The notes under the pieces: generated by a model
What the model was told of the DNA's origin: nothing
Databases searched by the model: none
The model's input: the letters and a program-made list of their open reading frames with translations, nothing else
Part shown: positions 1 to 64,000 of the stretch, piece after piece
How the letters are laid out: every line of letters starts with the position of its first letter
How positions within the stretch are numbered: position 1 is the stretch's first letter
Origin: an uncultured Bacilli bacterium
GTDB taxonomy: Bacteria; Bacillota_I; Bacilli_A; RF39; UBA660
Length of the DNA: 64,000 bases
Reading direction: 5' to 3'
NCBI GenBank assembly: GCA_910580135.1
Contig: CAJTXC010000001.1
Span: 2,425-66,424 of the forward strand
Position numbers and translations under genes: made by a program

Positions 1-78
1 TATTAAAAGAAATGCTCCTCGTATCACTACGAAGAGCATCTAAATAAACCTTAAATCTAATACCATGAAAAACACATT

Positions 79-115
79 AAATAAATCAATTAATAAATCA
101 ATAAATAAACCAATT
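79..115. repeat. three imperfect tandem copies of AATAAAYCAAT(T)
   Basis: Read directly: aaataaatcaatt / aataaatcaat / aaataaaccaatt, inside the 500-bp non-coding leader. Confidence 0.5.
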
Positions 116-374
116 AAAAATATAAAATCTTTAATATTAAAGAGTATCTTTAGTACTATTATTTAATATTATTAAGAGTAATATAATTAATTCGTGTTTC
201 ACTACGTTCAACACTCATTGTAAGCATATTATCTTTGATTTCTCCTTTGTAGGAGCAAAGGTAATAGAATTTGCCTGAATATACAAATTTTTATATATTT
301 TTAACTTATATGTTAAAGTTTGTAGAATTTTACAATTTTTAAGATTATATCACTACTATCTGGAATATTATTAT

Positions 375-382
375 TATATTTG
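375..382 (+). promoter_or_regulatory. possible Bacteroides-type -7 box (TATATTTG)
   Basis: Matches TAnnTTTG. No TTTG -33 element at the proper spacing, and it lies 118 nt before ATG 500. Confidence 0.25.
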
Positions 383-499
383 CCACGAATATGAATTGTA
401 ACACCTCTTTATATAATATATTATATATTAGATAATAGTAATAATAACAATAATTTTAATATTAATCTTAATGTTTAACATTTAATTAAAAGTAATAGT

Positions 500-1075
500 A
501 TGCTAACACTTGAAGTAAATAGCAAACAAGGAGTTTTCCAACTCAATCTGCCTACTTCTCTTAATGAGATTGACGAATCTTATATAATGGAAGTAACAAA
601 TCACGTTAAAGTTGATGCTAATTATACTCTTATTGGAGTTGTTTTTAGAGAAAAACTTTCTACTCTTGTTCTTGCTGCTCGTAAAAGTAAGAAAAATTCT
701 GATATTCCTGTAATTCCTATATTTGTTAAGGCAGGAGAAACAGATAGTAAACTTATAAATTCTCTTAAAATTCGCGATAAACTTATTATGTCAGCTAGTG
801 ATATAATGATTGGTTATCACATTTCTGCTCCTAATAATCTTATTACAATAAATACTATTTTAGATTTGCTTGATGGTGATATAAAAGTTTATAATCAACT
901 TATGGCAAGTCAAGAAATGTGTTATTTTATTGAATTTAAACTTGTTCCTAATTGTAATATTCATGGAGCATACGGACTTACTGATGTAGCAGGTTTTAAT
1001 AATCCTTTTGTTAAGAAACTTGCTAGTTCCACAAAGAGTAATATAATTATACCTAATAGTGGTATTATAGTTTAA
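500..1075 (+). CDS. hypothetical protein (191 aa)
   Basis: ATG ORF from the track, first gene after the leader, followed by the hairpin at 1087-1123. No motif recognised. Confidence 0.6.
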   Translation: MLTLEVNSKQGVFQLNLPTSLNEIDESYIMEVTNHVKVDANYTLIGVVFREKLSTLVLAARKSKKNSDIPVIPIFVKAGETDSKLINSLKIRDKLIMSASDIMIGYHISAPNNLITINTILDLLDGDIKVYNQLMASQEMCYFIEFKLVPNCNIHGAYGLTDVAGFNNPFVKKLASSTKSNIIIPNSGIIV

Positions 1076-1086
1076 TAAAGTTCATT

Positions 1087-1123
1087 TCTACGGGGGAGCT
1101 AATATACTTAGTTCTCTCGTAGA
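1087..1123 (+). terminator. intergenic stem-loop built from the iterated motif (possible terminator)
   Basis: tctacgggggag (1087-1098) pairs with ttctctcgtaga (1112-1123): 12 pairs including 3 G-T/U wobbles, 13-nt loop. A T-rich tail (tattactttt) follows, and it sits 11 nt after the stop of ORF 500-1075. Confidence 0.4.
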
Positions 1124-1145
1124 TATTACTTTTAATAATATAAGT

Positions 1146-1649
1146 ATGGCAGATACTTTTAAATTTCCTAATGGTGGATATGATGTTACAATATGTCGTA
1201 AACAAGATATATTAGATTGTATCGACAAAAATATCATTGATAAAGATGTAGCTTTAGCTATAGTTGAACATTGTGAGTTTCAAGCTGCATCTTTTATTCG
1301 TGAAGGTAGATGGACTGGTATTCCTTTTATTGGAAATATTAGAATACCTAAAACAGTTCAAATGCTTAAATCTGATGAACAGCAAGCTCTTATTCAAGAT
1401 GCTAAAGAACAACTTGGTAAAGAGCAATATATAATGTTCAGAAAGAAACTTAATAAAGAAAACGCTAAACAAATTTCACAAGATAGATATTATAGATATA
1501 TAACAAGTATTGCAGTAAATAATAATAGAAAATTATTTAGAAAATTATGTGATACTAAAGGTGAAGTTTATGCTAGACTTTTTCTTTATTGTTCTCATGA
1601 AGTTGTAGCAGTTAGTAATGAGTATATTAATTTAGAAGATTATGAATAG
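1146..1649 (+). CDS. hypothetical protein (167 aa)
   Basis: ATG ORF. Its 8-nt overlap with the next gene suggests translational coupling. Confidence 0.6.
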   Translation: MADTFKFPNGGYDVTICRKQDILDCIDKNIIDKDVALAIVEHCEFQAASFIREGRWTGIPFIGNIRIPKTVQMLKSDEQQALIQDAKEQLGKEQYIMFRKKLNKENAKQISQDRYYRYITSIAVNNNRKLFRKLCDTKGEVYARLFLYCSHEVVAVSNEYINLEDYE

Positions 1650-2253
1650 TAAACTCCTTATAGATAGTCTTATTGTTATTGATGATAATGGTATGCCTAA
1701 GCCACCTACTACTCGTCAACTAATAGACAGAGATATTAGAGAGCTTTACACACGAGATAAAACACCAGATAAGAAAAATTATATAGCTGAATGTATTATT
1801 ATTTATTATCTTGGTGACCCAAAATCACCTGCAAGACAAGCAGGACTTAGTGACCCAGAAGCTCTTAAAATGGCTATTGAACAAGCCGGTCTTGATAAAA
1901 AATATATTCCTGATAAATTAGTTATTCGTCTTATAAGTCGTTATTATGATGAAAATATAACTGAAGCAGGTAAAGTTGTAGAAAACATTCTTAAAACTAT
2001 CCATAATATAAATTTAAGTGTTGATGTAGTAAATAATCTACTTAATGAGAAACTTAATTCAACTATTACACTTGAGGAAATTCCGAATATTATGACTCTT
2101 ATAGATTCTGTTAAAAAGCAAGCTGGAGATATTCCTTCTCTTCTTAAAAAACTTGAAGAGGCTAAACAGAATCTTATGTATGAAAAAGAAACTGAACTTT
2201 CTCGTGGTGGTCAAGCAGTACTTAGTAGTATGGATGCTGAAGAATATAATTAA
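1642..2253 (+). CDS. hypothetical protein (203 aa)
   Basis: ATG ORF overlapping the stop of the previous gene. Confidence 0.6.
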   Translation: MNSKLLIDSLIVIDDNGMPKPPTTRQLIDRDIRELYTRDKTPDKKNYIAECIIIYYLGDPKSPARQAGLSDPEALKMAIEQAGLDKKYIPDKLVIRLISRYYDENITEAGKVVENILKTIHNINLSVDVVNNLLNEKLNSTITLEEIPNIMTLIDSVKKQAGDIPSLLKKLEEAKQNLMYEKETELSRGGQAVLSSMDAEEYN

Positions 2254-2255
2254 TT

Positions 2256-3257
2256 ATGAGAGATACAAGATACGACGAGATATTTCTTTATTTTAAAGAA
2301 GAAGGTCATAAATATAATGATTCTAATGGTAATAGTTATACTTCTGTTACTACTTTAATTCATGATAATTATGTTCCTAAATTCAATAAGAAATATTGGC
2401 TTCATAAGAAAGCTAAAGAACTTGGTATAAGTGAGAAGCAACTTGAAGCTCAATGGCAAGCTATAACTGATGAAGCTTGTGCTCGTGGAACTGTTACTCA
2501 TAATGGTCTTGAAGATGCTATCAAAGAAGTTAGTATGTTTAAGAAAGCTATTCAATATCTTACAAAGATTGACGATGGTAGAGTAGTAACAGTTGCTGAT
2601 ATTCCTTATCTTAAAGTTAAACCTCTTGATATAGAAGAATTTAAGAAAGCTACTAATTATAAATACGAAGAGATTTATAGAGTATTTCAATTCTATATTG
2701 ATAAAGGTTATACTATTTATAGTGAAATTGGAGCTTTTCTTATAGACCATCTTATTTCTGGAACTATAGATATTCTTTGTATAAGAGAACAAGATTTTGT
2801 TATTCTTGATTGGAAAACTAATCGTGATGGTCTACAATTTCAAGCAGGTTATTTTAAGAAAGATAAAACTTGTAAACCTGCTCAAAGAACTAATGAATAT
2901 GTTCTAAAATCAGAATATATGCTACCTCCTCTTAATTATCTTCCTAATTGTAACGGTTATCATTATACTATGCAATTATCTTTATATGCAAGAATGGTAG
3001 AACTTATTCTTGGTATTCCTTGTGTTGGACTTGGACTTTGTCATATTGCTAGTCCTTTTGTTAAGAACCGATATGGTATGCCTTATAGAGATGAACATAA
3101 TCAATATCCTATAGACCCAAATGGAGTTGAAGTTCCTACTTGGTATAGAATCGGTTATCGTAGAAAAGAAGCAGATTTAGTTCTTGCTGATAGACTTGTT
3201 AAAGTTAGGGCTAATAAAATTAATAATATATCTCAAAAAAGTTTATTTGATTTATGA
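2256..3257 (+). CDS. PD-(D/E)XK nuclease, RecB/Cas4-like
   Basis: Translation shows GTIDIL...VILDWKT (D...D/ExK) followed by YTMQLSLYARM (QxxxY), the motif order of RecB-family nucleases. Confidence 0.55.
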   Translation: MRDTRYDEIFLYFKEEGHKYNDSNGNSYTSVTTLIHDNYVPKFNKKYWLHKKAKELGISEKQLEAQWQAITDEACARGTVTHNGLEDAIKEVSMFKKAIQYLTKIDDGRVVTVADIPYLKVKPLDIEEFKKATNYKYEEIYRVFQFYIDKGYTIYSEIGAFLIDHLISGTIDILCIREQDFVILDWKTNRDGLQFQAGYFKKDKTCKPAQRTNEYVLKSEYMLPPLNYLPNCNGYHYTMQLSLYARMVELILGIPCVGLGLCHIASPFVKNRYGMPYRDEHNQYPIDPNGVEVPTWYRIGYRRKEADLVLADRLVKVRANKINNISQKSLFDL

Positions 3258-3880
3258 AAACTCAGTTGTACGCAAAATGTAAAGTTTGTGATTTTGAAGC
3301 ACTTCTTAAGAAAAAAGGTTATGCTTATTTTAATAAAGGTAACTATAATCTTAATATTATAGGAGTTCGTAGTAATCAAGGTAATAAAGTTACAAATAAA
3401 TATGATGACTGTCTTGTAGTAATATATAATACAGATTCTGGTTGGAAACGTCAAATATATACTATTACTACAGAACCTGGACTTAAACTTATGAAAGCTC
3501 CAAGTAATAGTAAAGGTACTGCTATTCTTGCACCTGGTCAATATCGTGGAGCTTATAAAATAGATAAACATCGTGGTAAATATGATGCTCTTTGTCAAAG
3601 GAATAAAGTTGTAAAAGTTTATCGTGATAATAATCGTAATGAAATTTATGATTATAAACCTGAGAATATTGATACAGGAATGTTTGGTATTAATATTCAT
3701 CGTTCTAATGAGTTTTGGACTCGTACTACAATAGATGGTTATTCAGCAGGTTGTCAAGTATTTAACGACCCTAAAGAATTTAATTCTTTTATGACTCTTG
3801 TTAAAAAGTCCGCTGCTATTTTTGGTAATTGTTTTACTTATACACTTATTAATGAAGAAGATATAGATGAAATGGTCTGA
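3254..3880 (+). CDS. putative cell-wall enzyme with YkuD-like (L,D-transpeptidase fold) H...SxGC motif; endolysin candidate
   Basis: GINIHRSN...DGYSAGCQVF resembles the catalytic His ... S-x-G-C signature of the YkuD fold. ATGA start/stop overlap with the upstream gene, and two small membrane proteins follow. Confidence 0.4.
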   Translation: MKTQLYAKCKVCDFEALLKKKGYAYFNKGNYNLNIIGVRSNQGNKVTNKYDDCLVVIYNTDSGWKRQIYTITTEPGLKLMKAPSNSKGTAILAPGQYRGAYKIDKHRGKYDALCQRNKVVKVYRDNNRNEIYDYKPENIDTGMFGINIHRSNEFWTRTTIDGYSAGCQVFNDPKEFNSFMTLVKKSAAIFGNCFTYTLINEEDIDEMV

Positions 3881-4157
3881 TATAAAGAAAGGTTTAGCAG
3901 ACTGGTTTGCTAAACTATTTTTGGTAATTGGAATACTTGCTACTATTGGTGGTTTTGTTTATACTTGTTGTAGAGATAAAGAGAATACCACACCCCCCGT
4001 AGAAAGCAACAAAATAGACTCAATTATTAAAGAGAATGATAAACTTATTATTGAAGTTGAAAATTTAGATAGTATTAAAGATGCAAAAGTTATTGAAGTT
4101 AAGAGTTTGGATAATGATAGCACTCTTAGATTGTTCTATCAACTTATCGGCAAATAA
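3867..4157 (+). CDS. small membrane protein, N-terminal TM helix (holin or i-spanin-like candidate)
   Basis: The LFLVIGILATIGGFVYTCC hydrophobic segment is followed by a charged, coiled-coil-like tail. Position is directly after the putative lysin. Confidence 0.45.
   Translation: MKWSDIKKGLADWFAKLFLVIGILATIGGFVYTCCRDKENTTPPVESNKIDSIIKENDKLIIEVENLDSIKDAKVIEVKSLDNDSTLRLFYQLIGK
3992..4003 (-). repeat. iterated motif, variant (ACCCCCCGTAGA; 2 changes)
   Basis: Inside ORF 3867-4157, read as TTPPVES. Confidence 0.6.
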
Positions 4158-4461
4158 TACTGATGTAGATAGTCTGAACCTTTCTACGGGGGAGGTAGTT
4201 CAACCTAAAGATTCTGTTCTTATTTCTTATGATGATTTAAGACTTGCTAATTCTAAACTTATAGAACTTGATTATGAAAAACAAATTAATAATAACTTAC
4301 GTTGTGTTATCGCTAATGATAGTATTATTATCCGAGATTATCAAGTTCTCAATGATAGAATTAATAAAGATTGTAAGAAAGTAACTCGTCAAAGAAATAT
4401 AGCATTTGGTGGAGCAGCATTTCTATTTCTTACTACTATTATTACATTACTTATAAAATGA
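4081..4461 (+). CDS. small membrane protein, C-terminal TM helix; overlaps previous gene out of frame
   Basis: AFGGAAFLFLTTIITLLIK lies at the C-terminus. The possible lipobox-like ALLDC near the N-terminus is weak. The start is uncertain (ATG 4081 or 4114). Confidence 0.4.
   Translation: MQKLLKLRVWIMIALLDCSINLSANNTDVDSLNLSTGEVVQPKDSVLISYDDLRLANSKLIELDYEKQINNNLRCVIANDSIIIRDYQVLNDRINKDCKKVTRQRNIAFGGAAFLFLTTIITLLIK
4183..4194 (+). repeat. iterated motif, exact TCTACGGGGGAG
   Basis: Context gaaccTTTCTACGGGGGAGGTAGTTcaacc, inside ORF 4081-4461, read as LSTGEVV. Confidence 0.9.
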
Positions 4462-4462
4462 T

Positions 4463-6745
4463 ATGGTAAAACTTGAAGCTAATGTAGAAGAAGTTATTAG
4501 GACTTATCCTTTTTTGAATTATATTAATGAGGATAAAAGTCACTATAAAACAGCTACTGAGGCTGGTTATAATGACCCTGATAATTTATTTCTTGTTGGT
4601 GATAGTGGAGGATTTCTTCTTAATATACAACCTGGTGATAAATTTGTAAATACTCATTTATTTACTGAAATGGCTGATTTTTATCGTAAGAATAAGAAAT
4701 ATACTTTTCTTAAAGAAGATACTATTCCACATCGTCAATTAAGAAAAAGAGAAGAATATCGTAGGAAGCATGGTATTAGTATGCCATGCTTGCTGCGTAA
4801 TGGTAAGATTGAGAATGTAAGAATTACTGGTTCTCATTATAATTTTCTTAACTATACTATGATTGAACAGCTTGATGAAAGTACAACTCAATCTACTTCT
4901 AAGTCTAGTGTAGCTAAGAAATATTATGATTTTAGTAAATTTATAGATGCTCAATTTTGGACATTTCATGTAATGGAATTTGCTATACGTAACGGTTTTC
5001 ATCTTATTATAGATAAAACTCGTCGTGGTGGATTCTCTTATATTATGGCTGCTGATAGTGCTAATAATATAAATTTACAGCCTCGTAAAGTACAAATTCA
5101 CGTTGCTGCTGATAAGAAGTATCTTGTAGCTACTGGTGGTCTTACTGATTTTGCAATAAATAATCTTCGTTTCTTTGAAACTAAAACTCCTTTTGTAAAA
5201 GGTATTCTATCGACAGATAAAGAAAACTTTCGTCTTGGTTTTAAACTTCCTAATGGAGTTGTAAGTCCTAAAAGTTGGAACTCTGCTTTATTTACTGTAT
5301 CTGCAATGAACAATCCTGATTGTGCTATTGGTAAAGACGCAGTTAATGTTAAAGTAGAAGAACTTTCTACTATGGAAAACTTTGATGAGTTTATGTCTGT
5401 TACCGAACCTGCAATGCGTACTGGTAGTTATACTACTGGTAGTTTGTTTTGTTGGGGAACTGCAACATCTGGTAATATGCAAGTTTTTGAACAAAATTTT
5501 TATTCTCCACGTTCTTATAATTTTATGCCTTTTGAGAATGTTTGGGATAAAGATTGTCGTAATGAAATTTGTGGTTACTTTAAAAGTTATGCTTGGGGTC
5601 TTCAAGGACAAATTGGTGACCAATTTGCAATGGATGAAGATGGTAACTCTAATATAGAACTTGGTCTTCGTATTGCATATAATGAACGTAAAAAGAAAAA
5701 AGATACAGCTAAAACATTTGCTGATTATATAAACTATCTTGGTCAGTATGCTCTTATGCCAGCAGAATCTTTTAGTTCTGCTACTGAAAATCTTTTTAGT
5801 AGTGAAGAACTTATGGCTTGGGAAGAGCGTCTTAGAACTGATAATAGTTTTAAATTTTATGCAGATGGTTGGCTTTTTGAAGAGAACGGTAAAGTTGTAT
5901 TTAAAACTAATTCTCGTATAGCTGCTGAAGGTGGAAAACATAATGTAGATTTTTACGATTGGATTGAAGGTGTTCCTCGTAAAGGTCATGAACATCCTCA
6001 TGGTTGTATTAGGAAATGGTTTAACCCAATGCAAGTTCCTCATATAAATAAAGAGGGTAAACAAGTTATTGGTACTCCTCCGGGATTATATTCTATTAGT
6101 TATGACCCGGTTGGTGTGAATAAAGAAAATAAACTTATTACTAATAAACATTCTCACAACTCTATTAAAGTATGGATGAACCCAACTCCCTATAATGGTT
6201 TTAAAACAGCTTTAGTTTGTGCTTATTATGGTCGTCCTGAAAAACTTGAAGAAGCTGATAGAGTTTGTTTACTTCTTGCTAAATATTATAATTGTATAGG
6301 AACAACAGGAGTTGAGATTAACCGTGGTGAAACTGTAAGTAATTTTACTAAGTGGAAAGCTCTTAAATATCTTATGAAAGACCCAGTAGAAATTTGGGAT
6401 ACTTCTATTAAAGGTAATATTGTTTCTACTTATGGTGTTAATATGGGTGATGGAACAAAGAAACTTGAAGGTCTTCGATTACTTAAAGAAATGCTTTATT
6501 CGGTTATTGGACAAGATGATTTAGGTAATGATGTTTATTTGTTTCAAACTATATATGATTATCAATCTATTCTTGAACTTAAAAAATGGAATAGTCTTGG
6601 TAACTTTGACCGTGTTTCAGAAATGATTATTCGTGCTCTTCAATGGCGACTTTGTGATATAGAAGCAGCCAAAGAACTTGCACATCGTAAAAAATTAGTT
6701 ACAGATGATGATAAAAAGAATATATTAACAAGAGCTTGGTTTTAA
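4463..6745 (+). CDS. terL: terminase large subunit (candidate)
   Basis: A 760-aa ORF sits two genes upstream of the portal-size gene. The KTRRGGFSYIMA segment is Walker-A-like. Size and position match crAss-like TerL. This is not verified by search. Confidence 0.55.
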   Translation: MVKLEANVEEVIRTYPFLNYINEDKSHYKTATEAGYNDPDNLFLVGDSGGFLLNIQPGDKFVNTHLFTEMADFYRKNKKYTFLKEDTIPHRQLRKREEYRRKHGISMPCLLRNGKIENVRITGSHYNFLNYTMIEQLDESTTQSTSKSSVAKKYYDFSKFIDAQFWTFHVMEFAIRNGFHLIIDKTRRGGFSYIMAADSANNINLQPRKVQIHVAADKKYLVATGGLTDFAINNLRFFETKTPFVKGILSTDKENFRLGFKLPNGVVSPKSWNSALFTVSAMNNPDCAIGKDAVNVKVEELSTMENFDEFMSVTEPAMRTGSYTTGSLFCWGTATSGNMQVFEQNFYSPRSYNFMPFENVWDKDCRNEICGYFKSYAWGLQGQIGDQFAMDEDGNSNIELGLRIAYNERKKKKDTAKTFADYINYLGQYALMPAESFSSATENLFSSEELMAWEERLRTDNSFKFYADGWLFEENGKVVFKTNSRIAAEGGKHNVDFYDWIEGVPRKGHEHPHGCIRKWFNPMQVPHINKEGKQVIGTPPGLYSISYDPVGVNKENKLITNKHSHNSIKVWMNPTPYNGFKTALVCAYYGRPEKLEEADRVCLLLAKYYNCIGTTGVEINRGETVSNFTKWKALKYLMKDPVEIWDTSIKGNIVSTYGVNMGDGTKKLEGLRLLKEMLYSVIGQDDLGNDVYLFQTIYDYQSILELKKWNSLGNFDRVSEMIIRALQWRLCDIEAAKELAHRKKLVTDDDKKNILTRAWF

Positions 6746-6749
6746 TAAT

Positions 6750-7151
6750 ATGGCTAAATTTAAAGTTATACCTATTGATTTATATAAACGTGACATTACT
6801 GTTTTTATAGGCACTCACGATGAGTTTAAACAATGGGTTGAAAGTTACAAAGTTCCTTCAAGTTGGGAACAGCTTATAGAAAGTATTGTTGAAAGTGATG
6901 ATAATGCTGTTGCATCATATTGGTATAATAACAATAACGGAAATGGTATAATAGAACTTTGTTGTCATCCTGAAAAGAAAGAAGAAATAGGTATAGCAGC
7001 ACATGAATGTTTACATTGTGCTATGCATATTCTTTCTTATGTTAATATACCTTGTATTCCTCATGGTGCTAACGAAGCTTATACATATCTCTTAGAATAT
7101 CTTCTTGTAAGAGTATTAGATTACAATGATTATGAACTTGTAAAACTGTAA
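6750..7151 (+). CDS. small protein with HExxH motif (putative zinc metallopeptidase-like)
   Basis: HECLH is encoded at 7002-7016 (AAHECLHCAMH), and a further His lies downstream. Confidence 0.4.
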   Translation: MAKFKVIPIDLYKRDITVFIGTHDEFKQWVESYKVPSSWEQLIESIVESDDNAVASYWYNNNNGNGIIELCCHPEKKEEIGIAAHECLHCAMHILSYVNIPCIPHGANEAYTYLLEYLLVRVLDYNDYELVKL

Positions 7152-7155
7152 TATT

Positions 7156-9570
7156 ATGATGCCTAAGTATGATGCTACTTTTCCTCAACAACGAGTTAGT
7201 GGCGCAATTAAAAGAACAGCAGATTGGTATGCTAATTGCATAGATTATGTAATTGATGCTGGTCTTAGTTTTAACGATAGAAGTGATACTGAATTAAAAC
7301 TTGGTATTCTTCGTGGTGATTTACCTAATGAATTTTATAAGAAAACTCTTAATCCTTATAATAGTACTAACGAGAAACATACTCGTTTTCCTGCTACTCT
7401 TCGTAATCTTGATATTATGTCAGATATTATTCGTAGATATGTATCTGAATATTTCAAAGGTGTTCACGAATTTGTAGTTGGTGCTAACAATCCAGATATT
7501 GTCATAAATAAAAATGCTAAACTCAAAGAAAAGATTGGAGAATTAGCCCAACAAGCTTTTCAACAAGAGTTTGAAAGACAATATCAAGCAATGGTTCAAC
7601 AAGCTCAACAACAAGGTCAAGACCCAAGTACTATTGACCCACAACAAGCAATGCCTGATGTTGAACAATTTATTGCTGATTTTAATGAAAAATATATAGA
7701 TGATGAGAGTAAACAAGGTCAAGATATTCTTGATTATATCAGAGCAATGACTCAAGATAATATTATTTATCTTTCTGCTTTCTTTAATTTTGTTTCTCTT
7801 GGAGAATGTTATTCTTATTCAGATGTAAGAGGAGATAAACTTTTTAAAGAGAACGTTCCTGTTCTTGAAGCTTTCCCTATTCCTAATGATAAGTTCTTTG
7901 TCGAAGACCATGATATGTTTGCAAGACGTATGCTTATGTCTTATCAGCAAATAGTAGATATGTTTGATGATATGCTTACAGATAAGGATAAGAAATTTCT
8001 TGAAGTATATTATGGTAGAGCTACTACAAATAACGGAATAACGCATCTCAACTATACTCAAATGTTTGAAACTTATCCTGATATTTGTGATAAGTTTTCA
8101 AAAAAAGAACGAGAGCTATTTAAAAAAGAACCTATTTGTATTCATGCTGAAAATAATAATCTATTTGAAGTTTGGCACGTTGTATGGAGAGGAGAAGCTA
8201 AAAGAGGTATTCTTACATATATAAACGAATTAGGACTTGAAACTACTCGTGTAGTAGAAGAAGATTATGAATTTAATGCAGAAGCTGGAGATATAAATAT
8301 TGAATGGGTTTATGAACCTCAAGTTTATGAAGGTTATCGTATAGGCGGAAGATATAATTCTATTTATCCTATTAAAGCCCGTCCAGTTACATTTAACCGT
8401 AATGGTAAACTCCCTTATAATGGTATTATGGAAGTTCTTCCTATGATGGGTAAATTTAGCATTATTAAACTTGTTACTCCTTATCAAGTTATGCGTAATA
8501 TATTTGCTTATCATAGAGAAATGGTTATAGCAAAGAATAAAATGCTAATTCTTCTTCTTCCAGAATCTCTTATTACTTCTAATGCAGAAGATAAGATTTA
8601 TAAGATGGCAGCTGATGGTGTTCTTCTTATAGATGATGCTGAAGATACTAACTCTCTTAAAATGCAACAAATAAGATTACTTAATGCTAATATGGGTGAT
8701 TATATTACTCAGCTTACTAATCTTATGGAAGCTACTAAACTTGAAGCAAGAGAGATGGTAGATATGAATATGCAACGTTATGGTGATATTGCACAATCTG
8801 CTGGAGCTGCTACAACACAAGAAGCTATTACACGTTCTTCTATGGGTATGGTTATTCTTGTTCAAATGTTTGATGAATTTAGAAAAGCAGATTATAATAG
8901 AGATTTAGATTATTGCAAACTTGCATTTGTTGAAGGACTTGATACTTCTTATTGGGATGAACTTGGTAAACGTAGATTTATTAGTCTTGATGTAAATAGT
9001 TTTGTCGGTTCTGATTATTCTACTACAGTTCGTAATGATTCTAAAGAACTTGATAAGATTCAACAACTTCGTCAATGGGCATTTAGTGCTGCTCAGAATG
9101 GTGACCTTGATATTGCTCTTGCTGCAATATCTGGAGACAATGTTTCTCAAATAAAAGCTACTGTTCAAAAGTTCATGGAAATTAAACGTCAGCATGAAGA
9201 ACAGATGCAGCAGATAGAACAAATGATGAAGCAGGAAGAGATGCAAGCTAAACTTCAAGAGATTGCTGCTAAAGGTGAACAAGATAGATTGACACAAGAA
9301 TTTAAATATTCTTATGAAATGCAACTTAAATATATTGATGTTGATATGTCGATGCTTGCTGCTAACAGCAATGATGAAGGTGCTAGAAATAGACTTGCTG
9401 CATTAGCTGAAAGTAATAAGCATAATCTTGAACAACAACGTATTCAACTTGAACGTGAAAAGATTATGGCTGATACTTATAGTAAAGCTGCTGATAGAGA
9501 AGTTAAACGTCATCAAATAGATACTCAATTAAAAATAGCTAAAACTAATAAAAATAGATATGATAAATAA
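7156..9570 (+). CDS. portal protein (candidate)
   Basis: An 804-aa ORF lies downstream of the terminase-size gene and upstream of the capsid genes. It has a Q/E-rich coiled C-terminus and is followed by a terminator. Confidence 0.55.
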   Translation: MMPKYDATFPQQRVSGAIKRTADWYANCIDYVIDAGLSFNDRSDTELKLGILRGDLPNEFYKKTLNPYNSTNEKHTRFPATLRNLDIMSDIIRRYVSEYFKGVHEFVVGANNPDIVINKNAKLKEKIGELAQQAFQQEFERQYQAMVQQAQQQGQDPSTIDPQQAMPDVEQFIADFNEKYIDDESKQGQDILDYIRAMTQDNIIYLSAFFNFVSLGECYSYSDVRGDKLFKENVPVLEAFPIPNDKFFVEDHDMFARRMLMSYQQIVDMFDDMLTDKDKKFLEVYYGRATTNNGITHLNYTQMFETYPDICDKFSKKERELFKKEPICIHAENNNLFEVWHVVWRGEAKRGILTYINELGLETTRVVEEDYEFNAEAGDINIEWVYEPQVYEGYRIGGRYNSIYPIKARPVTFNRNGKLPYNGIMEVLPMMGKFSIIKLVTPYQVMRNIFAYHREMVIAKNKMLILLLPESLITSNAEDKIYKMAADGVLLIDDAEDTNSLKMQQIRLLNANMGDYITQLTNLMEATKLEAREMVDMNMQRYGDIAQSAGAATTQEAITRSSMGMVILVQMFDEFRKADYNRDLDYCKLAFVEGLDTSYWDELGKRRFISLDVNSFVGSDYSTTVRNDSKELDKIQQLRQWAFSAAQNGDLDIALAAISGDNVSQIKATVQKFMEIKRQHEEQMQQIEQMMKQEEMQAKLQEIAAKGEQDRLTQEFKYSYEMQLKYIDVDMSMLAANSNDEGARNRLAALAESNKHNLEQQRIQLEREKIMADTYSKAADREVKRHQIDTQLKIAKTNKNRYDK

Positions 9571-9596
9571 ATAGTGCATTTCCAAACTATTCTTTG

Positions 9597-9637
9597 TCCT
9601 CTTGGTAGTCTTAATGATTATCAAGAGGATTTCTATT
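9597..9637 (+). terminator. stem-loop terminator after portal gene
   Basis: tcctcttg (9597-9604) pairs with caagagga (9622-9629), followed by tttctatt. Confidence 0.55.
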
Positions 9638-9754
9638 AAATACCACATATTTTCAAGCTGTTTCAGCCCGATAAATCATTGAGTAATAGGATTATTCATT
9701 TAGAATAATTCCGGCTAATACGGCGTAAATCTGAGGCTCATAGGGCATATTTTC

Positions 9755-9818
9755 GTTGGCAGTAGTCTATTGTAAATCGGCATTTCATTAACAATTATTA
9801 TACTTAGTGTTGGCAGTA
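9755..9818. repeat. direct repeat GTTGGCAGTA x2 (9755-9764, 9809-9818)
   Basis: Two exact 10-mers lie 54 bp apart in the 382-bp intergenic region upstream of the promoter at 9875-9905. Confidence 0.5.
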
Positions 9819-9874
9819 ATAATATAACATATCCTATTTTTAATAATATTCTTGATAAAATTATTGAAATTTAT

Positions 9875-9905
9875 TTTGCAGGTATCATTAAAAGAGTTAT
9901 CTTTG
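9875..9905 (+). promoter_or_regulatory. Bacteroides-type promoter (-33 TTTG, -7 TATCTTTG)
   Basis: TTTG at 9875-9878 and TAnnTTTG at 9898-9905 with a 19-nt spacer, 48 nt upstream of ATG 9953. Confidence 0.55.
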
Positions 9906-9952
9906 TAACGATTAGATAATCTAATAATAACATTAAACTTAATATTAACATT

Positions 9953-11236
9953 ATGGCTGTACAAGACATTGATTTTGAAGGTGCAGATAACACAGGTGGT
10001 GGTTCAAATCCTGATACCAATACTGTTGTGCCTGATAACAAAGATGATGTTACTCATCTTAATGGTGGTGATGTAGATGATATTACAAATGGTTCTACAG
10101 ATGACAACAAAGATAAACCAGATGATAAAGGTGATAGCAACAATGATAATCACAACGATGACACTTCTACGGGGGAGCTAAATGCTGGCGACCAACTTGA
10201 AGTAGATGGTGTTGTTTATACTGTTGCTGAAAATGGTGACCTTGTTGATGACAAAGGTAATGTTTTTAAAGAAGCTAAAGATGTAGCTGAATGGCTCAAA
10301 TCTGTAGATGTTACAAACGAAAATGAAGATTCAACTCTAAATCTTGCTTCTATTCAGGAAGCTGTAGGTATTACAGTTACTGATGAAAATGGTAAAACTA
10401 TAGAGTTTACAGATGATGCTGATGGCGTTAAGTCATATATTGACTCTGTTATTGCTCTTAGGTCTACTGAACTTCAAGAAGCTGCTGTTAATCGTCTTTA
10501 TCAAGATAATCCTCTTCTTAAACAATTCCAAGATTATGTTCAGCTTAAAGGTACAGCTAAGGGATTTGGTGATATTCCTGACCGTAGTGGTATTAAACTT
10601 GACAAGAATAACGAAGCTCAACTTGTAGCTGTAATTAAGATGGCTGCTCAAGAATTTGGTAATAAGAGTCTTAACGATAATTATATCAAATATCTTCGTG
10701 ATAGTGGTGGTCTTTACGATGAAGCTACTAACCAGCTTGCTGCTCTTGTAGATAAAGATAAAGCATATCGTCAACAAATTGAAACGCAGGCTGCTGAACA
10801 GCGAAAACAAGAAGCTGATGCAAGAGCTTCTTATTGGGAGAAAGTTAATAATATGATTAATAGTCGTGTTATTAACGGTTATAAAATTCCTGATAGTTTT
10901 ACAAGAGAAGTTGACGGTAAGAAAGTTGTTATTACACCTAATGATTTCTTTACATATCTTTCTGAGGCTACTGTTGAACAAAAAGATGGTTCTAAGATTA
11001 CAGCTTATCAGAATGATTTAGCTAAACTCACTGATGATGAGTTTATGGCTCGTGAAATGCTTGATGCTTGGCTTATGTTTACAGGTGGAACATATAAAGA
11101 TTTAATTGATATGGCTGTTAAAGAAAACGAAGTTCGTCGTCTTATTGTCAAATCTAAACAATCACGTTCTGCTAAATCTGTTAAAGTTGTTAAAAAGCAA
11201 GACGGTAAGACAAGTATTGATGATATAGTTCTTTAA
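9953..11236 (+). CDS. acidic protein, putative scaffolding protein (positional guess)
   Basis: 427 aa with a D/N/G-rich low-complexity N-terminus. It lies between the portal and capsid genes and contains the motif copy at 10166. Confidence 0.35.
   Translation: MAVQDIDFEGADNTGGGSNPDTNTVVPDNKDDVTHLNGGDVDDITNGSTDDNKDKPDDKGDSNNDNHNDDTSTGELNAGDQLEVDGVVYTVAENGDLVDDKGNVFKEAKDVAEWLKSVDVTNENEDSTLNLASIQEAVGITVTDENGKTIEFTDDADGVKSYIDSVIALRSTELQEAAVNRLYQDNPLLKQFQDYVQLKGTAKGFGDIPDRSGIKLDKNNEAQLVAVIKMAAQEFGNKSLNDNYIKYLRDSGGLYDEATNQLAALVDKDKAYRQQIETQAAEQRKQEADARASYWEKVNNMINSRVINGYKIPDSFTREVDGKKVVITPNDFFTYLSEATVEQKDGSKITAYQNDLAKLTDDEFMAREMLDAWLMFTGGTYKDLIDMAVKENEVRRLIVKSKQSRSAKSVKVVKKQDGKTSIDDIVL
10166..10177 (+). 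repeat. iterated motif, exact TCTACGGGGGAG
   Basis: Context acacTTCTACGGGGGAGCTAAAT, inside ORF 9953-11236, read as TSTGELN. Confidence 0.9.
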
Positions 11237-11271
11237 TAAATTTTATTGTTTAATTTTTAACTTTAATAAGT

Positions 11272-12747
11272 ATGTATAAACTTAGAGAAGTATCTCGTGG
11301 CAACTATGATGACCGTGGTTATTCTAATGAAGAAACCATTGCTCATCTTATGCTATCTAAACCTGAGGAACTTAATAACACTCTAACATACACTTATGGT
11401 ATGGATGATGATAGGTTTCCTCTTACGTTCCTTACTGAAGGTCAAGGAACTGCTGGTGTTAAAGATATTAAGACTGTTCAGTGGACTTGGAAGACTATGG
11501 GTCGTATGAAGTTCAATGATTATGTTCTTTGGTTTAACACTTCTAATACTACTCCGGGTAAAGGTGGTGCTATGTTCGATGTTGAGTTTGCTACTCACTG
11601 GCTTATTGAACAGTATGGTTTGATTGCTCCTGATGGTGTTACTCAAGTTCGTATTATGAAAGACCTTGGTGAAGGTCCTCATGGCGGTTATCTTTATCGT
11701 CTTAAACTTACTACTCCTGACCCCAATGCTTTTGTAGACCCTGATAATCTTAAAACAGGTAAGTATTGGTCTATGACTGCTCCTACTATTAGTGAATCTT
11801 ATTCTAAAGGTAATAGGAGTAATGTTATGGGGCCTGGTAAGATGACTTCTCAACTTGAGTTCCATCGTTATTCTAAGGAAATTGCTGGTAATATTTCTAA
11901 TGTTATTGTAACTTACGAATTTAAGACTAAGAATGGTGGTACTACCAATCTTTGGATTAATGAAGAAATGCGTCAGCATGATATTCAGCTTCGTATTATG
12001 GACGAAGAGCGTCTGTGGCTTGCTGAATATAACCGTAACGAAAATGGTGAAGTTCTTCTTATTGACCCTGACAACGGTCAGCCTATCCCTCATACTGCTG
12101 GTATGATGCAGATTTGTCGTGAGTCTAATTATGATACCTATGGTGAAGTTCTTACTCTGAATAAGATTGAACGTACTATTGGTGATATTCTTGATAAGGA
12201 TACTGATACTGGTTCTATGGAAGTAGTTCTTATGGGCGGTAAAGGTTTTATGGAAGACTTTGACCAAGCTATTCGTAATGAAGCTACTGCTAATAACTTT
12301 GCTACTCCTCTTGGTGACAAGATGATTGAAGAGTTTGAAGGTGGTCTTTCTTATGGTAAATACTTCCGTCGTTATAAGACTGTAGATGGTCATATCATCA
12401 CTGTTAAACATCTTCCTTTCCTTGACACAGGTACTCTTGCAGAGAATGCTAAGGCTAATGGTATGATTCATCCTCGTACTGGTAAACCTATGACTTCTCA
12501 CCAAGCTTTCCTTATTGACCTTTCAACTTATAATGGTGAACGTAATGTTCGTAAAATCCGTCAGAAAGGTCAGATTTATAAGATTGGTATTCTTAAAGGT
12601 CTTACCGATATTCCCGCTTCTTGGGGTGCAGTTCCTAATAATGCTATTTCTACTGAGATTGATATGTCTCGTTATGAAATTAAGAATAGTTATGGTCTGC
12701 AAGTGAATAATGCAACTAAGATGTTCCATCTGAAGTGCGTACTCTAA
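11272..12747 (+). CDS. major capsid protein (candidate)
   Basis: 491 aa, with the strongest codon bias in the window (cgt/ggt/ctt/act rich, locally higher GC). Position is after the portal and scaffold. The size is typical of crAss-like HK97-fold capsid proteins. Confidence 0.6.
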   Translation: MYKLREVSRGNYDDRGYSNEETIAHLMLSKPEELNNTLTYTYGMDDDRFPLTFLTEGQGTAGVKDIKTVQWTWKTMGRMKFNDYVLWFNTSNTTPGKGGAMFDVEFATHWLIEQYGLIAPDGVTQVRIMKDLGEGPHGGYLYRLKLTTPDPNAFVDPDNLKTGKYWSMTAPTISESYSKGNRSNVMGPGKMTSQLEFHRYSKEIAGNISNVIVTYEFKTKNGGTTNLWINEEMRQHDIQLRIMDEERLWLAEYNRNENGEVLLIDPDNGQPIPHTAGMMQICRESNYDTYGEVLTLNKIERTIGDILDKDTDTGSMEVVLMGGKGFMEDFDQAIRNEATANNFATPLGDKMIEEFEGGLSYGKYFRRYKTVDGHIITVKHLPFLDTGTLAENAKANGMIHPRTGKPMTSHQAFLIDLSTYNGERNVRKIRQKGQIYKIGILKGLTDIPASWGAVPNNAISTEIDMSRYEIKNSYGLQVNNATKMFHLKCVL

Positions 12748-12776
12748 TTAGTAATAATCAGTAAATTGATAGAACA

Positions 12777-13865
12777 ATGGATATAAAAACAAGTATTGCT
12801 GCTAATCCTGCTAAAGTTCAAGAGGAACAAATAGCAAATGTTGATAAAGATGAAGATTTGAGTAAAGAATATGTAGACAATCGTACTATTATCATTAGTC
12901 TTGTTCATAACTATTCAAATTATCGTAAAGCTAATATGAAAGTTCTTGGACAACGTAAAGAAACTATTGGTAGTTCTATTAGTTCTTGTCGAATTCTTTC
13001 TTCTAATGCTGGAGAAGTTAATGCTTATTTCCCTGCACTTGTTGGTTTGTCGCCTAATCATGCTGATTTTACAACTCGTGTTAAAGCTTGGCTTAGTAAC
13101 ATTCAGTGGGTTGTAAACGAAAATGATGTTCCTTTGAATATCTCTTTTGTTTATAAAACTAAACAGGATTATTTGAATTTCAAACGTAGAGAAGATGCTA
13201 TTGACGAAGAGTATGCTAAAGTTGATAGGACTAATCTTTCAGCAATTAAAGAAGCAATTAAGCGTCGTGTAGATGCTCTTAATACTCTTGAAAGCGAAAA
13301 ATATAAGGTTGGACATCCTGTTAATGTTGAACAGTATATTATCTATCGTCATTGTCTTCTTTATCGTGATGTAGCAAAAGATACAGCAATTGTTAATTCT
13401 GACCCTTCTATTCGTTTCTATATTAAAGACGAAGCTAAAGAAGCTGAAAAGCAGAAGAAACTTACTGAATATCGTATGCAGGCTATGCGTAATTTCATTG
13501 AACTTAACGCATCTCCTAGTAAACGTAATTCACTTTATATTGCTATTGTTGCATCAAGAAATGAAAATGTATCTGAGGCTCTTCTTAAATCAGATGTTGA
13601 AAAGAATTCTTATCTTATGGATTATGTCAATACTAATCCTGACAAATTTAATAAGATGTATTCAGATAAGAACATTACTACTCGTGCTTTCATTGAAACT
13701 TTGATTGTTCGTGGTGAACTTGTTCGTTCTGAATTTAATCAGCAGATTTCTACAGCAGATGGTACTCTGATTGGGTCTAACATGAATGGTGCTATAGCTT
13801 TCTTTAATAATCCTGATAATAAGGATATGAAAGAACTTTTTGAAAATAAACTTAAAATGTTTTAA
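12777..13865 (+). CDS. hypothetical head-module protein (362 aa)
   Basis: ATG ORF, co-oriented and tightly packed after the capsid gene. Confidence 0.6.
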   Translation: MDIKTSIAANPAKVQEEQIANVDKDEDLSKEYVDNRTIIISLVHNYSNYRKANMKVLGQRKETIGSSISSCRILSSNAGEVNAYFPALVGLSPNHADFTTRVKAWLSNIQWVVNENDVPLNISFVYKTKQDYLNFKRREDAIDEEYAKVDRTNLSAIKEAIKRRVDALNTLESEKYKVGHPVNVEQYIIYRHCLLYRDVAKDTAIVNSDPSIRFYIKDEAKEAEKQKKLTEYRMQAMRNFIELNASPSKRNSLYIAIVASRNENVSEALLKSDVEKNSYLMDYVNTNPDKFNKMYSDKNITTRAFIETLIVRGELVRSEFNQQISTADGTLIGSNMNGAIAFFNNPDNKDMKELFENKLKMF

Positions 13866-13880
13866 TTAAATAGTTAAGTT

Positions 13881-15164
13881 ATGACTACGCCCGAAATGCA
13901 CGTTATGTTTAGACAGTATGCCCAACAAATGGGTATGCAAAATGTTCGGGCTATCCTTCCTGAACAGATTGATTTGTTACTTAATACATCTATTATGGAT
14001 GTTACAAATCAAGTTATCAAGGAAAATATTGGAATTACCAATGATAGAGTTATAACTGACAATTCTAAAATCGGTCAAATTAATGCACTTCGTTCTCTTT
14101 ATCATGTGCATTATATTGAAATGTCCCCAGTTCCTAGTCAGATAGAAGAAAAACGTACATTTAGTTTTTCTGCTTCTGACAGGAATACAGGACGTATGAC
14201 AACAGATTTTAAGAGAGTTAGTAATAATAATCTTCTTCCAGAGTATATGTTTCTTGTTGATTTCTCTCTTAATTATAAGAAAGTAATCAATGGTCAAGGG
14301 TACAATGGAAAAACTGGGGTTTCAATTAAAGGAACTTATAATGTTCTTACACCTAATGGTTGTATTAATGCTTCTGAAGAATATCTTGTTAAAAACAAAA
14401 ATATAACCAGCGAAGTTATAGTAGAAGTTTATTCTGTCAACGATGAAGATTTTATTAATCTTAAGTTTATTGTAGATATTTCTATTACCGACAATCCTAG
14501 ACTTAAGTGTACTTCCGAAGGATATACTACTTATTTTCTTGGAGTCGAAGGAACTAACATAAATGATAGTTCTTATGGTGGAAAACATTATGTCTTAACA
14601 AAGACTTTTAACGATGGAGATTCTTATTGGAATAATGGAGTCATTTATAATCCTCTTGTTATAAATTCCAATGTTAGAACTTCTGAATATGTAGCTCCTT
14701 CTTTTGAAGTTGATGGACTTGAAACAAATTATTTTCCTGTTCGTATTATAGACGATGCTTATTTAGCAGATACTCTTAACGACTTTGTTCTTAAAAATCG
14801 ACTTAGAAGTCCAATTATAGTTACCTATAATAATAATAATAATAATGTATTTGATTTATATATAGATAAATTTAATAAGACTTCTGATAATCGTTATGTT
14901 CTTGAAGGTGGACTTATCCCATACATGCTTCGTATGTCTTATATTGGTAAACCTGCTAAAGTTAAGTATGGTGAAGATATTGGACAAGAGAATGTAGATT
15001 GTGATTTGCCTGAATATATGCACATTGATGTGGTTAAACACGCTGTTGATTTATATCGTGTTGCTCTTAATGGTTCTATGATGGCAGCTCAACAACAAGA
15101 ACAAAATGCTCGTCAAGAAAATATGAGAAATAATTATCGTAATGAAGGTAATGCCCAACAATAA
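13881..15164 (+). CDS. hypothetical head-module protein (427 aa)
   Basis: ATG ORF with a Q/N-rich C-terminus. Confidence 0.6.
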   Translation: MTTPEMHVMFRQYAQQMGMQNVRAILPEQIDLLLNTSIMDVTNQVIKENIGITNDRVITDNSKIGQINALRSLYHVHYIEMSPVPSQIEEKRTFSFSASDRNTGRMTTDFKRVSNNNLLPEYMFLVDFSLNYKKVINGQGYNGKTGVSIKGTYNVLTPNGCINASEEYLVKNKNITSEVIVEVYSVNDEDFINLKFIVDISITDNPRLKCTSEGYTTYFLGVEGTNINDSSYGGKHYVLTKTFNDGDSYWNNGVIYNPLVINSNVRTSEYVAPSFEVDGLETNYFPVRIIDDAYLADTLNDFVLKNRLRSPIIVTYNNNNNNVFDLYIDKFNKTSDNRYVLEGGLIPYMLRMSYIGKPAKVKYGEDIGQENVDCDLPEYMHIDVVKHAVDLYRVALNGSMMAAQQQEQNARQENMRNNYRNEGNAQQ

Positions 15165-15189
15165 TATTAACATATAAATTTAAATAATA

Positions 15190-16050
15190 ATGAAACAATT
15201 GTTTATTAGTCAGAAAAAAGCTTATGCTACTACTACTGCTAAGTATACTGACCTAACTACTGTTCCAGAGGGCACTGTTGCTATTTTCGACCTTGCTACA
15301 GGTGCTCTTCTAACAGCAGCTGCTAAGGCTACCGGTGATTTTTCCCTTGTTGTAGGTCGTGCTAGTGGTAAGATGCCTCTTATGTTCCCTGAAGTTAACA
15401 TTAAAACACTTCAAGTAACTAAGGCTACTTATCAAGCTGGTGCTACTTTTACTTCTAAGATTACAGTTCCTACTCCTAAAAAAGGAACTCACTATACTGT
15501 TGTGATTACTAAGAAAGGTACTGTATTTAATGAGCGTAATAATTGGACATTTACTACTATGGCAACAACTACAACTGCTGCCGATGTAGCTAAACAACTT
15601 ACTGCTCAGATTAATGGTAATAAGTATCAGCTTGGTGTTAAGGCTGAATATACTGGTGGTGCTATTACAATTACTGCTCTTGAGGCAGGTAAAGACTATG
15701 AAGTTCTTGGAGCTGATGGTCTTATGGGTGTAGCTCCTACAGATGTAACTAACGGTAAGAAAGCAGAGCTTGATAAAGCAGATATTCAAGACCTTGCTTC
15801 TCGTTGTGCTGCTGGTAAAGGCTTTAATGATACTTATCGCGATGGCGATAGTATTTATCCTGGCTACCCTGAAGTTGTAGATGAAGACCAATACGTTCTT
15901 TATACTCTTCGTTTTGCTGTTCCTCGTGTTGCATCTAAACAGCGTGATGAAATAGTTTATCAGATTGTACATCTTGCTGTTCCTGTTGGTTCTGACTCTA
16001 TTGCAGCTCTTGATGTAATTCTTGGTATCAGTGAACCTACAAAAAACTAA
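15190..16050 (+). CDS. abundant virion protein candidate (286 aa; auxiliary capsid or decoration guess)
   Basis: Strong expression-type codon bias and an Ala/Thr/Gly-rich sequence. A perfect 13-bp terminator stem follows immediately. Confidence 0.6.
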   Translation: MKQLFISQKKAYATTTAKYTDLTTVPEGTVAIFDLATGALLTAAAKATGDFSLVVGRASGKMPLMFPEVNIKTLQVTKATYQAGATFTSKITVPTPKKGTHYTVVITKKGTVFNERNNWTFTTMATTTTAADVAKQLTAQINGNKYQLGVKAEYTGGAITITALEAGKDYEVLGADGLMGVAPTDVTNGKKAELDKADIQDLASRCAAGKGFNDTYRDGDSIYPGYPEVVDEDQYVLYTLRFAVPRVASKQRDEIVYQIVHLAVPVGSDSIAALDVILGISEPTKN

Positions 16051-16062
16051 TTTAAAACTCTG

Positions 16063-16110
16063 ACATACTTCTCTTGATTGTAATGGTTAAGAGAAGTATG
16101 TTTAGTTTCT
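16063..16110 (+). terminator. rho-independent terminator
   Basis: acatacttctctt (16063-16075) is the perfect complement of aagagaagtatgt (16089-16101), followed by tttagtttcttt. Confidence 0.7.
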
Positions 16111-16116
16111 TTAACT

Positions 16117-16740
16117 ATGGATGAACTACAAGCAGTAAATGATATAGTAAGTAACGCAGTTAAAGATTCTTCCTATACTACAGTTTTAATTTCAAGTAGT
16201 GTTTTTATTTTATATACTCTTATAATTAAAATTGTAGATTATTACAAATCTAAAGACAAACATAAGCCATTACTTGAAATGGCGTCTGCTATAAAAGATG
16301 TTAGTGAAAATGTAGTTAAACTCAATCAAGTCTTAGACAAGACTATTCAAGATGTTGAACAAAAAGAATATGATAGAATAGCTAATGTTATTGTTGTATC
16401 GTTTCTTAGTTTTAAATCTGCTATATTAGACCAATGTATAGATACGATTATACACAATAATATTAATGCTAACAAAGATAATATTACTCAAAATATTTAT
16501 AAAACAGTAAGTACTGAGTATTATAAACTTTATTCTATCTTTTCAGCTTACGAACATGATTCGATTAGTGTAGCTACTAAAATAAAAGAAAATTGGATAG
16601 ATGACGTAACTGACGAATGTATAGCCGTAATGTATAACGGCAGTGATGCCCTTACACGAATAAGACAACTTAACCATAAACTTGGACTTATTTCTGAAGA
16701 GTATTCTATATATCTTAAAAATAAAATTCTAAATCATTAA
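16117..16740 (+). CDS. hypothetical protein with N-terminal TM segment (207 aa)
   Basis: ATG ORF with a TTVLISSSVFILYTLIIKIV hydrophobic helix. Confidence 0.55.
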   Translation: MDELQAVNDIVSNAVKDSSYTTVLISSSVFILYTLIIKIVDYYKSKDKHKPLLEMASAIKDVSENVVKLNQVLDKTIQDVEQKEYDRIANVIVVSFLSFKSAILDQCIDTIIHNNINANKDNITQNIYKTVSTEYYKLYSIFSAYEHDSISVATKIKENWIDDVTDECIAVMYNGSDALTRIRQLNHKLGLISEEYSIYLKNKILNH

Positions 16741-16752
16741 TAAGATGTTCTT

Positions 16753-16986
16753 ATGTATGATGATGTAATTAGAAAGAATATACTTGATGACCTTGAGGGC
16801 AAAGTTATGAGTATTGTTAATACTTCTATAGCTTTAGCCTCTCAAGGCTATCTTGTTAATAAAAGTAAGTATATTAGACTTGATTGGTCTAGCTTGCTTC
16901 TTCATGCGTTTGAAAATATAGATGTTCTTAAACCTGAACAACAACATTGTGTAGAACTTCTTTATAATAGACTTTCAACAATATGA
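16753..16986 (+). CDS. hypothetical protein (77 aa)
   Basis: ATG ORF with ATGA overlap to the next gene. Confidence 0.5.
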   Translation: MYDDVIRKNILDDLEGKVMSIVNTSIALASQGYLVNKSKYIRLDWSSLLLHAFENIDVLKPEQQHCVELLYNRLSTI

Positions 16987-17738
16987 GTGAATTAAAACCT
17001 ATTGAACCAGAATATATTTATGTTACAATTCCAGCTGAATATATTTGTGTTTATCATCGTATTCTTGCTATGATGGCTGATTATGGTGAAGAAATGCTTA
17101 AAGATTGTAAAGCTAGTTGTACAGATAAAAATTCTGGTGTGATTGAATGTTTTAATATGTTTAATTCTGCTGTTGCAGCAAGAAAACTTGGAAAAGACAA
17201 ACTTGCTTCAGTTATTATTACATATGTTAAAGCTAAAATCAATCAAATATATAAAGGTAAAGATAATAGTACAAGTTTTGTTTTTCCTGTAGATGAAACA
17301 GGACAACTAAAAGCTTTTGTTAGTTGCGGAGAACGTCCTCGTTTTGAGATTAATGCAGACGATGGAGAACTCTATGAACATAAACTTGGAAACGGTTTTG
17401 ATGAGCATTTTCGTCTTGGTCCTGAAGATGAGTCTAAAGATGATATAAATACTAGCTCCCCCGTAGAAAGTTTGGGGCTTGATATTATTATGACTCCTCG
17501 TTATGAAGAAATAGATGGTGAAATGCGTCCTTGTGCTGATATTACAGTATTGTATAATGGTTATCCTATAAATGTTAATAATACTTCTTATCAGTATTAC
17601 TTTGATGATAAGCCTGTGATTAGGTTTAACGATGTTGTGAACCTTTCTACGGGGGTGCATAATTTCAAAGTTGTTGTTACTTATAATGGTCAAACTAAAA
17701 TAGAAAGTGTAGATAAATATTATGCAGCTACAAATTGA
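16983..17738 (+). CDS. hypothetical protein (251 aa)
   Basis: ATG ORF containing an inverted pair of the iterated motif (17456 and 17646). Confidence 0.55.
   Translation: MSELKPIEPEYIYVTIPAEYICVYHRILAMMADYGEEMLKDCKASCTDKNSGVIECFNMFNSAVAARKLGKDKLASVIITYVKAKINQIYKGKDNSTSFVFPVDETGQLKAFVSCGERPRFEINADDGELYEHKLGNGFDEHFRLGPEDESKDDINTSSPVESLGLDIIMTPRYEEIDGEMRPCADITVLYNGYPINVNNTSYQYYFDDKPVIRFNDVVNLSTGVHNFKVVVTYNGQTKIESVDKYYAATN
17456..17467 (-). repeat. iterated motif, exact (CTCCCCCGTAGA on plus strand)
   Basis: Inside ORF 16983-17738, read as SSPVESL. Confidence 0.9.
17646..17657 (+). repeat. iterated motif, variant TCTACGGGGGTG (1 change)
   Basis: Context gaaccTTTCTACGGGGGTGcat, same ORF, read as LSTGVHN. 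Confidence 0.75.
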
Positions 17739-20310
17739 AAAACTTGGAAAAGTTTCTATTACTGTTGAAGAAGATTATTGGGATATAAATAAAGATTACG
17801 ATAAACTTACAATAGTAGAGAAAGAAGGTACTTTTGGTACTTTTATAAGTCGTAAACCTGTTCCTGCTGGAACTGTTCTTACTGACAGAAAATATTGGAT
17901 TCCGTTTAGTTCTCTTAAAGAAGAAATAATTCTTAATTTTAATAAATGGGTAAGTGATTATGGAGCTTTACTTGGTTCACAAGCTGAAACTCTTAATCAT
18001 ATTCAAGAATTAATTAATAGTATTTATGTACATCTTCCTAATGGAGTTGTCTTTAAAGGAGATGTAGATTCTGTTAGACCTGGATTTGAAAGAGAAATTA
18101 TTCTTGAAGGAAAAACTATTAATGAAGAAAATGCTCAGTTTATTCTTTATAAGAATAATGAAGAAATTTATAGAAATGAAAATAGTAATAATTTTAGCAT
18201 TTCTGATATAGTTAATGAAGATACGGAATATAAACTTGTTACTATTCAAAATGGTTATAAATATATTTCTACTTGGAATGTTGCTGTAGCTCTTCCTCTC
18301 TATGCAGGTGGCGGACAAACGTATCAAGATGCTGTTGGAGATAACAAAATAGTAAAAGTTTCCAATGATATTTCTGGTATTTATTCTATTGTAATAGATA
18401 AAGATGGAGATTATATTTTCTTTGTAGCTCCAAAAGGATATTTAATTAAGTCTATTAAAATGAATGGACTTGACGTTCCTATTAAATCTACAAAAGAAGT
18501 TTATCTTGGAACTGATTATGTTATTTATCAATCAGATTATCAATATAAAGCTGGAACTTATCCTATTCAAATTAATGATTATACTGGTTTGAATGGAGAA
18601 GATTTTCTTGGTATTCTTAATTCTTTAGGAGATACAGCATCTGCTGTAGACGTAGCTAATCTTAAAGAGAGAATTGATAATCTTCCTGTTAATGAACTTA
18701 TAGATAAGGAGTATTCTCCTGCTAAGTTCAGCGGAATGGGACGAGTATATCTTCGTAAGAATATCAAGAATAGTAAGAATATTCTTGAGCAAGATATGAT
18801 GCTTAAGAGTAATACTATTTATATTATTCAATATGATTTTGATGCCGAAGACAAAATAATAAATGTTCCAGATAATAGCATTATTATTATAAAAGCTGAT
18901 ATTACTCATTGTAGTTTTGCTTTATCTGATAATACAACAATATATGGATATGGCAAATCTATATATTGTTCAGAAAATAAATCTGCTATAACAATAAAAG
19001 GGAATAATTGTAAAATATATAATATTAATATTTATAAACATACTAATAATTTTTATGGTATAGAAATAAAAGAAAATTCTAAAAATACTATTATATCTGA
19101 ATGTAATGGTTTTGATTTATCATATACTTTTATATCTAATGATGGTATAAATACTATTATTTCTAAATGTAAAGCATATAACTGTAATTGGGACTGTGTA
19201 AATAATTATAGTAATTCGTATAATGCTATAATAGATAATTGTATAGCAGAACTTTGTGGTAGACATGGATTTTCAACAGATGAAGGTGCAAAGTTTATTA
19301 CATTTAAAAACTGTACTGCTATAAATATAGGAAAAATATTAGGAGAAGGTCATACTTGTTTTCATTTTGAAGGAGCTATAAATTCAACTATTATAAATTG
19401 TAAAGCAGTTTATAATTCTAATCATCCTATATTAACAGATGATATAGATTCTATTTTTATAGGAGCAAGAATAGAAACAGGAACTAATAATAAAATAAAC
19501 GGGTTAAGTATAAATTATGATAACAGTTTTAACGAAATTATATCATTATACCCAATTTATATAAACAATACAGATATAGTTAATATATCTAATTTAGAAA
19601 TAGTAAATGATTCTAATAATAAAAAGTGTTATTTAGGAAAAGCAAATGTGATATTAGATAATATAAAAATATTAGGGTCTATAACATTTGAACAAGCATC
19701 TATTAACGGACTTATTTTATCTATATCCAATTCATATATAGACTTAAAAAATACAAATGACGTATTTTATAATGCTAAATATATAGGAGATAATATACTT
19801 ATAAATAATGTTACCTTATATAATGCTAATGCGTTAGTATCAGGAAGATTTATAAATTCTTTATTTCAAAATTGTGTTATAAAAAATTGTGTTACATCTT
19901 TTATATTAAAACAGCAAGAAGGTAATTCTAATGAAAAAAGTGAAAATAATGTTATAAAAAATAATATTTTTATAAATTTAGTAAATGGTGTAACATTAGG
20001 TTGGAATAGTAAAAATTTTAATAGTATTATAACAAGTAATATCTTTGTAGGACATTTTAGTGCTTTAGTAAATGGAAATAATGATAATGCTATATTTATA
20101 AACAATAATATAGATAAAGCAGAATTCGATGTTTTTGTAAAAGATATAACTTTAGTAAAATATCATGGTACAACAAACAAACGTCCAAATGTTATTAATG
20201 AAATAGGATTTCAATATTTTGATACAACTCTTGGTAAACCTATCTATTGGACAGGAACTAAATGGGTAGATGCTACTGGTTCTGATGTTACTACAACTCA
20301 AACTGAATAA
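17722..20310 (+). CDS. tailspike with right-handed parallel beta-helix (depolymerase-like) core
   Basis: Repetitive N/I/C-rich turns occur (IISECNGF, IISKCKAYNC, IIDNCIAELC, ITFKNCTAIN, IINCKAVYN). The C-terminus GKPIYWTGTKWVDATG is fibre-like. Confidence 0.6.
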   Translation: MQLQIEKLGKVSITVEEDYWDINKDYDKLTIVEKEGTFGTFISRKPVPAGTVLTDRKYWIPFSSLKEEIILNFNKWVSDYGALLGSQAETLNHIQELINSIYVHLPNGVVFKGDVDSVRPGFEREIILEGKTINEENAQFILYKNNEEIYRNENSNNFSISDIVNEDTEYKLVTIQNGYKYISTWNVAVALPLYAGGGQTYQDAVGDNKIVKVSNDISGIYSIVIDKDGDYIFFVAPKGYLIKSIKMNGLDVPIKSTKEVYLGTDYVIYQSDYQYKAGTYPIQINDYTGLNGEDFLGILNSLGDTASAVDVANLKERIDNLPVNELIDKEYSPAKFSGMGRVYLRKNIKNSKNILEQDMMLKSNTIYIIQYDFDAEDKIINVPDNSIIIIKADITHCSFALSDNTTIYGYGKSIYCSENKSAITIKGNNCKIYNINIYKHTNNFYGIEIKENSKNTIISECNGFDLSYTFISNDGINTIISKCKAYNCNWDCVNNYSNSYNAIIDNCIAELCGRHGFSTDEGAKFITFKNCTAINIGKILGEGHTCFHFEGAINSTIINCKAVYNSNHPILTDDIDSIFIGARIETGTNNKINGLSINYDNSFNEIISLYPIYINNTDIVNISNLEIVNDSNNKKCYLGKANVILDNIKILGSITFEQASINGLILSISNSYIDLKNTNDVFYNAKYIGDNILINNVTLYNANALVSGRFINSLFQNCVIKNCVTSFILKQQEGNSNEKSENNVIKNNIFINLVNGVTLGWNSKNFNSIITSNIFVGHFSALVNGNNDNAIFINNNIDKAEFDVFVKDITLVKYHGTTNKRPNVINEIGFQYFDTTLGKPIYWTGTKWVDATGSDVTTTQTE

Positions 20311-20313
20311 ACT

Positions 20314-20775
20314 ATGGCAAAGAAAATTATAATTCCAGGTAGACTTCATGCTGGTACTACTGAACAAATAGTTACTGGCTCTAATGAAGTCTTTGATGAT
20401 AAGAGAAACAAAACTCAAGAAGCTGTAAATGATGAGCTTTATGAAACTCAAGAAGTTGCTAATAAAGCTGCTGCTGAGTCTAAATACTATAATGAGCTTA
20501 CTCAAAAAGCTATTGAGGGAATGACTGTTACAGAACAAGAAGTTCTTAAATATTCTCAAGATGTTGTTAAACACGGTAGAGCTATAGAAAAGATTGCAGA
20601 ACAACTTGGTTCTATATATGATAATGATGGTAGAGAAGAAGATGACGAATATCATGGTGGTATTAAACTTAAGCCTATAGAAGAATCAGAAATGGATGTT
20701 ATTCTAGGAGCTGGCACTGCTGCTGATGATACAGTTTATCTTGTTCTTGAACCTGAAACAACTGATAATACTTAA
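20314..20775 (+). CDS. hypothetical protein (153 aa)
   Basis: ATG ORF directly after the tailspike, with an acidic C-terminal half. Confidence 0.55.
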   Translation: MAKKIIIPGRLHAGTTEQIVTGSNEVFDDKRNKTQEAVNDELYETQEVANKAAAESKYYNELTQKAIEGMTVTEQEVLKYSQDVVKHGRAIEKIAEQLGSIYDNDGREEDDEYHGGIKLKPIEESEMDVILGAGTAADDTVYLVLEPETTDNT

Positions 20776-20777
20776 TT

Positions 20778-20936
20778 ATGAGTATATTTGTAAAAGATAG
20801 AGAAATAGATGGTGCTTACTTTGGAAATCGTGTTATCTCTGCTATTTATAAAGGTGGTAGAATAATATGGGAAGCATCTATTCGTTTATGGAAAGGTAAA
20901 CGAGTTTGGAAAAATAAAGCTAAATGGAAGTATTAA
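20778..20936 (+). CDS. small basic ORF (52 aa), not in supplied track
   Basis: Hand translation gives MSIFVKDREIDGAYFGNRVISAIYKGGRIIWEASIRLWKGKRVWKNKAKWKY. It fills an otherwise empty 186-nt gap. Confidence 0.35.
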   Translation: MSIFVKDREIDGAYFGNRVISAIYKGGRIIWEASIRLWKGKRVWKNKAKWKY

Positions 20937-20961
20937 TATTAATGTTTAATTTTATACTTAT

Positions 20962-23900
20962 ATGATTTATAACAAAGGTGAAGAACATATGGATAATCCT
21001 ATTCCTGTAACTGAGGAAAATTTAGGATTTAACACTCCTTGGGAAGGTCATACTTCTAAAGAGATTGAAAGTTATGTATGTTCTGTTTTTGAAAAACTAT
21101 CTGAAAGTTCATCTGCACGATTTACTCTCACTCTTGTAGATGGAAATCTTATTAACTTTGTTGATGGAGTAGATAACATTGTATTCCGATATAAAGTTAA
21201 GTATGCTTCTTCTGAAGAAGTCTTTAATACGTATCGTTTGAGCATTACAGTTAATGGTCAGATTATTCAAGATGGTTATCAGTCTTCTTCTGAAGATGAA
21301 ATTCTAACATCTCCTAATCTTGCTCAGTATCTTAATTCTACAAATGAAAGTACTGTAATAGTTCGTATTCGTGCTTACGATTTGGATGAAAACAATAATG
21401 TAATTGCACAGTCGAGTAATACTATTACATTTAACCGAGTAGTTGGTACACTTGCCCTTCAAGGTATGGTTTTTGGTGCAGTCAATCCTAATGGTATTAG
21501 ATATACTGCTGATTTTGTTCCAACTACTGCTGCTCCTGTAGCTTATCTTAGGTATAAAGTAACTCAACCTGATGGTAGTCTTGTTACATTCACAGACTCT
21601 TCTACGGGGGAGGTAAATAACTATAATGAAATTCCTGTTAGTGCTTCTGGTACTGTAACTGTTCCACTACCAGATAATCTGAGTGATGGTGTTCATACTA
21701 TAACTGCTAAATTAATTGTAGGTAAAACTCAATCTGTTGAAGGTATTTCTACTAACACAATAGTTTACAATTTCCTTACTGTTTCAGATACTGTTGCAGA
21801 TGGAACTCCATTTATTATTGTGGATAGTGTAGATAGTCCTGTTCAGAATGATTATACTCCTGTTAGATATCTTGTTTATATTAAAGGAAAAGAAGCAAGT
21901 TATACTACTCCTCTTCTTTTACAAGATTATTTTAATAATAAGTATAATACTCAAGCTATTAAGAATGTAAAAAATGGAACTATTTATACTTGGAATTATT
22001 TTGTTCCTAATCTTACATCTCTTGGAATGATTACTTGCCAACTCCGTTTTGCTCTTCCTAAAATGCAAAATGGACAAATTGTTTATAATAATAATGGTGA
22101 ACCTCAAATAGACGGTACAGCAGGCACATATAAATCTATTTCTTTTACACCTAAACCAAGTACTATTCCTTGGAATCAAATGGAAGATACATTCCATCTT
22201 TCTGTTAGAAATAAAAGTAATGACGATTATGACGTTGGTACTCTTAAAGATAATGGATATGAAATGGAATTTGAAGATTTCCAATGGAATACTTCTGGTA
22301 GTGGTTATACTCAATTAACTATTGATGGTGTTACATCTAATGTTCTTAAATTTGTAGGTAACAGTAAAGCTACTATTAAAAATTTCTTCCCGTTCTACGA
22401 TACTACTCCTTATAATGCTGCAAATTCTGTAGGTGGTGGTATTCTTGCTACAGGTCGTACTCTTAAGATTAAGTTTGCTGTATCTAATGTTTCTAATGCT
22501 GAAGCTAAAGTTATAGATTGTTATGATGATAGTAATCCTGGTATGGGTTTCTATATTACTGGTAACGGTATGTATCTTAAGTTTGTAGAAGAACTTGTAA
22601 GTAAACCTGAAGAGTATCAAACTGCATCTGGTCATAACGATAGACGTTTTAGTGAAAATAAATGTATTGAACTTTGTATTACTATTCAACCATATTGGGG
22701 TGCTGGTAATATAGAGTCTGCTCATGAAGTTCGATACTATATTAATGGTGAGCTTGCTGGTTTCCGTAAGATTGCTGCTACAACGTCTTTGAGTCAAGTT
22801 GTACCTAAAACTATATCATTTGGAGGTAAAGGTGCTATCTTGTATCTTTATGAAGTTAAATATAAGAATAAATGTATTACTCCTTTTGAAGTTCTTCAAG
22901 AATATGGTATGAGTCAAGATAGTTCTAAGGCTCTTAACAACTTCTATGAAAAGAATAGTTTTTATACTCTTCGCACTAATTCAAATGGGGAAACTTATCC
23001 TGAAATTACTCTTAAGGATGCAATTAACTATGGTAAATATTTAGCAAGCAAAGGAGTAACTGATTTTGCTGTTTTTGTTACTACTAATGATTGTAACGCT
23101 GAACGATATACTGCTAATGGTGGTAAAGCTAACACAAAAGAGTATGCTCAAGATGCTGAATCTTTATATATTTATAGATTCCGTCAAAATGAAAAAGGAG
23201 AAGGTGAAATTGACCCTGATATGACTTTCTATATCGAAGGTCATGATGATAATGAAGAACAAACTTGGTATCTAGGTGAAGAAGATGGTGAAACTAAAGG
23301 CGCTCTTCGTTTTCGCCGTCAAGGTACATCAACAGCTGATGGTACTAAAGGTAATATTCGTTGGGATGTTCGTGCAACTTGTCTTCTTCATAAGTTTAAT
23401 CCTGCTACTCAGAGATTCTTTGATGAATATACTAAGATTAAGAAAAAATGGGAAGGATTTTATATTCCTGATAAAAATGCTATTCCTTGTTTCCTTGTAA
23501 CAGCTAAAAAGAATGTTAATGAGTCTACTCATACTCGTAACGTTCCTACAGCTAAATGGTTTGAAGCTTGTTCTCGTGCTCTTGCTAAAGCAGATGAGAA
23601 ATATGAGGATATTCTTACTCCTCCTCAAAGGGCTGAATTAAAGAGTATTCAAACTGCTTATCCTAGTCTTAGTCGTTCACAGCAGATTGACAGAATTAAG
23701 ACTCGTCAAGTTATTGACGGTATTACTTCTTTAGGATTTAGAATTCAATATTCTAAAGACGCTGCTGGTAAATATCTTCCTGTTACTGACCCAACTCTTT
23801 CTACTCTTGAATGTGAATTTATAGGTCAATATGATTTGACTACTGATAAAAAGAATATGAAAATATTTGGTTTTGGTGGTCATATTGAACATAATTCAGA

Positions 23901-25827
23901 CGGTAGTTTTGATTGGGTTAAAGATACAGACGATGAAGATTTCTCTTTAGAGTATGGTAATAATACCAATCCTCTGTCTTCTTTTAAGAGTCAAAACTGG
24001 GGAACAGCTGCTGCTCGTAATGATTTTGAATATAGGTATCCTGAAGATATAGATACAATTCCTGGTCTTGGAGCTTCAAGTACTGAAACTCCTAGTATCG
24101 GACTTGAACTTGATGGTCCTATGCAAGCTCTTTATGATTTTGTTGCTACTTGTGACCCTAATAAAGAAGAAGGTATTTATTATAGGAATGGTGGTAAATA
24201 TACTGGTCAACTTCCTTTCTTAAATGGTGGACAAAATCTAATTGACCCATTTACTAAAAATCCTATTAGTCTTGGAAGTTCAGCAGATGATACTGTTGCT
24301 AACCGTAAGATTAAATTTTATAATGAACTTAAATATTACGGAGTAGTTAATCAACTTCTTATTTATTATATTGGAACTGTAGATACTCCTCTTGGTGTTG
24401 ACCAAGAAGCTAAGAATATCTTTATGGGTCGATATGGTGATAGAAAACTTTCAAGTGGAGAAATAGTTGCTGGTGATGTTATTCAAGTTAGTAATAATAT
24501 AAATAAGCTTCTTCGTATTCTTGGTTACGACTATGATACTAACTGGCGACTTGATAATAATAATAACTTTAAGTTCCTTTATACAGTTCTTTATCAAGAC
24601 CATCTTTATGATGCTGGTGGTTCTGTTCTTTGGGATTTAATCAGAGAATGCTTTGCTACTGAGATTGCTGAAATGAAGAGTCGTCTTTATGGTACTCTAC
24701 TTTCTAAATCAGTAATTAACAATAACGGAGATATAACGAATGGTGTTCTTTATTATCTATTTACTAAACATATAGATAATTATAACTCTATTCAATATAA
24801 TGCTAACTCTGAATTCTGTTATACTTCCAAAGCAAGTGATTATCCTAAATCTCACGGTTCAGCTCGTGAAGATATTGAATGGTTTGTAGATGGTCGTCTG
24901 AGATTTGTATCTGGTCTTGATTTTAATCCTGATAAAAACAGTAATGATACAAGTTCAGACTTTGGTAAAGGACGTTTCTATGGAACTCCTACTCTGCCTG
25001 CTAACCTTGATGACGGTAATTACTACAATATGTTAGGATATACTAAAGATGAAATTGGTTCTAATGGTAGTCCTATAACTCCTGTAGTTAGTAAAGAAAA
25101 TAGATTTGCTGTTACTGTAACTGCATATGAACGTACTAATTTGGCATTTGCTAAAGGTCGTCCTGCAAGTACATTTAATAGTGTATTTATTAATGTAACT
25201 CCTACTGTAGTAAACGGTATTATAACAGGTTACACTCGTCCTGAAGTCACTCTTAAAGCTAAAGAATTTTATAATCCTGGCATTTCTGATGCTGCTGTTT
25301 ATCTTCATGGTTGTAAACAAATTAAGACTATTGTAGGTCTTGAGAAATGGTATCTTGAAACTATTAACTCTTGGGGTGATTTAACTAATGTTGAAGAACT
25401 TAATCTTGGTAGTCTTGATGAAATTACTCTTCCTGATGGTACAAAAGCAGCTTACAAAAATCCGAATTTAACTTCGCTTAACTTGGTTGCTGACGGAAAA
25501 CCTGTTATATTTGGGTCTTGTAAAAAGCTAAATCTTGCAGGTATTTCTAATATGACTCAAGTATCTCTTCTTGAATTTCCAGTTCTTGAAGTATTTGAAG
25601 GTCGTAATATGCCTGGTACTTCTGAAGTTGTACATCCTGTAGGAAATAGTCTTAGTGAAGCAAATTATGGAGATGGTCTTACTAAATGGGAAATAAGTAA
25701 TAAGCCAAATCTTGAAATTATTACTTTCCAAAGTATAGATGATATAAATACAATCAGTGTTACTCAATCTTCACAAACTGCTTCTGTTAAAGCAATTAAT
25801 ATGCTTATAGAACTTGTTAATAATTAA
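20962..25827 (+). CDS. very large tail fibre/host-interaction protein (1621 aa) with LamG/ConA-like and LRR-like regions
   Basis: GRTLKIKFAVSN...GMGFYITGNGMYLKF...YYINGELAGF resembles a LamG jelly-roll. The C-terminal LTNVEELNLGSL...NPNLTSLNL...CKKLNLAGISNM resembles leucine-rich repeats. Confidence 0.5.
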   Translation: MIYNKGEEHMDNPIPVTEENLGFNTPWEGHTSKEIESYVCSVFEKLSESSSARFTLTLVDGNLINFVDGVDNIVFRYKVKYASSEEVFNTYRLSITVNGQIIQDGYQSSSEDEILTSPNLAQYLNSTNESTVIVRIRAYDLDENNNVIAQSSNTITFNRVVGTLALQGMVFGAVNPNGIRYTADFVPTTAAPVAYLRYKVTQPDGSLVTFTDSSTGEVNNYNEIPVSASGTVTVPLPDNLSDGVHTITAKLIVGKTQSVEGISTNTIVYNFLTVSDTVADGTPFIIVDSVDSPVQNDYTPVRYLVYIKGKEASYTTPLLLQDYFNNKYNTQAIKNVKNGTIYTWNYFVPNLTSLGMITCQLRFALPKMQNGQIVYNNNGEPQIDGTAGTYKSISFTPKPSTIPWNQMEDTFHLSVRNKSNDDYDVGTLKDNGYEMEFEDFQWNTSGSGYTQLTIDGVTSNVLKFVGNSKATIKNFFPFYDTTPYNAANSVGGGILATGRTLKIKFAVSNVSNAEAKVIDCYDDSNPGMGFYITGNGMYLKFVEELVSKPEEYQTASGHNDRRFSENKCIELCITIQPYWGAGNIESAHEVRYYINGELAGFRKIAATTSLSQVVPKTISFGGKGAILYLYEVKYKNKCITPFEVLQEYGMSQDSSKALNNFYEKNSFYTLRTNSNGETYPEITLKDAINYGKYLASKGVTDFAVFVTTNDCNAERYTANGGKANTKEYAQDAESLYIYRFRQNEKGEGEIDPDMTFYIEGHDDNEEQTWYLGEEDGETKGALRFRRQGTSTADGTKGNIRWDVRATCLLHKFNPATQRFFDEYTKIKKKWEGFYIPDKNAIPCFLVTAKKNVNESTHTRNVPTAKWFEACSRALAKADEKYEDILTPPQRAELKSIQTAYPSLSRSQQIDRIKTRQVIDGITSLGFRIQYSKDAAGKYLPVTDPTLSTLECEFIGQYDLTTDKKNMKIFGFGGHIEHNSDGSFDWVKDTDDEDFSLEYGNNTNPLSSFKSQNWGTAAARNDFEYRYPEDIDTIPGLGASSTETPSIGLELDGPMQALYDFVATCDPNKEEGIYYRNGGKYTGQLPFLNGGQNLIDPFTKNPISLGSSADDTVANRKIKFYNELKYYGVVNQLLIYYIGTVDTPLGVDQEAKNIFMGRYGDRKLSSGEIVAGDVIQVSNNINKLLRILGYDYDTNWRLDNNNNFKFLYTVLYQDHLYDAGGSVLWDLIRECFATEIAEMKSRLYGTLLSKSVINNNGDITNGVLYYLFTKHIDNYNSIQYNANSEFCYTSKASDYPKSHGSAREDIEWFVDGRLRFVSGLDFNPDKNSNDTSSDFGKGRFYGTPTLPANLDDGNYYNMLGYTKDEIGSNGSPITPVVSKENRFAVTVTAYERTNLAFAKGRPASTFNSVFINVTPTVVNGIITGYTRPEVTLKAKEFYNPGISDAAVYLHGCKQIKTIVGLEKWYLETINSWGDLTNVEELNLGSLDEITLPDGTKAAYKNPNLTSLNLVADGKPVIFGSCKKLNLAGISNMTQVSLLEFPVLEVFEGRNMPGTSEVVHPVGNSLSEANYGDGLTKWEISNKPNLEIITFQSIDDINTISVTQSSQTASVKAINMLIELVNN
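21601..21612 (+). repeat. iterated motif, exact TCTACGGGGGAG
   Basis: Context gactcTTCTACGGGGGAGGTAAAT, inside ORF 20962-25827, read as SSTGEVN. Confidence 0.9.
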
Positions 25828-25834
25828 TCAAAAC

Positions 25835-28090
25835 ATGGCATTACAAAACTTTACTTGGAACAATGGGACTCAAAGTAGTCCTATTGTTCTATCCTTTGAA
25901 CAAATTGCAGCTCTCTCTGCTGCTGGTAAAAATCCTGATATTACTACAGATATTGGCGGATTTATTACAACGAATAGTCATAAAATTCAAAAGTTTCTTA
26001 AACTTTCTCTTGAAGAGCAATTTCCTAAACTTACGGTTGTTGTCGATGAAGAACTTGCTGATACTTTTGGAGTTAATGTTAGTAATCCTAATATAAATGA
26101 AGGAAGTTCTATCCCTATTAATATAACTGGAGATTCTGGTATTACTCATGATTATCTTCTTTGGAATCTTAATTATAAGAGTGTAACAATAGATGGAGAT
26201 ATATCTGAAGCTATTATCAAATCTCGTATTCATATTACTAATGGACAAATAGTAGTAGATGACCCTCAAGAAAATGCTAGTTGGCAAGTTGTACTTGAGA
26301 TTACTGCTTATCCTAGTTATTATGAAGGAACTAATCTTTCTTCTATTCCTGAATCTAGTCGTCCTAGCTTTACTGTAGCTATAAATGCTAAAGCTATTAC
26401 AGCAATTACTGCTACAACTAAAGAAGAAATTCCTATTAATTCTAGTGTAGAAATAAAAGTAACTCCTACTCCTTCTGATTCTACTAAACTTAAAGGAGCA
26501 ACTTACACTTATACTACGAGCACTCCTAATACAGTGTTTTGTGCTGGTGATTATATTAGAACTCAAGGAAATTCAGGTGCAGGTGTTGTTACTGTAAATC
26601 TTAATACCTGTGGTGGTAAAGTTAAACTTAATACTACAGTTAATTTTACAGTATATGATTTACGTCCTATGACTTTCATTATAGACCAAAGGTATCTTTC
26701 TAATCTTAGTGACCCTGTTGGAATGGTATCTGAAAACTGTATTCTTAATGCAGATGGTAGTCTTACTAGTATTTCTAATACAGGTAAAGATGGTAATCCT
26801 AACAACAATACTCTTACTTGGATTAGGCAAAATACTCATGCTTTTGTTAGTCGCTATATGGGTTTTTCTGGTCTTAGACTTAAACAACTTAGCGATACTA
26901 CAAGAAAGAAATTTGCTGATGGTACAAGTTCTGTAGACTATATATCTAACGAAAGCGGAGAATTTGACGTTTTCCTTAAATTTGGTAGTGATATTTTCTA
27001 TAAAACCGAAGCATTTACTCCTCAAGGACAAGCTAATCCTAATGTAGATTATGTTGCTGTTACTATAGCAAAAGAACTTTCTGAAGGAGAAAGTGAAGCT
27101 AATTGGGTTAAATGGAGTCAATATAAACTTATTGGAGTTTATCCTGCTTGTCAAATTGGTAATAAACTTTATAGTCTATCAGGAAAACGTTCTGTAAATA
27201 ATATTTCACAAACTAATAGTATAGCTAGAGCTAAAGCTCGTGGAACTAATTTTAATATTTGTGATTATGATATGACTAAATTATTTGCTTTCTTATTCTA
27301 TGGATATTATAGTTCTTTAGGATGTCAGCAAATATGCGGTTATGGTACTTCTAATCTTGTAAATAATGTTTATTATCCTAAGATTACAGGTGGTACTGAC
27401 GAACTTGCTATGACAGATACTGATACCACTACTGGTAATGGTGCTGCTACTCCTGATTCTGACCAAATTAAAGCAGGTACTGGTTCTGATATTAAATCGG
27501 TTAACTTCTGGGGTCTTGAAAAATGTTGGGGAGATTTATCTGAGTGGATTTCTAATCTTAGAGTTATGGAAGCTGCTCGTCCTGAAAGTAACAATACTCC
27601 AAATGTATCTGATTATATAGCTGATTATCTTGATGAGTATATTAGTATAACTATTACTAAACAAGATGGTACAGATGTAACTTATACTTCTAAAGCAGAT
27701 TTCCTTGCAGCTTATGATAATCCTGCTTCTCGATTCTTAGCTATTACTGATAAGAACAATGTAATTGTTCGAGCTATTGATGTAGGTAAAACTGCTAATA
27801 GTGAAGGATATATTAAAAAGATGATTTTTGGTAAGCACGCGGATATTATTGCAAAAGAGTATAATAATGGCGCTGGAGCTGATACTGGTTTTTGTGATTA
27901 TGGTCGCGTTAGTTCTGCTGGTCGTGTTGCGCTTCGGTCTGATTATTCCGCTAGTCCTGCTGGTGGGGTTGGTTGTCTCCATGCTTGGGCTGCGGCTGGT
28001 AGTGCTTATTCGTATGTCGGTGCTCGTTTGCTTTATGACGGAGATGAGAATACTGTTTATATTATAAACGACGCAACAGAAACTCTTTAA
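25835..28090 (+). CDS. DGR target protein: tail fibre/receptor-binding protein with C-terminal variable region
   Basis: The track ORF starts at TTG 25814, and ATG 25835 (MALQNF) is the more likely start. The last ~65 aa (GRVSSAGRVALRSDYSASPAGGVGCLHAWAAAGSAYSYVGARLLY) are encoded by the VR. The invariant C, W and R spacing is typical of C-type-lectin-fold DGR targets. Confidence 0.8.
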   Translation: MALQNFTWNNGTQSSPIVLSFEQIAALSAAGKNPDITTDIGGFITTNSHKIQKFLKLSLEEQFPKLTVVVDEELADTFGVNVSNPNINEGSSIPINITGDSGITHDYLLWNLNYKSVTIDGDISEAIIKSRIHITNGQIVVDDPQENASWQVVLEITAYPSYYEGTNLSSIPESSRPSFTVAINAKAITAITATTKEEIPINSSVEIKVTPTPSDSTKLKGATYTYTTSTPNTVFCAGDYIRTQGNSGAGVVTVNLNTCGGKVKLNTTVNFTVYDLRPMTFIIDQRYLSNLSDPVGMVSENCILNADGSLTSISNTGKDGNPNNNTLTWIRQNTHAFVSRYMGFSGLRLKQLSDTTRKKFADGTSSVDYISNESGEFDVFLKFGSDIFYKTEAFTPQGQANPNVDYVAVTIAKELSEGESEANWVKWSQYKLIGVYPACQIGNKLYSLSGKRSVNNISQTNSIARAKARGTNFNICDYDMTKLFAFLFYGYYSSLGCQQICGYGTSNLVNNVYYPKITGGTDELAMTDTDTTTGNGAATPDSDQIKAGTGSDIKSVNFWGLEKCWGDLSEWISNLRVMEAARPESNNTPNVSDYIADYLDEYISITITKQDGTDVTYTSKADFLAAYDNPASRFLAITDKNNVIVRAIDVGKTANSEGYIKKMIFGKHADIIAKEYNNGAGADTGFCDYGRVSSAGRVALRSDYSASPAGGVGCLHAWAAAGSAYSYVGARLLYDGDENTVYIINDATETL
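27900..28034 (+). repeat. DGR variable region (VR)
   Basis: 135 nt align without gaps to 28182-28316. All 35 mismatches are at TR adenines. Confidence 0.9.
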
Positions 28091-28181
28091 GATATAATTA
28101 ATAAAGGTAAGATTGGTCTATATAATGATAGGTATTTCTAACACAAGATACGAGGTAATGGACTTGCTTAGTTAAAAAGAG

Positions 28182-28316
28182 ATAGTAACGTTAATTCTAC
28201 TAGTAATGTTGCACATCAGTCTAATAATTCCACTAATCCTAATAGTGGAGTTAGTTGTCTCAATACTTGGAATACAGCTAGTAATACTAATTCGAATATC
28301 AGTACTCGTTTACTTT
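28182..28316 (+). repeat. DGR template region (TR)
   Basis: A non-coding copy of the VR starts 91 nt after the target stop codon. It has 44 adenines. Read in the target frame it contains 12 AAY codons. Confidence 0.9.
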
Positions 28317-28317
28317 C

Positions 28318-28332
28318 CTGTTGGTTCAACAG
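28318..28332 (+). other. short hairpin immediately 3' of TR
   Basis: ctgttg gtt caacag: a 6-bp perfect stem with a 3-nt loop. Confidence 0.4.
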
Positions 28333-28488
28333 AACGTTGATATAATTATTGTAGTAAACATAATCTTACCTCACCTCTTGGTGGAAAATAAAGTATGGGT
28401 TAGTAAGTATAGTAAAAGTTCACTTGAAACTGATGAAGTTAGAAAAGAACTTTCAGGTAAAGAAAGCCGGTGACCAACAGAAATTAAA

Positions 28489-29742
28489 ATGAAGATTTAT
28501 AGAAATCTTTGGGATAAAATTGTAACCTTTGAAAACTTTAAGCTTGCTTATAAAAATGCTACTAAAGGTAAAAAGCATTATAAAGAAGTTAAGATTATTG
28601 AAAGAAAAGGTGTTAACCGTTATCTTCGTAAACTACTTGAAGAAGTAAAAGGTAAAACTTATAAAGTTTCTGCTTACGATATATTTACTCGTTTTACTGG
28701 AGAAAAGTATAGAGAGATATATCGTCTGCCAATGAAAGATAGAATTGTTCAACACGCTCTTATGGTTATCATAGAGCCTATCTTTAGAGAAACTTTTATT
28801 AAAGATACTTATTCTTCAATTAAAGGTAGAGGGATACATAATGGTTTAAAAGCTATTAAAAGAATTGTTAAATCTCGCAAGTATAGATATTATCTTAAGA
28901 TTGATGTACATAAATGTTATCCGTCTCTTGATAAAGAAATATTAAAAGCTAAACTTGCTCGTAAATTTCATGATAATGATTTACTTTGGTTATTATTTAC
29001 TATTATAGATAGTTGCGATAAAGGAGTTCCTATTGGCAATTATACTTCTCAATATTTTAATAACTTTTATTTTAGTGATTTAGCACATTACTTAAAAGAA
29101 GAGTTAGGTTTAGATACTATTTGGTATTGTGATGATTTAGTTGTCTTTGGTGATGATAAAGATAAACTCCGTGAAGTTTTAAATACTATTAATAGAAAAA
29201 TGACATTACTTAATGTTCGTATCAAAGAAAACTATCAAATATATAATATAGAAATTCGTAGTGTGGATATGCTTGGTTATAAAACAAGACCTGATTATAT
29301 TCTTATTAGAAAGAATACTAAAAAGCGTTTTATAGCTAAAGTTTCCAAAATGGATTTTAATAATCTTACTAAGAAAGATATAAATACACTTGGTAGTTAT
29401 TGGGGAATATTTTGTCATGCTGATTGTAGACATCTTTGGTTTAAATATACTGGTGTGAAAACATTTAAAGAACTTAATATTAACGTTCATAAACGAGATT
29501 TTGTTAAAGATTTACTTGGAGTCAAACTTGAAATTAAAAGTTGTATGTGCTTTAGTAAACGTGGTCAAGAATGGCTAAGAATTGAATGTTGTTATAATAT
29601 AAATGGAGAACAACATGATAATGTTTATATAAGTACAAGTGCTGAAAAACTTGTTGAAGCAGGTAAACAACTTAATGCAAGTATGTTTCCTTTTGAAACT
29701 AAAATAATCGTTGATGATAAAGGTTTTTATGAATTTACTTAA
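28489..29742 (+). CDS. DGR-type reverse transcriptase
   Basis: IGNYTSQ is encoded at 29032-29052 (the [LIV]GxxxSQ hallmark of DGR RTs). YCDD is encoded at 29125-29136 (YxDD catalytic box). The N-terminus resembles DGR/group-II RTs (NLWDKIVTFENFKLAYKNATKGKK). Confidence 0.85.
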   Translation: MKIYRNLWDKIVTFENFKLAYKNATKGKKHYKEVKIIERKGVNRYLRKLLEEVKGKTYKVSAYDIFTRFTGEKYREIYRLPMKDRIVQHALMVIIEPIFRETFIKDTYSSIKGRGIHNGLKAIKRIVKSRKYRYYLKIDVHKCYPSLDKEILKAKLARKFHDNDLLWLLFTIIDSCDKGVPIGNYTSQYFNNFYFSDLAHYLKEELGLDTIWYCDDLVVFGDDKDKLREVLNTINRKMTLLNVRIKENYQIYNIEIRSVDMLGYKTRPDYILIRKNTKKRFIAKVSKMDFNNLTKKDINTLGSYWGIFCHADCRHLWFKYTGVKTFKELNINVHKRDFVKDLLGVKLEIKSCMCFSKRGQEWLRIECCYNINGEQHDNVYISTSAEKLVEAGKQLNASMFPFETKIIVDDKGFYEFT

Positions 29743-29754
29743 ATTGAAAATAAT

Positions 29755-30303
29755 ATGCGTTGGATAAATATTAAAAGTGAAGAACTTGTTGGACTTGAAT
29801 GTATTAATCCGAAAAACGATAAATATATTCTTAGACTATCTCCTAATTCTAAGAATATAGTTCAAGATGAACAAGATAGTAATGATACAAGGATTGTGTC
29901 AATAATTGTTAATAATAAGCCGTCAATAAATGATATTAAAAAACATTTGTTATATTTGCAAAAAGAATATGATAAAACTTCTGAAGTAGATTGTTTTATA
30001 CTTAATGGTAAAAAAGTTTGGATAGATAAAAATACTCGTATTGGACTTTTCAAACTTCTTGATATAGAAAAACAATCTAATACAGAAACTACTATTCTTT
30101 GGTTTAATACTACATCTATAGAAATAGAAGTTGATAAAGCTATTACACTTCTTACTACTGTAGAAAAATATGCTAAACAATGTTATGATAATACGCAAAA
30201 ACATTATGCTGAAATAAATCAACTTAGTTCTATAGAAGCTTGTTTACAATATGATATTACCGCAGGTTATCCTGCTATTTTAAATATTACATTAACAGAT
30301 TAA
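29755..30303 (+). CDS. hypothetical protein (182 aa) downstream of RT
   Basis: ATG ORF 12 nt after the RT stop. No motif recognised. Confidence 0.55.
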   Translation: MRWINIKSEELVGLECINPKNDKYILRLSPNSKNIVQDEQDSNDTRIVSIIVNNKPSINDIKKHLLYLQKEYDKTSEVDCFILNGKKVWIDKNTRIGLFKLLDIEKQSNTETTILWFNTTSIEIEVDKAITLLTTVEKYAKQCYDNTQKHYAEINQLSSIEACLQYDITAGYPAILNITLTD

Positions 30304-30306
30304 ATT

Positions 30307-30435
30307 ATGGCAAATAAACGTAAAAGTCTTGAAACAACTAAAGGAAGAGATGTTTCTCGTAGACCTAAACCTATGGTTCTTAAAGCAGGTGCAACTCGTA
30401 AACGTACTCCTTATAAAGATGGCGGCAAAGTTTAA
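30307..30435 (+). CDS. small highly basic ORF (42 aa), not in supplied track
   Basis: Hand translation gives MANKRKSLETTKGRDVSRRPKPMVLKAGATRKRTPYKDGGKV. It overlaps the start of the next ORF. Confidence 0.3.
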   Translation: MANKRKSLETTKGRDVSRRPKPMVLKAGATRKRTPYKDGGKV

Positions 30436-30787
30436 TATACCAATGAGAATATTCGTGCTAGTAACAAAGGTAACACCTATGTTACTAGCATTATTTCATT
30501 TACTTAATACAGTATTAAGTTATTTCTATATAGAATGTATATTTCTAAATTATCTTGCAGGTATTAGTATTATAACTGTAGCTTATCTTTATTTTACAAG
30601 TTATGCTCTAAAACTTTGTGAATATTATAGAATGTTCCTACATTATTGTCTTGTATTAGATATTATAAATGCTATAGACTATTATATTACTTTACCTATT
30701 ACAGATATAAGTTTATATTTGCTATTAGTAATTATAAATATAATATTCATGTTCTTAATAATTTATTTCAAATTCTTTAAATCATGA
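30419..30787 (+). CDS. multi-pass membrane protein
   Basis: The track ORF starts at TTG 30329, and the first in-frame ATG is 30419 (MAAKFNIPMRIFVLV). About four hydrophobic helices. Confidence 0.5.
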   Translation: MAAKFNIPMRIFVLVTKVTPMLLALFHLLNTVLSYFYIECIFLNYLAGISIITVAYLYFTSYALKLCEYYRMFLHYCLVLDIINAIDYYITLPITDISLYLLLVIINIIFMFLIIYFKFFKS

Positions 30788-31083
30788 TTAGGTCTAAGAA
30801 AGCTATTGCTGCTATATTTAGACAAATAGTAGATAAAATAGAAGCAGGTACTTGTGAAGTTGATGATAGAGAGTTAACTGAAATTGCTAATACATTAGTT
30901 CATCGCAAACTTAATGCAGAACAACTCGCTCATCATCTTGGAGTATCTCGTTCTACTATTACTCGTATGGTTACTGATGGTAGAATACCTCATCCTCGTA
31001 AAACTCTTGGTGGAGATAAATATTGGTGGCAAGATGAAGTTGAAAATCATATAGCCGATTATAATGCAAAATATGGCTTGTAG
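30784..31083 (+). CDS. helix-turn-helix DNA-binding protein (MerR/excisionase-AlpA-like HTH)
   Basis: LAHHLGVSRSTITRMVTDGRIPHPRKTLGGDKYWWQDEVENHI matches the HTH_17/Xis-type pattern. Confidence 0.6.
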   Translation: MIRSKKAIAAIFRQIVDKIEAGTCEVDDRELTEIANTLVHRKLNAEQLAHHLGVSRSTITRMVTDGRIPHPRKTLGGDKYWWQDEVENHIADYNAKYGL

Positions 31084-31117
31084 GCTTTCATAGAAGCTCT
31101 CAGAGCGTTGCAAATTT

Positions 31118-31162
31118 GCCGTCTGTCTAATTCATTGATAATTAGGCAGACGGCTTTATTTT
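31118..31162 (+). terminator. strong rho-independent terminator
   Basis: gccgtctgtctaatt (31118-31132) pairs with aattaggcagacggc (31140-31154): 15 bp with one G-U. The T tract tttatttt follows. Confidence 0.8.
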
Positions 31163-31195
31163 GACCAAAATAATGTGAACTATTCATTAGTGCTG

Positions 31196-31203
31196 TAACT
31201 TTG
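31196..31203 (+). promoter_or_regulatory. Bacteroides-type -7 box TAACTTTG
   Basis: Matches TAnnTTTG, 61 nt upstream of ATG 31264 and just after the terminator. No well-spaced -33 TTTG is visible. Confidence 0.4.
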
Positions 31204-31263
31204 CATCGTACAAATACCGGTAAAGTACATTTAAGTATTAACAATTTAATTAAACAAAGTTTT

Positions 31264-32253
31264 ATGAGTACTAATGAAGTATTTATGATTCCTGACAACC
31301 GTGGTGGTCAGAATAGTTTTGACCCTAATCTTCTTCTTGCCTCTATGATGAATGGCAATAACGGATTTGGTGGTAATGGTAGTTGGATGTGGGTAATCTT
31401 CCTCTTCTTCCTTTATCCTCTTATGCGTAATGGTGGTCTTTGGGGCAATAATGGTTTTGGCGGTGATGGCAACCTCGGTAGTCTTGGTAATCTTGTAAAC
31501 AATGATGCAGGTCGTGAACTTCTTATGCAGGCTATCAATGGTAACAATGCTGCTATTCGTGACCTTGCTAGTATGACAGGCGCTCAGACTTCTGCTATCC
31601 AGCAAGCTATCTGTTCTGTTAACAATTCTATTACTGGTCTTAGCGGTCAGGTTGGTATGAGTGGTCAGCAGATTATTAATTCTATTCAGCAAGGTAATAT
31701 GGGTCTTGCTTCTCAACTTGCTCAGTGCTGCTGCGACCTTCGTACTGCTGTTACTACAGGAAATTACGAAAATCAGATTGCTACACTTAATCAGACTAAT
31801 ACTCTTCAGAGTGGTCAGAACTTTATTAATCGTTCTATTGAGCGGGGTTTCTCTGATACTGCTTATGCTTTCCGTGACCAAACTTGTCAGATTGGTTCTG
31901 CTATTCAAGGTAGCACTCAGGCTCTCAAAGATGCTGGTACTGTTCAGACAAATTCTATTCTTAGCAAACTTACTGAAATGCAAAATGATGCTAAGCAAGC
32001 TAAGATTGACTCTCTGCAAGAAGCTAATTCTACACTTCGTACACAGATTAACATTGAACATCAGAACGCCCTTACTCAGCAAGCAATTGCTGCTGCTGTA
32101 GCTCCTATAAATGCTCAGCTTGCAGAAATTAAATGTGCTCAACCTAATACTGTAACTGTTCCTTACTATCCTTTTAGTATTCAGCCTAATTGTGGTTGCA
32201 CTCATAACTACAATAATGGTTGTGGTTCATGTCAAAATCAATTTTGGTATTAA
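31264..32253 (+). CDS. hypothetical virion protein, Gly/Asn-rich N-terminus with one TM segment, Q-rich coiled region, Cys-rich C-terminus
   Basis: The track start 31201 is TTG inside the promoter, so ATG 31264 (MSTNEVF) is preferred. The TM segment is WMWVIFLFFLYPLM. The protein ends CGCTHNYNNGCGSCQNQFWY. Confidence 0.55.
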   Translation: MSTNEVFMIPDNRGGQNSFDPNLLLASMMNGNNGFGGNGSWMWVIFLFFLYPLMRNGGLWGNNGFGGDGNLGSLGNLVNNDAGRELLMQAINGNNAAIRDLASMTGAQTSAIQQAICSVNNSITGLSGQVGMSGQQIINSIQQGNMGLASQLAQCCCDLRTAVTTGNYENQIATLNQTNTLQSGQNFINRSIERGFSDTAYAFRDQTCQIGSAIQGSTQALKDAGTVQTNSILSKLTEMQNDAKQAKIDSLQEANSTLRTQINIEHQNALTQQAIAAAVAPINAQLAEIKCAQPNTVTVPYYPFSIQPNCGCTHNYNNGCGSCQNQFWY

Positions 32254-32272
32254 TCTTTAAATAACTAAAGTT

Positions 32273-32593
32273 ATGGCAGAATGTTTTAATGGATACATTG
32301 GCAATCGAGGTGGTATTCCTATAGTAGAAGCTGCTCAATCAAGTGCTGGTAGTGCAACTACTAATGCTATTTATACTCTTCCTTGCCATGTCTTTGGAAA
32401 AGGTTGTAAAGGTATTATAGTAGTTAATTTCCTTGGAGCAACAGCTGCTACTGTAACAGGAGTTACTCTCTCAGTAAGCGGTTCAACACGTGAACTTCTT
32501 TCAAGTGCAGGAGAGGCTCTTACTACTCTTACAACTGGATACCATATAATTGTATTTGATAAACCTAATAACCGATTAAATTTGATAGTATAA
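32273..32593 (+). CDS. hypothetical protein (106 aa)
   Basis: ATG ORF, tightly packed. Confidence 0.5.
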   Translation: MAECFNGYIGNRGGIPIVEAAQSSAGSATTNAIYTLPCHVFGKGCKGIIVVNFLGATAATVTGVTLSVSGSTRELLSSAGEALTTLTTGYHIIVFDKPNNRLNLIV

Positions 32594-32594
32594 T

Positions 32595-33107
32595 ATGTTT
32601 TCAGCATTAAGTCAAGGTAGTCCTATCTATATTATTGATAAGACTGATGGTCTAAAATATAAAACAGGAGAAGTTGTTGGTGTTGTTCAAGGAAATGCTT
32701 TTGGTGGTACATTTGGTACTGCATCTTTTGCTCCTAATGGCACTGTCACTCTTAAAGTTAAAGTAGACAATAACGTTATAGATTATCCTGAAGTTCCTAT
32801 CAATGGTTCTGTAATGACTTACAACAATGGTGCTACTATTGTTTGCGAAACAAAACAAGGATTAATCTCAGAGTTGGAAAATACTCTTCAACAGACTAAA
32901 CAAATACTTGCAGACCGTCCTAAATATGAACAAATTGTAAGTGATTGTGAAAGTCTTCTTAAAGAGATAAATCCTGTATTTGCTAAGGATAAAGAACGTG
33001 ATGATAGAATAAATAGTTTAGATACTAAAGTTACAAGTATGGAAGGAAAACTTGATAAAATTCTGAACGTATTGTCTTCTAATAACAATCCTAATATTAA
33101 ATTGTAA
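32595..33107 (+). CDS. hypothetical protein (170 aa), C-terminal coiled coil
   Basis: ATG ORF starting 1 nt after the previous stop. Confidence 0.55.
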   Translation: MFSALSQGSPIYIIDKTDGLKYKTGEVVGVVQGNAFGGTFGTASFAPNGTVTLKVKVDNNVIDYPEVPINGSVMTYNNGATIVCETKQGLISELENTLQQTKQILADRPKYEQIVSDCESLLKEINPVFAKDKERDDRINSLDTKVTSMEGKLDKILNVLSSNNNPNIKL

Positions 33108-33110
33108 GTT

Positions 33111-33350
33111 ATGTATTTAGTTATAAAAAGAGAAAAATCTGAGCATCTTAAACATAAAGTTCATGAACTGAAAGAACTTGCTTGTGATGTTCTTGAATGT
33201 CTTGAAGAGGCTTACTCTGAGAGTCATGAAAGTGAAAGTCGTGAACGTAGTCGTCGCGAAGATAGATATGAACCTCGTAGACGTCATGATGATTATGATG
33301 ATTATGAGCGTGATGAAGCTCGTGGTCGTGGTGGTCGAGGACGCTACTAA
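33111..33350 (+). CDS. small highly charged protein (79 aa), R/E/D-rich with RGRGGRGRY tail
   Basis: ATG ORF, followed by a perfect terminator. Confidence 0.45.
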   Translation: MYLVIKREKSEHLKHKVHELKELACDVLECLEEAYSESHESESRERSRREDRYEPRRRHDDYDDYERDEARGRGGRGRY

Positions 33351-33366
33351 TCTAATAATTCTAATG

Positions 33367-33394
33367 GGAGAGGAGAACAATCTCCTCTCCTTTT
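33367..33394 (+). terminator. rho-independent terminator
   Basis: ggagaggaga (33367-33376) is the perfect complement of tctcctctcc (33381-33390). The loop is acaa, followed by tttt. Confidence 0.8.
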
Positions 33395-33407
33395 AATTTT
33401 TAATGAT

Positions 33408-33830
33408 ATGAAAAGAGATAGTCTTGATATATACGACGATATGCCTGAAGATATGAAACATTATCTTCGTTATAATGGTAGGCATTTTAATAGAAAACTA
33501 TGTGATTTTGCAATAAGTCAAATGTCATCTACCAACCCTTCTACGGGGGAGGTGGTTCATGTAGTTAAACTTGATAAAGAAGCTGTAGATGCTCTTCTTA
33601 AAACATATCGAATTGAAATTAAGAATAATCAACTTTATGATTATGTATATGTTGCAAATATGTGTAAAGCTGATTTTCTTGGTAGAAGTGTACCTGATGA
33701 ACAACATCTCTGTTTATATATTAAAGATGTGATAGATGATGTAGACGGTTATGATGGTCTTGTGTTTAATCGTTGGTATGCTGATATGTGTAGAAGTGGT
33801 GTTGCAATAGATTGGGAAGCGATGTTATAA
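33408..33830 (+). CDS. hypothetical protein (140 aa)
   Basis: ATG ORF containing the motif copy at 33540. Confidence 0.55.
   Translation: MKRDSLDIYDDMPEDMKHYLRYNGRHFNRKLCDFAISQMSSTNPSTGEVVHVVKLDKEAVDALLKTYRIEIKNNQLYDYVYVANMCKADFLGRSVPDEQHLCLYIKDVIDDVDGYDGLVFNRWYADMCRSGVAIDWEAML
33540..33551 (+). repeat. iterated motif, exact TCTACGGGGGAG
   Basis: The full form AACCCTTCTACGGGGGAGGTGGTT spans 33534-33557, inside ORF 33408-33830, read as NPSTGEVV. Confidence 0.9.
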
Positions 33831-33868
33831 TTAGTTAGTTGTTAATAAGATTGATGTTAATTTTAAGT

Positions 33869-33908
33869 ATAGTAGTAGTAATTGTGAAATTGCTACTACT
33901 ATTGTTTT
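33869..33908 (+). terminator. rho-independent terminator
   Basis: atagtagtagtaatt (33869-33883) pairs with aattgctactactat (33888-33902): 15 bp with one wobble. The loop is gtga, followed by tgtttta. Confidence 0.7.
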
Positions 33909-33960
33909 ATATGATTATAAAGATGATGTAGATAATAGAAAAGTTAAAAATATATAAAAA

Positions 33961-33992
33961 TTTGGCTTATTTGAGAATTTTTTATAAGTTTG
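33961..33992 (+). promoter_or_regulatory. Bacteroides-type promoter (-33 TTTG, -7 TAAGTTTG)
   Basis: TTTG at 33961-33964 and TAnnTTTG at 33985-33992 with a 20-nt spacer, 43 nt upstream of ATG 34035. Confidence 0.55.
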
Positions 33993-34034
33993 TCAATAAT
34001 AATAAGAGATATATTAAAAGTAAAGCTAATCATA

Positions 34035-34352
34035 ATGGAAGAAGCAATATCTACAATAGTTAATAACACAATAAATAGTTTTGACTTTCCTTTTTGTATT
34101 ACAGTAAATATAGCTACTTATATTACAATTAAGACTATTACTGATTATAAAAAGAAAAGTAAAGTTAGTACTTGGAATAAACGTCTTATATTTCTTATTA
34201 TAAGTGCTATTATTTCTACTATTTATTGTCTTACAGGAAGTGATATTAAAACAATCTTTAATAGTTTTATTCTTGCTCCTGTGTCTTGGTCTTGGATATT
34301 CAAACCTATATGTGATAAACTTAATATTGGTTATAACGCTAAACTTAATTAA
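34035..34352 (+). CDS. small membrane protein (about 105 aa)
   Basis: The track start 33990 is TTG inside the -7 box, so ATG 34035 (MEEAIST) is preferred. It has two to three hydrophobic helices and a very AT-rich codon set. Confidence 0.5.
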   Translation: MEEAISTIVNNTINSFDFPFCITVNIATYITIKTITDYKKKSKVSTWNKRLIFLIISAIISTIYCLTGSDIKTIFNSFILAPVSWSWIFKPICDKLNIGYNAKLN

Positions 34353-34499
34353 AATATTAATGTTAAGTTATTCCATATATTTTTATTCGGTTTCAGCCAG
34401 TCTAATTTAATAGTGATTAAGACATTAGACAATAATACAAAATGGAAATTAGGCTATCCCCTGCGCGTCAGAGAGCCTATCACATATTAAATAAATGCG

Positions 34500-34511
34500 C
34501 TCCCCCGTAGA
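34500..34511 (-). repeat. iterated motif, exact (CTCCCCCGTAGA), intergenic
   Basis: Context gcgCTCCCCCGTAGAAAGGTTGtg. A partner half-site CGGGGGAG lies at 34587-34594. Confidence 0.9.
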
Positions 34512-34594
34512 AAGGTTGTGAAACTTAATTGTTATTATTAAGGTGTTAGTATAATAATTAGTAAGTGTACTATTAATCAACCTAATCGGGGGAG
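34500..34594. other. intergenic imperfect inverted repeat / candidate structured RNA containing the iterated motif
   Basis: CTCCCCCG (34500-34507) pairs with CGGGGGAG (34587-34594). AGGTTG (34513-34518) pairs with CAACCT (34578-34583). An inner stem is cttaat/attaag. Confidence 0.45.
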
Positions 34595-34625
34595 TGTTCT
34601 TAATAATAAAATCAATAGTAAATGT

Positions 34626-35168
34626 ATGAATAAATTTAATTTTGGAGTAGGAACTCCAACAAAAGGAATTATAGATAGTTCTTTTGTTCCTATAAAATAT
34701 AATAATAATTATAAAATAAATAATAAAGGAGTCATAATAAATAAGAATAATATTGTTTGTAAACCTTTTGTTAATAATAGTGGTTATTATTGTATTGGAC
34801 TATGGGAAAACAATGTCAAAACTACTTATTGTGTTCATAAACTTGTTGCTGAACATTTTATGAATAATTACGATGATAGTTTAGATATAGACCATATAGA
34901 TAATAATAAATTAAATAATGATATAAATAATTTACAATTAATAACTCATAGAGAAAATTGTAAGAAAAGACTAACTCCAAATATTTATAATGTTACTTTT
35001 GAAGGAAATATTATAAAACAATATAAATCAATAAGAGAAGCAGCAAACGATTTACATATAGGATATAACGGTTTAAGAGAATTACTTTCTAATATTAATG
35101 ATGAAAGTGTTATAATTAAAGTTTATAGTAAAATAAATAAAACTTATTTATATTTTAAGAGATATTAA
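34626..35168 (+). CDS. HNH homing endonuclease (free-standing)
   Basis: The order NUMOD4-like N-terminus, YCVHKLVAEHF, DIDHIDNNKLNNDINNLQLITHRENC (H-N-H), then the C-terminal SIREAANDLHI helix-turn-helix module is typical of phage HNH_3-type endonucleases. Composition is extremely AT-rich. Confidence 0.7.
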   Translation: MNKFNFGVGTPTKGIIDSSFVPIKYNNNYKINNKGVIINKNNIVCKPFVNNSGYYCIGLWENNVKTTYCVHKLVAEHFMNNYDDSLDIDHIDNNKLNNDINNLQLITHRENCKKRLTPNIYNVTFEGNIIKQYKSIREAANDLHIGYNGLRELLSNINDESVIIKVYSKINKTYLYFKRY

Positions 35169-35170
35169 TT

Positions 35171-35857
35171 ATGGCGTCAATATCAATGTTAGTGTCGGAA
35201 TTTGCACATTCTCTAAAAAGTCCTAATAATAAAGCTCTCAGAGAAAATATTAAACTTCTTATAGTTCATACACGTAACGAGATTATTCGTAGAAGTTATG
35301 AAAATCACGGTTATGTAGATAAAGGTCTTGTTCAAAGATTTAAAGTTAGTCTTACTGATGTTTATGATGGAGAGATAACTCTCCCAGAAGGTTGTGAGGA
35401 TATAGATATTACAAAGATTAAGCGTAGTCTTCAAAAAGTTCCTACTCCTGTTAGACTTACAAATAATCTTCCTTTTGATAGAATTAGTTCTGTAGGATAT
35501 AGAACATCAAGAGAATTTCCTTTTATTAAGGAAACTACTGCTCGTTTTAGAAGTTCTGTTCCTGGACTTTGTGGTATGCCTTGTTACGATTATATAAATG
35601 GTTATATTTATATATTTCCTACAGATAATAAAACTTTTGATATTAATCAAATAGTTATAGAGTCTGCTTTTGAACATCCTACTGAAATTCAAATCGCTAA
35701 TAACGAAGTTGATAGTATGGATGTTCTTATGGATGAAAATGAATTTCTTTTGTCTGAAGATATGATTGGACAACTTAAAGAAATCATATATAAGCGAGAT
35801 TTACTTAGTACTATTCGTGAAACTAATGAAATTCCAGATACTGTAAAGTTTAATTAA
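35171..35857 (+). CDS. hypothetical virion protein (228 aa)
   Basis: ATG ORF. Confidence 0.55.
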   Translation: MASISMLVSEFAHSLKSPNNKALRENIKLLIVHTRNEIIRRSYENHGYVDKGLVQRFKVSLTDVYDGEITLPEGCEDIDITKIKRSLQKVPTPVRLTNNLPFDRISSVGYRTSREFPFIKETTARFRSSVPGLCGMPCYDYINGYIYIFPTDNKTFDINQIVIESAFEHPTEIQIANNEVDSMDVLMDENEFLLSEDMIGQLKEIIYKRDLLSTIRETNEIPDTVKFN

Positions 35858-35858
35858 T

Positions 35859-36803
35859 ATGGCAATTAAAGAAATACCTACTAACTTTAGAGTATATTAT
35901 AAATTGTTTATTGAAGACAATAAACAAAAACTTGAAGATGCTCTTAAACAAAAAGAAGATTTAGAAGAATCTGTTAGAGTTAAGCATATTACTATTTCTG
36001 CATGGAAAGATATTTATGAAACCCAGTTTAATATAAAATTAGATGATTATATAGAGTTTAAAAGAAATACATATATTACAGGAAGTTTTTATAGAATGGC
36101 TAAAGGTCTACTTATAAATAAACAAAATAATTATGAACTTATAGCTGATTCTTTTAATCTTTTCGATTTAGCTGATACTCAAAAACAATTAGATAATTGT
36201 ATTCAACGTATCACCTTTTATAAGAAATGTATCAAACTAACTCTTAAAGAATATACTGAAATTCTTAGAGTTTATTATACTGAAGTTCATAAGAAACTTA
36301 TTCTTGAAGGACAAGGATATGCTTTTAGTAATGGTATAGGTTGGATTTGTGTTAATCGTTGTCTTTTTGATAAACGACATCCAATGCTTGATTATGCTGC
36401 TACTAAAAAGAAAGAGAAAGAACTTAGAGAAAAAGGTGAACGTATTTATGATAAAGAAGAAGCTGAATGGTGTGCTCGTAATGGATTAGAATACGATGGT
36501 AAAGATAAAAGAGTATTTGTTTGCAATGAATATTGTTATCAAATTCCTCTTATAGATTGTAAACTTCCAGGTAGTAATCATCTTAAATTAGAAATAGGGG
36601 ATTATAGACATAGAAGTTTGCGTGGAAAGAGTAATGATGAAATTATAGAAATGTGTAATAGTGATACAAAGAAAATTTGTGAACTTCCATTAGATTTAAA
36701 AACTAAAGTTACTCTTTGTGACAAAGCTGATAAAATTTTATATACTAAATTTATAAGAAATGAAAATCAAAAACCAATTACCTTTAGCAAGACTAATAGG
36801 TAA
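35859..36803 (+). CDS. hypothetical virion protein (314 aa)
   Basis: ATG ORF. Confidence 0.55.
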   Translation: MAIKEIPTNFRVYYKLFIEDNKQKLEDALKQKEDLEESVRVKHITISAWKDIYETQFNIKLDDYIEFKRNTYITGSFYRMAKGLLINKQNNYELIADSFNLFDLADTQKQLDNCIQRITFYKKCIKLTLKEYTEILRVYYTEVHKKLILEGQGYAFSNGIGWICVNRCLFDKRHPMLDYAATKKKEKELREKGERIYDKEEAEWCARNGLEYDGKDKRVFVCNEYCYQIPLIDCKLPGSNHLKLEIGDYRHRSLRGKSNDEIIEMCNSDTKKICELPLDLKTKVTLCDKADKILYTKFIRNENQKPITFSKTNR

Positions 36804-37506
36804 AATAGATAATGATTTTAATATAAGTGAATCTGATTGGATTCCGCGAGTAGCTGCTTGGACTATTGATGCACTATCTCAAATGCAAGTTCTACCAATG
36901 GAAAGAAAGCGTAGAAAACTTGAAGTTAGTAATAGAATTGCACAATTTCCTTGTACTATAAACGCTACTGAACTTAAAGTCTATGATAAAAATGGTTGTG
37001 AAATACAAGAACTTAATAGTATAAATTCTTGTGGTTGTAGTAAATCTGGTAAAACTACTCCACAAGAAATTGCTGTTATAGATGACACCAATAAAACAGG
37101 AGTAAACTTTATGAAAGTTGGAACTATTGCAGTAAATGGTGGTAATCGTAATTTTGTTCTTGATGGAAATAATATTGAACTTAGCTTTGATACAGATGAA
37201 ATTGAAGTAGAAACTTATGAAACTGCTACTTATTTTGATGAATATTATCAATGTGAAGTTCCTTATATTTACGATAATGGAATATTGCTTGAAGCTCTTG
37301 CTTGGTATGTTTTATTTAAATATTTAAGTAGAGGTAGTAAGCATCAAGTTTACAGTCTTGCAAGTAATAGTCCAGTTACTAATCCTTATCTACAATGGAA
37401 TGTTCTTAGACCTAAAGCTATGGCTGCTGTTAAAATAGCAATTAATAATAGTCATGATGGTTGGAATAATTTCTTTTATAATAGTACATTTCTTCCAAGA
37501 GGTTAA
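36760..37506 (+). CDS. hypothetical virion protein (248 aa)
   Basis: ATG ORF with a 44-nt out-of-frame overlap with the previous gene. Confidence 0.5.
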   Translation: MKIKNQLPLARLIGKIDNDFNISESDWIPRVAAWTIDALSQMQVLPMERKRRKLEVSNRIAQFPCTINATELKVYDKNGCEIQELNSINSCGCSKSGKTTPQEIAVIDDTNKTGVNFMKVGTIAVNGGNRNFVLDGNNIELSFDTDEIEVETYETATYFDEYYQCEVPYIYDNGILLEALAWYVLFKYLSRGSKHQVYSLASNSPVTNPYLQWNVLRPKAMAAVKIAINNSHDGWNNFFYNSTFLPRG

Positions 37507-37509
37507 CTT

Positions 37510-40500
37510 ATGGCACAGATAATTCCTAAATTAAATCTTAATAAAACTCCTTCTATAATAGAATCTAATAGTTTAGTATTTGCTAAAAATATCAGACTTG
37601 ATATTGATGGTTCTATTCATAAAGATTATGGGGTTTTCCCAATGAGTATTCATAAGGGAAAAAATACAGATAATCTTGTTAATTATAAAACTATTCTTAA
37701 TAGGATTATTTCTGATATAGAAGAAAGTACAAAAGGAACAGAAACTCCTGAAGATTATATTCTTCTTAGTTATGTTCATCTACAATGGATTTCTGGTAAA
37801 GAAATAAAAGATGAAGATAATAATGTAATTGCCAGTAAAGGAACTCATAAAATTGTTGGTATTATATCTAACAGTAATGAGTTCTATATCTTTATTAATG
37901 GTAATTGTGTTAGAGGTACTGATTCAAATGGTAAAGATATAACAGAAGTATATAACTTTATTATTTGTTATGACGAAAAAGAAGATAGATTTTATCCTTG
38001 TAACTGTAATTGGAATTGGTCTGGTGGAACAATAACTGGTTGTGTTATAAATAATCTTCTTGGAGAAAAGATTCTAAATATTGGAGAAAAAGATGCTACA
38101 ACATTAGTTCCTTTAAAGTGTATAAATTTAAATACATCTACTATAGGTGATGATGAAAGAATTTATACACAAACTTCTAATATTCCTATTACTAATCTTA
38201 ACTTTATAGGTTCTTTTAATTATGTTATTCCTAATGGAGTATATCAATTCTTTGTAAGATATAAAATTAGAGATAATTTTTATACTGATTGGTTTCCTGC
38301 AAGTAAAGAATTATTTGCTGGTAATAAGAATATAAATAATACAAGTTTTGGTACTGTTAAATTTGTAAATACTCATAGAGATTCTGATAATAGTTTTAAG
38401 TTTTCTGTTGAACATCTTTTCATTAATCAAAAATATAATTATCAAAGTTTCCAAATAGGTTTCATTATTTCACATGATGATGCTATAATGGCTCGTGCTT
38501 GGAAACATTTTGATTTTAATGTAAATACTATTAATTTTGATTATAATGCAAGAGATGCTTATGAAATAGAAGTTATAGATTTACTTAAGAGTGCTTATCA
38601 ACTTTATGATGTAGGTAATATTACAAGTTTTAAAAATAGACTTTATATAGCTAATTATAAAGAAACTGATTTTAATGAAGATTTACAAGATAAAGCAAAC
38701 GAAATAAGAATTGAAATTACTGACCAAAGTGCTACTAGCGGTTATGATGGTTATCCCATTATAGAACGTACTCTTAATGGAAAAACTGTTATTGCTGGTC
38801 TTAAAATAGGAGAAGAAGAACTTTCTTTTAGTGGTTCTAATGGTATAATAGATAAACTTTTAAGATTAAAAAATAATTATAATGATGAAAGTGTTAAAGA
38901 TGCTATAATAGATGCTATAGGTAGTAATTCAAGTAATGGTTATAGATGTGGTGCTAAACAATGGTCTATTCAAATTAGTGGTAATAAGCAATCTTTAACT
39001 GGTGCTCAAAATCAGTTTAGATATAGTCATTCAGGAAATGATTATAGTGGCTTTATTTTTCAAATAGCTATTCAGAATATAAAAGTAGGAGGTAGTTATA
39101 TTAATACTTTTACTATAGATGCTATTCTTTCTGCTATTTATAGTAAAACTAGATATTTAAATGAAAGTTGCATTTTCATAAATAATTCTGGAGCTGAAGA
39201 TTATCAAGTAGATATTGAAATAATAAGAAAATGTTCTTATACTCATAAACATTGGGTACCTAATGGAATGAAACCTTACGACCCAAGTTTAGGTGATGAT
39301 TATATAGATGTAAATCCAGGTGGTGATAATTTAGGAAGACCAAGTGATACTATTATTGGTGGAAGCGGTGGTCATTACGAATATACTACAGTAAATTCTA
39401 CATATACTCAAACTATTTCTCTTAGATTATGGGGAGATAGAAGTAAATATAAATCTACAGATTCTAATCTTCTTTTAGGATATACTACTCTTATTCCTTA
39501 TCAAAAATATAAATTTTATATTCATTATGTTAAACAAAATGGTGAAATAACTAATGGATATTATTGCAATGGTAGAACTGGAGGAATAAAAACTGTTCCT
39601 TATAAAAGTGCTGTTGATTCTGTTATATTTCCTAAATTTACTAATATTAATCTTCCTAAAGGATATGTAGCTTGTTTCTTTAGTATAGTTCATGTTGAAA
39701 ACACTGTTGCTACAGTATACGACATTAATACTGATAATACATACGGAGAAGCAAGTTGTATGGATATTAATGTTGGTCTTATGCCAGGAAGTGATAACAT
39801 GACTATTAAACAAGGTTTTACTTCAGCCTCTGGTGGTATAGGTGACATAGGTGGCGTAATAATAAATCCTGATTTTCCTATAATAAAAGACCCTATTATA
39901 ACTGCTAGTGAAAATAATGAAGAAGAACAATCTGATATAACACCCACTTTACCCCCAATATCAACAACTCAAACTGAAATTAAAACAAATAGTGCTAAAT
40001 ATTATTATAGTAGTGATACATCTAATATAAGATATTTTGGTGCTGACGGTATTATTCAGTTTGATAAAGATTCTAATATAGTTAGCGGAAAAGTAGCTTA
40101 TCTTGTTAATGATTATACTATATCAGATGCAGAAGATACACAATTAACTAAATGTACTCCATTTATAAATCCTCTTACTCTTTCAAAAGAGAATAATGTT
40201 ACAGTTTATTCTTCTTTTGATAATATGAATTTATTAGGATTTATTTGTGCTATAAATCCTTTGCATAGAGAAAGAACTATTAAATATTATACTGATGGTT
40301 CTTCTGTTTATCTTAAAAAAAATATAGAAGAAGCTGAAGATGGTACTGGAGCATATTTTTCTCTTGTTGAACTTAAAAATCATTTATTAGATGCTTCAAC
40401 TTATGATGAGAAACTTACAGCTTTAAGTATCATAAACACAGATATAGAATATATTTATTCTAATTATAACTTAAATTATATGGGTCTTAATGAAGACCCT

Positions 40501-41973
40501 GTTGAAACATATAAAACTTATTATAATAATACTTCAGAGCAAACTACAGATAATTCTACTCCTACAGGAAGTGTAGTTCTTAGACTTTTTAAGAGTCTTA
40601 TGATGAGTTCTACTTATATGCTTCCTGCAATGTATAAAACTTATACAAAGAAAACTTATAGTATTTATAGAAGAAATGAAGTTACAGAATTTAATAATAC
40701 TATTCGAGCAAGTAAACTTGAAGGTGACGAATCTTCTATAAATATTTATAAATTTGAACCAAATGACTATTATAATGTGCCAACTAATAGAGGTTTAATT
40801 ATTAATCTCATATCAGTTGGTGATGCTATTTTAGTTCATACAGAAGATAGTATGTTTAGATTTTCTGGTAGTAATACAATTCAATCTTCTGATGGTGAAA
40901 TTCAACCTGCTGAAAATAATGTATTTGACACAGGTGTTTCTGAAGTTTTTGGTAGTGATTTTGGTTTTGCCGGACTTCAATATAAAACAGACCATATAGT
41001 TACTGAAAATGGCTATATCTTCTTTGATAGAGATTCTCGTATAGTTTATATGTATTCTGGTCAAGGTCAAATTGTCAAACTTAGCGATTCTATTGAAAAA
41101 CTTTTTAGACATAGACCTATTGAAAGTATTAGATTTGCTAATGATTATTATAATAATCGTTTCTTTATGTCTATTTTGTTTTATGAAGACTATACTGCTA
41201 CTGAGAACGGTAAGCCTGTAATTAAACAAAGATATTATCCTGTTACTCTTTCATTTAATATTACAGAAAACGTTAGGTCTTTTGTTAGTCTACATGATTT
41301 TTATTATGGTTATGCTTTTAATACTAAGACTAAATGCTATTTCTTAGCAGATGATATGCAAGATATTTGTACTATAGATAAAGAATATAAAGGCTGTTAT
41401 AGTAAACTTGAACTTTATAACGATAAACTTTATCTACAAAAAAGAGAAACGCAGATAATTAAGTTAGTAGATACAGATACTGCTGGAGCAGCTATTGTTA
41501 ATTATATTATTAAATTATATGATTCTATATTAGATATTATAGATAACAATAATTACGAAACAGTTAAAACATTAAATTCAATAAATTGGTGTGGAAATAA
41601 AGTAACTTCTGAATTTAGAGATATAGCTCAAAATAATGAAGTTACTCTCAATATGGTTGAAGAAGTAAATGATGTAGTTCCTTGTAAATACATAAGAATT
41701 TATTCTGATACTTGTATGAGCAATCTTTTACCTTGTACTTCAAGGTCTAATGATAAATCTATTTCTGCATTAGACTACACTAAATATCCTTTTTATAATC
41801 AAGGTACTTGGACTTTTAATTATTTTAGGAATATTCTTAATTCTAAAAATAATAAAACAAGATATTCTGGAGATAATAATAGTCTTATAGAAGGTAAATA
41901 TTTTGTAGTAAGATTTGTTTTCGATAGTGATTTTAAACTTGAAACTTTATATTTAAATTATAACGCAAAATGA
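37510..41973 (+). CDS. very large tail-associated protein (1487 aa), function unknown
   Basis: Long ATG ORF in the tail module with ATGA overlap to the next gene. Confidence 0.6.
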   Translation: MAQIIPKLNLNKTPSIIESNSLVFAKNIRLDIDGSIHKDYGVFPMSIHKGKNTDNLVNYKTILNRIISDIEESTKGTETPEDYILLSYVHLQWISGKEIKDEDNNVIASKGTHKIVGIISNSNEFYIFINGNCVRGTDSNGKDITEVYNFIICYDEKEDRFYPCNCNWNWSGGTITGCVINNLLGEKILNIGEKDATTLVPLKCINLNTSTIGDDERIYTQTSNIPITNLNFIGSFNYVIPNGVYQFFVRYKIRDNFYTDWFPASKELFAGNKNINNTSFGTVKFVNTHRDSDNSFKFSVEHLFINQKYNYQSFQIGFIISHDDAIMARAWKHFDFNVNTINFDYNARDAYEIEVIDLLKSAYQLYDVGNITSFKNRLYIANYKETDFNEDLQDKANEIRIEITDQSATSGYDGYPIIERTLNGKTVIAGLKIGEEELSFSGSNGIIDKLLRLKNNYNDESVKDAIIDAIGSNSSNGYRCGAKQWSIQISGNKQSLTGAQNQFRYSHSGNDYSGFIFQIAIQNIKVGGSYINTFTIDAILSAIYSKTRYLNESCIFINNSGAEDYQVDIEIIRKCSYTHKHWVPNGMKPYDPSLGDDYIDVNPGGDNLGRPSDTIIGGSGGHYEYTTVNSTYTQTISLRLWGDRSKYKSTDSNLLLGYTTLIPYQKYKFYIHYVKQNGEITNGYYCNGRTGGIKTVPYKSAVDSVIFPKFTNINLPKGYVACFFSIVHVENTVATVYDINTDNTYGEASCMDINVGLMPGSDNMTIKQGFTSASGGIGDIGGVIINPDFPIIKDPIITASENNEEEQSDITPTLPPISTTQTEIKTNSAKYYYSSDTSNIRYFGADGIIQFDKDSNIVSGKVAYLVNDYTISDAEDTQLTKCTPFINPLTLSKENNVTVYSSFDNMNLLGFICAINPLHRERTIKYYTDGSSVYLKKNIEEAEDGTGAYFSLVELKNHLLDASTYDEKLTALSIINTDIEYIYSNYNLNYMGLNEDPVETYKTYYNNTSEQTTDNSTPTGSVVLRLFKSLMMSSTYMLPAMYKTYTKKTYSIYRRNEVTEFNNTIRASKLEGDESSINIYKFEPNDYYNVPTNRGLIINLISVGDAILVHTEDSMFRFSGSNTIQSSDGEIQPAENNVFDTGVSEVFGSDFGFAGLQYKTDHIVTENGYIFFDRDSRIVYMYSGQGQIVKLSDSIEKLFRHRPIESIRFANDYYNNRFFMSILFYEDYTATENGKPVIKQRYYPVTLSFNITENVRSFVSLHDFYYGYAFNTKTKCYFLADDMQDICTIDKEYKGCYSKLELYNDKLYLQKRETQIIKLVDTDTAGAAIVNYIIKLYDSILDIIDNNNYETVKTLNSINWCGNKVTSEFRDIAQNNEVTLNMVEEVNDVVPCKYIRIYSDTCMSNLLPCTSRSNDKSISALDYTKYPFYNQGTWTFNYFRNILNSKNNKTRYSGDNNSLIEGKYFVVRFVFDSDFKLETLYLNYNAK

Positions 41974-43847
41974 GTAGAATAAGACTTAAAGATGATGGTA
42001 AGCCTCGTCATAAAGCTTTATTTGGTGCAGATGGTGCTGTGATGGCTGCTGCTACATTAGCTGCTGCTGGTATTACTGCTGGTGCTACAGCTGCTGCTGC
42101 TAAATCTCAAGCTAAAGCTATGGTAGAAAATGCTAAAACTCAAGCACAATCTATAAAAGACCAAACTACTAATAGTAATAATCTTCAAAAAGAACAACTT
42201 GCTTTTACTCGTTCTCAAAATCAAGAGAACAGACAACAACAGCAAGATATTCAAACTACTCTTCAGCTTATGGCTGGACAAGAGAATATGAATGATAGAA
42301 TGGAACGTAATAAAATGCAAGTTAGACTTGGTGGTAAACCTAAACGTAGAACTATCACTGCACCTTTCTACGGGGGAGGTCAATTCCAAGTAACTGATGG
42401 TGGTGGAGTTATTCCACTTTCTGTTACACCTGACGGTTATGGTCTTTATGAGCTTTATGGTAATGACCACGAACATTATCATAAAACTTCTGGTGGAAAG
42501 AACAAAACCGGTGTTGGAATTAAATTCAATGACGGTTCTGTTGTAGAAGGAGAAGGCAACCAAAATACTAATCAAGGTGAACTTCTTTATGTTACTCCTA
42601 ATGATGCTATGTTTATTTCAAAACATAGCATTGGTGGTTTTAATCCTACTCAAGCAGTTATGAGTGGTGTTCATCCTGAACAAGCTTTTGCTATTCAAGA
42701 AACACTTAAAGATGAAAAAGGACTTAATGATGATGGTAGTAAATCTAAACGCCGTAGTCTTAAACGTATGCTTGGTGGTCCAACTCAATATCCTGAACAA
42801 GTTAATATGACACAAAATCCTAATAACGGTACAGGTTCTGTTGCAGGTGGTGTCATATATGGTATAAATAATTCAACCACCTCCCCCGTAGAAAAGCTAA
42901 AATATAACAATGCTATTGCTAAACATGGTGGTCGTATTCATCTTAAATGTGGTGGTAGACGTAAAGCTGCTTGGGGTGATTATGCTGGAGCAACTTATAA
43001 TGCAGCAGGTAATCTTCTTGGTGCTGGTATTTCTACTTGGGGAAATATGTGGGCTTCTAATAGACTTGGTAAAGCATATAATGAAGCTGGTAATATTCTT
43101 GCAGATGCTTATTCTCAAATGCATGGTATTGATATGAGTGAACTCAAAATGGAAGATTATGCTGCTCCTCATACTTTAGCTGTTGTTAGAGATGCAAATA
43201 ATATAAGTTATGACCCACAAAGAGAACGTATTCATCGTAATTCTGCTTCTGAACGTAGAGAAATAAATCGTGGAACTTTAAGTTCTGCTGCTCGTCAGCA
43301 AAGACTTGCTGCTACTAATGATAGAATGTTCCAACGTATTAGTGAAGTAGATGCTACAGAAAATAATGCAAGAGAATCTATACGACAAGGTAATGCTGAA
43401 CGTATAACTCAAACTGCTCAAGCTAATGCAGATAGAGATGTTCAAGCTCGTAGAGATTTTGGTAATCAAAGACTTTCACTTCTTCAATATAATAATAATA
43501 TTGAAAATGCTAAGATAGCGGGTATGGCTCAAGCTCGTGCTGATGCGCTTACTCAGTCTTCTATGGCTCATGCACAAGGTATGCAAGCAAGTATGTCTGC
43601 TATTGGTTCAGGACTTGCTAATTCAGGTCAAGGCTTTGCTTCTGCTTTTGATGCTGCAAGAAAAGAAAAAACAGATTTTACTAATACTTATATAGGATTA
43701 GGAGATATAGATAAAGTAAATGCTGCTATTCTTAGATATAAGCAAACAGGAGACAAATCTTTTATAAATAGTTTATTAGCTGGTAATACAATAAGTGACG
43801 AAGCTAGAGCTAAATTACAAGATACACTAACTAAAAAGAAAAGTTAA
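41970..43847 (+). CDS. putative internal/ejection protein (625 aa), Ala-rich hydrophobic N-terminus, Q/N-rich
   Basis: The N-terminal segment is ALFGADGAVMAAATLAAAGITAGATAAAA. It contains an inverted motif pair (42367 and 42881). Confidence 0.4.
   Translation: MSRIRLKDDGKPRHKALFGADGAVMAAATLAAAGITAGATAAAAKSQAKAMVENAKTQAQSIKDQTTNSNNLQKEQLAFTRSQNQENRQQQQDIQTTLQLMAGQENMNDRMERNKMQVRLGGKPKRRTITAPFYGGGQFQVTDGGGVIPLSVTPDGYGLYELYGNDHEHYHKTSGGKNKTGVGIKFNDGSVVEGEGNQNTNQGELLYVTPNDAMFISKHSIGGFNPTQAVMSGVHPEQAFAIQETLKDEKGLNDDGSKSKRRSLKRMLGGPTQYPEQVNMTQNPNNGTGSVAGGVIYGINNSTTSPVEKLKYNNAIAKHGGRIHLKCGGRRKAAWGDYAGATYNAAGNLLGAGISTWGNMWASNRLGKAYNEAGNILADAYSQMHGIDMSELKMEDYAAPHTLAVVRDANNISYDPQRERIHRNSASERREINRGTLSSAARQQRLAATNDRMFQRISEVDATENNARESIRQGNAERITQTAQANADRDVQARRDFGNQRLSLLQYNNNIENAKIAGMAQARADALTQSSMAHAQGMQASMSAIGSGLANSGQGFASAFDAARKEKTDFTNTYIGLGDIDKVNAAILRYKQTGDKSFINSLLAGNTISDEARAKLQDTLTKKKS
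42367..42378 (+). repeat. iterated motif, exact TCTACGGGGGAG
   Basis: Context caccTTTCTACGGGGGAGGTcaa, inside ORF 41970-43847, read in a different frame as PFYGGGQ. Confidence 0.9.
42881..42892 (-). repeat. iterated motif, exact (CTCCCCCGTAGA)
   Basis: Context CAACCACCTCCCCCGTAGAAAA, same ORF, read as STTSPVEK. Confidence 0.9.
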
Positions 43848-43853
43848 TATATT

Positions 43854-45137
43854 ATGGCAGATATACCTACTATGAGTCTTAAAGCAGCACCTATGCAATT
43901 TGCTACTTTTACTCCTGTACAATATACTCCTCAAACAGCTGATCCAACACTTCTTTCGAGGTCTATGGCTGCTCAAGAGGCTAGACAAGAAAAAGCTAAT
44001 CAATATTTATTAGCTATAGATAGTACATTAGCTGAAAAAAGAAAACTTCTTAATAAAGCTGATTATGATTGGATGGCACAACAAGCTAATGCTGTTAGAT
44101 CTGAAGTAGATAGACAATTAGAACTTGGTAATTGGCAAAGTGCTATTCGTGTTGCTCAGCAATCTGCAAGAGATTTGACTAGAAATACAGAATTAGAAGA
44201 TAGAATAAGAGCTAATGAAGCATATACAACAGAACGTAACAAAATACAATCTGGTAATTATAGTTCTTATACTAAACGTAGATGGGATGCTATAAACCAA
44301 TATCAATTTAATGGAACTGCTGATTGGACTCCTACTTTTCGTCCTGTAACAGATATGTCTGTTGCTGATATTTGGAATATAGCTGTTAGTAGAACTCCTA
44401 TTAGAAGTAAATCTTCTTCTTGGTCTAGAACTGGTAATACTCATACTTTTTTAGACAATAATGGTAATTTAATTACAGATATAACGGAACAACATACTGA
44501 TGAACAAGGAAATACAAACATACGAGTAGCAGACGGTGTTATAGGTACATACTCTACTACAACAGAAACTCATGGTGGAAGTAGTTCTGTTCAAGAAAAA
44601 AGAGAATCTGATATTATCGCTATATTTAACAATATGTTAAAAGATGATAATATTAGAGGAGCTTTACGACAAGAATATGATAATATGCTTTGGCTATATG
44701 ACCAAGCAACTTCTATTATAGCTAATCCTAATGCTACAGAAGAACAGTTAAAACAAGCTAGAGCTGATTTAGATGTTGCTACTAGTAGTTTATCAAATAA
44801 AGATGGCTTTATATACGCAGGAAATGATGAAGATTTTAATGCTTGGGTAAATGCTCAAGCGGCGCAATATGCTAAAGATAGTGCATATAGACATACTTCT
44901 ACGAGTAAAAATGATAGTGTTACTACTTCTTATAGCGATGGAGCATTAGGTACAGTAAATTCTAATAGAAACGTTCAAGCTATTAATATGTACAGTCCTG
45001 GTTTTGCTACAACTGTAGGTCCTAATATTACTTATACAGCTGTTCCTTATTTAGGAAATTATAATGCGGCTAATATTATGCCTTTATTATATCCTGTACA
45101 AAATACTGTTCCTACTAATTCAAATACTACTAATTAA
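43854..45137 (+). CDS. hypothetical virion protein (427 aa)
   Basis: ATG ORF. Confidence 0.55.
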   Translation: MADIPTMSLKAAPMQFATFTPVQYTPQTADPTLLSRSMAAQEARQEKANQYLLAIDSTLAEKRKLLNKADYDWMAQQANAVRSEVDRQLELGNWQSAIRVAQQSARDLTRNTELEDRIRANEAYTTERNKIQSGNYSSYTKRRWDAINQYQFNGTADWTPTFRPVTDMSVADIWNIAVSRTPIRSKSSSWSRTGNTHTFLDNNGNLITDITEQHTDEQGNTNIRVADGVIGTYSTTTETHGGSSSVQEKRESDIIAIFNNMLKDDNIRGALRQEYDNMLWLYDQATSIIANPNATEEQLKQARADLDVATSSLSNKDGFIYAGNDEDFNAWVNAQAAQYAKDSAYRHTSTSKNDSVTTSYSDGALGTVNSNRNVQAINMYSPGFATTVGPNITYTAVPYLGNYNAANIMPLLYPVQNTVPTNSNTTN

Positions 45138-45149
45138 ATTATAAATATT

Positions 45150-46919
45150 ATGGCTGATATTAATCAAGAAATATTACAACAATATTATGATAGTAGAAAT
45201 TATGCAGCTGCTGCTGAATATTTGAAAACAGCTACTGCTAAAGATTATCGTTCACAACAACAATTAAATGCTCACATAAGACAACTTGAACGAGATGCTG
45301 CTATTCAAAATTCTATATATACTGGACTAGATGCTAATCAAAAAGAAGCATATGTTTTTATGCAAGGAATGAATGGAGCAGGTACTATTCCTCGAAATAG
45401 AACTATAACAATTAACGGAGTACAAACTCAAGAAGTTAATAGTTATGGTACTAATTATTTGAATTATATGAATTCTCTTAGAAGTAATGATGGAACTGCA
45501 TTAGACAAGATTGCTATAAATGTAAATAGCGATGATGATTTAGCTCTTTTAACTTCTAGTTTAGGTTTTCAAAATATTAATTCTAATGACCTTGGTATTT
45601 CTTATCAATCTTTAGGAGAAGGAAAACATAGAATTCTATTAAGTAGAGATAATAAAAATTTATATAAAGTATTAAATGCTGTAAACAATATTTCTTCTAG
45701 AAGCGGATTGGATATAGCAAATAATATAGCAGGCAAAACTGCTGTTATGGCAGGTATAGGTGGAGCAGGAGGCGCAATGTTTGCTGGTGTAGGAGCTATT
45801 CCTGGAACTATTGTAGGTGGAGCTGTAGGTCTTGGTGGAGGTATAGTAGAAGAAATATATAATGCAGTGACTAATTCAAATAGATTTGATATTTACGGTG
45901 TAGCACCAAGTGGTAAAGTTTATTCTACAGATGAATTTAATTATAATAATCTTGAAGCTGCTATGTCTGAAGTAAATAAAGCTAATGAAATTTATTCTTC
46001 TATAAATGCAAATAAAGAAAAAGAACAAACTTTTACTACAGAAACTGTAGTTACCCAATTTTTAGGTGCAGGTCATGCTGAAGCATTTAAAGCTCTTCAA
46101 CAAGGTAGAATTGACCAAACTACTTATGATAAAATTACTAAAAATTGGGAAGATGCTTATGACAGACTTATAAGTGGAGCTGATTTTACTAAACATGAAA
46201 TATATGCTTGGTCTGCTGATTCTGGTGAAGGTGTTAATCTTACTAAAGTAGATAATGCTAATGTTCCTGATTTAAAAGGAGAAGTTTTATTAGCTATGAA
46301 AGAAGGAAGAGTTGCTAAATCTCTTTGTGTTAAAGATGGAGAAATAGGTACTCTTCTTACTATAACTCCTCAAACTGATAAAAATGGCGAATGGTCTGAA
46401 GGAAAAGGAGATGTTCAGAAAAAAATATTCATTCAAGGTCTTTTTGAAGGAACTGCTGAACAAGCATTTGAAGCTGATACAAAAAGTAAAGCTGCAAGAC
46501 AAAACGCCGATATGAAACGTTGGAATTATGAACAAAAACTTTCTAACGGTGTTACAGTAGGGTATTCATCTGGTTCTCCTTATATTAAAGCTCCAGATTC
46601 TAATGGAAACATGGCTATATCTGCAATAACAGAAGAAGATATGGTTAGAAATCTTAATGAATCTGTTATTCTTGAAAATAGTGTATTAGAAGTTTTATCT
46701 AATTTAGATGAAAATGGAGAATTACCGTATCAAACAATAAATGGTCGTAGAATTAGACCTACAGTAGAATCTATGCTTAATGCTTATTCTATAGCAGCTA
46801 CTAATGAAATGTATCCAAAAGGTTCTACTACAGAAAGAGAAAGAATACAATATCAAAATAATATGTATAATGCTATGAAATCGTTATACGATAGGTATTA
46901 TAATTATCAACATAATTAA
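45150..46919 (+). CDS. putative internal/ejection protein with glycine-zipper membrane segment (589 aa)
   Basis: The membrane-type segment is AVMAGIGGAGGAMFAGVGAIPGTIVGGAVGLGGGIV. Confidence 0.4.
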   Translation: MADINQEILQQYYDSRNYAAAAEYLKTATAKDYRSQQQLNAHIRQLERDAAIQNSIYTGLDANQKEAYVFMQGMNGAGTIPRNRTITINGVQTQEVNSYGTNYLNYMNSLRSNDGTALDKIAINVNSDDDLALLTSSLGFQNINSNDLGISYQSLGEGKHRILLSRDNKNLYKVLNAVNNISSRSGLDIANNIAGKTAVMAGIGGAGGAMFAGVGAIPGTIVGGAVGLGGGIVEEIYNAVTNSNRFDIYGVAPSGKVYSTDEFNYNNLEAAMSEVNKANEIYSSINANKEKEQTFTTETVVTQFLGAGHAEAFKALQQGRIDQTTYDKITKNWEDAYDRLISGADFTKHEIYAWSADSGEGVNLTKVDNANVPDLKGEVLLAMKEGRVAKSLCVKDGEIGTLLTITPQTDKNGEWSEGKGDVQKKIFIQGLFEGTAEQAFEADTKSKAARQNADMKRWNYEQKLSNGVTVGYSSGSPYIKAPDSNGNMAISAITEEDMVRNLNESVILENSVLEVLSNLDENGELPYQTINGRRIRPTVESMLNAYSIAATNEMYPKGSTTERERIQYQNNMYNAMKSLYDRYYNYQHN

Positions 46920-46928
46920 AATTTTAAT

Positions 46929-49900
46929 ATGGATATTCAAGCTATTTTTAATGCAGGAGGAACTGTTATTAAAAATCCTAATTATAAAAAAAGAAAAAAG
47001 AATACTCAACCAGAGTATATAACAGTTTCTGATTTAGATTCAGGAATTGCTCCTGATGGAAGTATTGTAGCAGATATAGCGTACAAAGCTGCTGCAAGTG
47101 GAAATCAAGATATATTAGGAAGAAATGGAGAATTAGATAAATATATAGAACATGGTCTTACTCCAAATGGTTGGGAAGATTTAGATGTTCAACTTGCAGA
47201 ACAACAAGGTAATTGGACTAAATTAGGTAACGCTCTTGCTCAAACTCTTGTATCTGAATTAGCTCTTGGAACAGTTAAAGGTTTCAGTGATTTAGGAGAT
47301 TTAATAGGACAAGCTGTTGGACTAAGTGACGGTGATTATTCAAATCCTGTTAGTCAATATCTTGAAGAAAAACAAGAAGAATTTCGTAATTTTGCTCCTA
47401 TATATACAAGACCTGGTGTTAACATAAGTAATGGAGGATTACTTGATGCAGGTTGGTGGACTAGTAATATACCAAGTATTATTAGTTCATTAACTCTTCT
47501 TATTCCAAGTACTGGTATTACAAAAGGTTTATCAGCTATAGGAAAAGCAGCTAATGTAGGTGCTCGTACAAGAAACGCTATACGTGCTGTTAGTGGTGTT
47601 AATCGTAAAATGGTACAAGCTGAACGTCTTAGAGAAGCAGGCAGAACTACTGAAGAAATTGCTGAACTTACTAGACTTAATGGAGTTCAAAAGTTTCTAA
47701 CAAGTGCTAGTACAGCTAAACAAACTTCTCTTTTCTTAGAAAATGCTACAACTGCTGCTCTTAGTAGAGCAATGGAGAATTATCAAGAAGCTCGTCAAAC
47801 ATATAATGATATGTACGCTGAAGCTTCAGAATATCTTAAAGATGATAATAATTATCAGACATTTCTTCAGCAAAATAGTGAATCTCTTAGGCAAGCAGGT
47901 GTTGATGTAAATGATAGAGATGCTGTAGCTAAATATATTTCTTCTTCTGCTGCCGATAGAACCTTTCAAACTGACTGGTTTAATGTTAGTTGGGATGTTA
48001 TTCAAATGTATGGTCTTAGAAATGCTTGGAAAGGACTTAGAAATGCTAAAGATACTCCTTCTGCTGTAAGACGTGCTGAATTAGATGCTCGTAAATATTT
48101 TGGTAAAAAGCCTGAAGAAATAGCTAAACTTAAAGCTCAACGTTCTTTTGGTGAAAAAGCACGAGAATGGGCTAGTGATAGACTTTATGGTTCTAAACTT
48201 ATTGTTGGTTTTGAATTAAGTGAAGGTGCTGAAGAAGCACTTAACTATATTGCTACAGAAGAAGGTATGCGATTTGGTCGTGTTCTTCTTGGAACAGAAC
48301 AAGGAGAAAATAAAGGTGTATGGAGTAACATACTTAATGGATTTGATGGTCGTTTGAAATCTTATCTTCAAGCTCCAGAACTTTATGATGCTGCTTTTTG
48401 GGGTGTTCTTGGTGGTGTAGTTTTTCAAGCTGGTGGTAGTTTTATTAATCGTGTAGGTCAAAAGTTTAATAAATCTGAAGCTGACAAAAATGCTGCAAGT
48501 AAACTCCCGTGGTATCAACTTGACCAACTTCCTGAAAATCAAAGACGTATAGCAGAAATAGAAGCTCGTTCTACTGATTTTGCTAATTACAAATCTCAAC
48601 TTGATAAAATTAATCAAGGAATTGATGTTTATAATTCTACAGAGAATAATGAAGTAAGATTTAATTCTGAAGAAGAAGCTAATGTAGCAAGAGAGAAACT
48701 TAAAGATGAATTTATTGCTAGTATGACTCTTCGTGCAATGAATTCTGGTAATTATGATATGCTTAAAGCTTTTCTTCAAGATGAAAATGTTCGTAAAAAT
48801 TTAATTGAAAGTGGTGTTTTTGGACATGAAAGTGAAAATGGTAAAACATCTGCTGAAATAGAACAAGAAGCTAAAGAATACGTTGATTCTGCTGTTAGAC
48901 GTATGGATGAAATTGCTGATATGTATGAGCAAGAACTTACAGCAGTCGATTACGCTTCTTCTCGTATTGGCAAAGATATGTTAGCCGAATATATGCAAAT
49001 TATAGCTAACAATAATGTTAATACACAACTTGCTCTTAGACAAAATCAACTTTCACTTGCAGGAACTAATGCTAGAATTGCTCAATTAGAAGAACAATTT
49101 AGAGATAATCTTGACCCTAGTATTAATCATGCAAATAATATTAAAGTAGGTCTTATTTCTTCTGAATTAGGTAAACTTTATGCTGAGAAAAAGAAACTTA
49201 CTGAACAGCCTAATAGTCTTAGCAAAACTATAGCACTCGAAAACATTAATAAAAAGATTGAAACTCTTGAAAATGAACTTTCAGATAGTGAACTTGTTTT
49301 TGCTACTTCTTTAGCTCTTCGTTATGTAAAGAAAGAAGATGGTTCTTATGCACAAGAAGATACTGAAGATTATTTTAGATACAGAGATAATCAAATAATT
49401 AATCATACAGAAGATAATGTAGGTTTAACTTTTGACGATACTTTAATAAGTGTTGGACTTTCTCGTCGTGCTAGAACTGTTCTTAGTGATGTAGCAATGC
49501 AAGAATATAAAGTTCTTGAACAAGATGCTGGTAGTAGTTTTGCTACTCTTCGTCAAATTAGTCCAGAACTTAACGATTTGTATGCTGTTCGTGCTGCTAC
49601 AGAATTATCTTCTAAAATGCTTAATTCTGAACTTGTTCGCACTGTAGATGAAGTAAGAGATTATTCTGCTATGCTTCATAATACAATGAGTGAAGCACGT
49701 ATTACTGCAATTGAACAATCCAATAAAACTATACTTGATTTATATAAGAAATATGGTAGAGATATTGAGTTCTATGTAACTGATGATTATAGCAGTAAAA
49801 ATGAAGTACTTAGAAAACTTTCTGAAAGTGAACGTAAAAATCTTGATGATGCTCTTAAAGTTTTAGCACTTACTAAATCTTATAATCGTTCTCTTGGTTT

Positions 49901-52900
49901 ACAACTTGAACTTATGTTTAGAAATCATGATGCAATAGTTGCTAGTCAAGATAGTGCTTTTATAGATGAAGAAAGTGAGGAAAACTCCACAAATTTAGAA
50001 GGCGATACAGACACTATTAACCCAGACCTTGACAATTACACAGGAACAACCGAACAAGACGACACAGAGCAAGTAATCGGGCAAAATGACGATATTACGC
50101 AGCCGAATGACCCCCAAAATATCTCAAACCGAACTCCTGCTTATTATGCTAAATTTTGGTTTCCAAAAGGTGTTCTTTCAAGTAGTAGACATAGTAGCAC
50201 AGATAACGGTGGAGCAGCAGTTTACGATAATGGAGATGGGACATTTACTTTAGATGTTCGTGATGATAAAAAAGCTCTTAACGATTCTCGTTTCTTTGCT
50301 AATGCTGATGAAGTAGATTTAACTCGTCCTTATGAAATAGTAGAAAAACCTATTCTTAAAAAGAATAAAAAAGGTAAACTTGAAGTTTATAAACAAGGTA
50401 GACTTGTTAATACTGATACATTAGAATATCAAGCTGCTCAACAAGCAGAAACTCAAGAAGAAGTTCAAGATGAAGTTCAGACTGAGGAAACTCAAGATGA
50501 AACAGTTGAACAACCTATTGAACATACTACTGAAGAAGAAGTTGAAGAAACTACTCAACCTGAGCAAGTAGAAGCTGACAACCCTTCTACGGGGGAGGTA
50601 GTTGCTGAAACTACTTCAGTTAATACAGAAAGTTCTGCTCCTGTTTCTGTTTATGATGAAGTTGTTCCAGATGAAGTTACTACAGAAGATGAAATTCGTA
50701 TGGCTAGTCTTGGAAGATTTCAAAAAGAATTTAAAGCTAATAATGATGTAGATTTAGATTCTATTGCTAGTGAAATCATAAACGAAGAAGTTAGAAAAGG
50801 TAGAGATAGACAAATGGTAGAAGCAGCTGTTAATAAATCTCTTTCTATTATTAAACGAGTAATAGAGCGTAAAAGAGGAAAAGCTGCTGATTCTGTTATG
50901 CAAAGTTCTGTTGATGAAGTTATTGTTCAATCAAGTATTGTAGAGCTTACAGCTAGAAATCCTTTTATTAAAGATTATACTGATGCTGTTAAGTCTATGA
51001 TAAATGAATTTTGTAAGGAAGTAGGTATAAATGAATATAATGGCAAAAAGTATATCAATCTTGAAGATTTACTTAGATATGTAAATACTATAACAAATGA
51101 TAGTCAAACTTCTAATATGATGTTTGACGCACTTAAAGTTTATCTTACTACAGACGAAGCTAAAAAAGAGTTTATAACAACTGATGAAACTCAGAATAGT
51201 GATACTCTTAAAAAGAATATAGCTAAGTCTGCTGCTCAACGTTATCAAGAAAGACTTTCTGATACTACTACACAACGAGTAGATATTTGGAGTCTTCGTA
51301 GAACTATGTCTTCTAATAAAGAACTTCAAGAATTTGAAGAAGCACTTGAGGCTATACAAAAAGGAGATAAACTTACTTATGTAAAAGAAGATAAAAGAAT
51401 TGTTCTTAAAGATTCTAAAGGTAGAATTGTCGGTACTTTAGCTATTCCAAGTATCAATCCTAAAACTGGTGCTTATGAAATAGCTAATGATGGTTGGAGA
51501 TATGATATTATTTCTCAAACTGGTGGTAATATAAATAGTAATCTTAAAACCCTATTTTCTCGTTGGCTTAATGAAGTGAATGATGCAAGTAAAGAACTTA
51601 ATGCTATTATTTACGAATTAGCATTTGAAAATGTAAGTCCTGAAAGAAAGAAAGAACTTCTTGTTAAATTTGCTAATAATTCTGAAATTAAATCTGCCAG
51701 AAATAATGGTTTTATAGATGCTGCTGCAACTAATGAAAAACTTATTAATGGTCTTGTTAAACTTTGGAGATACCAAAATTATACAGATGGAGATGTTACT
51801 ACTTTACGTAATAAACGTATTGATAGAACATTGAATACTTGGTTTAGCAAACTTCGTAATAGTTATGATGGAGTTAGTTATCTATTAAATGAAGAAAATG
51901 GAGAAATAGAAGTAACTAATATTAGTGATGGCGAGATAATTAGAGCTTCAGAAACTAATGGACAAGAAGCTGCTCTTCCTGTTAATAAGGCAATAGCTGG
52001 TGGTGTAAATCCTTCTATTCATAAATTAGCTATAGCCTCTAATAACGCTAATCATCTTACTGTTTCAGGTATGCCTGATATTCATTTTTCTGGTGTAGGT
52101 AAAATGAATACTTTTGTTCTTTTACCTAATAGAAACGGAAGTTATGAATATGTTCAAGCATATCCTGCTGATATTACTGATGATTATATAGGAAAAGATG
52201 CCAAAGAAATAATTAAAGCAATTCAAGATAGAGTAGAACAACTAATTGAAACTCATGTTAAACAACCTACTCAAGAAAGTTTCGAAGCTATTAAATCTTT
52301 TGTTAAATCTGTTCTTAGTAATCATAATGGTAATAGTAGTCTATTTTGGAATCTTACTCTTTTTGAACAAGGTAATACTTTTGGTATTTCTTTGAATAAA
52401 GATACTAAGATTGTTATAAATGCTACAACAGGGCAAGTAGATATTTCTAAATCAGAATATAAACCTAATAAAAAAGGATTTAGACAAATAAGGGTTGATT
52501 TAAATAGTAAACAAGCTAAAGATGCAATATCTGAACTATTAAATAATCTTAGATTTAATCTCAATCCTACTTATATAGCTTCAGATAATGCTACAAATAC
52601 TATTTTAAATGGTATAGTTAAACGTAGAAATGGTAAATTTGAAATAACTATTGGAGATAGGACTTGGTCATACGATAGTTTCAATGATTTTATACTTTCT
52701 AATAATCTTGTTAGACTTAATACCAAACCAAATGAAAGAGGAACAAGTAATTTTACTCCTCGTGGTAGTCGTAGTCAAAGTGGTAATCAAGTATTAGAAA
52801 TTAGAATTAATAGTACAACCACCTCCCCCGTAGAAAACCTCATAGAAACTCAATCTACTGAACCTGTTATTCCAGATACTAAAAACATTTCTATTCCTGA

Positions 52901-53894
52901 AAGAGCTATTGCTATTCTTAACGGAACACAACAAAGTAGTCATAAAGGTAATGATATTGCTGCTTTAATATTTAATGAAAAACAGTTAAAAGCGTTCAAA
53001 GAGTTGCAATTATTACCGGAAAATATTATATTTGACGAAAATTTCAATAATAAAGAAGGATATGAAACAATTAATGCTGAATATAATGTTAAGACAAGAC
53101 AAATAACTGTAGGTAAACGTTGGCTTGATATGTTTAATAATCCTACTACTCGTAATCAAGCTATTCGTAAACTTATTCATGAGCAACTTCACTATAAGAT
53201 TGGACGAAACAAAGGATATGTTAGAAGTGTTCAAAGTATATATGATGAATTTAAGGAATATCTTGATAAAAATAATGTTCCTAAAGATGCACATATTAGA
53301 GCTTATCTTTTTGAAGGAAAGAAAACTCAACTTGAAACACTTGAAGAATTTCTTGTTGAATCTCTTACAAGTCAAGAACTTGCTCAGTATCTCAATAATA
53401 TAGAAACTACTGTTCCAATTAAATATGGTGCTAAGAACCTATGGCAAAAAATAATGAAAGTTCTTAGTGATATATTTGGTTGGGGAATAAATAAAGGTAG
53501 TCTTTATGAGAAAGAACTTAATACTATTCGTAATTTAAAACTTGAAGATTCCGCTGCTGAAACTTCTACAGAAACAACTGAAACTGAACAAGAACAACCT
53601 GCTACAACAGAAGAAGTTGAAACTAAAGAAGAAAAAGTAGAAGAAAAGATAGAAGTAACAGACGAAGAAGATAGTTCTACAAATGATGACGATTTTGTAG
53701 ATATAAGTGATGATTTAATAGATGAATTTGATAGTAGTGTTACAGAAGAACCTATTGTTAATAGAGATGGTAGTACAAATCTAATGTCAAATGTTCCGTC
53801 TATTCAGTCTATTACTGAAACATTACCGTTAGACCAACAGCCCGAATTTGCCTCTCTCGTGGCTTCTGCTGAGATTGAAACCTCTTGCCGATGA
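46929..53894 (+). CDS. giant virion protein (2321 aa) with C-terminal zincin HExxH motif and acidic low-complexity tracts
   Basis: HEQLH is encoded at 53178-53192 (IRKLIHEQLHYKIG). There are E/Q/T/D-rich tracts around aa 1170-1230 and at the C-terminus, and hydrophobic Gly-rich segments near the N-terminus. Confidence 0.6.
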   Translation: MDIQAIFNAGGTVIKNPNYKKRKKNTQPEYITVSDLDSGIAPDGSIVADIAYKAAASGNQDILGRNGELDKYIEHGLTPNGWEDLDVQLAEQQGNWTKLGNALAQTLVSELALGTVKGFSDLGDLIGQAVGLSDGDYSNPVSQYLEEKQEEFRNFAPIYTRPGVNISNGGLLDAGWWTSNIPSIISSLTLLIPSTGITKGLSAIGKAANVGARTRNAIRAVSGVNRKMVQAERLREAGRTTEEIAELTRLNGVQKFLTSASTAKQTSLFLENATTAALSRAMENYQEARQTYNDMYAEASEYLKDDNNYQTFLQQNSESLRQAGVDVNDRDAVAKYISSSAADRTFQTDWFNVSWDVIQMYGLRNAWKGLRNAKDTPSAVRRAELDARKYFGKKPEEIAKLKAQRSFGEKAREWASDRLYGSKLIVGFELSEGAEEALNYIATEEGMRFGRVLLGTEQGENKGVWSNILNGFDGRLKSYLQAPELYDAAFWGVLGGVVFQAGGSFINRVGQKFNKSEADKNAASKLPWYQLDQLPENQRRIAEIEARSTDFANYKSQLDKINQGIDVYNSTENNEVRFNSEEEANVAREKLKDEFIASMTLRAMNSGNYDMLKAFLQDENVRKNLIESGVFGHESENGKTSAEIEQEAKEYVDSAVRRMDEIADMYEQELTAVDYASSRIGKDMLAEYMQIIANNNVNTQLALRQNQLSLAGTNARIAQLEEQFRDNLDPSINHANNIKVGLISSELGKLYAEKKKLTEQPNSLSKTIALENINKKIETLENELSDSELVFATSLALRYVKKEDGSYAQEDTEDYFRYRDNQIINHTEDNVGLTFDDTLISVGLSRRARTVLSDVAMQEYKVLEQDAGSSFATLRQISPELNDLYAVRAATELSSKMLNSELVRTVDEVRDYSAMLHNTMSEARITAIEQSNKTILDLYKKYGRDIEFYVTDDYSSKNEVLRKLSESERKNLDDALKVLALTKSYNRSLGLQLELMFRNHDAIVASQDSAFIDEESEENSTNLEGDTDTINPDLDNYTGTTEQDDTEQVIGQNDDITQPNDPQNISNRTPAYYAKFWFPKGVLSSSRHSSTDNGGAAVYDNGDGTFTLDVRDDKKALNDSRFFANADEVDLTRPYEIVEKPILKKNKKGKLEVYKQGRLVNTDTLEYQAAQQAETQEEVQDEVQTEETQDETVEQPIEHTTEEEVEETTQPEQVEADNPSTGEVVAETTSVNTESSAPVSVYDEVVPDEVTTEDEIRMASLGRFQKEFKANNDVDLDSIASEIINEEVRKGRDRQMVEAAVNKSLSIIKRVIERKRGKAADSVMQSSVDEVIVQSSIVELTARNPFIKDYTDAVKSMINEFCKEVGINEYNGKKYINLEDLLRYVNTITNDSQTSNMMFDALKVYLTTDEAKKEFITTDETQNSDTLKKNIAKSAAQRYQERLSDTTTQRVDIWSLRRTMSSNKELQEFEEALEAIQKGDKLTYVKEDKRIVLKDSKGRIVGTLAIPSINPKTGAYEIANDGWRYDIISQTGGNINSNLKTLFSRWLNEVNDASKELNAIIYELAFENVSPERKKELLVKFANNSEIKSARNNGFIDAAATNEKLINGLVKLWRYQNYTDGDVTTLRNKRIDRTLNTWFSKLRNSYDGVSYLLNEENGEIEVTNISDGEIIRASETNGQEAALPVNKAIAGGVNPSIHKLAIASNNANHLTVSGMPDIHFSGVGKMNTFVLLPNRNGSYEYVQAYPADITDDYIGKDAKEIIKAIQDRVEQLIETHVKQPTQESFEAIKSFVKSVLSNHNGNSSLFWNLTLFEQGNTFGISLNKDTKIVINATTGQVDISKSEYKPNKKGFRQIRVDLNSKQAKDAISELLNNLRFNLNPTYIASDNATNTILNGIVKRRNGKFEITIGDRTWSYDSFNDFILSNNLVRLNTKPNERGTSNFTPRGSRSQSGNQVLEIRINSTTTSPVENLIETQSTEPVIPDTKNISIPERAIAILNGTQQSSHKGNDIAALIFNEKQLKAFKELQLLPENIIFDENFNNKEGYETINAEYNVKTRQITVGKRWLDMFNNPTTRNQAIRKLIHEQLHYKIGRNKGYVRSVQSIYDEFKEYLDKNNVPKDAHIRAYLFEGKKTQLETLEEFLVESLTSQELAQYLNNIETTVPIKYGAKNLWQKIMKVLSDIFGWGINKGSLYEKELNTIRNLKLEDSAAETSTETTETEQEQPATTEEVETKEEKVEEKIEVTDEEDSSTNDDDFVDISDDLIDEFDSSVTEEPIVNRDGSTNLMSNVPSIQSITETLPLDQQPEFASLVASAEIETSCR
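50586..50597 (+). repeat. iterated motif, exact TCTACGGGGGAG
   Basis: Context caaccCTTCTACGGGGGAGGTAGTTgct, inside ORF 46929-53894, read as NPSTGEVV. Confidence 0.9.
52823..52834 (-). repeat. iterated motif, exact (CTCCCCCGTAGA)
   Basis: Context CAACCACCTCCCCCGTAGAAAA, same ORF, read as TTTSPVEN. The 22-nt context is identical to the copy at 42881. Confidence 0.9.
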
Positions 53895-53960
53895 TTTATA
53901 TTAGTCGGCTAACAAAGTGGCTCAAATTAGATAAAAATAAATTAAATAAATTATAATATT

Positions 53961-56900
53961 ATGAGTTGTAATCTTTTTATAGATAGCACAGAAGTTAATA
54001 ATGCTATTGTAGCAGCAAGTAAAGGAAATAGTATTCTTGCTACAAGATATACTCTTGAATTTAAGAGTGAAGCGTTTGCTAAAGAACTTAAAGATAAATT
54101 AGGATTAAGTATTGATGAAATTCCTAAAAATAAACTTAATGAAGTAGTCAAACTTCTGCAAGAATATCATAATAGACTCTATCCTGATATTAATTATAGT
54201 ACCAAGCTTAATACGAGTGATTCTCCAATCACTCGTTTCGGGTATGATAGTGTTGCTACTCGTGAATTTGGTAAGAAACTTGCAGCTAATTTTATGTTAA
54301 GTGCTTATCATCAACTTGTTCATGATAAAGGTAAAACAATACAACAAGCTCTTAAAGAAATTAAAGAGAAAACAAAGAAAGATATATCTCCAAGAGATTA
54401 TTTTGCTAATACTGTAGTAGCTAAAGTTAAAAAACTTATTATTGAAAGAATTGTAAGTAGAAAATTAACTACTAAAGAAGAAGTTTTGCAATTAATGAAA
54501 ACAAATAATACTGCAAAACTTGAAGAACTATTTGCAAAAGATAATCGTATTGAAGATGCCAATCTTCTTGCTATGTATAAAGAAATACTTGGCAATAGAC
54601 GAGCTTTCTTTGAAGAAGTATTTCGTAATAACGCTCTTGGAGAACTTAGACTTAAGAAACAGCCTATAGCAGAAGATACTTCTTATGAAGCAATAGATGA
54701 ACAAGTAGAAGAAGAACTAGATTCTGAAGAAGGAAATGATTCTCCTACTGATGATAAAAACAATTCTATTAAAGAATTGAATGAAAAACTTGGTGACTAT
54801 AATAACTTTATGACTCATGTTGGAATGAGTATCAGAGGTTATTTTTCAAGTCTTCCTAGAATTATAAATGGTGAAAAATCTAACGGTAAATATGTTCAGG
54901 ATACCAATAATCCTTTTGGCATAGCAGATACAATGTCTGCTGCTCAATGTATTGCTGTTCTTTATTCTTATGGTAACTTCACTAATACAAAAACTATGAT
55001 AGATAGTATTCGTGAAATTGCTGATAATGTTCCGGGAATGGCAGCGTTTCATCAAGTTGCAGATTATCTTGACACTAATATTAGTTTTGCATTTGAAGTA
55101 TATAGAACTTTTGGTAAAGCTATTGTTAGCAAAATAGAAACTACAGATGCTAGTGGAGAATTTGGTAGTAGAACAAGTAATAGAACTGCTGATAAACTTA
55201 CTACACTTAAATTTGAATTTTTTAATAGTGCTAAGTCTACAAGTATTCGTTCTGAAGTAGAACATAGTAGTGATATATTTACTTCTATAAGTAAAAGACT
55301 TAAAGATTTACGTCAATTTAAAAAAGATATTGACTCAGATAGTTCTGTAAGTCCTGAAGATATAGAGGATTTCAATGAAGAAGTAAAGAAAGTTGCTACA
55401 GATTTATATAATCTTCTTAAACGATATTATCCTACTCTTTCAGATAAAGCTATAATAAATTATGTTAATTCTGGAAATCAAGTAGATAATCTTGCTAACT
55501 TAAGTAATATAGCTCAGCTTACAATAAAAGGAGCAGAGAAGAGTAAATTTACTTATGACAGCCGTCAAGCTGACCTTAATGCTCTTTATAGTAAAAGATA
55601 CCAACTTACACAAGCTCTTGAAAATGGCGAAAAGATAAGAAATGGTGCTTTTGAAGAAATTGAAAATCAACTTAATCAGCTTTATTCTATTGATTATGTT
55701 AGCAAAGAAACTCAAGAAGCTGCTTATCAATTAGCTGATGCCCTTGTTAAATTTAGTCTAATTAAGACTGAACTTAATTCTCGTAACGTACATGGTAATC
55801 AATCATCTGATGTTATTAACAACAGTATGATTACTAATATTATAAATACTCTTAAAGACCAAACAGCATTAGAGAATTTTGGTAAATATAAAGGACAATC
55901 CAAACAATATGATTTCAGTAATATTATGATTGAGCATCGTGATGAAAATGGAAATCTTATTAATTATGGATTGTTTACTCAGAATCCAGATAGTAAAGAA
56001 CTTACTCCTACTCCTTATGCTTACAGACTTCTTCAAAATACTTTATTTAGTGGTGCTGGTAGTGTAGTAGATGGTAAAAATGTTCTTTATTCTGAAATGA
56101 GTAGAGGTGACTATACTACTACAGCTTTCATTAATTTCTTTAGAACTGAAGATGATTTTAGTCAACAAACTGAAGCTGATAAAATAGCTTTTGCAGAATA
56201 CTTTATGCGTATTCCATCTGATGCTCCTAAGAATTTTATTATTAAAGCTCCTAAATATTCTGTTAATGGATTGTTTACAAAAGACGGTGTTAATACAAAT
56301 CATCCTATTTTCCAACAGTTTAGACAAGTATTTATACAAGAGCTTCAAGATATGGCTACAGCTATAAATGTTCTATTTGAACATGAAAGTGGTAAAGTTC
56401 GTCTTGATACAGATGAAAAATCACCTACTTATGGTATGCCTATATTTAAGCCTGGATTTGCTAATGATGCAGAAACTGCTCGTAAACTTTATAATAACTA
56501 TCATACTAAGAAAGGTAAAATTCTTAAAAAACTTTCTACAGGTCAATATAGTCTTTTAGGAGATGTATTTACTTCTGATAGGTTTAAAGTTACTATTCTT
56601 AATGAAAATGGTAAACTTGAAGCTGTTAATTTTGCTGATGAGATATTAAAACATTTCAATCTTCTTTACGGGGGAGCTAATAATACTTATCTCCATACAA
56701 CTACCACAAGCAATGGCGTGACTGTTCAACTTACCGATGAACAAAGTGCTATTATAAATGAACAACTTTCTAAGTTTATTATAGCTTACTCAAGTAGAGC
56801 TGTAAATGAGCTTAATGTTTATAGGAATTTTATTCCTGAAGGACTTCTTACAAAACGTAATGCGGCTGAATTTGCTCTTAATCATAGACTTATGTATATT

Positions 56901-59900
56901 AACTTCAATGATTTATTTGAGGGAGATACTAAGTTTTATAAAGATACACAAACTTTTCTTAAACGTGCTAAAGAAGCACAAGGTTCTGGTGTTCCTTATG
57001 GTATTGTAAATTATCAAATGGATTTATCCGAAGAACCTACTCTTGTTGAAAGTCCTCTTAATAATATAACATTTAATCACATATCTGTTGATGGAGTTAC
57101 TTCTCAAGTTAAAATAAATCAATATAGTAAATTTAGAGGAGTAACTATTAAAAATACTATTAGAACTGGTGATACAATTGGTACATTTGTAACTGATAAT
57201 AATGGTAATCCAGTTAAAGACGAAAATGGTAATTATAAGTTTGAAAAGCCTGGAGTTTTAGCTAAGACTCTTATAGATGCTCTTGTTGCATCTGGCATGA
57301 GTAAACCAAATGCTAAAATTCATGCTGCTAATATGATGGTGGGTTATACTAACACTACTGTCAATGATGCACAATCTTATATTACTTTTGAAGAATGGGT
57401 TCGTCGTATAACTGCTCGTGGTCAACTTCCTCAATATAAAGAACTTATAGATGCTGTACTTGATGAAACTAAGCCCTTAGATGCTAAAACTATTGGTCAG
57501 TTTATTCAAGTACAAAAGAACTTTTATTATGACCAACATTATAATGCTGAACTTGGAGTTATAGCTCCTCGTCAGATTAAAAATGCTGAATTTGTTATCG
57601 TTCCTCGTCTTGTTCGTGGTACACAACTTGAACAAGTTTATAACTTAATGCGAGAATTTAATATCGACCAGCTTAATACAGAAGAAACTTCTAAAGCAGG
57701 TAAATGTAATGTTCTTATATTATGGGATAATGAAGGAAATTTGACTGACGCTAATATAGCAGATTTTAGAGCTAATGCTGTTCATGCTACAGAATATTAT
57801 AATTATAATTATCTTTATACTCAACAAGAAACTCCTCAACATCTTGCAGCTGAGAACAAAGCTGGTATTCAGATAATGAAGAAAATTATAGATAACATTG
57901 ATTCTAATAGTGAACTTTATCCTCTTAAACAAAAGTTCTTTAATTTATATTCTCAAAATATTGTAGATAGTTATGAGAATTTAATGCAAGAACTTCATAT
58001 TAAACAAGATGAAAATGGAGAAATAAGTGCTTTTGACCAAGCTATTCTTTATGATATGCTTAAAGAAGAAGTTGGTCGTCTTGGTCTTGATAGTAATATG
58101 ATGGATTATGTTACTCTTGACAGGGATGGTGTTCCTATGATGCCAACTTATATGAGTAATGTTTCTACTAAACTTGAAAGTATTGCTCAAAGTTTGTTTA
58201 ATAATCGTATTACTCGTCAGAAACTTCCTGGTTGGCATGCTGCTCAGATTACAAATGTTGGTTGGACTGCTCTTAACGATACAGTTGATAAACGTAGTTA
58301 TAGTAAAAAACTTCAATATCATCCTGATGGTAAGCCTTATGTTGAAATAATGCTTCCTAAGAGCAATTTCCAAAATCTTGAATATAATAAACCAGATGGT
58401 ACTACTAAAACAGATGAAGAACTATTAGCAGAACTTGCTGAATCTGGACTTGATACAATGATTGGTTATCGTATTCCAACTGAAGGTAAACAATCTGTTT
58501 GTATTATGAAAGTTGTTGGGTTTACAGATGATGCTCTTGGTTCCACTATTGTAGTTCCTGATGATTGGGTTTCTCAAACTGGTTCTGACTTTGATATTGA
58601 CTCTGTTTATGGTATTCATTTTAGTGGAGAAGTAAATAAAGAAACTGGTAAATTAGAAAAAGTTCAATATAATAAAGAAGATAAACGTTCAGATAGAAAA
58701 ACAAAAGGACGTAATAATGAACTTCTTCAAACTATGATTGATATTCTTTCACATCCAAGTTCTTTAGAGGAAAATCTTTCTCGTTCTAACTTTGAAGATA
58801 TTATCAACGATAGAGATGAAGTTATAAATTCTGAACTTGCTAAACTTAGAAAAGCTCGTTCTCCTTATGATTTCTTCGACCAAGCTGCATATCAAGAAGA
58901 TGTAATGAGTGGTGCTAAACTTAAAGCATTTAGTGTTACTCGTGATACTTTTTGTTCTATATGTAATACAGTTCGTCCGAACATTAGTGTAGGTAAAACT
59001 GTTTCTGTTATTTATAAGAAAGATGACGGTTATACTGAAGCTGGTCTTAAGAAACATTTTGGAAATATAAAAAGACTTAAAGATGGTAGTGGTTGGATTG
59101 TAACACATGATACTTTAGGTTGGACTTTAGATAATAAAAATGTTGTTGGAAAGATTCTAACAGCTTATTCATCTCAAACTACAGCTCATATTCTCGATGC
59201 TGTAAAAGAAGGTTCTATCCCTAATGTTAATGATTTTACTTTCCAAGTATATAAGTTATTTCCTGATATAGGTTCTGATTATAAAACTGCTATTGCATTT
59301 ATGATGCAACCTGGTGTTACTAGAATAGTAAATATTTATAATGCTAATAAATCTATATATGGAGAAGAATCTGGTAATGCTATAAATGAAGCTATTAAAC
59401 AAATAGCTACAGAAATACTTAAGCTTGATGGAATTTCTATTCCTAAAAATGCTAGTGTAAAAACACTACTTAATAAACTTAAAAATATTTCTTCAGAAAT
59501 AGCAGAATTATTTGATGTAGTTGAAGCTGATAAATTTAAAATAGAAGATACAGCAGCAGCTAATATGCTTAATATTTCTGCTTCTAAACTTAGAGATAGA
59601 ATTAATCAAACTGGTGAGTTTAGCACTACCTCCCCCGTAGGAAGTAGAAATCAATTACTTTATGATTTAGGTGTTATTCTACAATATAATAAACTTAATA
59701 TTTTAGCTAATGATATTTCTGCTTATGCAAGAGTTTGTAATCCTGATAAGTTTGGTGCTAAGCAAACTATTTATGCTACTGCTAAAGTATTTGATGATAT
59801 TCAAACTCTTGTAACCGCATCTAACCCTTCTCTTACTGTAAATGGTAGAAGTTTTATTGCTGCTATTTATCCTGAAGTATTTAGAGGTATAGATGGTTAT

Positions 59901-62900
59901 ATGAAAGAAACTTCTATCGCAGAATCTGCTTATCCTCCTCTTAATGCTTTTTTACGATATGCTACTGCTCCTTCTATTAAAATAAATAGGGGTTTGTTTG
60001 CTACACAGTCTGATGAATTTAGGCGTGAAGTGGAAAAACTAGCTACTCTTTTTAGTAATGGTAGAACTCTTTCTGAAAAAGAATATAAAGATTTTCAGAA
60101 TTATATTCTTAATTATATTTATAGTCAAGCAAAAGCTATAAGTAACGCTGTTACTTATAAAGATGGAAATTTTGTTTATACTCAGACTGATACTCTTGAA
60201 GAATGTAGTCGTATTTATGGATATGGTAAAACTCCTAATCTTGAAGTAACAGATAAACATGGAGAAATTGTTGAGTTTAAAGTAGAAGATATAAATGATC
60301 CTACTGAATTAGAAATTCAACAGTTTGCTAGTCTTAGTCCTGCTCAAAAAATTCATTATATTCAACAAACTTTTGAAAATAGTGGTGTATTTAAATATAT
60401 AAATGTATCCCTTTATAATAGAGGTTCAAATGCAGGAAAACAGACTATTCAATATGTAGAAAATAATGAAGATATTGAAACTGTTTATAATGAATTTGAA
60501 AAATGTTTCTTTAATGATAATCCTTTAGTAGCACTTGCTGCTATGGATATTGTTAAATACGGTTTTGTTGTTGAAGGTTTTAAAATGAGAAAGAATGCTG
60601 TTAATAAAGTAATTAAAAATAGTGTTCTATTATCTGACAAAACAGGTATAATATCTGATATTTCAACAGCAATTGCTACAATTAAAGATAATGCTATTAG
60701 TACAAATCAACTTAGAAGAAATTATATTCGTAGCCATTCTAATAGTACTTTTATTTCTGGTAAAAGAGTTTATAAAAAGAAAGATGAACATGGTAATTGG
60801 AGATTTGAACTTACTCCTAGAGCTGATGGTATAATTCTTATAGACAATGCTGGTTTAGCTTCTAAATATGGAGTTATATATGACCCAGAACCTAACAATA
60901 GGAATTATCATCCTTATGAAACTAATAGTTATGTTAAGTTATCTTTTAATGGTGTATCAAATCTTTATAGGATTGTAAGTGTAAATGATACTTATATTCT
61001 ATATCCTGTAAACAAACTTGAAGAGAATGAAAATTCTGATTTCTCTGTAAATCCTTTAAATAATAAATTTTTAAGTGAAGAATATTACTTAGGAATTATT
61101 AATGATTTTCGTGACCAACTTAGAGAAAGAGATAGAATTGTAGAAGAACAATTACAAAGTGCTCAAGAAGCTGCTAAATTAGAAAGTAGAGATTTAACTA
61201 AAGAGGAGTATAATGAAATTACAGAAAATGCTCCTACTGTAGATTTTTCTGCTGTTTTAGAAAAACATAAACTTGAAAGGGATAAATATAAACCTAAGAC
61301 AGTTAAACGAGCAAGTGGTTTCTCTAAATCTTTTGATATTAATTCAAAAGATACAGTTAATACTGGAGGTTTTGAAGATGTTATATCTAAAGTAACAGAA
61401 AGATTTAGTGAAAATCCTTTTAGCACTCTTTATCTTCGTAGCACAGCTTTAAGTAATTATATAACTTCTACAGGTATTCATGGTAGTAGTATTCAAACTA
61501 TTAATGGAAGACGTTATGTAATTCAAAAAGTTAATCTTTCTCGTTTAAATAAAAAATATATAGGAGAAGAAAATAAAGATGTAGTTGTAAAAGAATCTAA
61601 TGCAGATATTCAAGAAATAATGCAAAAAGCTAAAGATGCTGGATATACTGTACATGATGTATTTATGATTACTCCTTATGAAGAAAATGTAGAAGTTATG
61701 CAATCTTCAGTTACTGAAGATATAAATGAACTTCCTAATTCTACAACATTAGGAGTTCAAGCTATGGCTACTATGTTTTCTCGTAGAAAATCTGAAGGTG
61801 ATATTGAAGCAGCTAAAGCTCTTAAGTTTCTTCAAGATAAACAAATAACTGGTTCTGCTCCATCTGTAAGCGAAAATACTAAAGATGTAATTCAAACTAC
61901 TGCTGAATATATAGATTGCATGGTTAGTAACTTGTTTACTGACATGAAATATTTCATTAAAGATGATAATTTACAACCATTTGCTATAAATAGTCCTGAA
62001 GCTATTGTTGCAATTAAAGCAGACCCTGCTATTAGACAGAGATTTTTGAAAACTCTTCTTGATGCTCGTGCTCTTGTTAAAAACTTTGCTATCATAAATG
62101 AACTTGATATTCAAGCTGAAGATGATAGTCTTAAACCTTTCTTGAATAAAATTAAAGAAAATATAAATAGACTTCAAAATGCTACAATTATTGCAGAAAC
62201 TGAAAGACTTTTTGCAAATGAGTTTCTTGCTAAACTTAGTAAAAATCCTTTAATTCAACAAGATATTATTAGTGTTCTTGATGGTTATCATAGTGCTTCT
62301 TCTTTTGATGCTTGGGTTGGAGATTTACAAGAAAGTTCTTCTCCTCTTATTCAAATTGTATCTAAAGAAGTAATGGCTGATATTCGTTCTAAAGAAATGA
62401 TGGCTATTAAACGAGTACAAGAATTTAGAAAGAAACTTGCTGATATTAAACGTAGAGCTAAAGAAGCAGGAGTAGATATTGATTGGAAAAAGATTATAGA
62501 TGAAAATGGTAGATTTATTCAAAATTATAATCAAACTTTCCTTGATAAACTTGCTGAACTTAGAGAAAATATATCTGTAGCTAAATCTGAATACGGTGTT
62601 GGAAGTATAGAACATCTTAAAGCCAAACTTGCTTATGATAAATGGAAATTAGCTAATATAAATCAACCTGTTGTAGATGAATATTATCGTCAAAAGATTG
62701 ATATAGAAGAACGTATGATTAATCAGTATGGTACTATTTATTCTGCTTATAAAAAACTTGCTGATAAACGTAGAGAACTTCTTAGTCATACAAGTAATGG
62801 AGTATTAGCTGATAATTATAAACAAGAACTTGAGGAAGTTAAGCGTGATATAAACAATCTTATTAATGATTGTGTTTATGACCAAGCTACAGGAACTTTC

Positions 62901-63999
62901 TTAGAAAAGTATCAAGTTGATGACCCAAATAATCCTTTTAGAGGAGAAGATAGAATTCTTTATAGTATAGATAATGCTTATGCTCTACAAGGGTATCTTA
63001 AGCAAATGAAAGAACTTAATGATAAGTATTTTGATGTAGATACTAAATTTGGTTTTCAAGAAGAATTAGATAGAAACCTTGACATAATTAATAATTATGA
63101 AATGAGGGATGCTAATGGGCATATAACTACTCCTATGGTAGAACTTATGAAACATGAAGATTATGTTAGAGCTAAAGAATGGTTAGCAAATAATGCTCGT
63201 TATGTAGCTACAGAAGAAGTAATGGATGTTGTTAATTCTGCTTTTAAGATATTTAGAGAGAATAAACAAGGTCGTAAACTTCTTTCTATGATTGCTAAAA
63301 AACAAGATGCTTATGACGAAAGAGGCATAATTGATGGACGTAAACTTACTGAAGAAAATATTCGTCAGTTATATGAAGAGCAACTTATAAATTATGGTAT
63401 TCGTGAAAATCAAGTATTTAGCGATAGAACTCTAATTAGTAATTCTCCTACTGATGATACTATATTTACAGCAGCATTTTATAAAGGAATGACTTCTGAT
63501 GGTGCTAAAAATAGTGAATATATTGCTAAAATAAATGAAATCAATAGAATACTTAAACCTCATTTTACTACACATGATGGAACTCTTCATACTGCTGAAC
63601 TTTCTGAAGATGAAATAAGAACTCTTCGTAGACTTTATGAAGAACTTGATGAAATTAAGAAATATGTTAAAGGCAGTGCTACTAATGGAAGTAGTGTTCG
63701 TAAATTTATAGATGAACACGTTGAATTTGTTTATGATGAAGAGAAATTCCAACAGCAAGAAGATTTAGCTAAACAAAGAGGAGAAAGATATTATCGTATG
63801 TGGCTTTCTCTTAATACTCAAATAGTAGAAGATGAAGATGGCAACGATATATCTGTTCCTAATAGATATATCTATGGTTATGCTGTTCCTAAAGGATACA
63901 AGAAAGATGGAACTGGTGATAACACTTTCGTAGATAGTAGAAAAACTGGTGCTCTTCATACTATTCGTAGCTATACTCGTAGTAGAAAAACCCAATATT
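53961..63999 (+). CDS. giant virion-associated RNA polymerase-like protein, 5' partial relative to window end (>3340 codons)
   Basis: ATG 53961 follows an in-frame TAA, and the ORF is absent from the track because no stop occurs before the window edge. The frame was hand-checked at 56661, 58581, 59622 and 63840-63999. GYRIPTEGKQS followed by TGSDFDIDSVYG (DFDID encoded at 58587-58601, aa 1543-1547) mirrors the RxPTxxxxS ... NADFDGD double-psi beta-barrel of multisubunit-type RNAPs. Confidence 0.7.
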   Translation, partial: MSCNLFIDSTEVNNAIVAASKGNSILATRYTLEFKSEAFAKELKDKLGLSIDEIPKNKLNEVVKLLQEYHNRLYPDINYSTKLNTSDSPITRFGYDSVATREFGKKLAANFMLSAYHQLVHDKGKTIQQALKEIKEKTKKDISPRDYFANTVVAKVKKLIIERIVSRKLTTKEEVLQLMKTNNTAKLEELFAKDNRIEDANLLAMYKEILGNRRAFFEEVFRNNALGELRLKKQPIAEDTSYEAIDEQVEEELDSEEGNDSPTDDKNNSIKELNEKLGDYNNFMTHVGMSIRGYFSSLPRIINGEKSNGKYVQDTNNPFGIADTMSAAQCIAVLYSYGNFTNTKTMIDSIREIADNVPGMAAFHQVADYLDTNISFAFEVYRTFGKAIVSKIETTDASGEFGSRTSNRTADKLTTLKFEFFNSAKSTSIRSEVEHSSDIFTSISKRLKDLRQFKKDIDSDSSVSPEDIEDFNEEVKKVATDLYNLLKRYYPTLSDKAIINYVNSGNQVDNLANLSNIAQLTIKGAEKSKFTYDSRQADLNALYSKRYQLTQALENGEKIRNGAFEEIENQLNQLYSIDYVSKETQEAAYQLADALVKFSLIKTELNSRNVHGNQSSDVINNSMITNIINTLKDQTALENFGKYKGQSKQYDFSNIMIEHRDENGNLINYGLFTQNPDSKELTPTPYAYRLLQNTLFSGAGSVVDGKNVLYSEMSRGDYTTTAFINFFRTEDDFSQQTEADKIAFAEYFMRIPSDAPKNFIIKAPKYSVNGLFTKDGVNTNHPIFQQFRQVFIQELQDMATAINVLFEHESGKVRLDTDEKSPTYGMPIFKPGFANDAETARKLYNNYHTKKGKILKKLSTGQYSLLGDVFTSDRFKVTILNENGKLEAVNFADEILKHFNLLYGGANNTYLHTTTTSNGVTVQLTDEQSAIINEQLSKFIIAYSSRAVNELNVYRNFIPEGLLTKRNAAEFALNHRLMYINFNDLFEGDTKFYKDTQTFLKRAKEAQGSGVPYGIVNYQMDLSEEPTLVESPLNNITFNHISVDGVTSQVKINQYSKFRGVTIKNTIRTGDTIGTFVTDNNGNPVKDENGNYKFEKPGVLAKTLIDALVASGMSKPNAKIHAANMMVGYTNTTVNDAQSYITFEEWVRRITARGQLPQYKELIDAVLDETKPLDAKTIGQFIQVQKNFYYDQHYNAELGVIAPRQIKNAEFVIVPRLVRGTQLEQVYNLMREFNIDQLNTEETSKAGKCNVLILWDNEGNLTDANIADFRANAVHATEYYNYNYLYTQQETPQHLAAENKAGIQIMKKIIDNIDSNSELYPLKQKFFNLYSQNIVDSYENLMQELHIKQDENGEISAFDQAILYDMLKEEVGRLGLDSNMMDYVTLDRDGVPMMPTYMSNVSTKLESIAQSLFNNRITRQKLPGWHAAQITNVGWTALNDTVDKRSYSKKLQYHPDGKPYVEIMLPKSNFQNLEYNKPDGTTKTDEELLAELAESGLDTMIGYRIPTEGKQSVCIMKVVGFTDDALGSTIVVPDDWVSQTGSDFDIDSVYGIHFSGEVNKETGKLEKVQYNKEDKRSDRKTKGRNNELLQTMIDILSHPSSLEENLSRSNFEDIINDRDEVINSELAKLRKARSPYDFFDQAAYQEDVMSGAKLKAFSVTRDTFCSICNTVRPNISVGKTVSVIYKKDDGYTEAGLKKHFGNIKRLKDGSGWIVTHDTLGWTLDNKNVVGKILTAYSSQTTAHILDAVKEGSIPNVNDFTFQVYKLFPDIGSDYKTAIAFMMQPGVTRIVNIYNANKSIYGEESGNAINEAIKQIATEILKLDGISIPKNASVKTLLNKLKNISSEIAELFDVVEADKFKIEDTAAANMLNISASKLRDRINQTGEFSTTSPVGSRNQLLYDLGVILQYNKLNILANDISAYARVCNPDKFGAKQTIYATAKVFDDIQTLVTASNPSLTVNGRSFIAAIYPEVFRGIDGYMKETSIAESAYPPLNAFLRYATAPSIKINRGLFATQSDEFRREVEKLATLFSNGRTLSEKEYKDFQNYILNYIYSQAKAISNAVTYKDGNFVYTQTDTLEECSRIYGYGKTPNLEVTDKHGEIVEFKVEDINDPTELEIQQFASLSPAQKIHYIQQTFENSGVFKYINVSLYNRGSNAGKQTIQYVENNEDIETVYNEFEKCFFNDNPLVALAAMDIVKYGFVVEGFKMRKNAVNKVIKNSVLLSDKTGIISDISTAIATIKDNAISTNQLRRNYIRSHSNSTFISGKRVYKKKDEHGNWRFELTPRADGIILIDNAGLASKYGVIYDPEPNNRNYHPYETNSYVKLSFNGVSNLYRIVSVNDTYILYPVNKLEENENSDFSVNPLNNKFLSEEYYLGIINDFRDQLRERDRIVEEQLQSAQEAAKLESRDLTKEEYNEITENAPTVDFSAVLEKHKLERDKYKPKTVKRASGFSKSFDINSKDTVNTGGFEDVISKVTERFSENPFSTLYLRSTALSNYITSTGIHGSSIQTINGRRYVIQKVNLSRLNKKYIGEENKDVVVKESNADIQEIMQKAKDAGYTVHDVFMITPYEENVEVMQSSVTEDINELPNSTTLGVQAMATMFSRRKSEGDIEAAKALKFLQDKQITGSAPSVSENTKDVIQTTAEYIDCMVSNLFTDMKYFIKDDNLQPFAINSPEAIVAIKADPAIRQRFLKTLLDARALVKNFAIINELDIQAEDDSLKPFLNKIKENINRLQNATIIAETERLFANEFLAKLSKNPLIQQDIISVLDGYHSASSFDAWVGDLQESSSPLIQIVSKEVMADIRSKEMMAIKRVQEFRKKLADIKRRAKEAGVDIDWKKIIDENGRFIQNYNQTFLDKLAELRENISVAKSEYGVGSIEHLKAKLAYDKWKLANINQPVVDEYYRQKIDIEERMINQYGTIYSAYKKLADKRRELLSHTSNGVLADNYKQELEEVKRDINNLINDCVYDQATGTFLEKYQVDDPNNPFRGEDRILYSIDNAYALQGYLKQMKELNDKYFDVDTKFGFQEELDRNLDIINNYEMRDANGHITTPMVELMKHEDYVRAKEWLANNARYVATEEVMDVVNSAFKIFRENKQGRKLLSMIAKKQDAYDERGIIDGRKLTEENIRQLYEEQLINYGIRENQVFSDRTLISNSPTDDTIFTAAFYKGMTSDGAKNSEYIAKINEINRILKPHFTTHDGTLHTAELSEDEIRTLRRLYEELDEIKKYVKGSATNGSSVRKFIDEHVEFVYDEEKFQQQEDLAKQRGERYYRMWLSLNTQIVEDEDGNDISVPNRYIYGYAVPKGYKKDGTGDNTFVDSRKTGALHTIRSYTRSRKTQY
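56665..56676 (+). repeat. iterated motif, variant TTTACGGGGGAG (1 change)
   Basis: Context cttcTTTACGGGGGAGCTAATAA, inside the RNAP-like ORF, read as LLYGGAN. Confidence 0.75.
59630..59641 (-). repeat. iterated motif, variant CTCCCCCGTAGG (1 change)
   Basis: Context CACTACCTCCCCCGTAGGAAG, inside the RNAP-like ORF, read as STTSPVGS. Confidence 0.75.
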
Positions 64000-64000
64000 A

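Follow-up and report, generated by a model that had tools for sequence, protein, structure and literature searches.

What are the GC-rich words that recur on both strands of this phage genome, and what keeps them in place? The window, by which we mean the whole 64,000-nt stretch that was analysed, belongs to a crAss-like phage of the Intestiviridae (Obtuvirinae-like, ~95 kb), and the original prediction held that each of its giant virion ORFs carries one plus and one minus copy, facing inward, which pair over long range as RNA or single-stranded DNA or serve as paired protein-binding sites. The word TTTCTACGGGGGAGGT occurs 15 times in the window when up to 3 mismatches are allowed, compared with 0.10 occurrences expected in shuffled sequence. 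A weight-matrix scan of the window and the 9.5 kb upstream of it returned 17 copies scoring at least 18 bits, with all other sequence scoring below 8 bits, and 15 of 19 runs of G5 or C5 fall inside motif copies (G+C of the window, 30.8%). These copies define an asymmetric site of ~16-20 bp with the consensus A-W-Y-Y-Y-TTCTACGGGGGAG-S-T, and they are best explained as a single cis-acting DNA element that gut crAss-like phages carry throughout their genomes. The motif is undescribed in the searchable papers, and Rfam covariance models run against the window gave no match to it, their sole hit being an unrelated FopS-like sRNA at 3-75. The copies within the window, and the hairpins in which some of them lie, are:

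1085..1100, plus strand: motif copy TTTCTACGGGGGAGCT, intergenic, 10 nt past the stop of ORF 500-1075
1087-1102 with 1108-1123: 16-bp hairpin whose 5' arm is the plus copy at 1085
1108..1123, minus strand: degenerate antisense arm TTAGTTCTCTCGTAGA, forming three G.U pairs with 1087-1102
3990..4005, minus strand: motif copy with 2 mismatches in the linker of i-spanin-like ORF 3867-4157, encoding TTPPVE
4181..4196, plus strand: exact motif copy in the linker of o-spanin-like ORF 4114-4461, encoding LSTGEV
10164..10179, plus strand: motif copy in ORF 9953-11236, with no minus partner nearby
17454..17469, minus strand: motif copy in ORF 16983-17738, encoding TSSPVE
17644..17659, plus strand: variant copy GGGGGTGC in ORF 16983-17738, 190 nt from the minus copy at 17454
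21599..21614, plus strand: motif copy, the sole one of giant ORF 20962-25827
33538..33553, plus strand: motif copy with 1 mismatch in ORF 33408-33830 (DUF7841)
34498..34513, minus strand: intergenic motif copy with 2 mismatches, 5' arm of the 102-nt hairpin 34497-34598
34578..34596, plus strand: degenerate copy CAACCTAATCGGGGGAGTG, 3' arm of the hairpin 34497-34598
42365..42380, plus strand: exact motif copy in ORF 41970-43847, read as FYGGG
42879..42894, minus strand: exact motif copy in ORF 41970-43847, read as TSPVE
50584..50599, plus strand: motif copy with 1 mismatch in a disordered linker of giant ORF 46929-53894 (RNAP-associated protein)
52821..52836, minus strand: exact motif copy in a linker of giant ORF 46929-53894
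56663..56678, plus strand: variant copy TCTTTACGGGGGAGCT with 3 mismatches in the virion RNAP ORF (53946 onward)
59628..59643, minus strand: motif copy TTCCTACGGGGGAGGT with 1 mismatch in the virion RNAP ORF, which has DFDID at aa 1548 and continues past the window end

All eight copies on which the original prediction was built are present, although they begin ~2 nt lower than it placed them, and the interior of its first pair measures 498 nt rather than 502 nt. The arrangement of one pair per giant ORF does not hold, since ORF 37510-41973 (1487 aa) has zero copies and ORF 20962-25827 (1621 aa) has one plus copy only, and ORF 41970-43847, which had been counted among the giants, is just 625 aa long. 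Inward-facing orientation is not a rule either: the pairs 3990 minus/4181 plus and 17454 minus/17644 plus (190-191 bp apart) point outward, as does a pair upstream of the window at -7884 (minus) and -4694 (plus). Between the copies at 33538 (plus) and 34498 (minus) there is indeed a terminator-like hairpin (33869-33902), together with a small ORF (34035-34352), as had been described.

The copies are not randomly scattered, as had been argued, but the order lies within each strand and not in the pairing of plus with minus copies. Each strand has its own series, with one copy per ~6-8 kb. Across five genomes, the minimum same-strand gap was 1.5-7 kb, with the shortest gap being ~2-3 kb in the window phage and three Intestiviridae relatives and 1.5 kb in PhiCrAss001, and the coefficient of variation of the gaps was 0.30-0.70 (0.30-0.46 on 8 of 10 strands) compared with ~1 for random placement. 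Over-dispersion was significant (P<=0.01) on one or both tests for 8 of the 10 strands, although the three Obtuvirinae-like genomes in this set share many sites and are not independent samples, the independent replicates numbering ~3 (window lineage, p-crAssphage and PhiCrAss001). Same-strand pairs closer than 2 kb numbered 0 in four genomes compared with 20 expected, and 16 were 2-5 kb apart compared with 30 expected. Opposite-strand pairs were at expectation; the special pairing that had been proposed at 2.2-3 kb was not observed, with 34 opposite-strand pairs 2-5 kb apart in four genomes compared with 30.6 expected. When the plus series was rotated against the minus series, P ranged from 0.07 to 0.87, so the minus copies are placed randomly relative to the plus copies. 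Sense and antisense copies relative to genes numbered 48 and 37 in four genomes and 13 and 14 in PhiCrAss001, and the strand pattern is indifferent to the switch in gene orientation. Taken together, these data indicate that the two series are independent of one another and of gene orientation. An ORF of 7-10 kb holds about one copy per strand because the per-strand spacing is ~6-8 kb, and the plus/minus pairs within giant ORFs are simply adjacent members of two independent series. Tight plus/minus pairs (<600 bp) are in mild excess, and it is for this minority that the proposed paired protein-binding sites could apply. The per-strand regularity was also seen with the PhiCrAss001 motif, which at 9 nt could hardly serve as a recombination substrate.

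Within the window and the 9.5 kb upstream, 14 of 17 copies lie inside ORFs and 3 are intergenic. Both orientations and three reading frames (STGEV, FYGGG and TSPVE, with LLRGS in cr271_1) are represented among them, and the codons that the copies impose are the rarest for their amino acids, namely ACG (1.8% of Thr), GGG (2.5% of Gly), CCC (2.5% of Pro) and TCC (1.8% of Ser). A protein sequence motif is ruled out by the three frames, both strands, invariant third positions and rarest codons. The sequence is almost unchanging over more than 120 copies. Selection maintains the nucleotides themselves rather than protein, and the copies sit wherever coding permits: between genes, in the linkers of spanins and in disordered linker regions of the giant virion genes.

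The exact 15-mer was found in ~30 crAss-like IMG/VR contigs, and related genomes carry 17-21 copies each (17 in cr271_1 and 21 in ctcc615). In prototype crAssphage (p-crAssphage) a sister motif, CCATCCTCYACGGGGRGT, is present 31 times. The PhiCrAss001 genome contains CTTCTGGAG at 27 places, where 0.34 would be expected, and these use every frame and either orientation. Conservation spans 14-20 nt in Intestiviridae and 9 nt in PhiCrAss001. Comparing copy positions among relatives, as had been suggested, revealed that several positions and orientations are orthologous down to p-crAssphage despite 24-35% protein identity. Counterparts in ctcc615, cr271_1 and p-crAssphage lie 1-2 nt from the minus copy at 52821 (in the same orientation), 2-5 nt from the plus copy at 56663 and 3-48 nt from the plus copy at 50584, and the plus copy at 10164 has an orthologous copy in ctcc615 and cr271_1 and one at most 48 nt off in p-crAssphage, such that each of these four copies is 1-48 nt from a p-crAssphage copy. 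The position of the plus copy at 4181 is kept in ctcc615 and cr271_1, and the minus copy at 59628 has an ortholog in both of these genomes and none in p-crAssphage. The cr271_1 copy matching 42365 is in the same place but in a different reading frame (LLRGS), and the cr271_1 RNAP homologue contains three copies and a fourth immediately after its stop codon. Some gains and losses are specific to a lineage: the minus copy at 42879 is lineage-specific, being missing in cr271_1 and degenerate in ctcc615, and the pair 3990/4181 is absent from L005 and L041. The commonest 18-mer of the relative lineage, TTCTTCTACGGGGGAGGT, had 5 scattered matches in 185,579 bacterial species genomes and 0 in Bacteroidales, indicating that this long form is not a host repeat. 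A simple k-mer screen of the marine crAss-like phage phi14:2 found no comparable motif, which indicates that not all crAss-like phages have the element and that it could be tied to the gut Bacteroidales host. Since the word varies by lineage while its positions stay orthologous, all copies of a genome evidently co-evolve with one predicted trans-acting reader.

We tentatively propose, as a plausible reading, that the motif is a polar, strand-specific DNA signal, recognised by a factor particular to each lineage while phage DNA is replicated or recombined. The reader is predicted to be phage-encoded and may be an enzyme that travels along or scans single phage DNA strands, in either direction. 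The signal could act as a Chi-like stop or attenuation site for a helicase-nuclease or as an ssi-like priming site for the phage primase. A second site nearby on the same strand would add nothing and would decay, and the regular spacing may arise because such redundant sites are lost. Candidate readers encoded by these phages are a RecD-like helicase (AAA_30/AAA_19) and, by record annotation, a PD-(D/E)XK nuclease, RecT and a DnaG-type primase. Gam-like nuclease inhibitors are also annotated, which would lessen the need for protection from host nuclease; separately, a per-strand spacing of 6-8 kb is sparse for lagging-strand priming. It is unlikely, though conceivable, that the motif is a phage-encoded mark of self, a both-strand Chi-like signal that turns off a phage helicase-nuclease on phage DNA. 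The RecD-like helicase and PD-(D/E)XK nuclease would then form this enzyme, motif-free host DNA would be degraded, and the word would have co-evolved separately in every crAss lineage.

The spacing data could also reflect an orientation-independent site for a phage protein that binds duplex DNA in genome organisation or regulation, with close direct repeats of a perfectly conserved 16-20-mer being purged, since the RecT-type annealing system of the phage would delete the intervening DNA. The orientation pattern would then be a side effect, and inverted repeats would be tolerated. The absence of same-orientation pairs below 2 kb and their depletion to ~5 kb, with inverted pairs at random frequency, fits this explanation, as do single-strand structure lacking covariation support and the annotation of RecT and a PD-(D/E)XK nuclease in all Intestiviridae examined. 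We nevertheless consider it doubtful, because same-strand pairs closer than 2 kb are also depleted in PhiCrAss001 (2 compared with ~7 expected), whose 9-nt repeat is too short for appreciable annealing-mediated deletion over kilobases. Furthermore, the distance dependence of short-repeat deletion is far narrower than the multi-kb exclusion zone, and same-strand gaps are regular beyond what a mere lower bound would produce (coefficient of variation 0.3-0.46 on most strands). Site-specific inversion, in which the copies would be invertase recombination sites and the intervening DNA would flip as in shufflons or the Mu G and P1 C segments, is extremely unlikely. Neighbouring copies are usually inverted, as in multiple-inversion systems, and the host order is rich in invertases. 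Invertases have been described in B. intestinalis (PMC8375218). However, in silico inversion of each of five pairs introduced a stop within 7-45 codons, truncating essential virion genes; every alignment to relatives was colinear; the gene between 33538 and 34498 was in one orientation in 24 of 24 public contigs; and there was no recombinase among the window ORFs scanned.

The RNA interpretation that had originally been offered, in which 16-bp duplexes form between the plus and minus copies of a single long late transcript, appears quite unlikely, an estimate that also covers a small cUACGg hairpin formed by the G-rich copy; either structure would act in processing, stability or regulation. 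The duplex of any plus/minus pair would have -27 to -36 kcal/mol, and both intergenic hairpins are more stable on the sense strand: that at 1087-1123 has -22.3 kcal/mol on the plus strand compared with -11.1 on the minus strand (z = -6.7), and that at 34497-34598, upstream of an HNH endonuclease gene, has -35.7 compared with -26.7 kcal/mol (z = -5.3). The 1087-1123 hairpin is also found in a close relative (L010), where the only changes in the partner arm are C/T substitutions that preserve G.U or G-C pairing, and intergenic tight pairs of p-crAssphage likewise form long hairpins. C-to-T decay of a degenerate C-rich arm would, however, yield G.U pairs automatically. Antisense copies are as common as sense copies, at least three plus copies lack a partner, and ribosomes would unwind duplexes within ORFs. 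Long-range pairs show neither a sense-strand wobble bias nor greater sense-strand stability, and their flank differences are not compensatory; complementarity ends at the shared consensus, and long-range RNA pairing is unsupported. Local hairpin covariation was also at background, with 63.3% of cells paired among 124 distinct copies compared with 63.7% in shuffles, and sliding the partners by 1-2 columns gave an equally good 60-62%. The strong sense-strand hairpins of the intergenic copies, with their degenerate partners, hint at an additional or alternative RNA role. The motif is very unlikely to be a selfish mini-element rich in GC, or a gene-conversion product, that spreads without benefit to the phage, comparable to yeast mitochondrial GC clusters or Rickettsia palindromic elements. 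A GC-rich island that lies in-frame in ORFs of a 30% G+C genome, with the lineage-specific gains and losses at 3990/4181 and 42879, would be consistent with such spread, but orthologous positions and orientations across subfamilies, near-invariant sequence and regular spacing argue against it, and there are no insertion footprints, since copies replace linker residues without clean indels.

As a polar, strand-specific signal, the motif would resemble in kind Chi (crossover hotspot instigator), the regulator of RecBCD/AddAB: both are asymmetric, G-rich, strand-specific and found within genes, and both would be polar signals for an enzyme moving along DNA, a role proposed here for the motif. Chi density in E. 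coli is of the same order as the ~1 motif copy per 3-5 kb over both strands, and the core of the PhiCrAss001 variant, CTGGAG, presumably resembles Chi-family sequences. In contrast, it is the host enzyme that determines Chi, which is 5-8 nt long and both enriched and skewed across the host chromosome, whereas the motif is 14-20 nt in Intestiviridae, varies among phages of related hosts and, in its long form, is absent from bacterial genomes apart from the 5 scattered 18-mer matches; regular spacing is not a known property of Chi. The stoperators of cluster A mycobacteriophages (L5, Bxb1) are likewise an asymmetric site, of ~13 bp, with 20-35 genome-wide copies read by one phage protein, much as a single reader is proposed for the motif. 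Stoperators lie in short intergenic spacers of temperate phages, co-oriented with transcription, whereas 14 of 17 motif copies are within ORFs and motif orientation does not follow transcription. Single-strand initiation signals (G4-type; ssiA and ssiB of RSF1010) are strand-specific and served by a dedicated, co-evolving primase, as might be the case here, and ssiA and ssiB form an inverted pair, one on each strand, reminiscent of the tight motif pairs; the ssi signals are, however, structured hairpins clustered at origins, while the motif is genome-wide and lacks hairpin covariation. REP/BIME, REPIN and yeast mitochondrial GC clusters share with the motif short GC-rich repeats whose neighbours alternate in orientation, and GC clusters can occur within genes, but these elements are palindromic, mostly intergenic, strain-variable and linked to a transposase or gene conversion, whereas the motif has positions that are orthologous over deep divergence and a palindrome is unsupported.

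CrAss-like phages are the most abundant human gut viruses, and little is known of how their DNA is replicated, recombined and protected. Orthologous sites in essential genes, built from the rarest codons and evenly spaced on each strand, point to an important, undescribed step in phage DNA handling. PhiCrAss001 can be cultured and has its own 9-nt version, which provides a direct experimental handle. For the classification of crAss-like contigs, the lineage-specific words offer compact markers, and the copies are also short stretches of identity at which diverged phages could begin to recombine.

Scanning the window for TTTCTACGGGGGAGGT, a form of the motif (a conserved, asymmetric DNA site of 16-20 bases), recovered 15 copies at up to 3 mismatches against 0.10 expected. 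A weight-matrix scan that also covered upstream DNA returned 17 clean copies and no intermediate scores, their orientations along the sequence running - + + - + + - + + + - + - + - + -. The 9.5 kb upstream of the window were taken from a public 95,358-bp contig, which matches the window exactly over its first 2 kb and has an ORF identical to window 500-1075. The copies named in the original prediction exist, although their coordinates had been placed about 2 nt too high.

The window (30.8% G+C, every long ORF on the plus strand) belongs to a crAss-like phage. Megablast of 5 kb of it against GenBank phages gave no match, and relatives were identified via the TerL protein rather than by nucleotide search: TerL is 88% identical to that of Wotdevirus murinus ctcc615, 82% to that of Hacihdavirus cr271_1 (both Intestiviridae, Obtuvirinae) and 59% to that of the prototype crAssphage, Carjivirus communis. 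Tail ring proteins are present in the window, together with the following features.

3867-4461: spanin-like pair of two small overlapping ORFs, 3867-4157 (membrane helix at the N terminus) and 4114-4461 (lipobox-like LLDCS), with one motif copy in the linker of each
4463-6745, plus strand: TerL
7156-9570, plus strand: portal
20962-25827, 37510-41973 and 46929-53894, plus strand: giant ORFs
27900-28034: variable repeat of a diversity-generating retroelement, at the 3' end of tail ORF 25814-28090
28182-28316: template repeat of the retroelement
28489-29742: reverse transcriptase of the retroelement
53946 to the window end, plus strand: RNAP ORF, still open, with catalytic motif DFDID

The retroelement is complete (27900-29742), and all 35 differences between its template and variable repeats fall on template adenines. 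At 3-75 on the minus strand, in the divergent spacer that separates the phage replication and late modules, lies a small RNA gene that matches FopS of the Bacteroidetes (family RF04319, at 60.5 bits and so over the gathering score) and, in part, GibS.

An inward-facing pair, one plus and one minus copy, had been proposed for each giant virion ORF. This arrangement holds for 46929-53894 and for as much of the RNAP ORF as the window contains, but not elsewhere: copies are missing from 37510-41973, 20962-25827 holds just one, and 41970-43847, which had been counted as giant, encodes only 625 aa. Three tight pairs point outward rather than inward, and the RNAP gene of cr271_1 has three copies inside and a fourth just beyond its stop codon. 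The original prediction is borne out in part: the copies are non-random, as had been suggested, but do not form functional pairs, and the underlying phenomenon is wider and more interesting than the one first described.

We counted all pairs of copies in four genomes and compared them with random positions and orientations.

Pairs of motif copies by distance and orientation in four genomes. Expected opposite-orientation counts are about the same as expected same-orientation counts.
Distance; same orientation observed; same orientation expected; opposite orientation observed
<1 kb; 0; ~10; 14
1-2 kb; 0; ~10; 3
2-3 kb; 3; ~10; 12
3-4 kb; 6; ~10; 13
4-5 kb; 7; ~10; 9
5-7.5 kb; 31; 25; 20
7.5-10 kb; 35; 25; 27

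Across five genomes, now including PhiCrAss001, the shortest same-strand gap measured 1.5-7 kb, and gap lengths on each strand had a coefficient of variation of 0.30-0.70 (0.30-0.46 on 8 of the 10 strands), with regularity reaching P<=0.01 on 8 of 10. When the minus series was rotated relative to the plus series, nothing changed (P = 0.07-0.87). Pairs closer than 600 bp were only mildly in excess, and we put this down to the small number of sites that can accommodate a copy. Taken together, these per-strand statistics therefore indicate two independent, evenly spaced, strand-specific series, and the 2.2-kb and 3.0-kb "pairs" in giant ORFs are adjacent members of the two.

Selection acts on the nucleotides of the motif. 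Plus copies are read as STGEV (n=6) or FYGGG (n=2), while every minus copy is read as TSPVE, since the remaining frames would produce either a stop or LPRR; the cr271_1 copy orthologous to 42365 uses the third frame, LLRGS. The codons that make up the motif are the genome's rarest (ACG 1.8%, GGG 2.5%, CCC 2.5%, TCC 1.8%), and its copies lie in variable linkers, where they substitute for residues. Clean insertion by a mobile element was rejected, as alignment of homologues with and without copies revealed no insertion footprint.

The exact 15-mer occurs in ~30 crAss-like IMG/VR contigs of 66-84% nucleotide identity, with 17 copies in cr271_1 and 21 in ctcc615. A sister motif, tCCATCCTC-YACG-GGGRGT, is present 31 times in the prototype crAssphage. 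In PhiCrAss001 (Steigviridae, MH675552), CTTCTGGAG is dispersed over 27 sites where 0.34 would be expected, and it occurs in every frame and in either orientation. The hexamer ACGGGG is wholly missing from both strands of the 100 kb of PhiCrAss001. A simple k-mer screen of marine phage phi14:2 found nothing comparable. Mapped through protein alignments, ctcc615 and cr271_1 have same-orientation copies 1-5 nt from those of the window, and in the prototype crAssphage the nearest copy lies 1-48 nt from 52821-, 56663+, 50584+ and 10164+, in proteins 24-37% identical. PhiCrAss001 proteins have diverged too far for such mapping. Orthologous sites with lineage-specific sequence thus point to one trans-acting reader co-evolving with all copies of a genome.

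Several of the 31 Carjivirus communis copies (BK010471) precede GC-rich stretches made of AGCGN pentamers (e.g. 28087/28173, 44963, 95865), and tight inverted pairs occupy its intergenic spacers (22911/22928, 28087/28173, 95755/95865). Literature searches, by motif string and on crAss repeats, turned up no account of the motif among the papers that could be searched, only unrelated primer matches; the article on PhiCrAss001 does not refer to any motif in the phage. A preprint on the phi14:2 RNAP reports early transcripts without a common motif and host-type middle and late promoters.

A hairpin, YYYTTC-TACG-GGGGAG, can be drawn for the G-rich strand. A local cUACGg hairpin was attractive in that variation in the 5' arm is confined to C/T changes and the stem is extended over some length in a few copies. 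It failed covariation and slide controls: pairing across 124 distinct copies equalled that of a shuffled control and of slid registers. Long-range RNA pairing, as originally proposed, fared no better: complementarity went no further than the shared motif, and a G.U asymmetry test showed no preference of wobble pairs for the sense strand; sense and antisense copies are about 1:1, and no known RNA family matched at the copies. Strong sense-strand hairpins with degenerate partners do occur at two intergenic copies (1087-1123 and 34497-34598). Inversion between copies was rejected because in-silico translation truncates every ORF and no inverted segment was present among relatives or 24 public contigs. 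A host repeat was also rejected, the 18-mer having 5 scattered matches in 596 Gb of bacterial genomes.

We take as established that the motif is selected at the DNA level, asymmetric, independent of transcription direction, evenly spaced per strand, co-evolving with its genome and absent from hosts. Because it fits these properties, we tentatively propose, as a possibility somewhat short of even, that the motif is a polar signal that an enzyme of replication or recombination would read on either strand. It would either attenuate a helicase-nuclease, as Chi does, or signal priming, as ssi sites do. A RecD-like helicase, a PD-(D/E)XK nuclease, RecT and a DnaG-type primase are phage-encoded in this group. 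The main rival, an orientation-blind binding site whose close direct repeats are purged by RecT, accounts for the orientation statistics; however, it is weakened because the 9-nt PhiCrAss001 word behaves alike and the gaps are regular.

The fourth proposed pair (33538+ and 34498-) spans a boundary between transcription units, marked by a terminator-like hairpin of 15 pairs and a T-run (33869-33902) after ORF 33408-33830. A genome end may lie between these copies, as two assemblies break near 33919, but the breaks fall at one half of a 32-nt inverted repeat (284-315 and 33933-33964, 91% complementary), and public assemblies of this phage break near 43-49 too, beside the other half. The repeat lies in two long AT-rich spacers and may be a shared promoter. 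Directly downstream of the motif-copy hairpin at 34497-34598 is a stand-alone gene for a homing-type endonuclease (HNH_3 + NUMOD1; 34626-35168), which we set aside as the reader because HNH genes are sporadic in relatives whereas the motif is constant.

Follow-up and report, generated by a model that had tools for sequence, protein, structure and literature searches.

A giant gene of a crAss-like phage encodes a virion RNA polymerase of known type, very probably fused to the next conserved virion protein

Introduction

The 64,000-nucleotide stretch of contig CAJTXC010000001.1 analysed here (the window) ends inside a giant open reading frame, in which an earlier note, made from the letters alone, had recognised a catalytic signature of RNA polymerases. 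The locus raises three questions: whether this frame is one gene, whether the signature belongs to a polymerase and of what kind, and whether the protein stands apart from its relatives, as the earlier note had proposed.

Results

A single uninterrupted gene of 4265 codons

The frame opens at an ATG downstream of an in-frame TAA (positions 53961 and 53943, respectively) and continues beyond the end of the window:

53961..64000, + strand: giant ORF, the part cut by the window edge; an open frame whose full gene has 4265 codons and reaches ~2.76 kb past the window

From ATG 53961 to position 63998, 3346 codons follow one another without a stop under the standard bacterial code, as had been claimed; over that span, 85-684 stops interrupt the five remaining frames. 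The probability of encountering no stop in 3346 codons, computed from the base composition, is ~1e-131, and the GC content by codon position (10% at the third vs 47% at the first) displays a clear coding periodicity. ORF lists omit it for no other reason than that it is still open where the window stops, as the earlier note had said.

An exact 50-mer search of viral_contigs to extend the window returned no match, and the sequence past the window was taken from two public contigs (L004 and L005) of a near-identical protein (P0001), which show 10-12 nt of difference to the window across 20 kb. In both contigs the stop lies at codon 4265, with no frameshift that would split the ORF into several genes. 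The 90%-identity cluster of the giant protein comprises 31 members; the full-length members among those listed (n=15) all measure 4265-4266 aa, and the window fragment differs from two of them by only 2 residues. No tRNA was found in the window or in the 193 bases that follow the giant gene in L005.

Given that stop-codon recoding or fragmented RNAP genes are described in some crAss-like lineages (review PMC10136315), one could suspect that an assembly, sequencing or recoding artefact has joined several genes here. We give this reading practically no chance: in addition to the stop counts and the constant length within the cluster, on which we reject an artefactual gene merger, the same 4265-codon gene is found in independent contigs of different samples, and more than 110 homologs of 4200-4900 aa align with it end to end.

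The gene is a typical member of a hallmark family of crAss-like phages

The window is the genome sequence of a crAss-like phage (Crassvirales): its TerL, portal and major capsid protein match crAss-type PHROGs with E values of 1e-113 to 1e-138, and the closest deposited genomes are Intestiviridae, the closest relatives falling in the subfamily Obtuvirinae. Sequence comparison identifies the giant ORF as an ortholog of crAssphage gp44 that is collinear with gp66 and then gp67 of Cellulophaga phage phi14:2. By tblastn, it was linked to crAssphage gp44 and to other annotated crAss RNAPs, including those of phi14:2 and crAss001. A local hmmsearch recovered, in collinear order, phi14:2 gp66 (E 9e-31) and gp67 (E 1.6e-16), as well as crAss001 gp50 (E 6e-35) and gp49 (E 6.4e-25), and hhalign gave probabilities of 99.5% for gp66 (631 columns) and 98.7% for gp67. 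When the PDB was searched with the family profile, 6VR4 (gp66) was the sole match (E 1.9e-26).

Scans of the giant ORF and its upstream neighbour against Pfam and PHROGs matched no model, the Pfam beta-prime/Rpb1 domain models (RNA_pol_Rpb1) among those left unmatched by the giant protein, and a single-sequence phmmer search of the giant protein against the PDB returned nothing, only the family profile succeeding there. The assignment thus depends on comparing profiles and folds with a single relative of solved structure.

Among known systems, crAssphage (Carjivirus communis, subfamily Crudevirinae) offers a close annotated counterpart. Its KP06_gp44 (4070 aa) is labelled 'putative RNAP catalytic subunit fused to unknown RNAP subunit', has the same fused architecture, aligns end to end with the family profile and carries the GSDFDxD and GYRIP blocks at the same 39-residue offset; it differs in being about 200 aa shorter, in reading DFDVD rather than DFDID, and in its core identity of ~36-39%. 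Of the named genomes on deposit, the closest are cr271_1 (Hacihdavirus animalis) and ctcc615 (Wotdevirus murinus), whose orthologs (4620 and 4253 aa) are 55-62% identical over the full length and stand in the same gene order as in the window; that of cr271_1 has about 350 extra residues. Their annotations go no further than 'nuclear pore complex-like protein' or 'hypothetical protein'. In phi14:2, which belongs to a different family (Steigviridae) and has a marine host, two genes (2180 + 1421 aa) take the place of the one 4265-aa ORF, at 14-23% identity (for gp66, 14-15% in structural alignments and 23% in hhalign). In Bacteroides phage crAss001, gp50 resembles the polymerase module and gp49 the C-terminal module, yet the genes are split, and gp47, which has an HExxH near its C-terminus like the window's upstream ORF, lies on the strand opposite gp49 and gp50.

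The earlier note had judged the length of the polypeptide, with more than 1500 residues before the catalytic loop, to be at the extreme end, prototypes being shorter or split. Comparison with the family does not support an extreme position. GSDFDxD is present in 117 of the 120 homologs listed; these 117 have a median length of 4519 aa (maximum 4919) and place the catalytic loop at residues 1504-1869 (median 1708). The loop stands at 1433 in crAssphage gp44, itself already a fusion, at 1361 in phi14:2 gp66 and at 1483 in crAss001 gp50. The 4265-aa protein is near the short end of the family's length range. Giant RNAP genes of up to about 6000 aa have been called a crAss-like phage hallmark (review PMC10136315), and fusions of gp66-type RNAPs into huge polyproteins were noted in the gp66 paper (bioRxiv 10.1101/2020.03.07.982082). 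The giant ORF is a typical example of a known hallmark gene, neither extreme nor new.

The conserved core carries a gp66-type catalytic loop in a beta-prime-like barrel, preceded by a probable beta-like barrel

Alignment with gp66, together with a structural model, divides the polymerase module as follows (all features on the + strand):

53961..56840, +: N-terminal region of the polymerase module, aa 1 to ~960; moderately conserved, with M1 and C3 invariant in the family
57315..57830, +: probable first (beta-like) double-psi beta-barrel region, aa ~1119-1290; aligned to gp66 944-1095, before the Connector
57816..58235, +: Connector-equivalent between the barrels, aa ~1286-1425; boundaries set by alignment to gp66 1095-1238
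58443..58640, +: second (beta-prime-like) double-psi beta-barrel, aa ~1495-1560; model strands, aligned to gp66 1318-1370
58464..58496, +: GYRIPTEGKQS, aa 1502-1512; aligned with GYRIPNQGQSS of gp66
58587..58601, +: DFDID, aa 1543-1547, predicted Mg2+-binding catalytic aspartate triad; column-for-column with gp66 1361-DFDID-1365
58866..58970, +: probable bridge-helix equivalent, aa ~1636-1670; placement suggested by alignment and model

Only the last part of the N-terminal region is similar to the N-terminal regions of gp66 and gp50 (profile matches of gp66 592-895 to profile 851-1123 and of crAss001 gp50 665-762 to profile 707-807). Conservation of the giant protein peaks at aa 1201-1300, within the probable beta-like barrel region, where the model has beta strands and where the invariant blocks NDAQSYIT, QKNFYYD and PRQIKNAEFV are found. 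This region aligns with the gp66 segment preceding the Connector (as defined in bioRxiv 10.1101/2020.03.07.982082), and the invariant K1186 and K1207 align with lysines of gp66.

In the beta-prime-like barrel, the model places strands at 1499-1504, 1512-1522, 1528-1532 and 1549-1552. The earlier note had likened aa ~1500-1550 to the RxPTLHxxS/NADFDGDQM catalytic signature and to the DxDxD metal site of the crAss-like virion RNAP, and both likenesses held up. Y1503 to S1512 are invariant and G1502 nearly so (18-sequence alignment A1); in the five annotated reference proteins that were compared, GSDFDxD begins 39 residues after the first residue of GYR(I/V)P; and D1543, F1544, D1545 and D1547, invariant in the family, align with the catalytic DFDID of gp66 by both hmmsearch and hhalign. 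Beyond the loop, the sequence alignment extends to gp66 1534-1535, where the bridge helix of that protein (1529-1559) has just begun, and goes no further; the candidate equivalent has long helices in the model at aa 1638-1671 and holds the invariant residues Q1641, S1650, G1651, L1654, K1655, S1658, V1659, D1662, S1666 and N1669.

An AlphaFold model of aa 1001-2200 (pLDDT 74.9) was compared with known folds, a comparison that the earlier note had proposed. Its nearest match by Foldseek is gp66 (6VR4, E 5.6e-23), then QDE-1 (E 1.9e-3). Chains of beta-prime, Rpb1, RPA1 and rpo147 also matched, as did designed DPBB proteins. The catalytic loop itself is of low confidence in the model (model residues 538-544 at pLDDT below 50). 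Neurospora QDE-1 and the eukaryotic RDR-type RNA-dependent RNA polymerases have no detectable sequence similarity to the giant protein, at 7-11% identity in structural alignments, and are much smaller, cellular enzymes of RNA silencing. Taken together, the alignments and the model support the reading of the motif as the catalytic part, in a beta-prime-like double-psi beta-barrel, of a virion RNA polymerase from a crAss-like phage.

It is conceivable that the polymerase fold was kept while catalysis was lost, so that the protein would serve solely inside the capsid or in ejection: in the gp66 crystal, the DFDID loop adopts a conformation that does not allow catalysis, and Ile occupies the fourth motif position of gp66, vs Gly in all previously studied RNAPs. 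We hold such a dead enzyme to be very improbable. gp66, with the same DFDID, is active in vitro, being a Mg2+-dependent DNA-dependent RNAP in which each DFDID aspartate is essential for RNA synthesis (bioRxiv 10.1101/2020.03.07.982082). Moreover, the three aspartates, GYRIPTEGKQS and dozens of nearby residues are invariant down to 30% overall identity, and the retention of GSDFDxD across nearly all listed homologs likewise argues against it.

A short motif shared with the rest of the genome

Within the giant ORF, the earlier note had marked two copies of a motif, which are indeed there:

56667..56676, +: copy of TACGGGGGAG at conserved LYGGAN codons; genome-wide motif
59630..59639, -: reverse-orientation copy of TACGGGGGAG at conserved SPV codons; genome-wide motif

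They are not a property of the gene; they make up 2 of the 13 copies of a lineage-wide 16-mer across the window (the TTCTACGGGGGAG sites). TACGGGGGAG also occurs at homologous positions in cr271_1 and ctcc615. A literature search for the 10-mer retrieved only unrelated primer sequences.

The upstream partner is a gp45 ortholog with an HExxH motif

Directly upstream of the giant gene lies its presumed partner:

46929..53894, + strand: partner gene, 2321 aa, crAssphage gp45 ortholog (tblastn and phmmer matches)

crAssphage likewise has this zincin-type HExxH protein upstream of its polymerase, and gp45 is annotated there as 'RNAP-associated protein fused to zincin protease'. The window's protein, for which an exact look-up found no record, has a single HExxH, HEQLH at aa 2084 (nt 53178-53192), whose local sequence context is that seen in cr271_1 and whose C-terminal position resembles that in crAssphage gp45 and crAss001 gp47. 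The neighbourhood of the polymerase thus comprises the HEQLH-bearing gp45 ortholog upstream and a fused gp67/gp49-like module, in a Crassvirales genome. Four genes upstream of the protease-like ORF had no matches to crAss001 and phi14:2 cargo proteins in pairwise phmmer comparisons, so that their equivalence to cargo proteins is a matter of size and order only.

A variable linker joins the polymerase to a gp67-like module

Past the polymerase module, the protein continues with two further parts:

61161..61460, + strand: linker, variable and rich in gaps, aa 2401-2500; separates the gp66-like polymerase module from the gp67-like one
61461..64000, + strand: start of the gp67/gp49-like C-terminal module, to which the profile matches of phi14:2 gp67 and crAss001 gp49 given above correspond

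The linker has the lowest conservation (0.29) and the highest gap fraction (0.27) of the whole protein, its aa 2401-2455 have a predicted pLDDT of about 30, and the alignment of crAssphage gp44 is broken there; it is a candidate flexible tether or cleavage region. The C-terminal module is alpha-helical in the model. Past the window, a hydropathy scan revealed a conserved transmembrane-like segment at aa ~4111-4132, followed by an acidic run, a combination common to gp67.

The helical C-terminal part also bears on the labels of relatives in GenBank, where the cr271_1 and cr8_1 orthologs are called 'nuclear pore complex-like protein' and some more distant matches 'DNA helicase'. The C-terminal model does weakly match nuclear-pore and other alpha-solenoid proteins, but the fold search of aa 2401-3346 gave only generic helical-repeat proteins, none significant, and these matches had E values above 0.2, probabilities of 0.08 or less and TM-scores of about 0.07-0.1. 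With no helicase or nucleoporin Pfam domains in the giant protein and a conserved core that is demonstrably a gp66-type polymerase, we reject the nuclear-pore reading and see next to nothing in favour of either label.

Whether the chain stays whole is more evenly balanced. We infer that the disordered linker (~aa 2400-2460) is where the two modules come apart or, at the least, are held by a flexible tether, and put the prospect of actual cleavage there at about even. phi14:2 and crAss001 encode the modules as separate genes, so the two need not be covalently joined; no part of the protein is less conserved or richer in gaps than the junction, which is also predicted to be disordered, all features to be expected if the linker can be cut or dispensed with; and the gp66 authors deemed cleavage of such polyproteins likely (bioRxiv 10.1101/2020.03.07.982082). 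Somewhat less probable, though a serious contender, is that the 4265-residue chain remains uncleaved and acts as one multi-module ejection-and-transcription machine, in which a gp67-like module anchored in the host membrane keeps the polymerase on a tether. Among the full-length members of the 90% cluster the fusion has a constant length, and it recurs in the more than 110 homologs and crAssphage gp44, and the conserved hydrophobic segment with its acidic run would fit such an anchor. This organisation would be analogous to the NTD-RNAP-CTD arrangement of phage N4 vRNAP, and possible parallels of crassvirus RNAP-associated proteins to N4 vRNAP domains were raised in the N4 paper (PMC13434306). 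N4 vRNAP (gp50, about 3500 aa) is a functional analogue, a giant capsid-carried polymerase ejected to transcribe early genes, encoded in an operon that includes other ejection proteins and an HExxH motif (PMC13434306). Unlike the giant protein, it has an unrelated, T7-like single-subunit fold, and its chain was absent from the profile search of the PDB (6VR4 only) and from the fold matches listed.

Discussion

The giant gene encodes the known hallmark virion RNA polymerase of crAss-like phages. Weighing sequence and model together, the best overall explanation, which we regard as highly probable, is that one frame joins this polymerase to the conserved virion protein that comes next, as in crAssphage gp44. 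Residues 1 to ~2400 would be the counterpart of phi14:2 gp66 and crAss001 gp50, with a probable beta-like barrel (~1120-1290), a connector and a beta-prime-like barrel (~1495-1560) whose DFDID loop is predicted to bind the catalytic Mg2+; residues ~2500-4265 would be the counterpart of phi14:2 gp67 and crAss001 gp49, helical and with the conserved hydrophobic segment near the C-terminus.

By analogy with phi14:2 and crAss001, the giant protein would be made late and, like the upstream HExxH protein, kept as cargo within the capsid. At infection it would be pushed via the tail into the Bacteroidota host, where it would transcribe the early genes independently of the host polymerase, the host enzyme then reading the middle and late genes. 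In the model systems, gp66 is delivered to the cell and transcribes early genes (bioRxiv 10.1101/2020.03.07.982082), and crAss001 gp47, gp49 and gp50 are present in virions as capsid cargo (PMC10172136).

A bolder proposal, which we consider rather unlikely, is that the intact RNAP-gp67 fusion inserts its C-terminal hydrophobic segment into the host inner membrane, forming a membrane-anchored ejectosome-polymerase that helps to pull the genome in by transcription, with the upstream HExxH protein acting on the host envelope or on a cleft-blocking element and not on the module junction. If true, crassviruses would have a counterpart to the mechanisms by which N4 and T7 enter the cell.

The window's giant gene adds no new principle; its main value is one of correct annotation, in that the crAss-like nature of the phage is confirmed and a virion RNA polymerase is assigned to a gene that is blank in Pfam and PHROGs and whose relatives carry the labels 'hypothetical' or 'nuclear pore complex-like' in GenBank. 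The broader importance of these polymerases lies in early transcription by abundant human-gut viruses and in the link to RNAi polymerases of eukaryotes that has been proposed. Given its disordered linker and conserved hydrophobic segment, the fused form could suit the study of polyprotein cleavage and of the role of the gp67-like module.

An uninterrupted gene of 4265 codons

The giant ORF on the plus strand, described in the earlier note as open from ATG 53961 to the window edge, was borne out: this ATG lies shortly 3' of an in-frame TAA at 53943, and its frame runs for 3346 codons without a stop, as far as complete codons can be read in the window, while each of the five other frames carries 85-684 stops over the same 10 kb. 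Given the AT-rich base composition, the probability of 3346 stop-free codons is ~1e-131, and the GC content by codon position (47%, 33% and 10%) indicates genuine coding periodicity. We followed the frame to its end in L004 and L005, the contigs of P0001, a database protein of 4265 aa with 5 residue differences from the window fragment. Over 20 kb, these contigs show 10-12 nt differences from the window, and in them the gene stops after codon 4265. NCBI, ENA and Logan assemblies contribute 31 members to the 90%-identity cluster of the giant protein, the longest of their contigs reaching ~95 kb; among those listed, all 15 full-length members measure 4265-4266 aa, and two of these 15 differ from the window fragment at just 2 residues. 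The near-identical contigs and the constant length of the cluster members thus exclude a hidden frameshift or assembly artefact concealing several genes.

In L004/L005, the stop is followed (22799-22992, ~2.8 kb past the window end) by a terminator-like hairpin, GTAGAAAGGTT-N11-AACCTTTCTAC, with a T-rich tail. The contig ends in a stretch that resembles the start of a tRNA, and the equivalent place in Hacihdavirus animalis cr271_1 holds a tRNA-Gln; ARAGORN found no tRNA in the truncated piece 3' of the giant gene.

The giant protein is a crAss-like virion RNA polymerase fusion

In the window, the large terminase, the portal and the major capsid protein match crAss-type PHROGs (E 1e-113 to 1e-138), all window genes lie on the + strand, and the nearest deposited genomes, Wotdevirus murinus ctcc615 and cr271_1, belong to Intestiviridae, subfamily Obtuvirinae. 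When residues 1101-2300 of the giant protein were used in tblastn, 110 phage records were matched, nearly all crAss-like and including crAssphage KP06_gp44, crAss002 and phi14:2; a second query (aa 1301-1800) additionally found crAss001 gp50. Pfam, PHROGs and single-sequence PDB searches with the giant protein gave no match. With a family profile built from 18 members, on the other hand, the only PDB match was 6VR4 (E 1.9e-26), which is phi14:2 gp66, a virion RNA polymerase. By local hmmsearch, gp66 (E 9e-31, profile 851-1835) and then gp67 (E 1.6e-16, profile 2993-4355) were collinear with the giant protein, as were crAss001 gp50 (E 6e-35) and then gp49 (E 6e-25), and hhalign agreed (probability 99.5% for gp66, 98.7% for gp67). 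What are protein pairs in phi14:2 and crAss001 correspond to one protein here. KP06_gp44 (4070 aa, versus 4265 aa here) carries the same one-frame fusion, annotated as 'putative RNAP catalytic subunit fused to unknown RNAP subunit'.

The peptide quoted in the earlier note is present, with GYRIPTEG from aa 1502 and DFDID at aa 1543-1547. IGYRIPTEGKQS...TGSDFDIDSVY of the window protein aligns to IGYRIPNQGQSS...TGSDFDIDKMY of gp66, and DFDID therefore corresponds to gp66 1361-1365. gp66 is a DNA-dependent RNAP that is delivered with the DNA and transcribes the early genes, and every aspartate of its catalytic motif is required for Mg2+-dependent RNA synthesis (bioRxiv 10.1101/2020.03.07.982082). 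Across the 18 aligned members, Y1503-S1512, D1543, F1544, D1545 and D1547 are invariant, and GSDFDxD occurs in 117 of the 120 homologs listed. Invariant blocks also occur in the part of the protein that aligns with gp66 944-1095, a stretch ahead of the Connector in gp66; they include K1186 and K1207, both aligned with gp66 lysines, and from this alignment we regard this part as the putative beta-like barrel. Along the protein, aa 1201-1300 and 1501-1600 are the most conserved stretches. When aa 1001-2200 were modelled with AlphaFold2 (pLDDT 74.9, pTM 0.62), the best Foldseek match of the model was 6VR4 (E 5.6e-23) and the second was QDE-1 (E 1.9e-3, probability 0.90), followed at lower ranks by Pol II, AR9, ASFV and E. 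coli RNAP subunits and RDR2. The similarity to two-barrel polymerases thus extends to the modelled structure, so that its absence, named in the earlier note as a refutation, does not apply, and the core polymerase reading of the motif was correct.

The protein had also been considered extreme in its length and in having more than 1500 residues before the catalytic loop, which did not hold up. Among the motif-bearing homologs (117 of the 120 listed), the median length is 4519 aa, the longest protein has 4919 aa, and the loop lies at residues 1504-1869 (median 1708); at 4265 aa and with its loop at 1543, the window protein is among the shorter members of this family. In the prototypes the loop lies at 1361 (phi14:2), 1433 (crAssphage) and 1483 (crAss001). 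As a crAss-like virion RNA polymerase, the giant ORF is an already known feature, and its claimed exceptionality is without support.

Some close relatives (P0003, aa 2212-2235; also P0098, P0101, P0102 and P0104) carry inserts of ~150-400 aa in the polymerase module, which the window protein lacks; in a few, the insert partially matches the Pfam family cpYpsA, circularly permuted YpsA SLOG family (PF12694).

Linker and C-terminal module

The least conserved and most gap-rich stretch of the protein is aa 2401-2500. In a second model (aa 2401-3346), pLDDT was ~30 over the first ~55 residues and the chain was helical beyond; cleavage of the chain at this linker is an even bet. A fold search with this model gave no significant match, only weak alpha-solenoid matches, nucleoporins among them. 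These probably explain the label 'nuclear pore complex-like protein' which, alongside 'hypothetical protein', is attached to orthologs in MT774394/NC_055887 (cr271_1), MT774384/NC_055877 (cr8_1) and MH552500 (ctcc615); such labels should read virion RNA polymerase fusion. Past the window, the C-terminal module contains strongly conserved blocks. Each of the five family members inspected has a single hydrophobic, transmembrane-like segment with an acidic DDD(D/K)E run after it (aa ~4111-4135 of P0001). The segment at the equivalent place in phi14:2 gp67 aligns with it, and this feature hints at membrane insertion of the C-terminal module.

Neighboring and dispersed elements

Upstream of the giant gene lies the following ORF:

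46929-53894, +, 2321 aa, ortholog of crAssphage gp45, 'RNAP-associated protein fused to zincin protease'

Its single HExxH (HEQLH, aa 2084) is near the C-terminus, in the same local context as in cr271_1, and is similarly placed toward the C-terminus in crAssphage gp45 and crAss001 gp47. The phi14:2 counterpart (GenBank tag gp078) is termed a zincin-like protease in the literature; a plain HExxH pattern search of it found none.

The two motif copies noted earlier in the giant gene are present (56667 and 59630), but belong to a window-wide element of 16-17 bp, with a consensus of approximately yTTC-TACGGGGGAG-(G/C)T, whose exact 10-mer core occurs 13 times in both orientations (0.39 expected):

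1089, 4185, 10168, 17456, 21603, 33542, 34500, 42369, 42881, 50588, 52823, 56667, 59630: exact core copies
17648: one-mismatch copy of the element

Most copies are intragenic, reading S-T-G-E-V/L on one strand and S/T-S-P-V-E on the other. In cr271_1 and ctcc615, the core sits at positions homologous to those of the window, at LYGGAN codons in both and at SPV codons in ctcc615; it was absent from the fetched crAssphage, crAss001 and phi14:2 loci. It also lies directly 3' of the giant gene stop in both relatives; in L004/L005, a one-mismatch copy in this place overlaps the hairpin. Multi-copy contigs in IMG/VR are mainly of 85-94 kb.

Separately, the window contains a textbook diversity-generating retroelement (25814-29742), in which 35 of 35 mismatches between the two repeats fall at template adenines:

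27900-28034: 135-nt variable repeat (VR), 3' end of a tail-protein gene
28182-28316: template repeat (TR), upstream of the reverse transcriptase
28489-29742: reverse transcriptase (phrog_1423, E 1e-92)

A proposed route for the polymerase

Homology, catalytic motif, fold and synteny are direct observations on the giant protein. By analogy with phi14:2 and crAss001, it would be made late and stored in the capsid cargo zone together with the HExxH protein (PMC10172136). It would then be ejected through the tail, partly unfolded, and refold to transcribe the early genes, while the middle and late genes would be read by the host RNAP.
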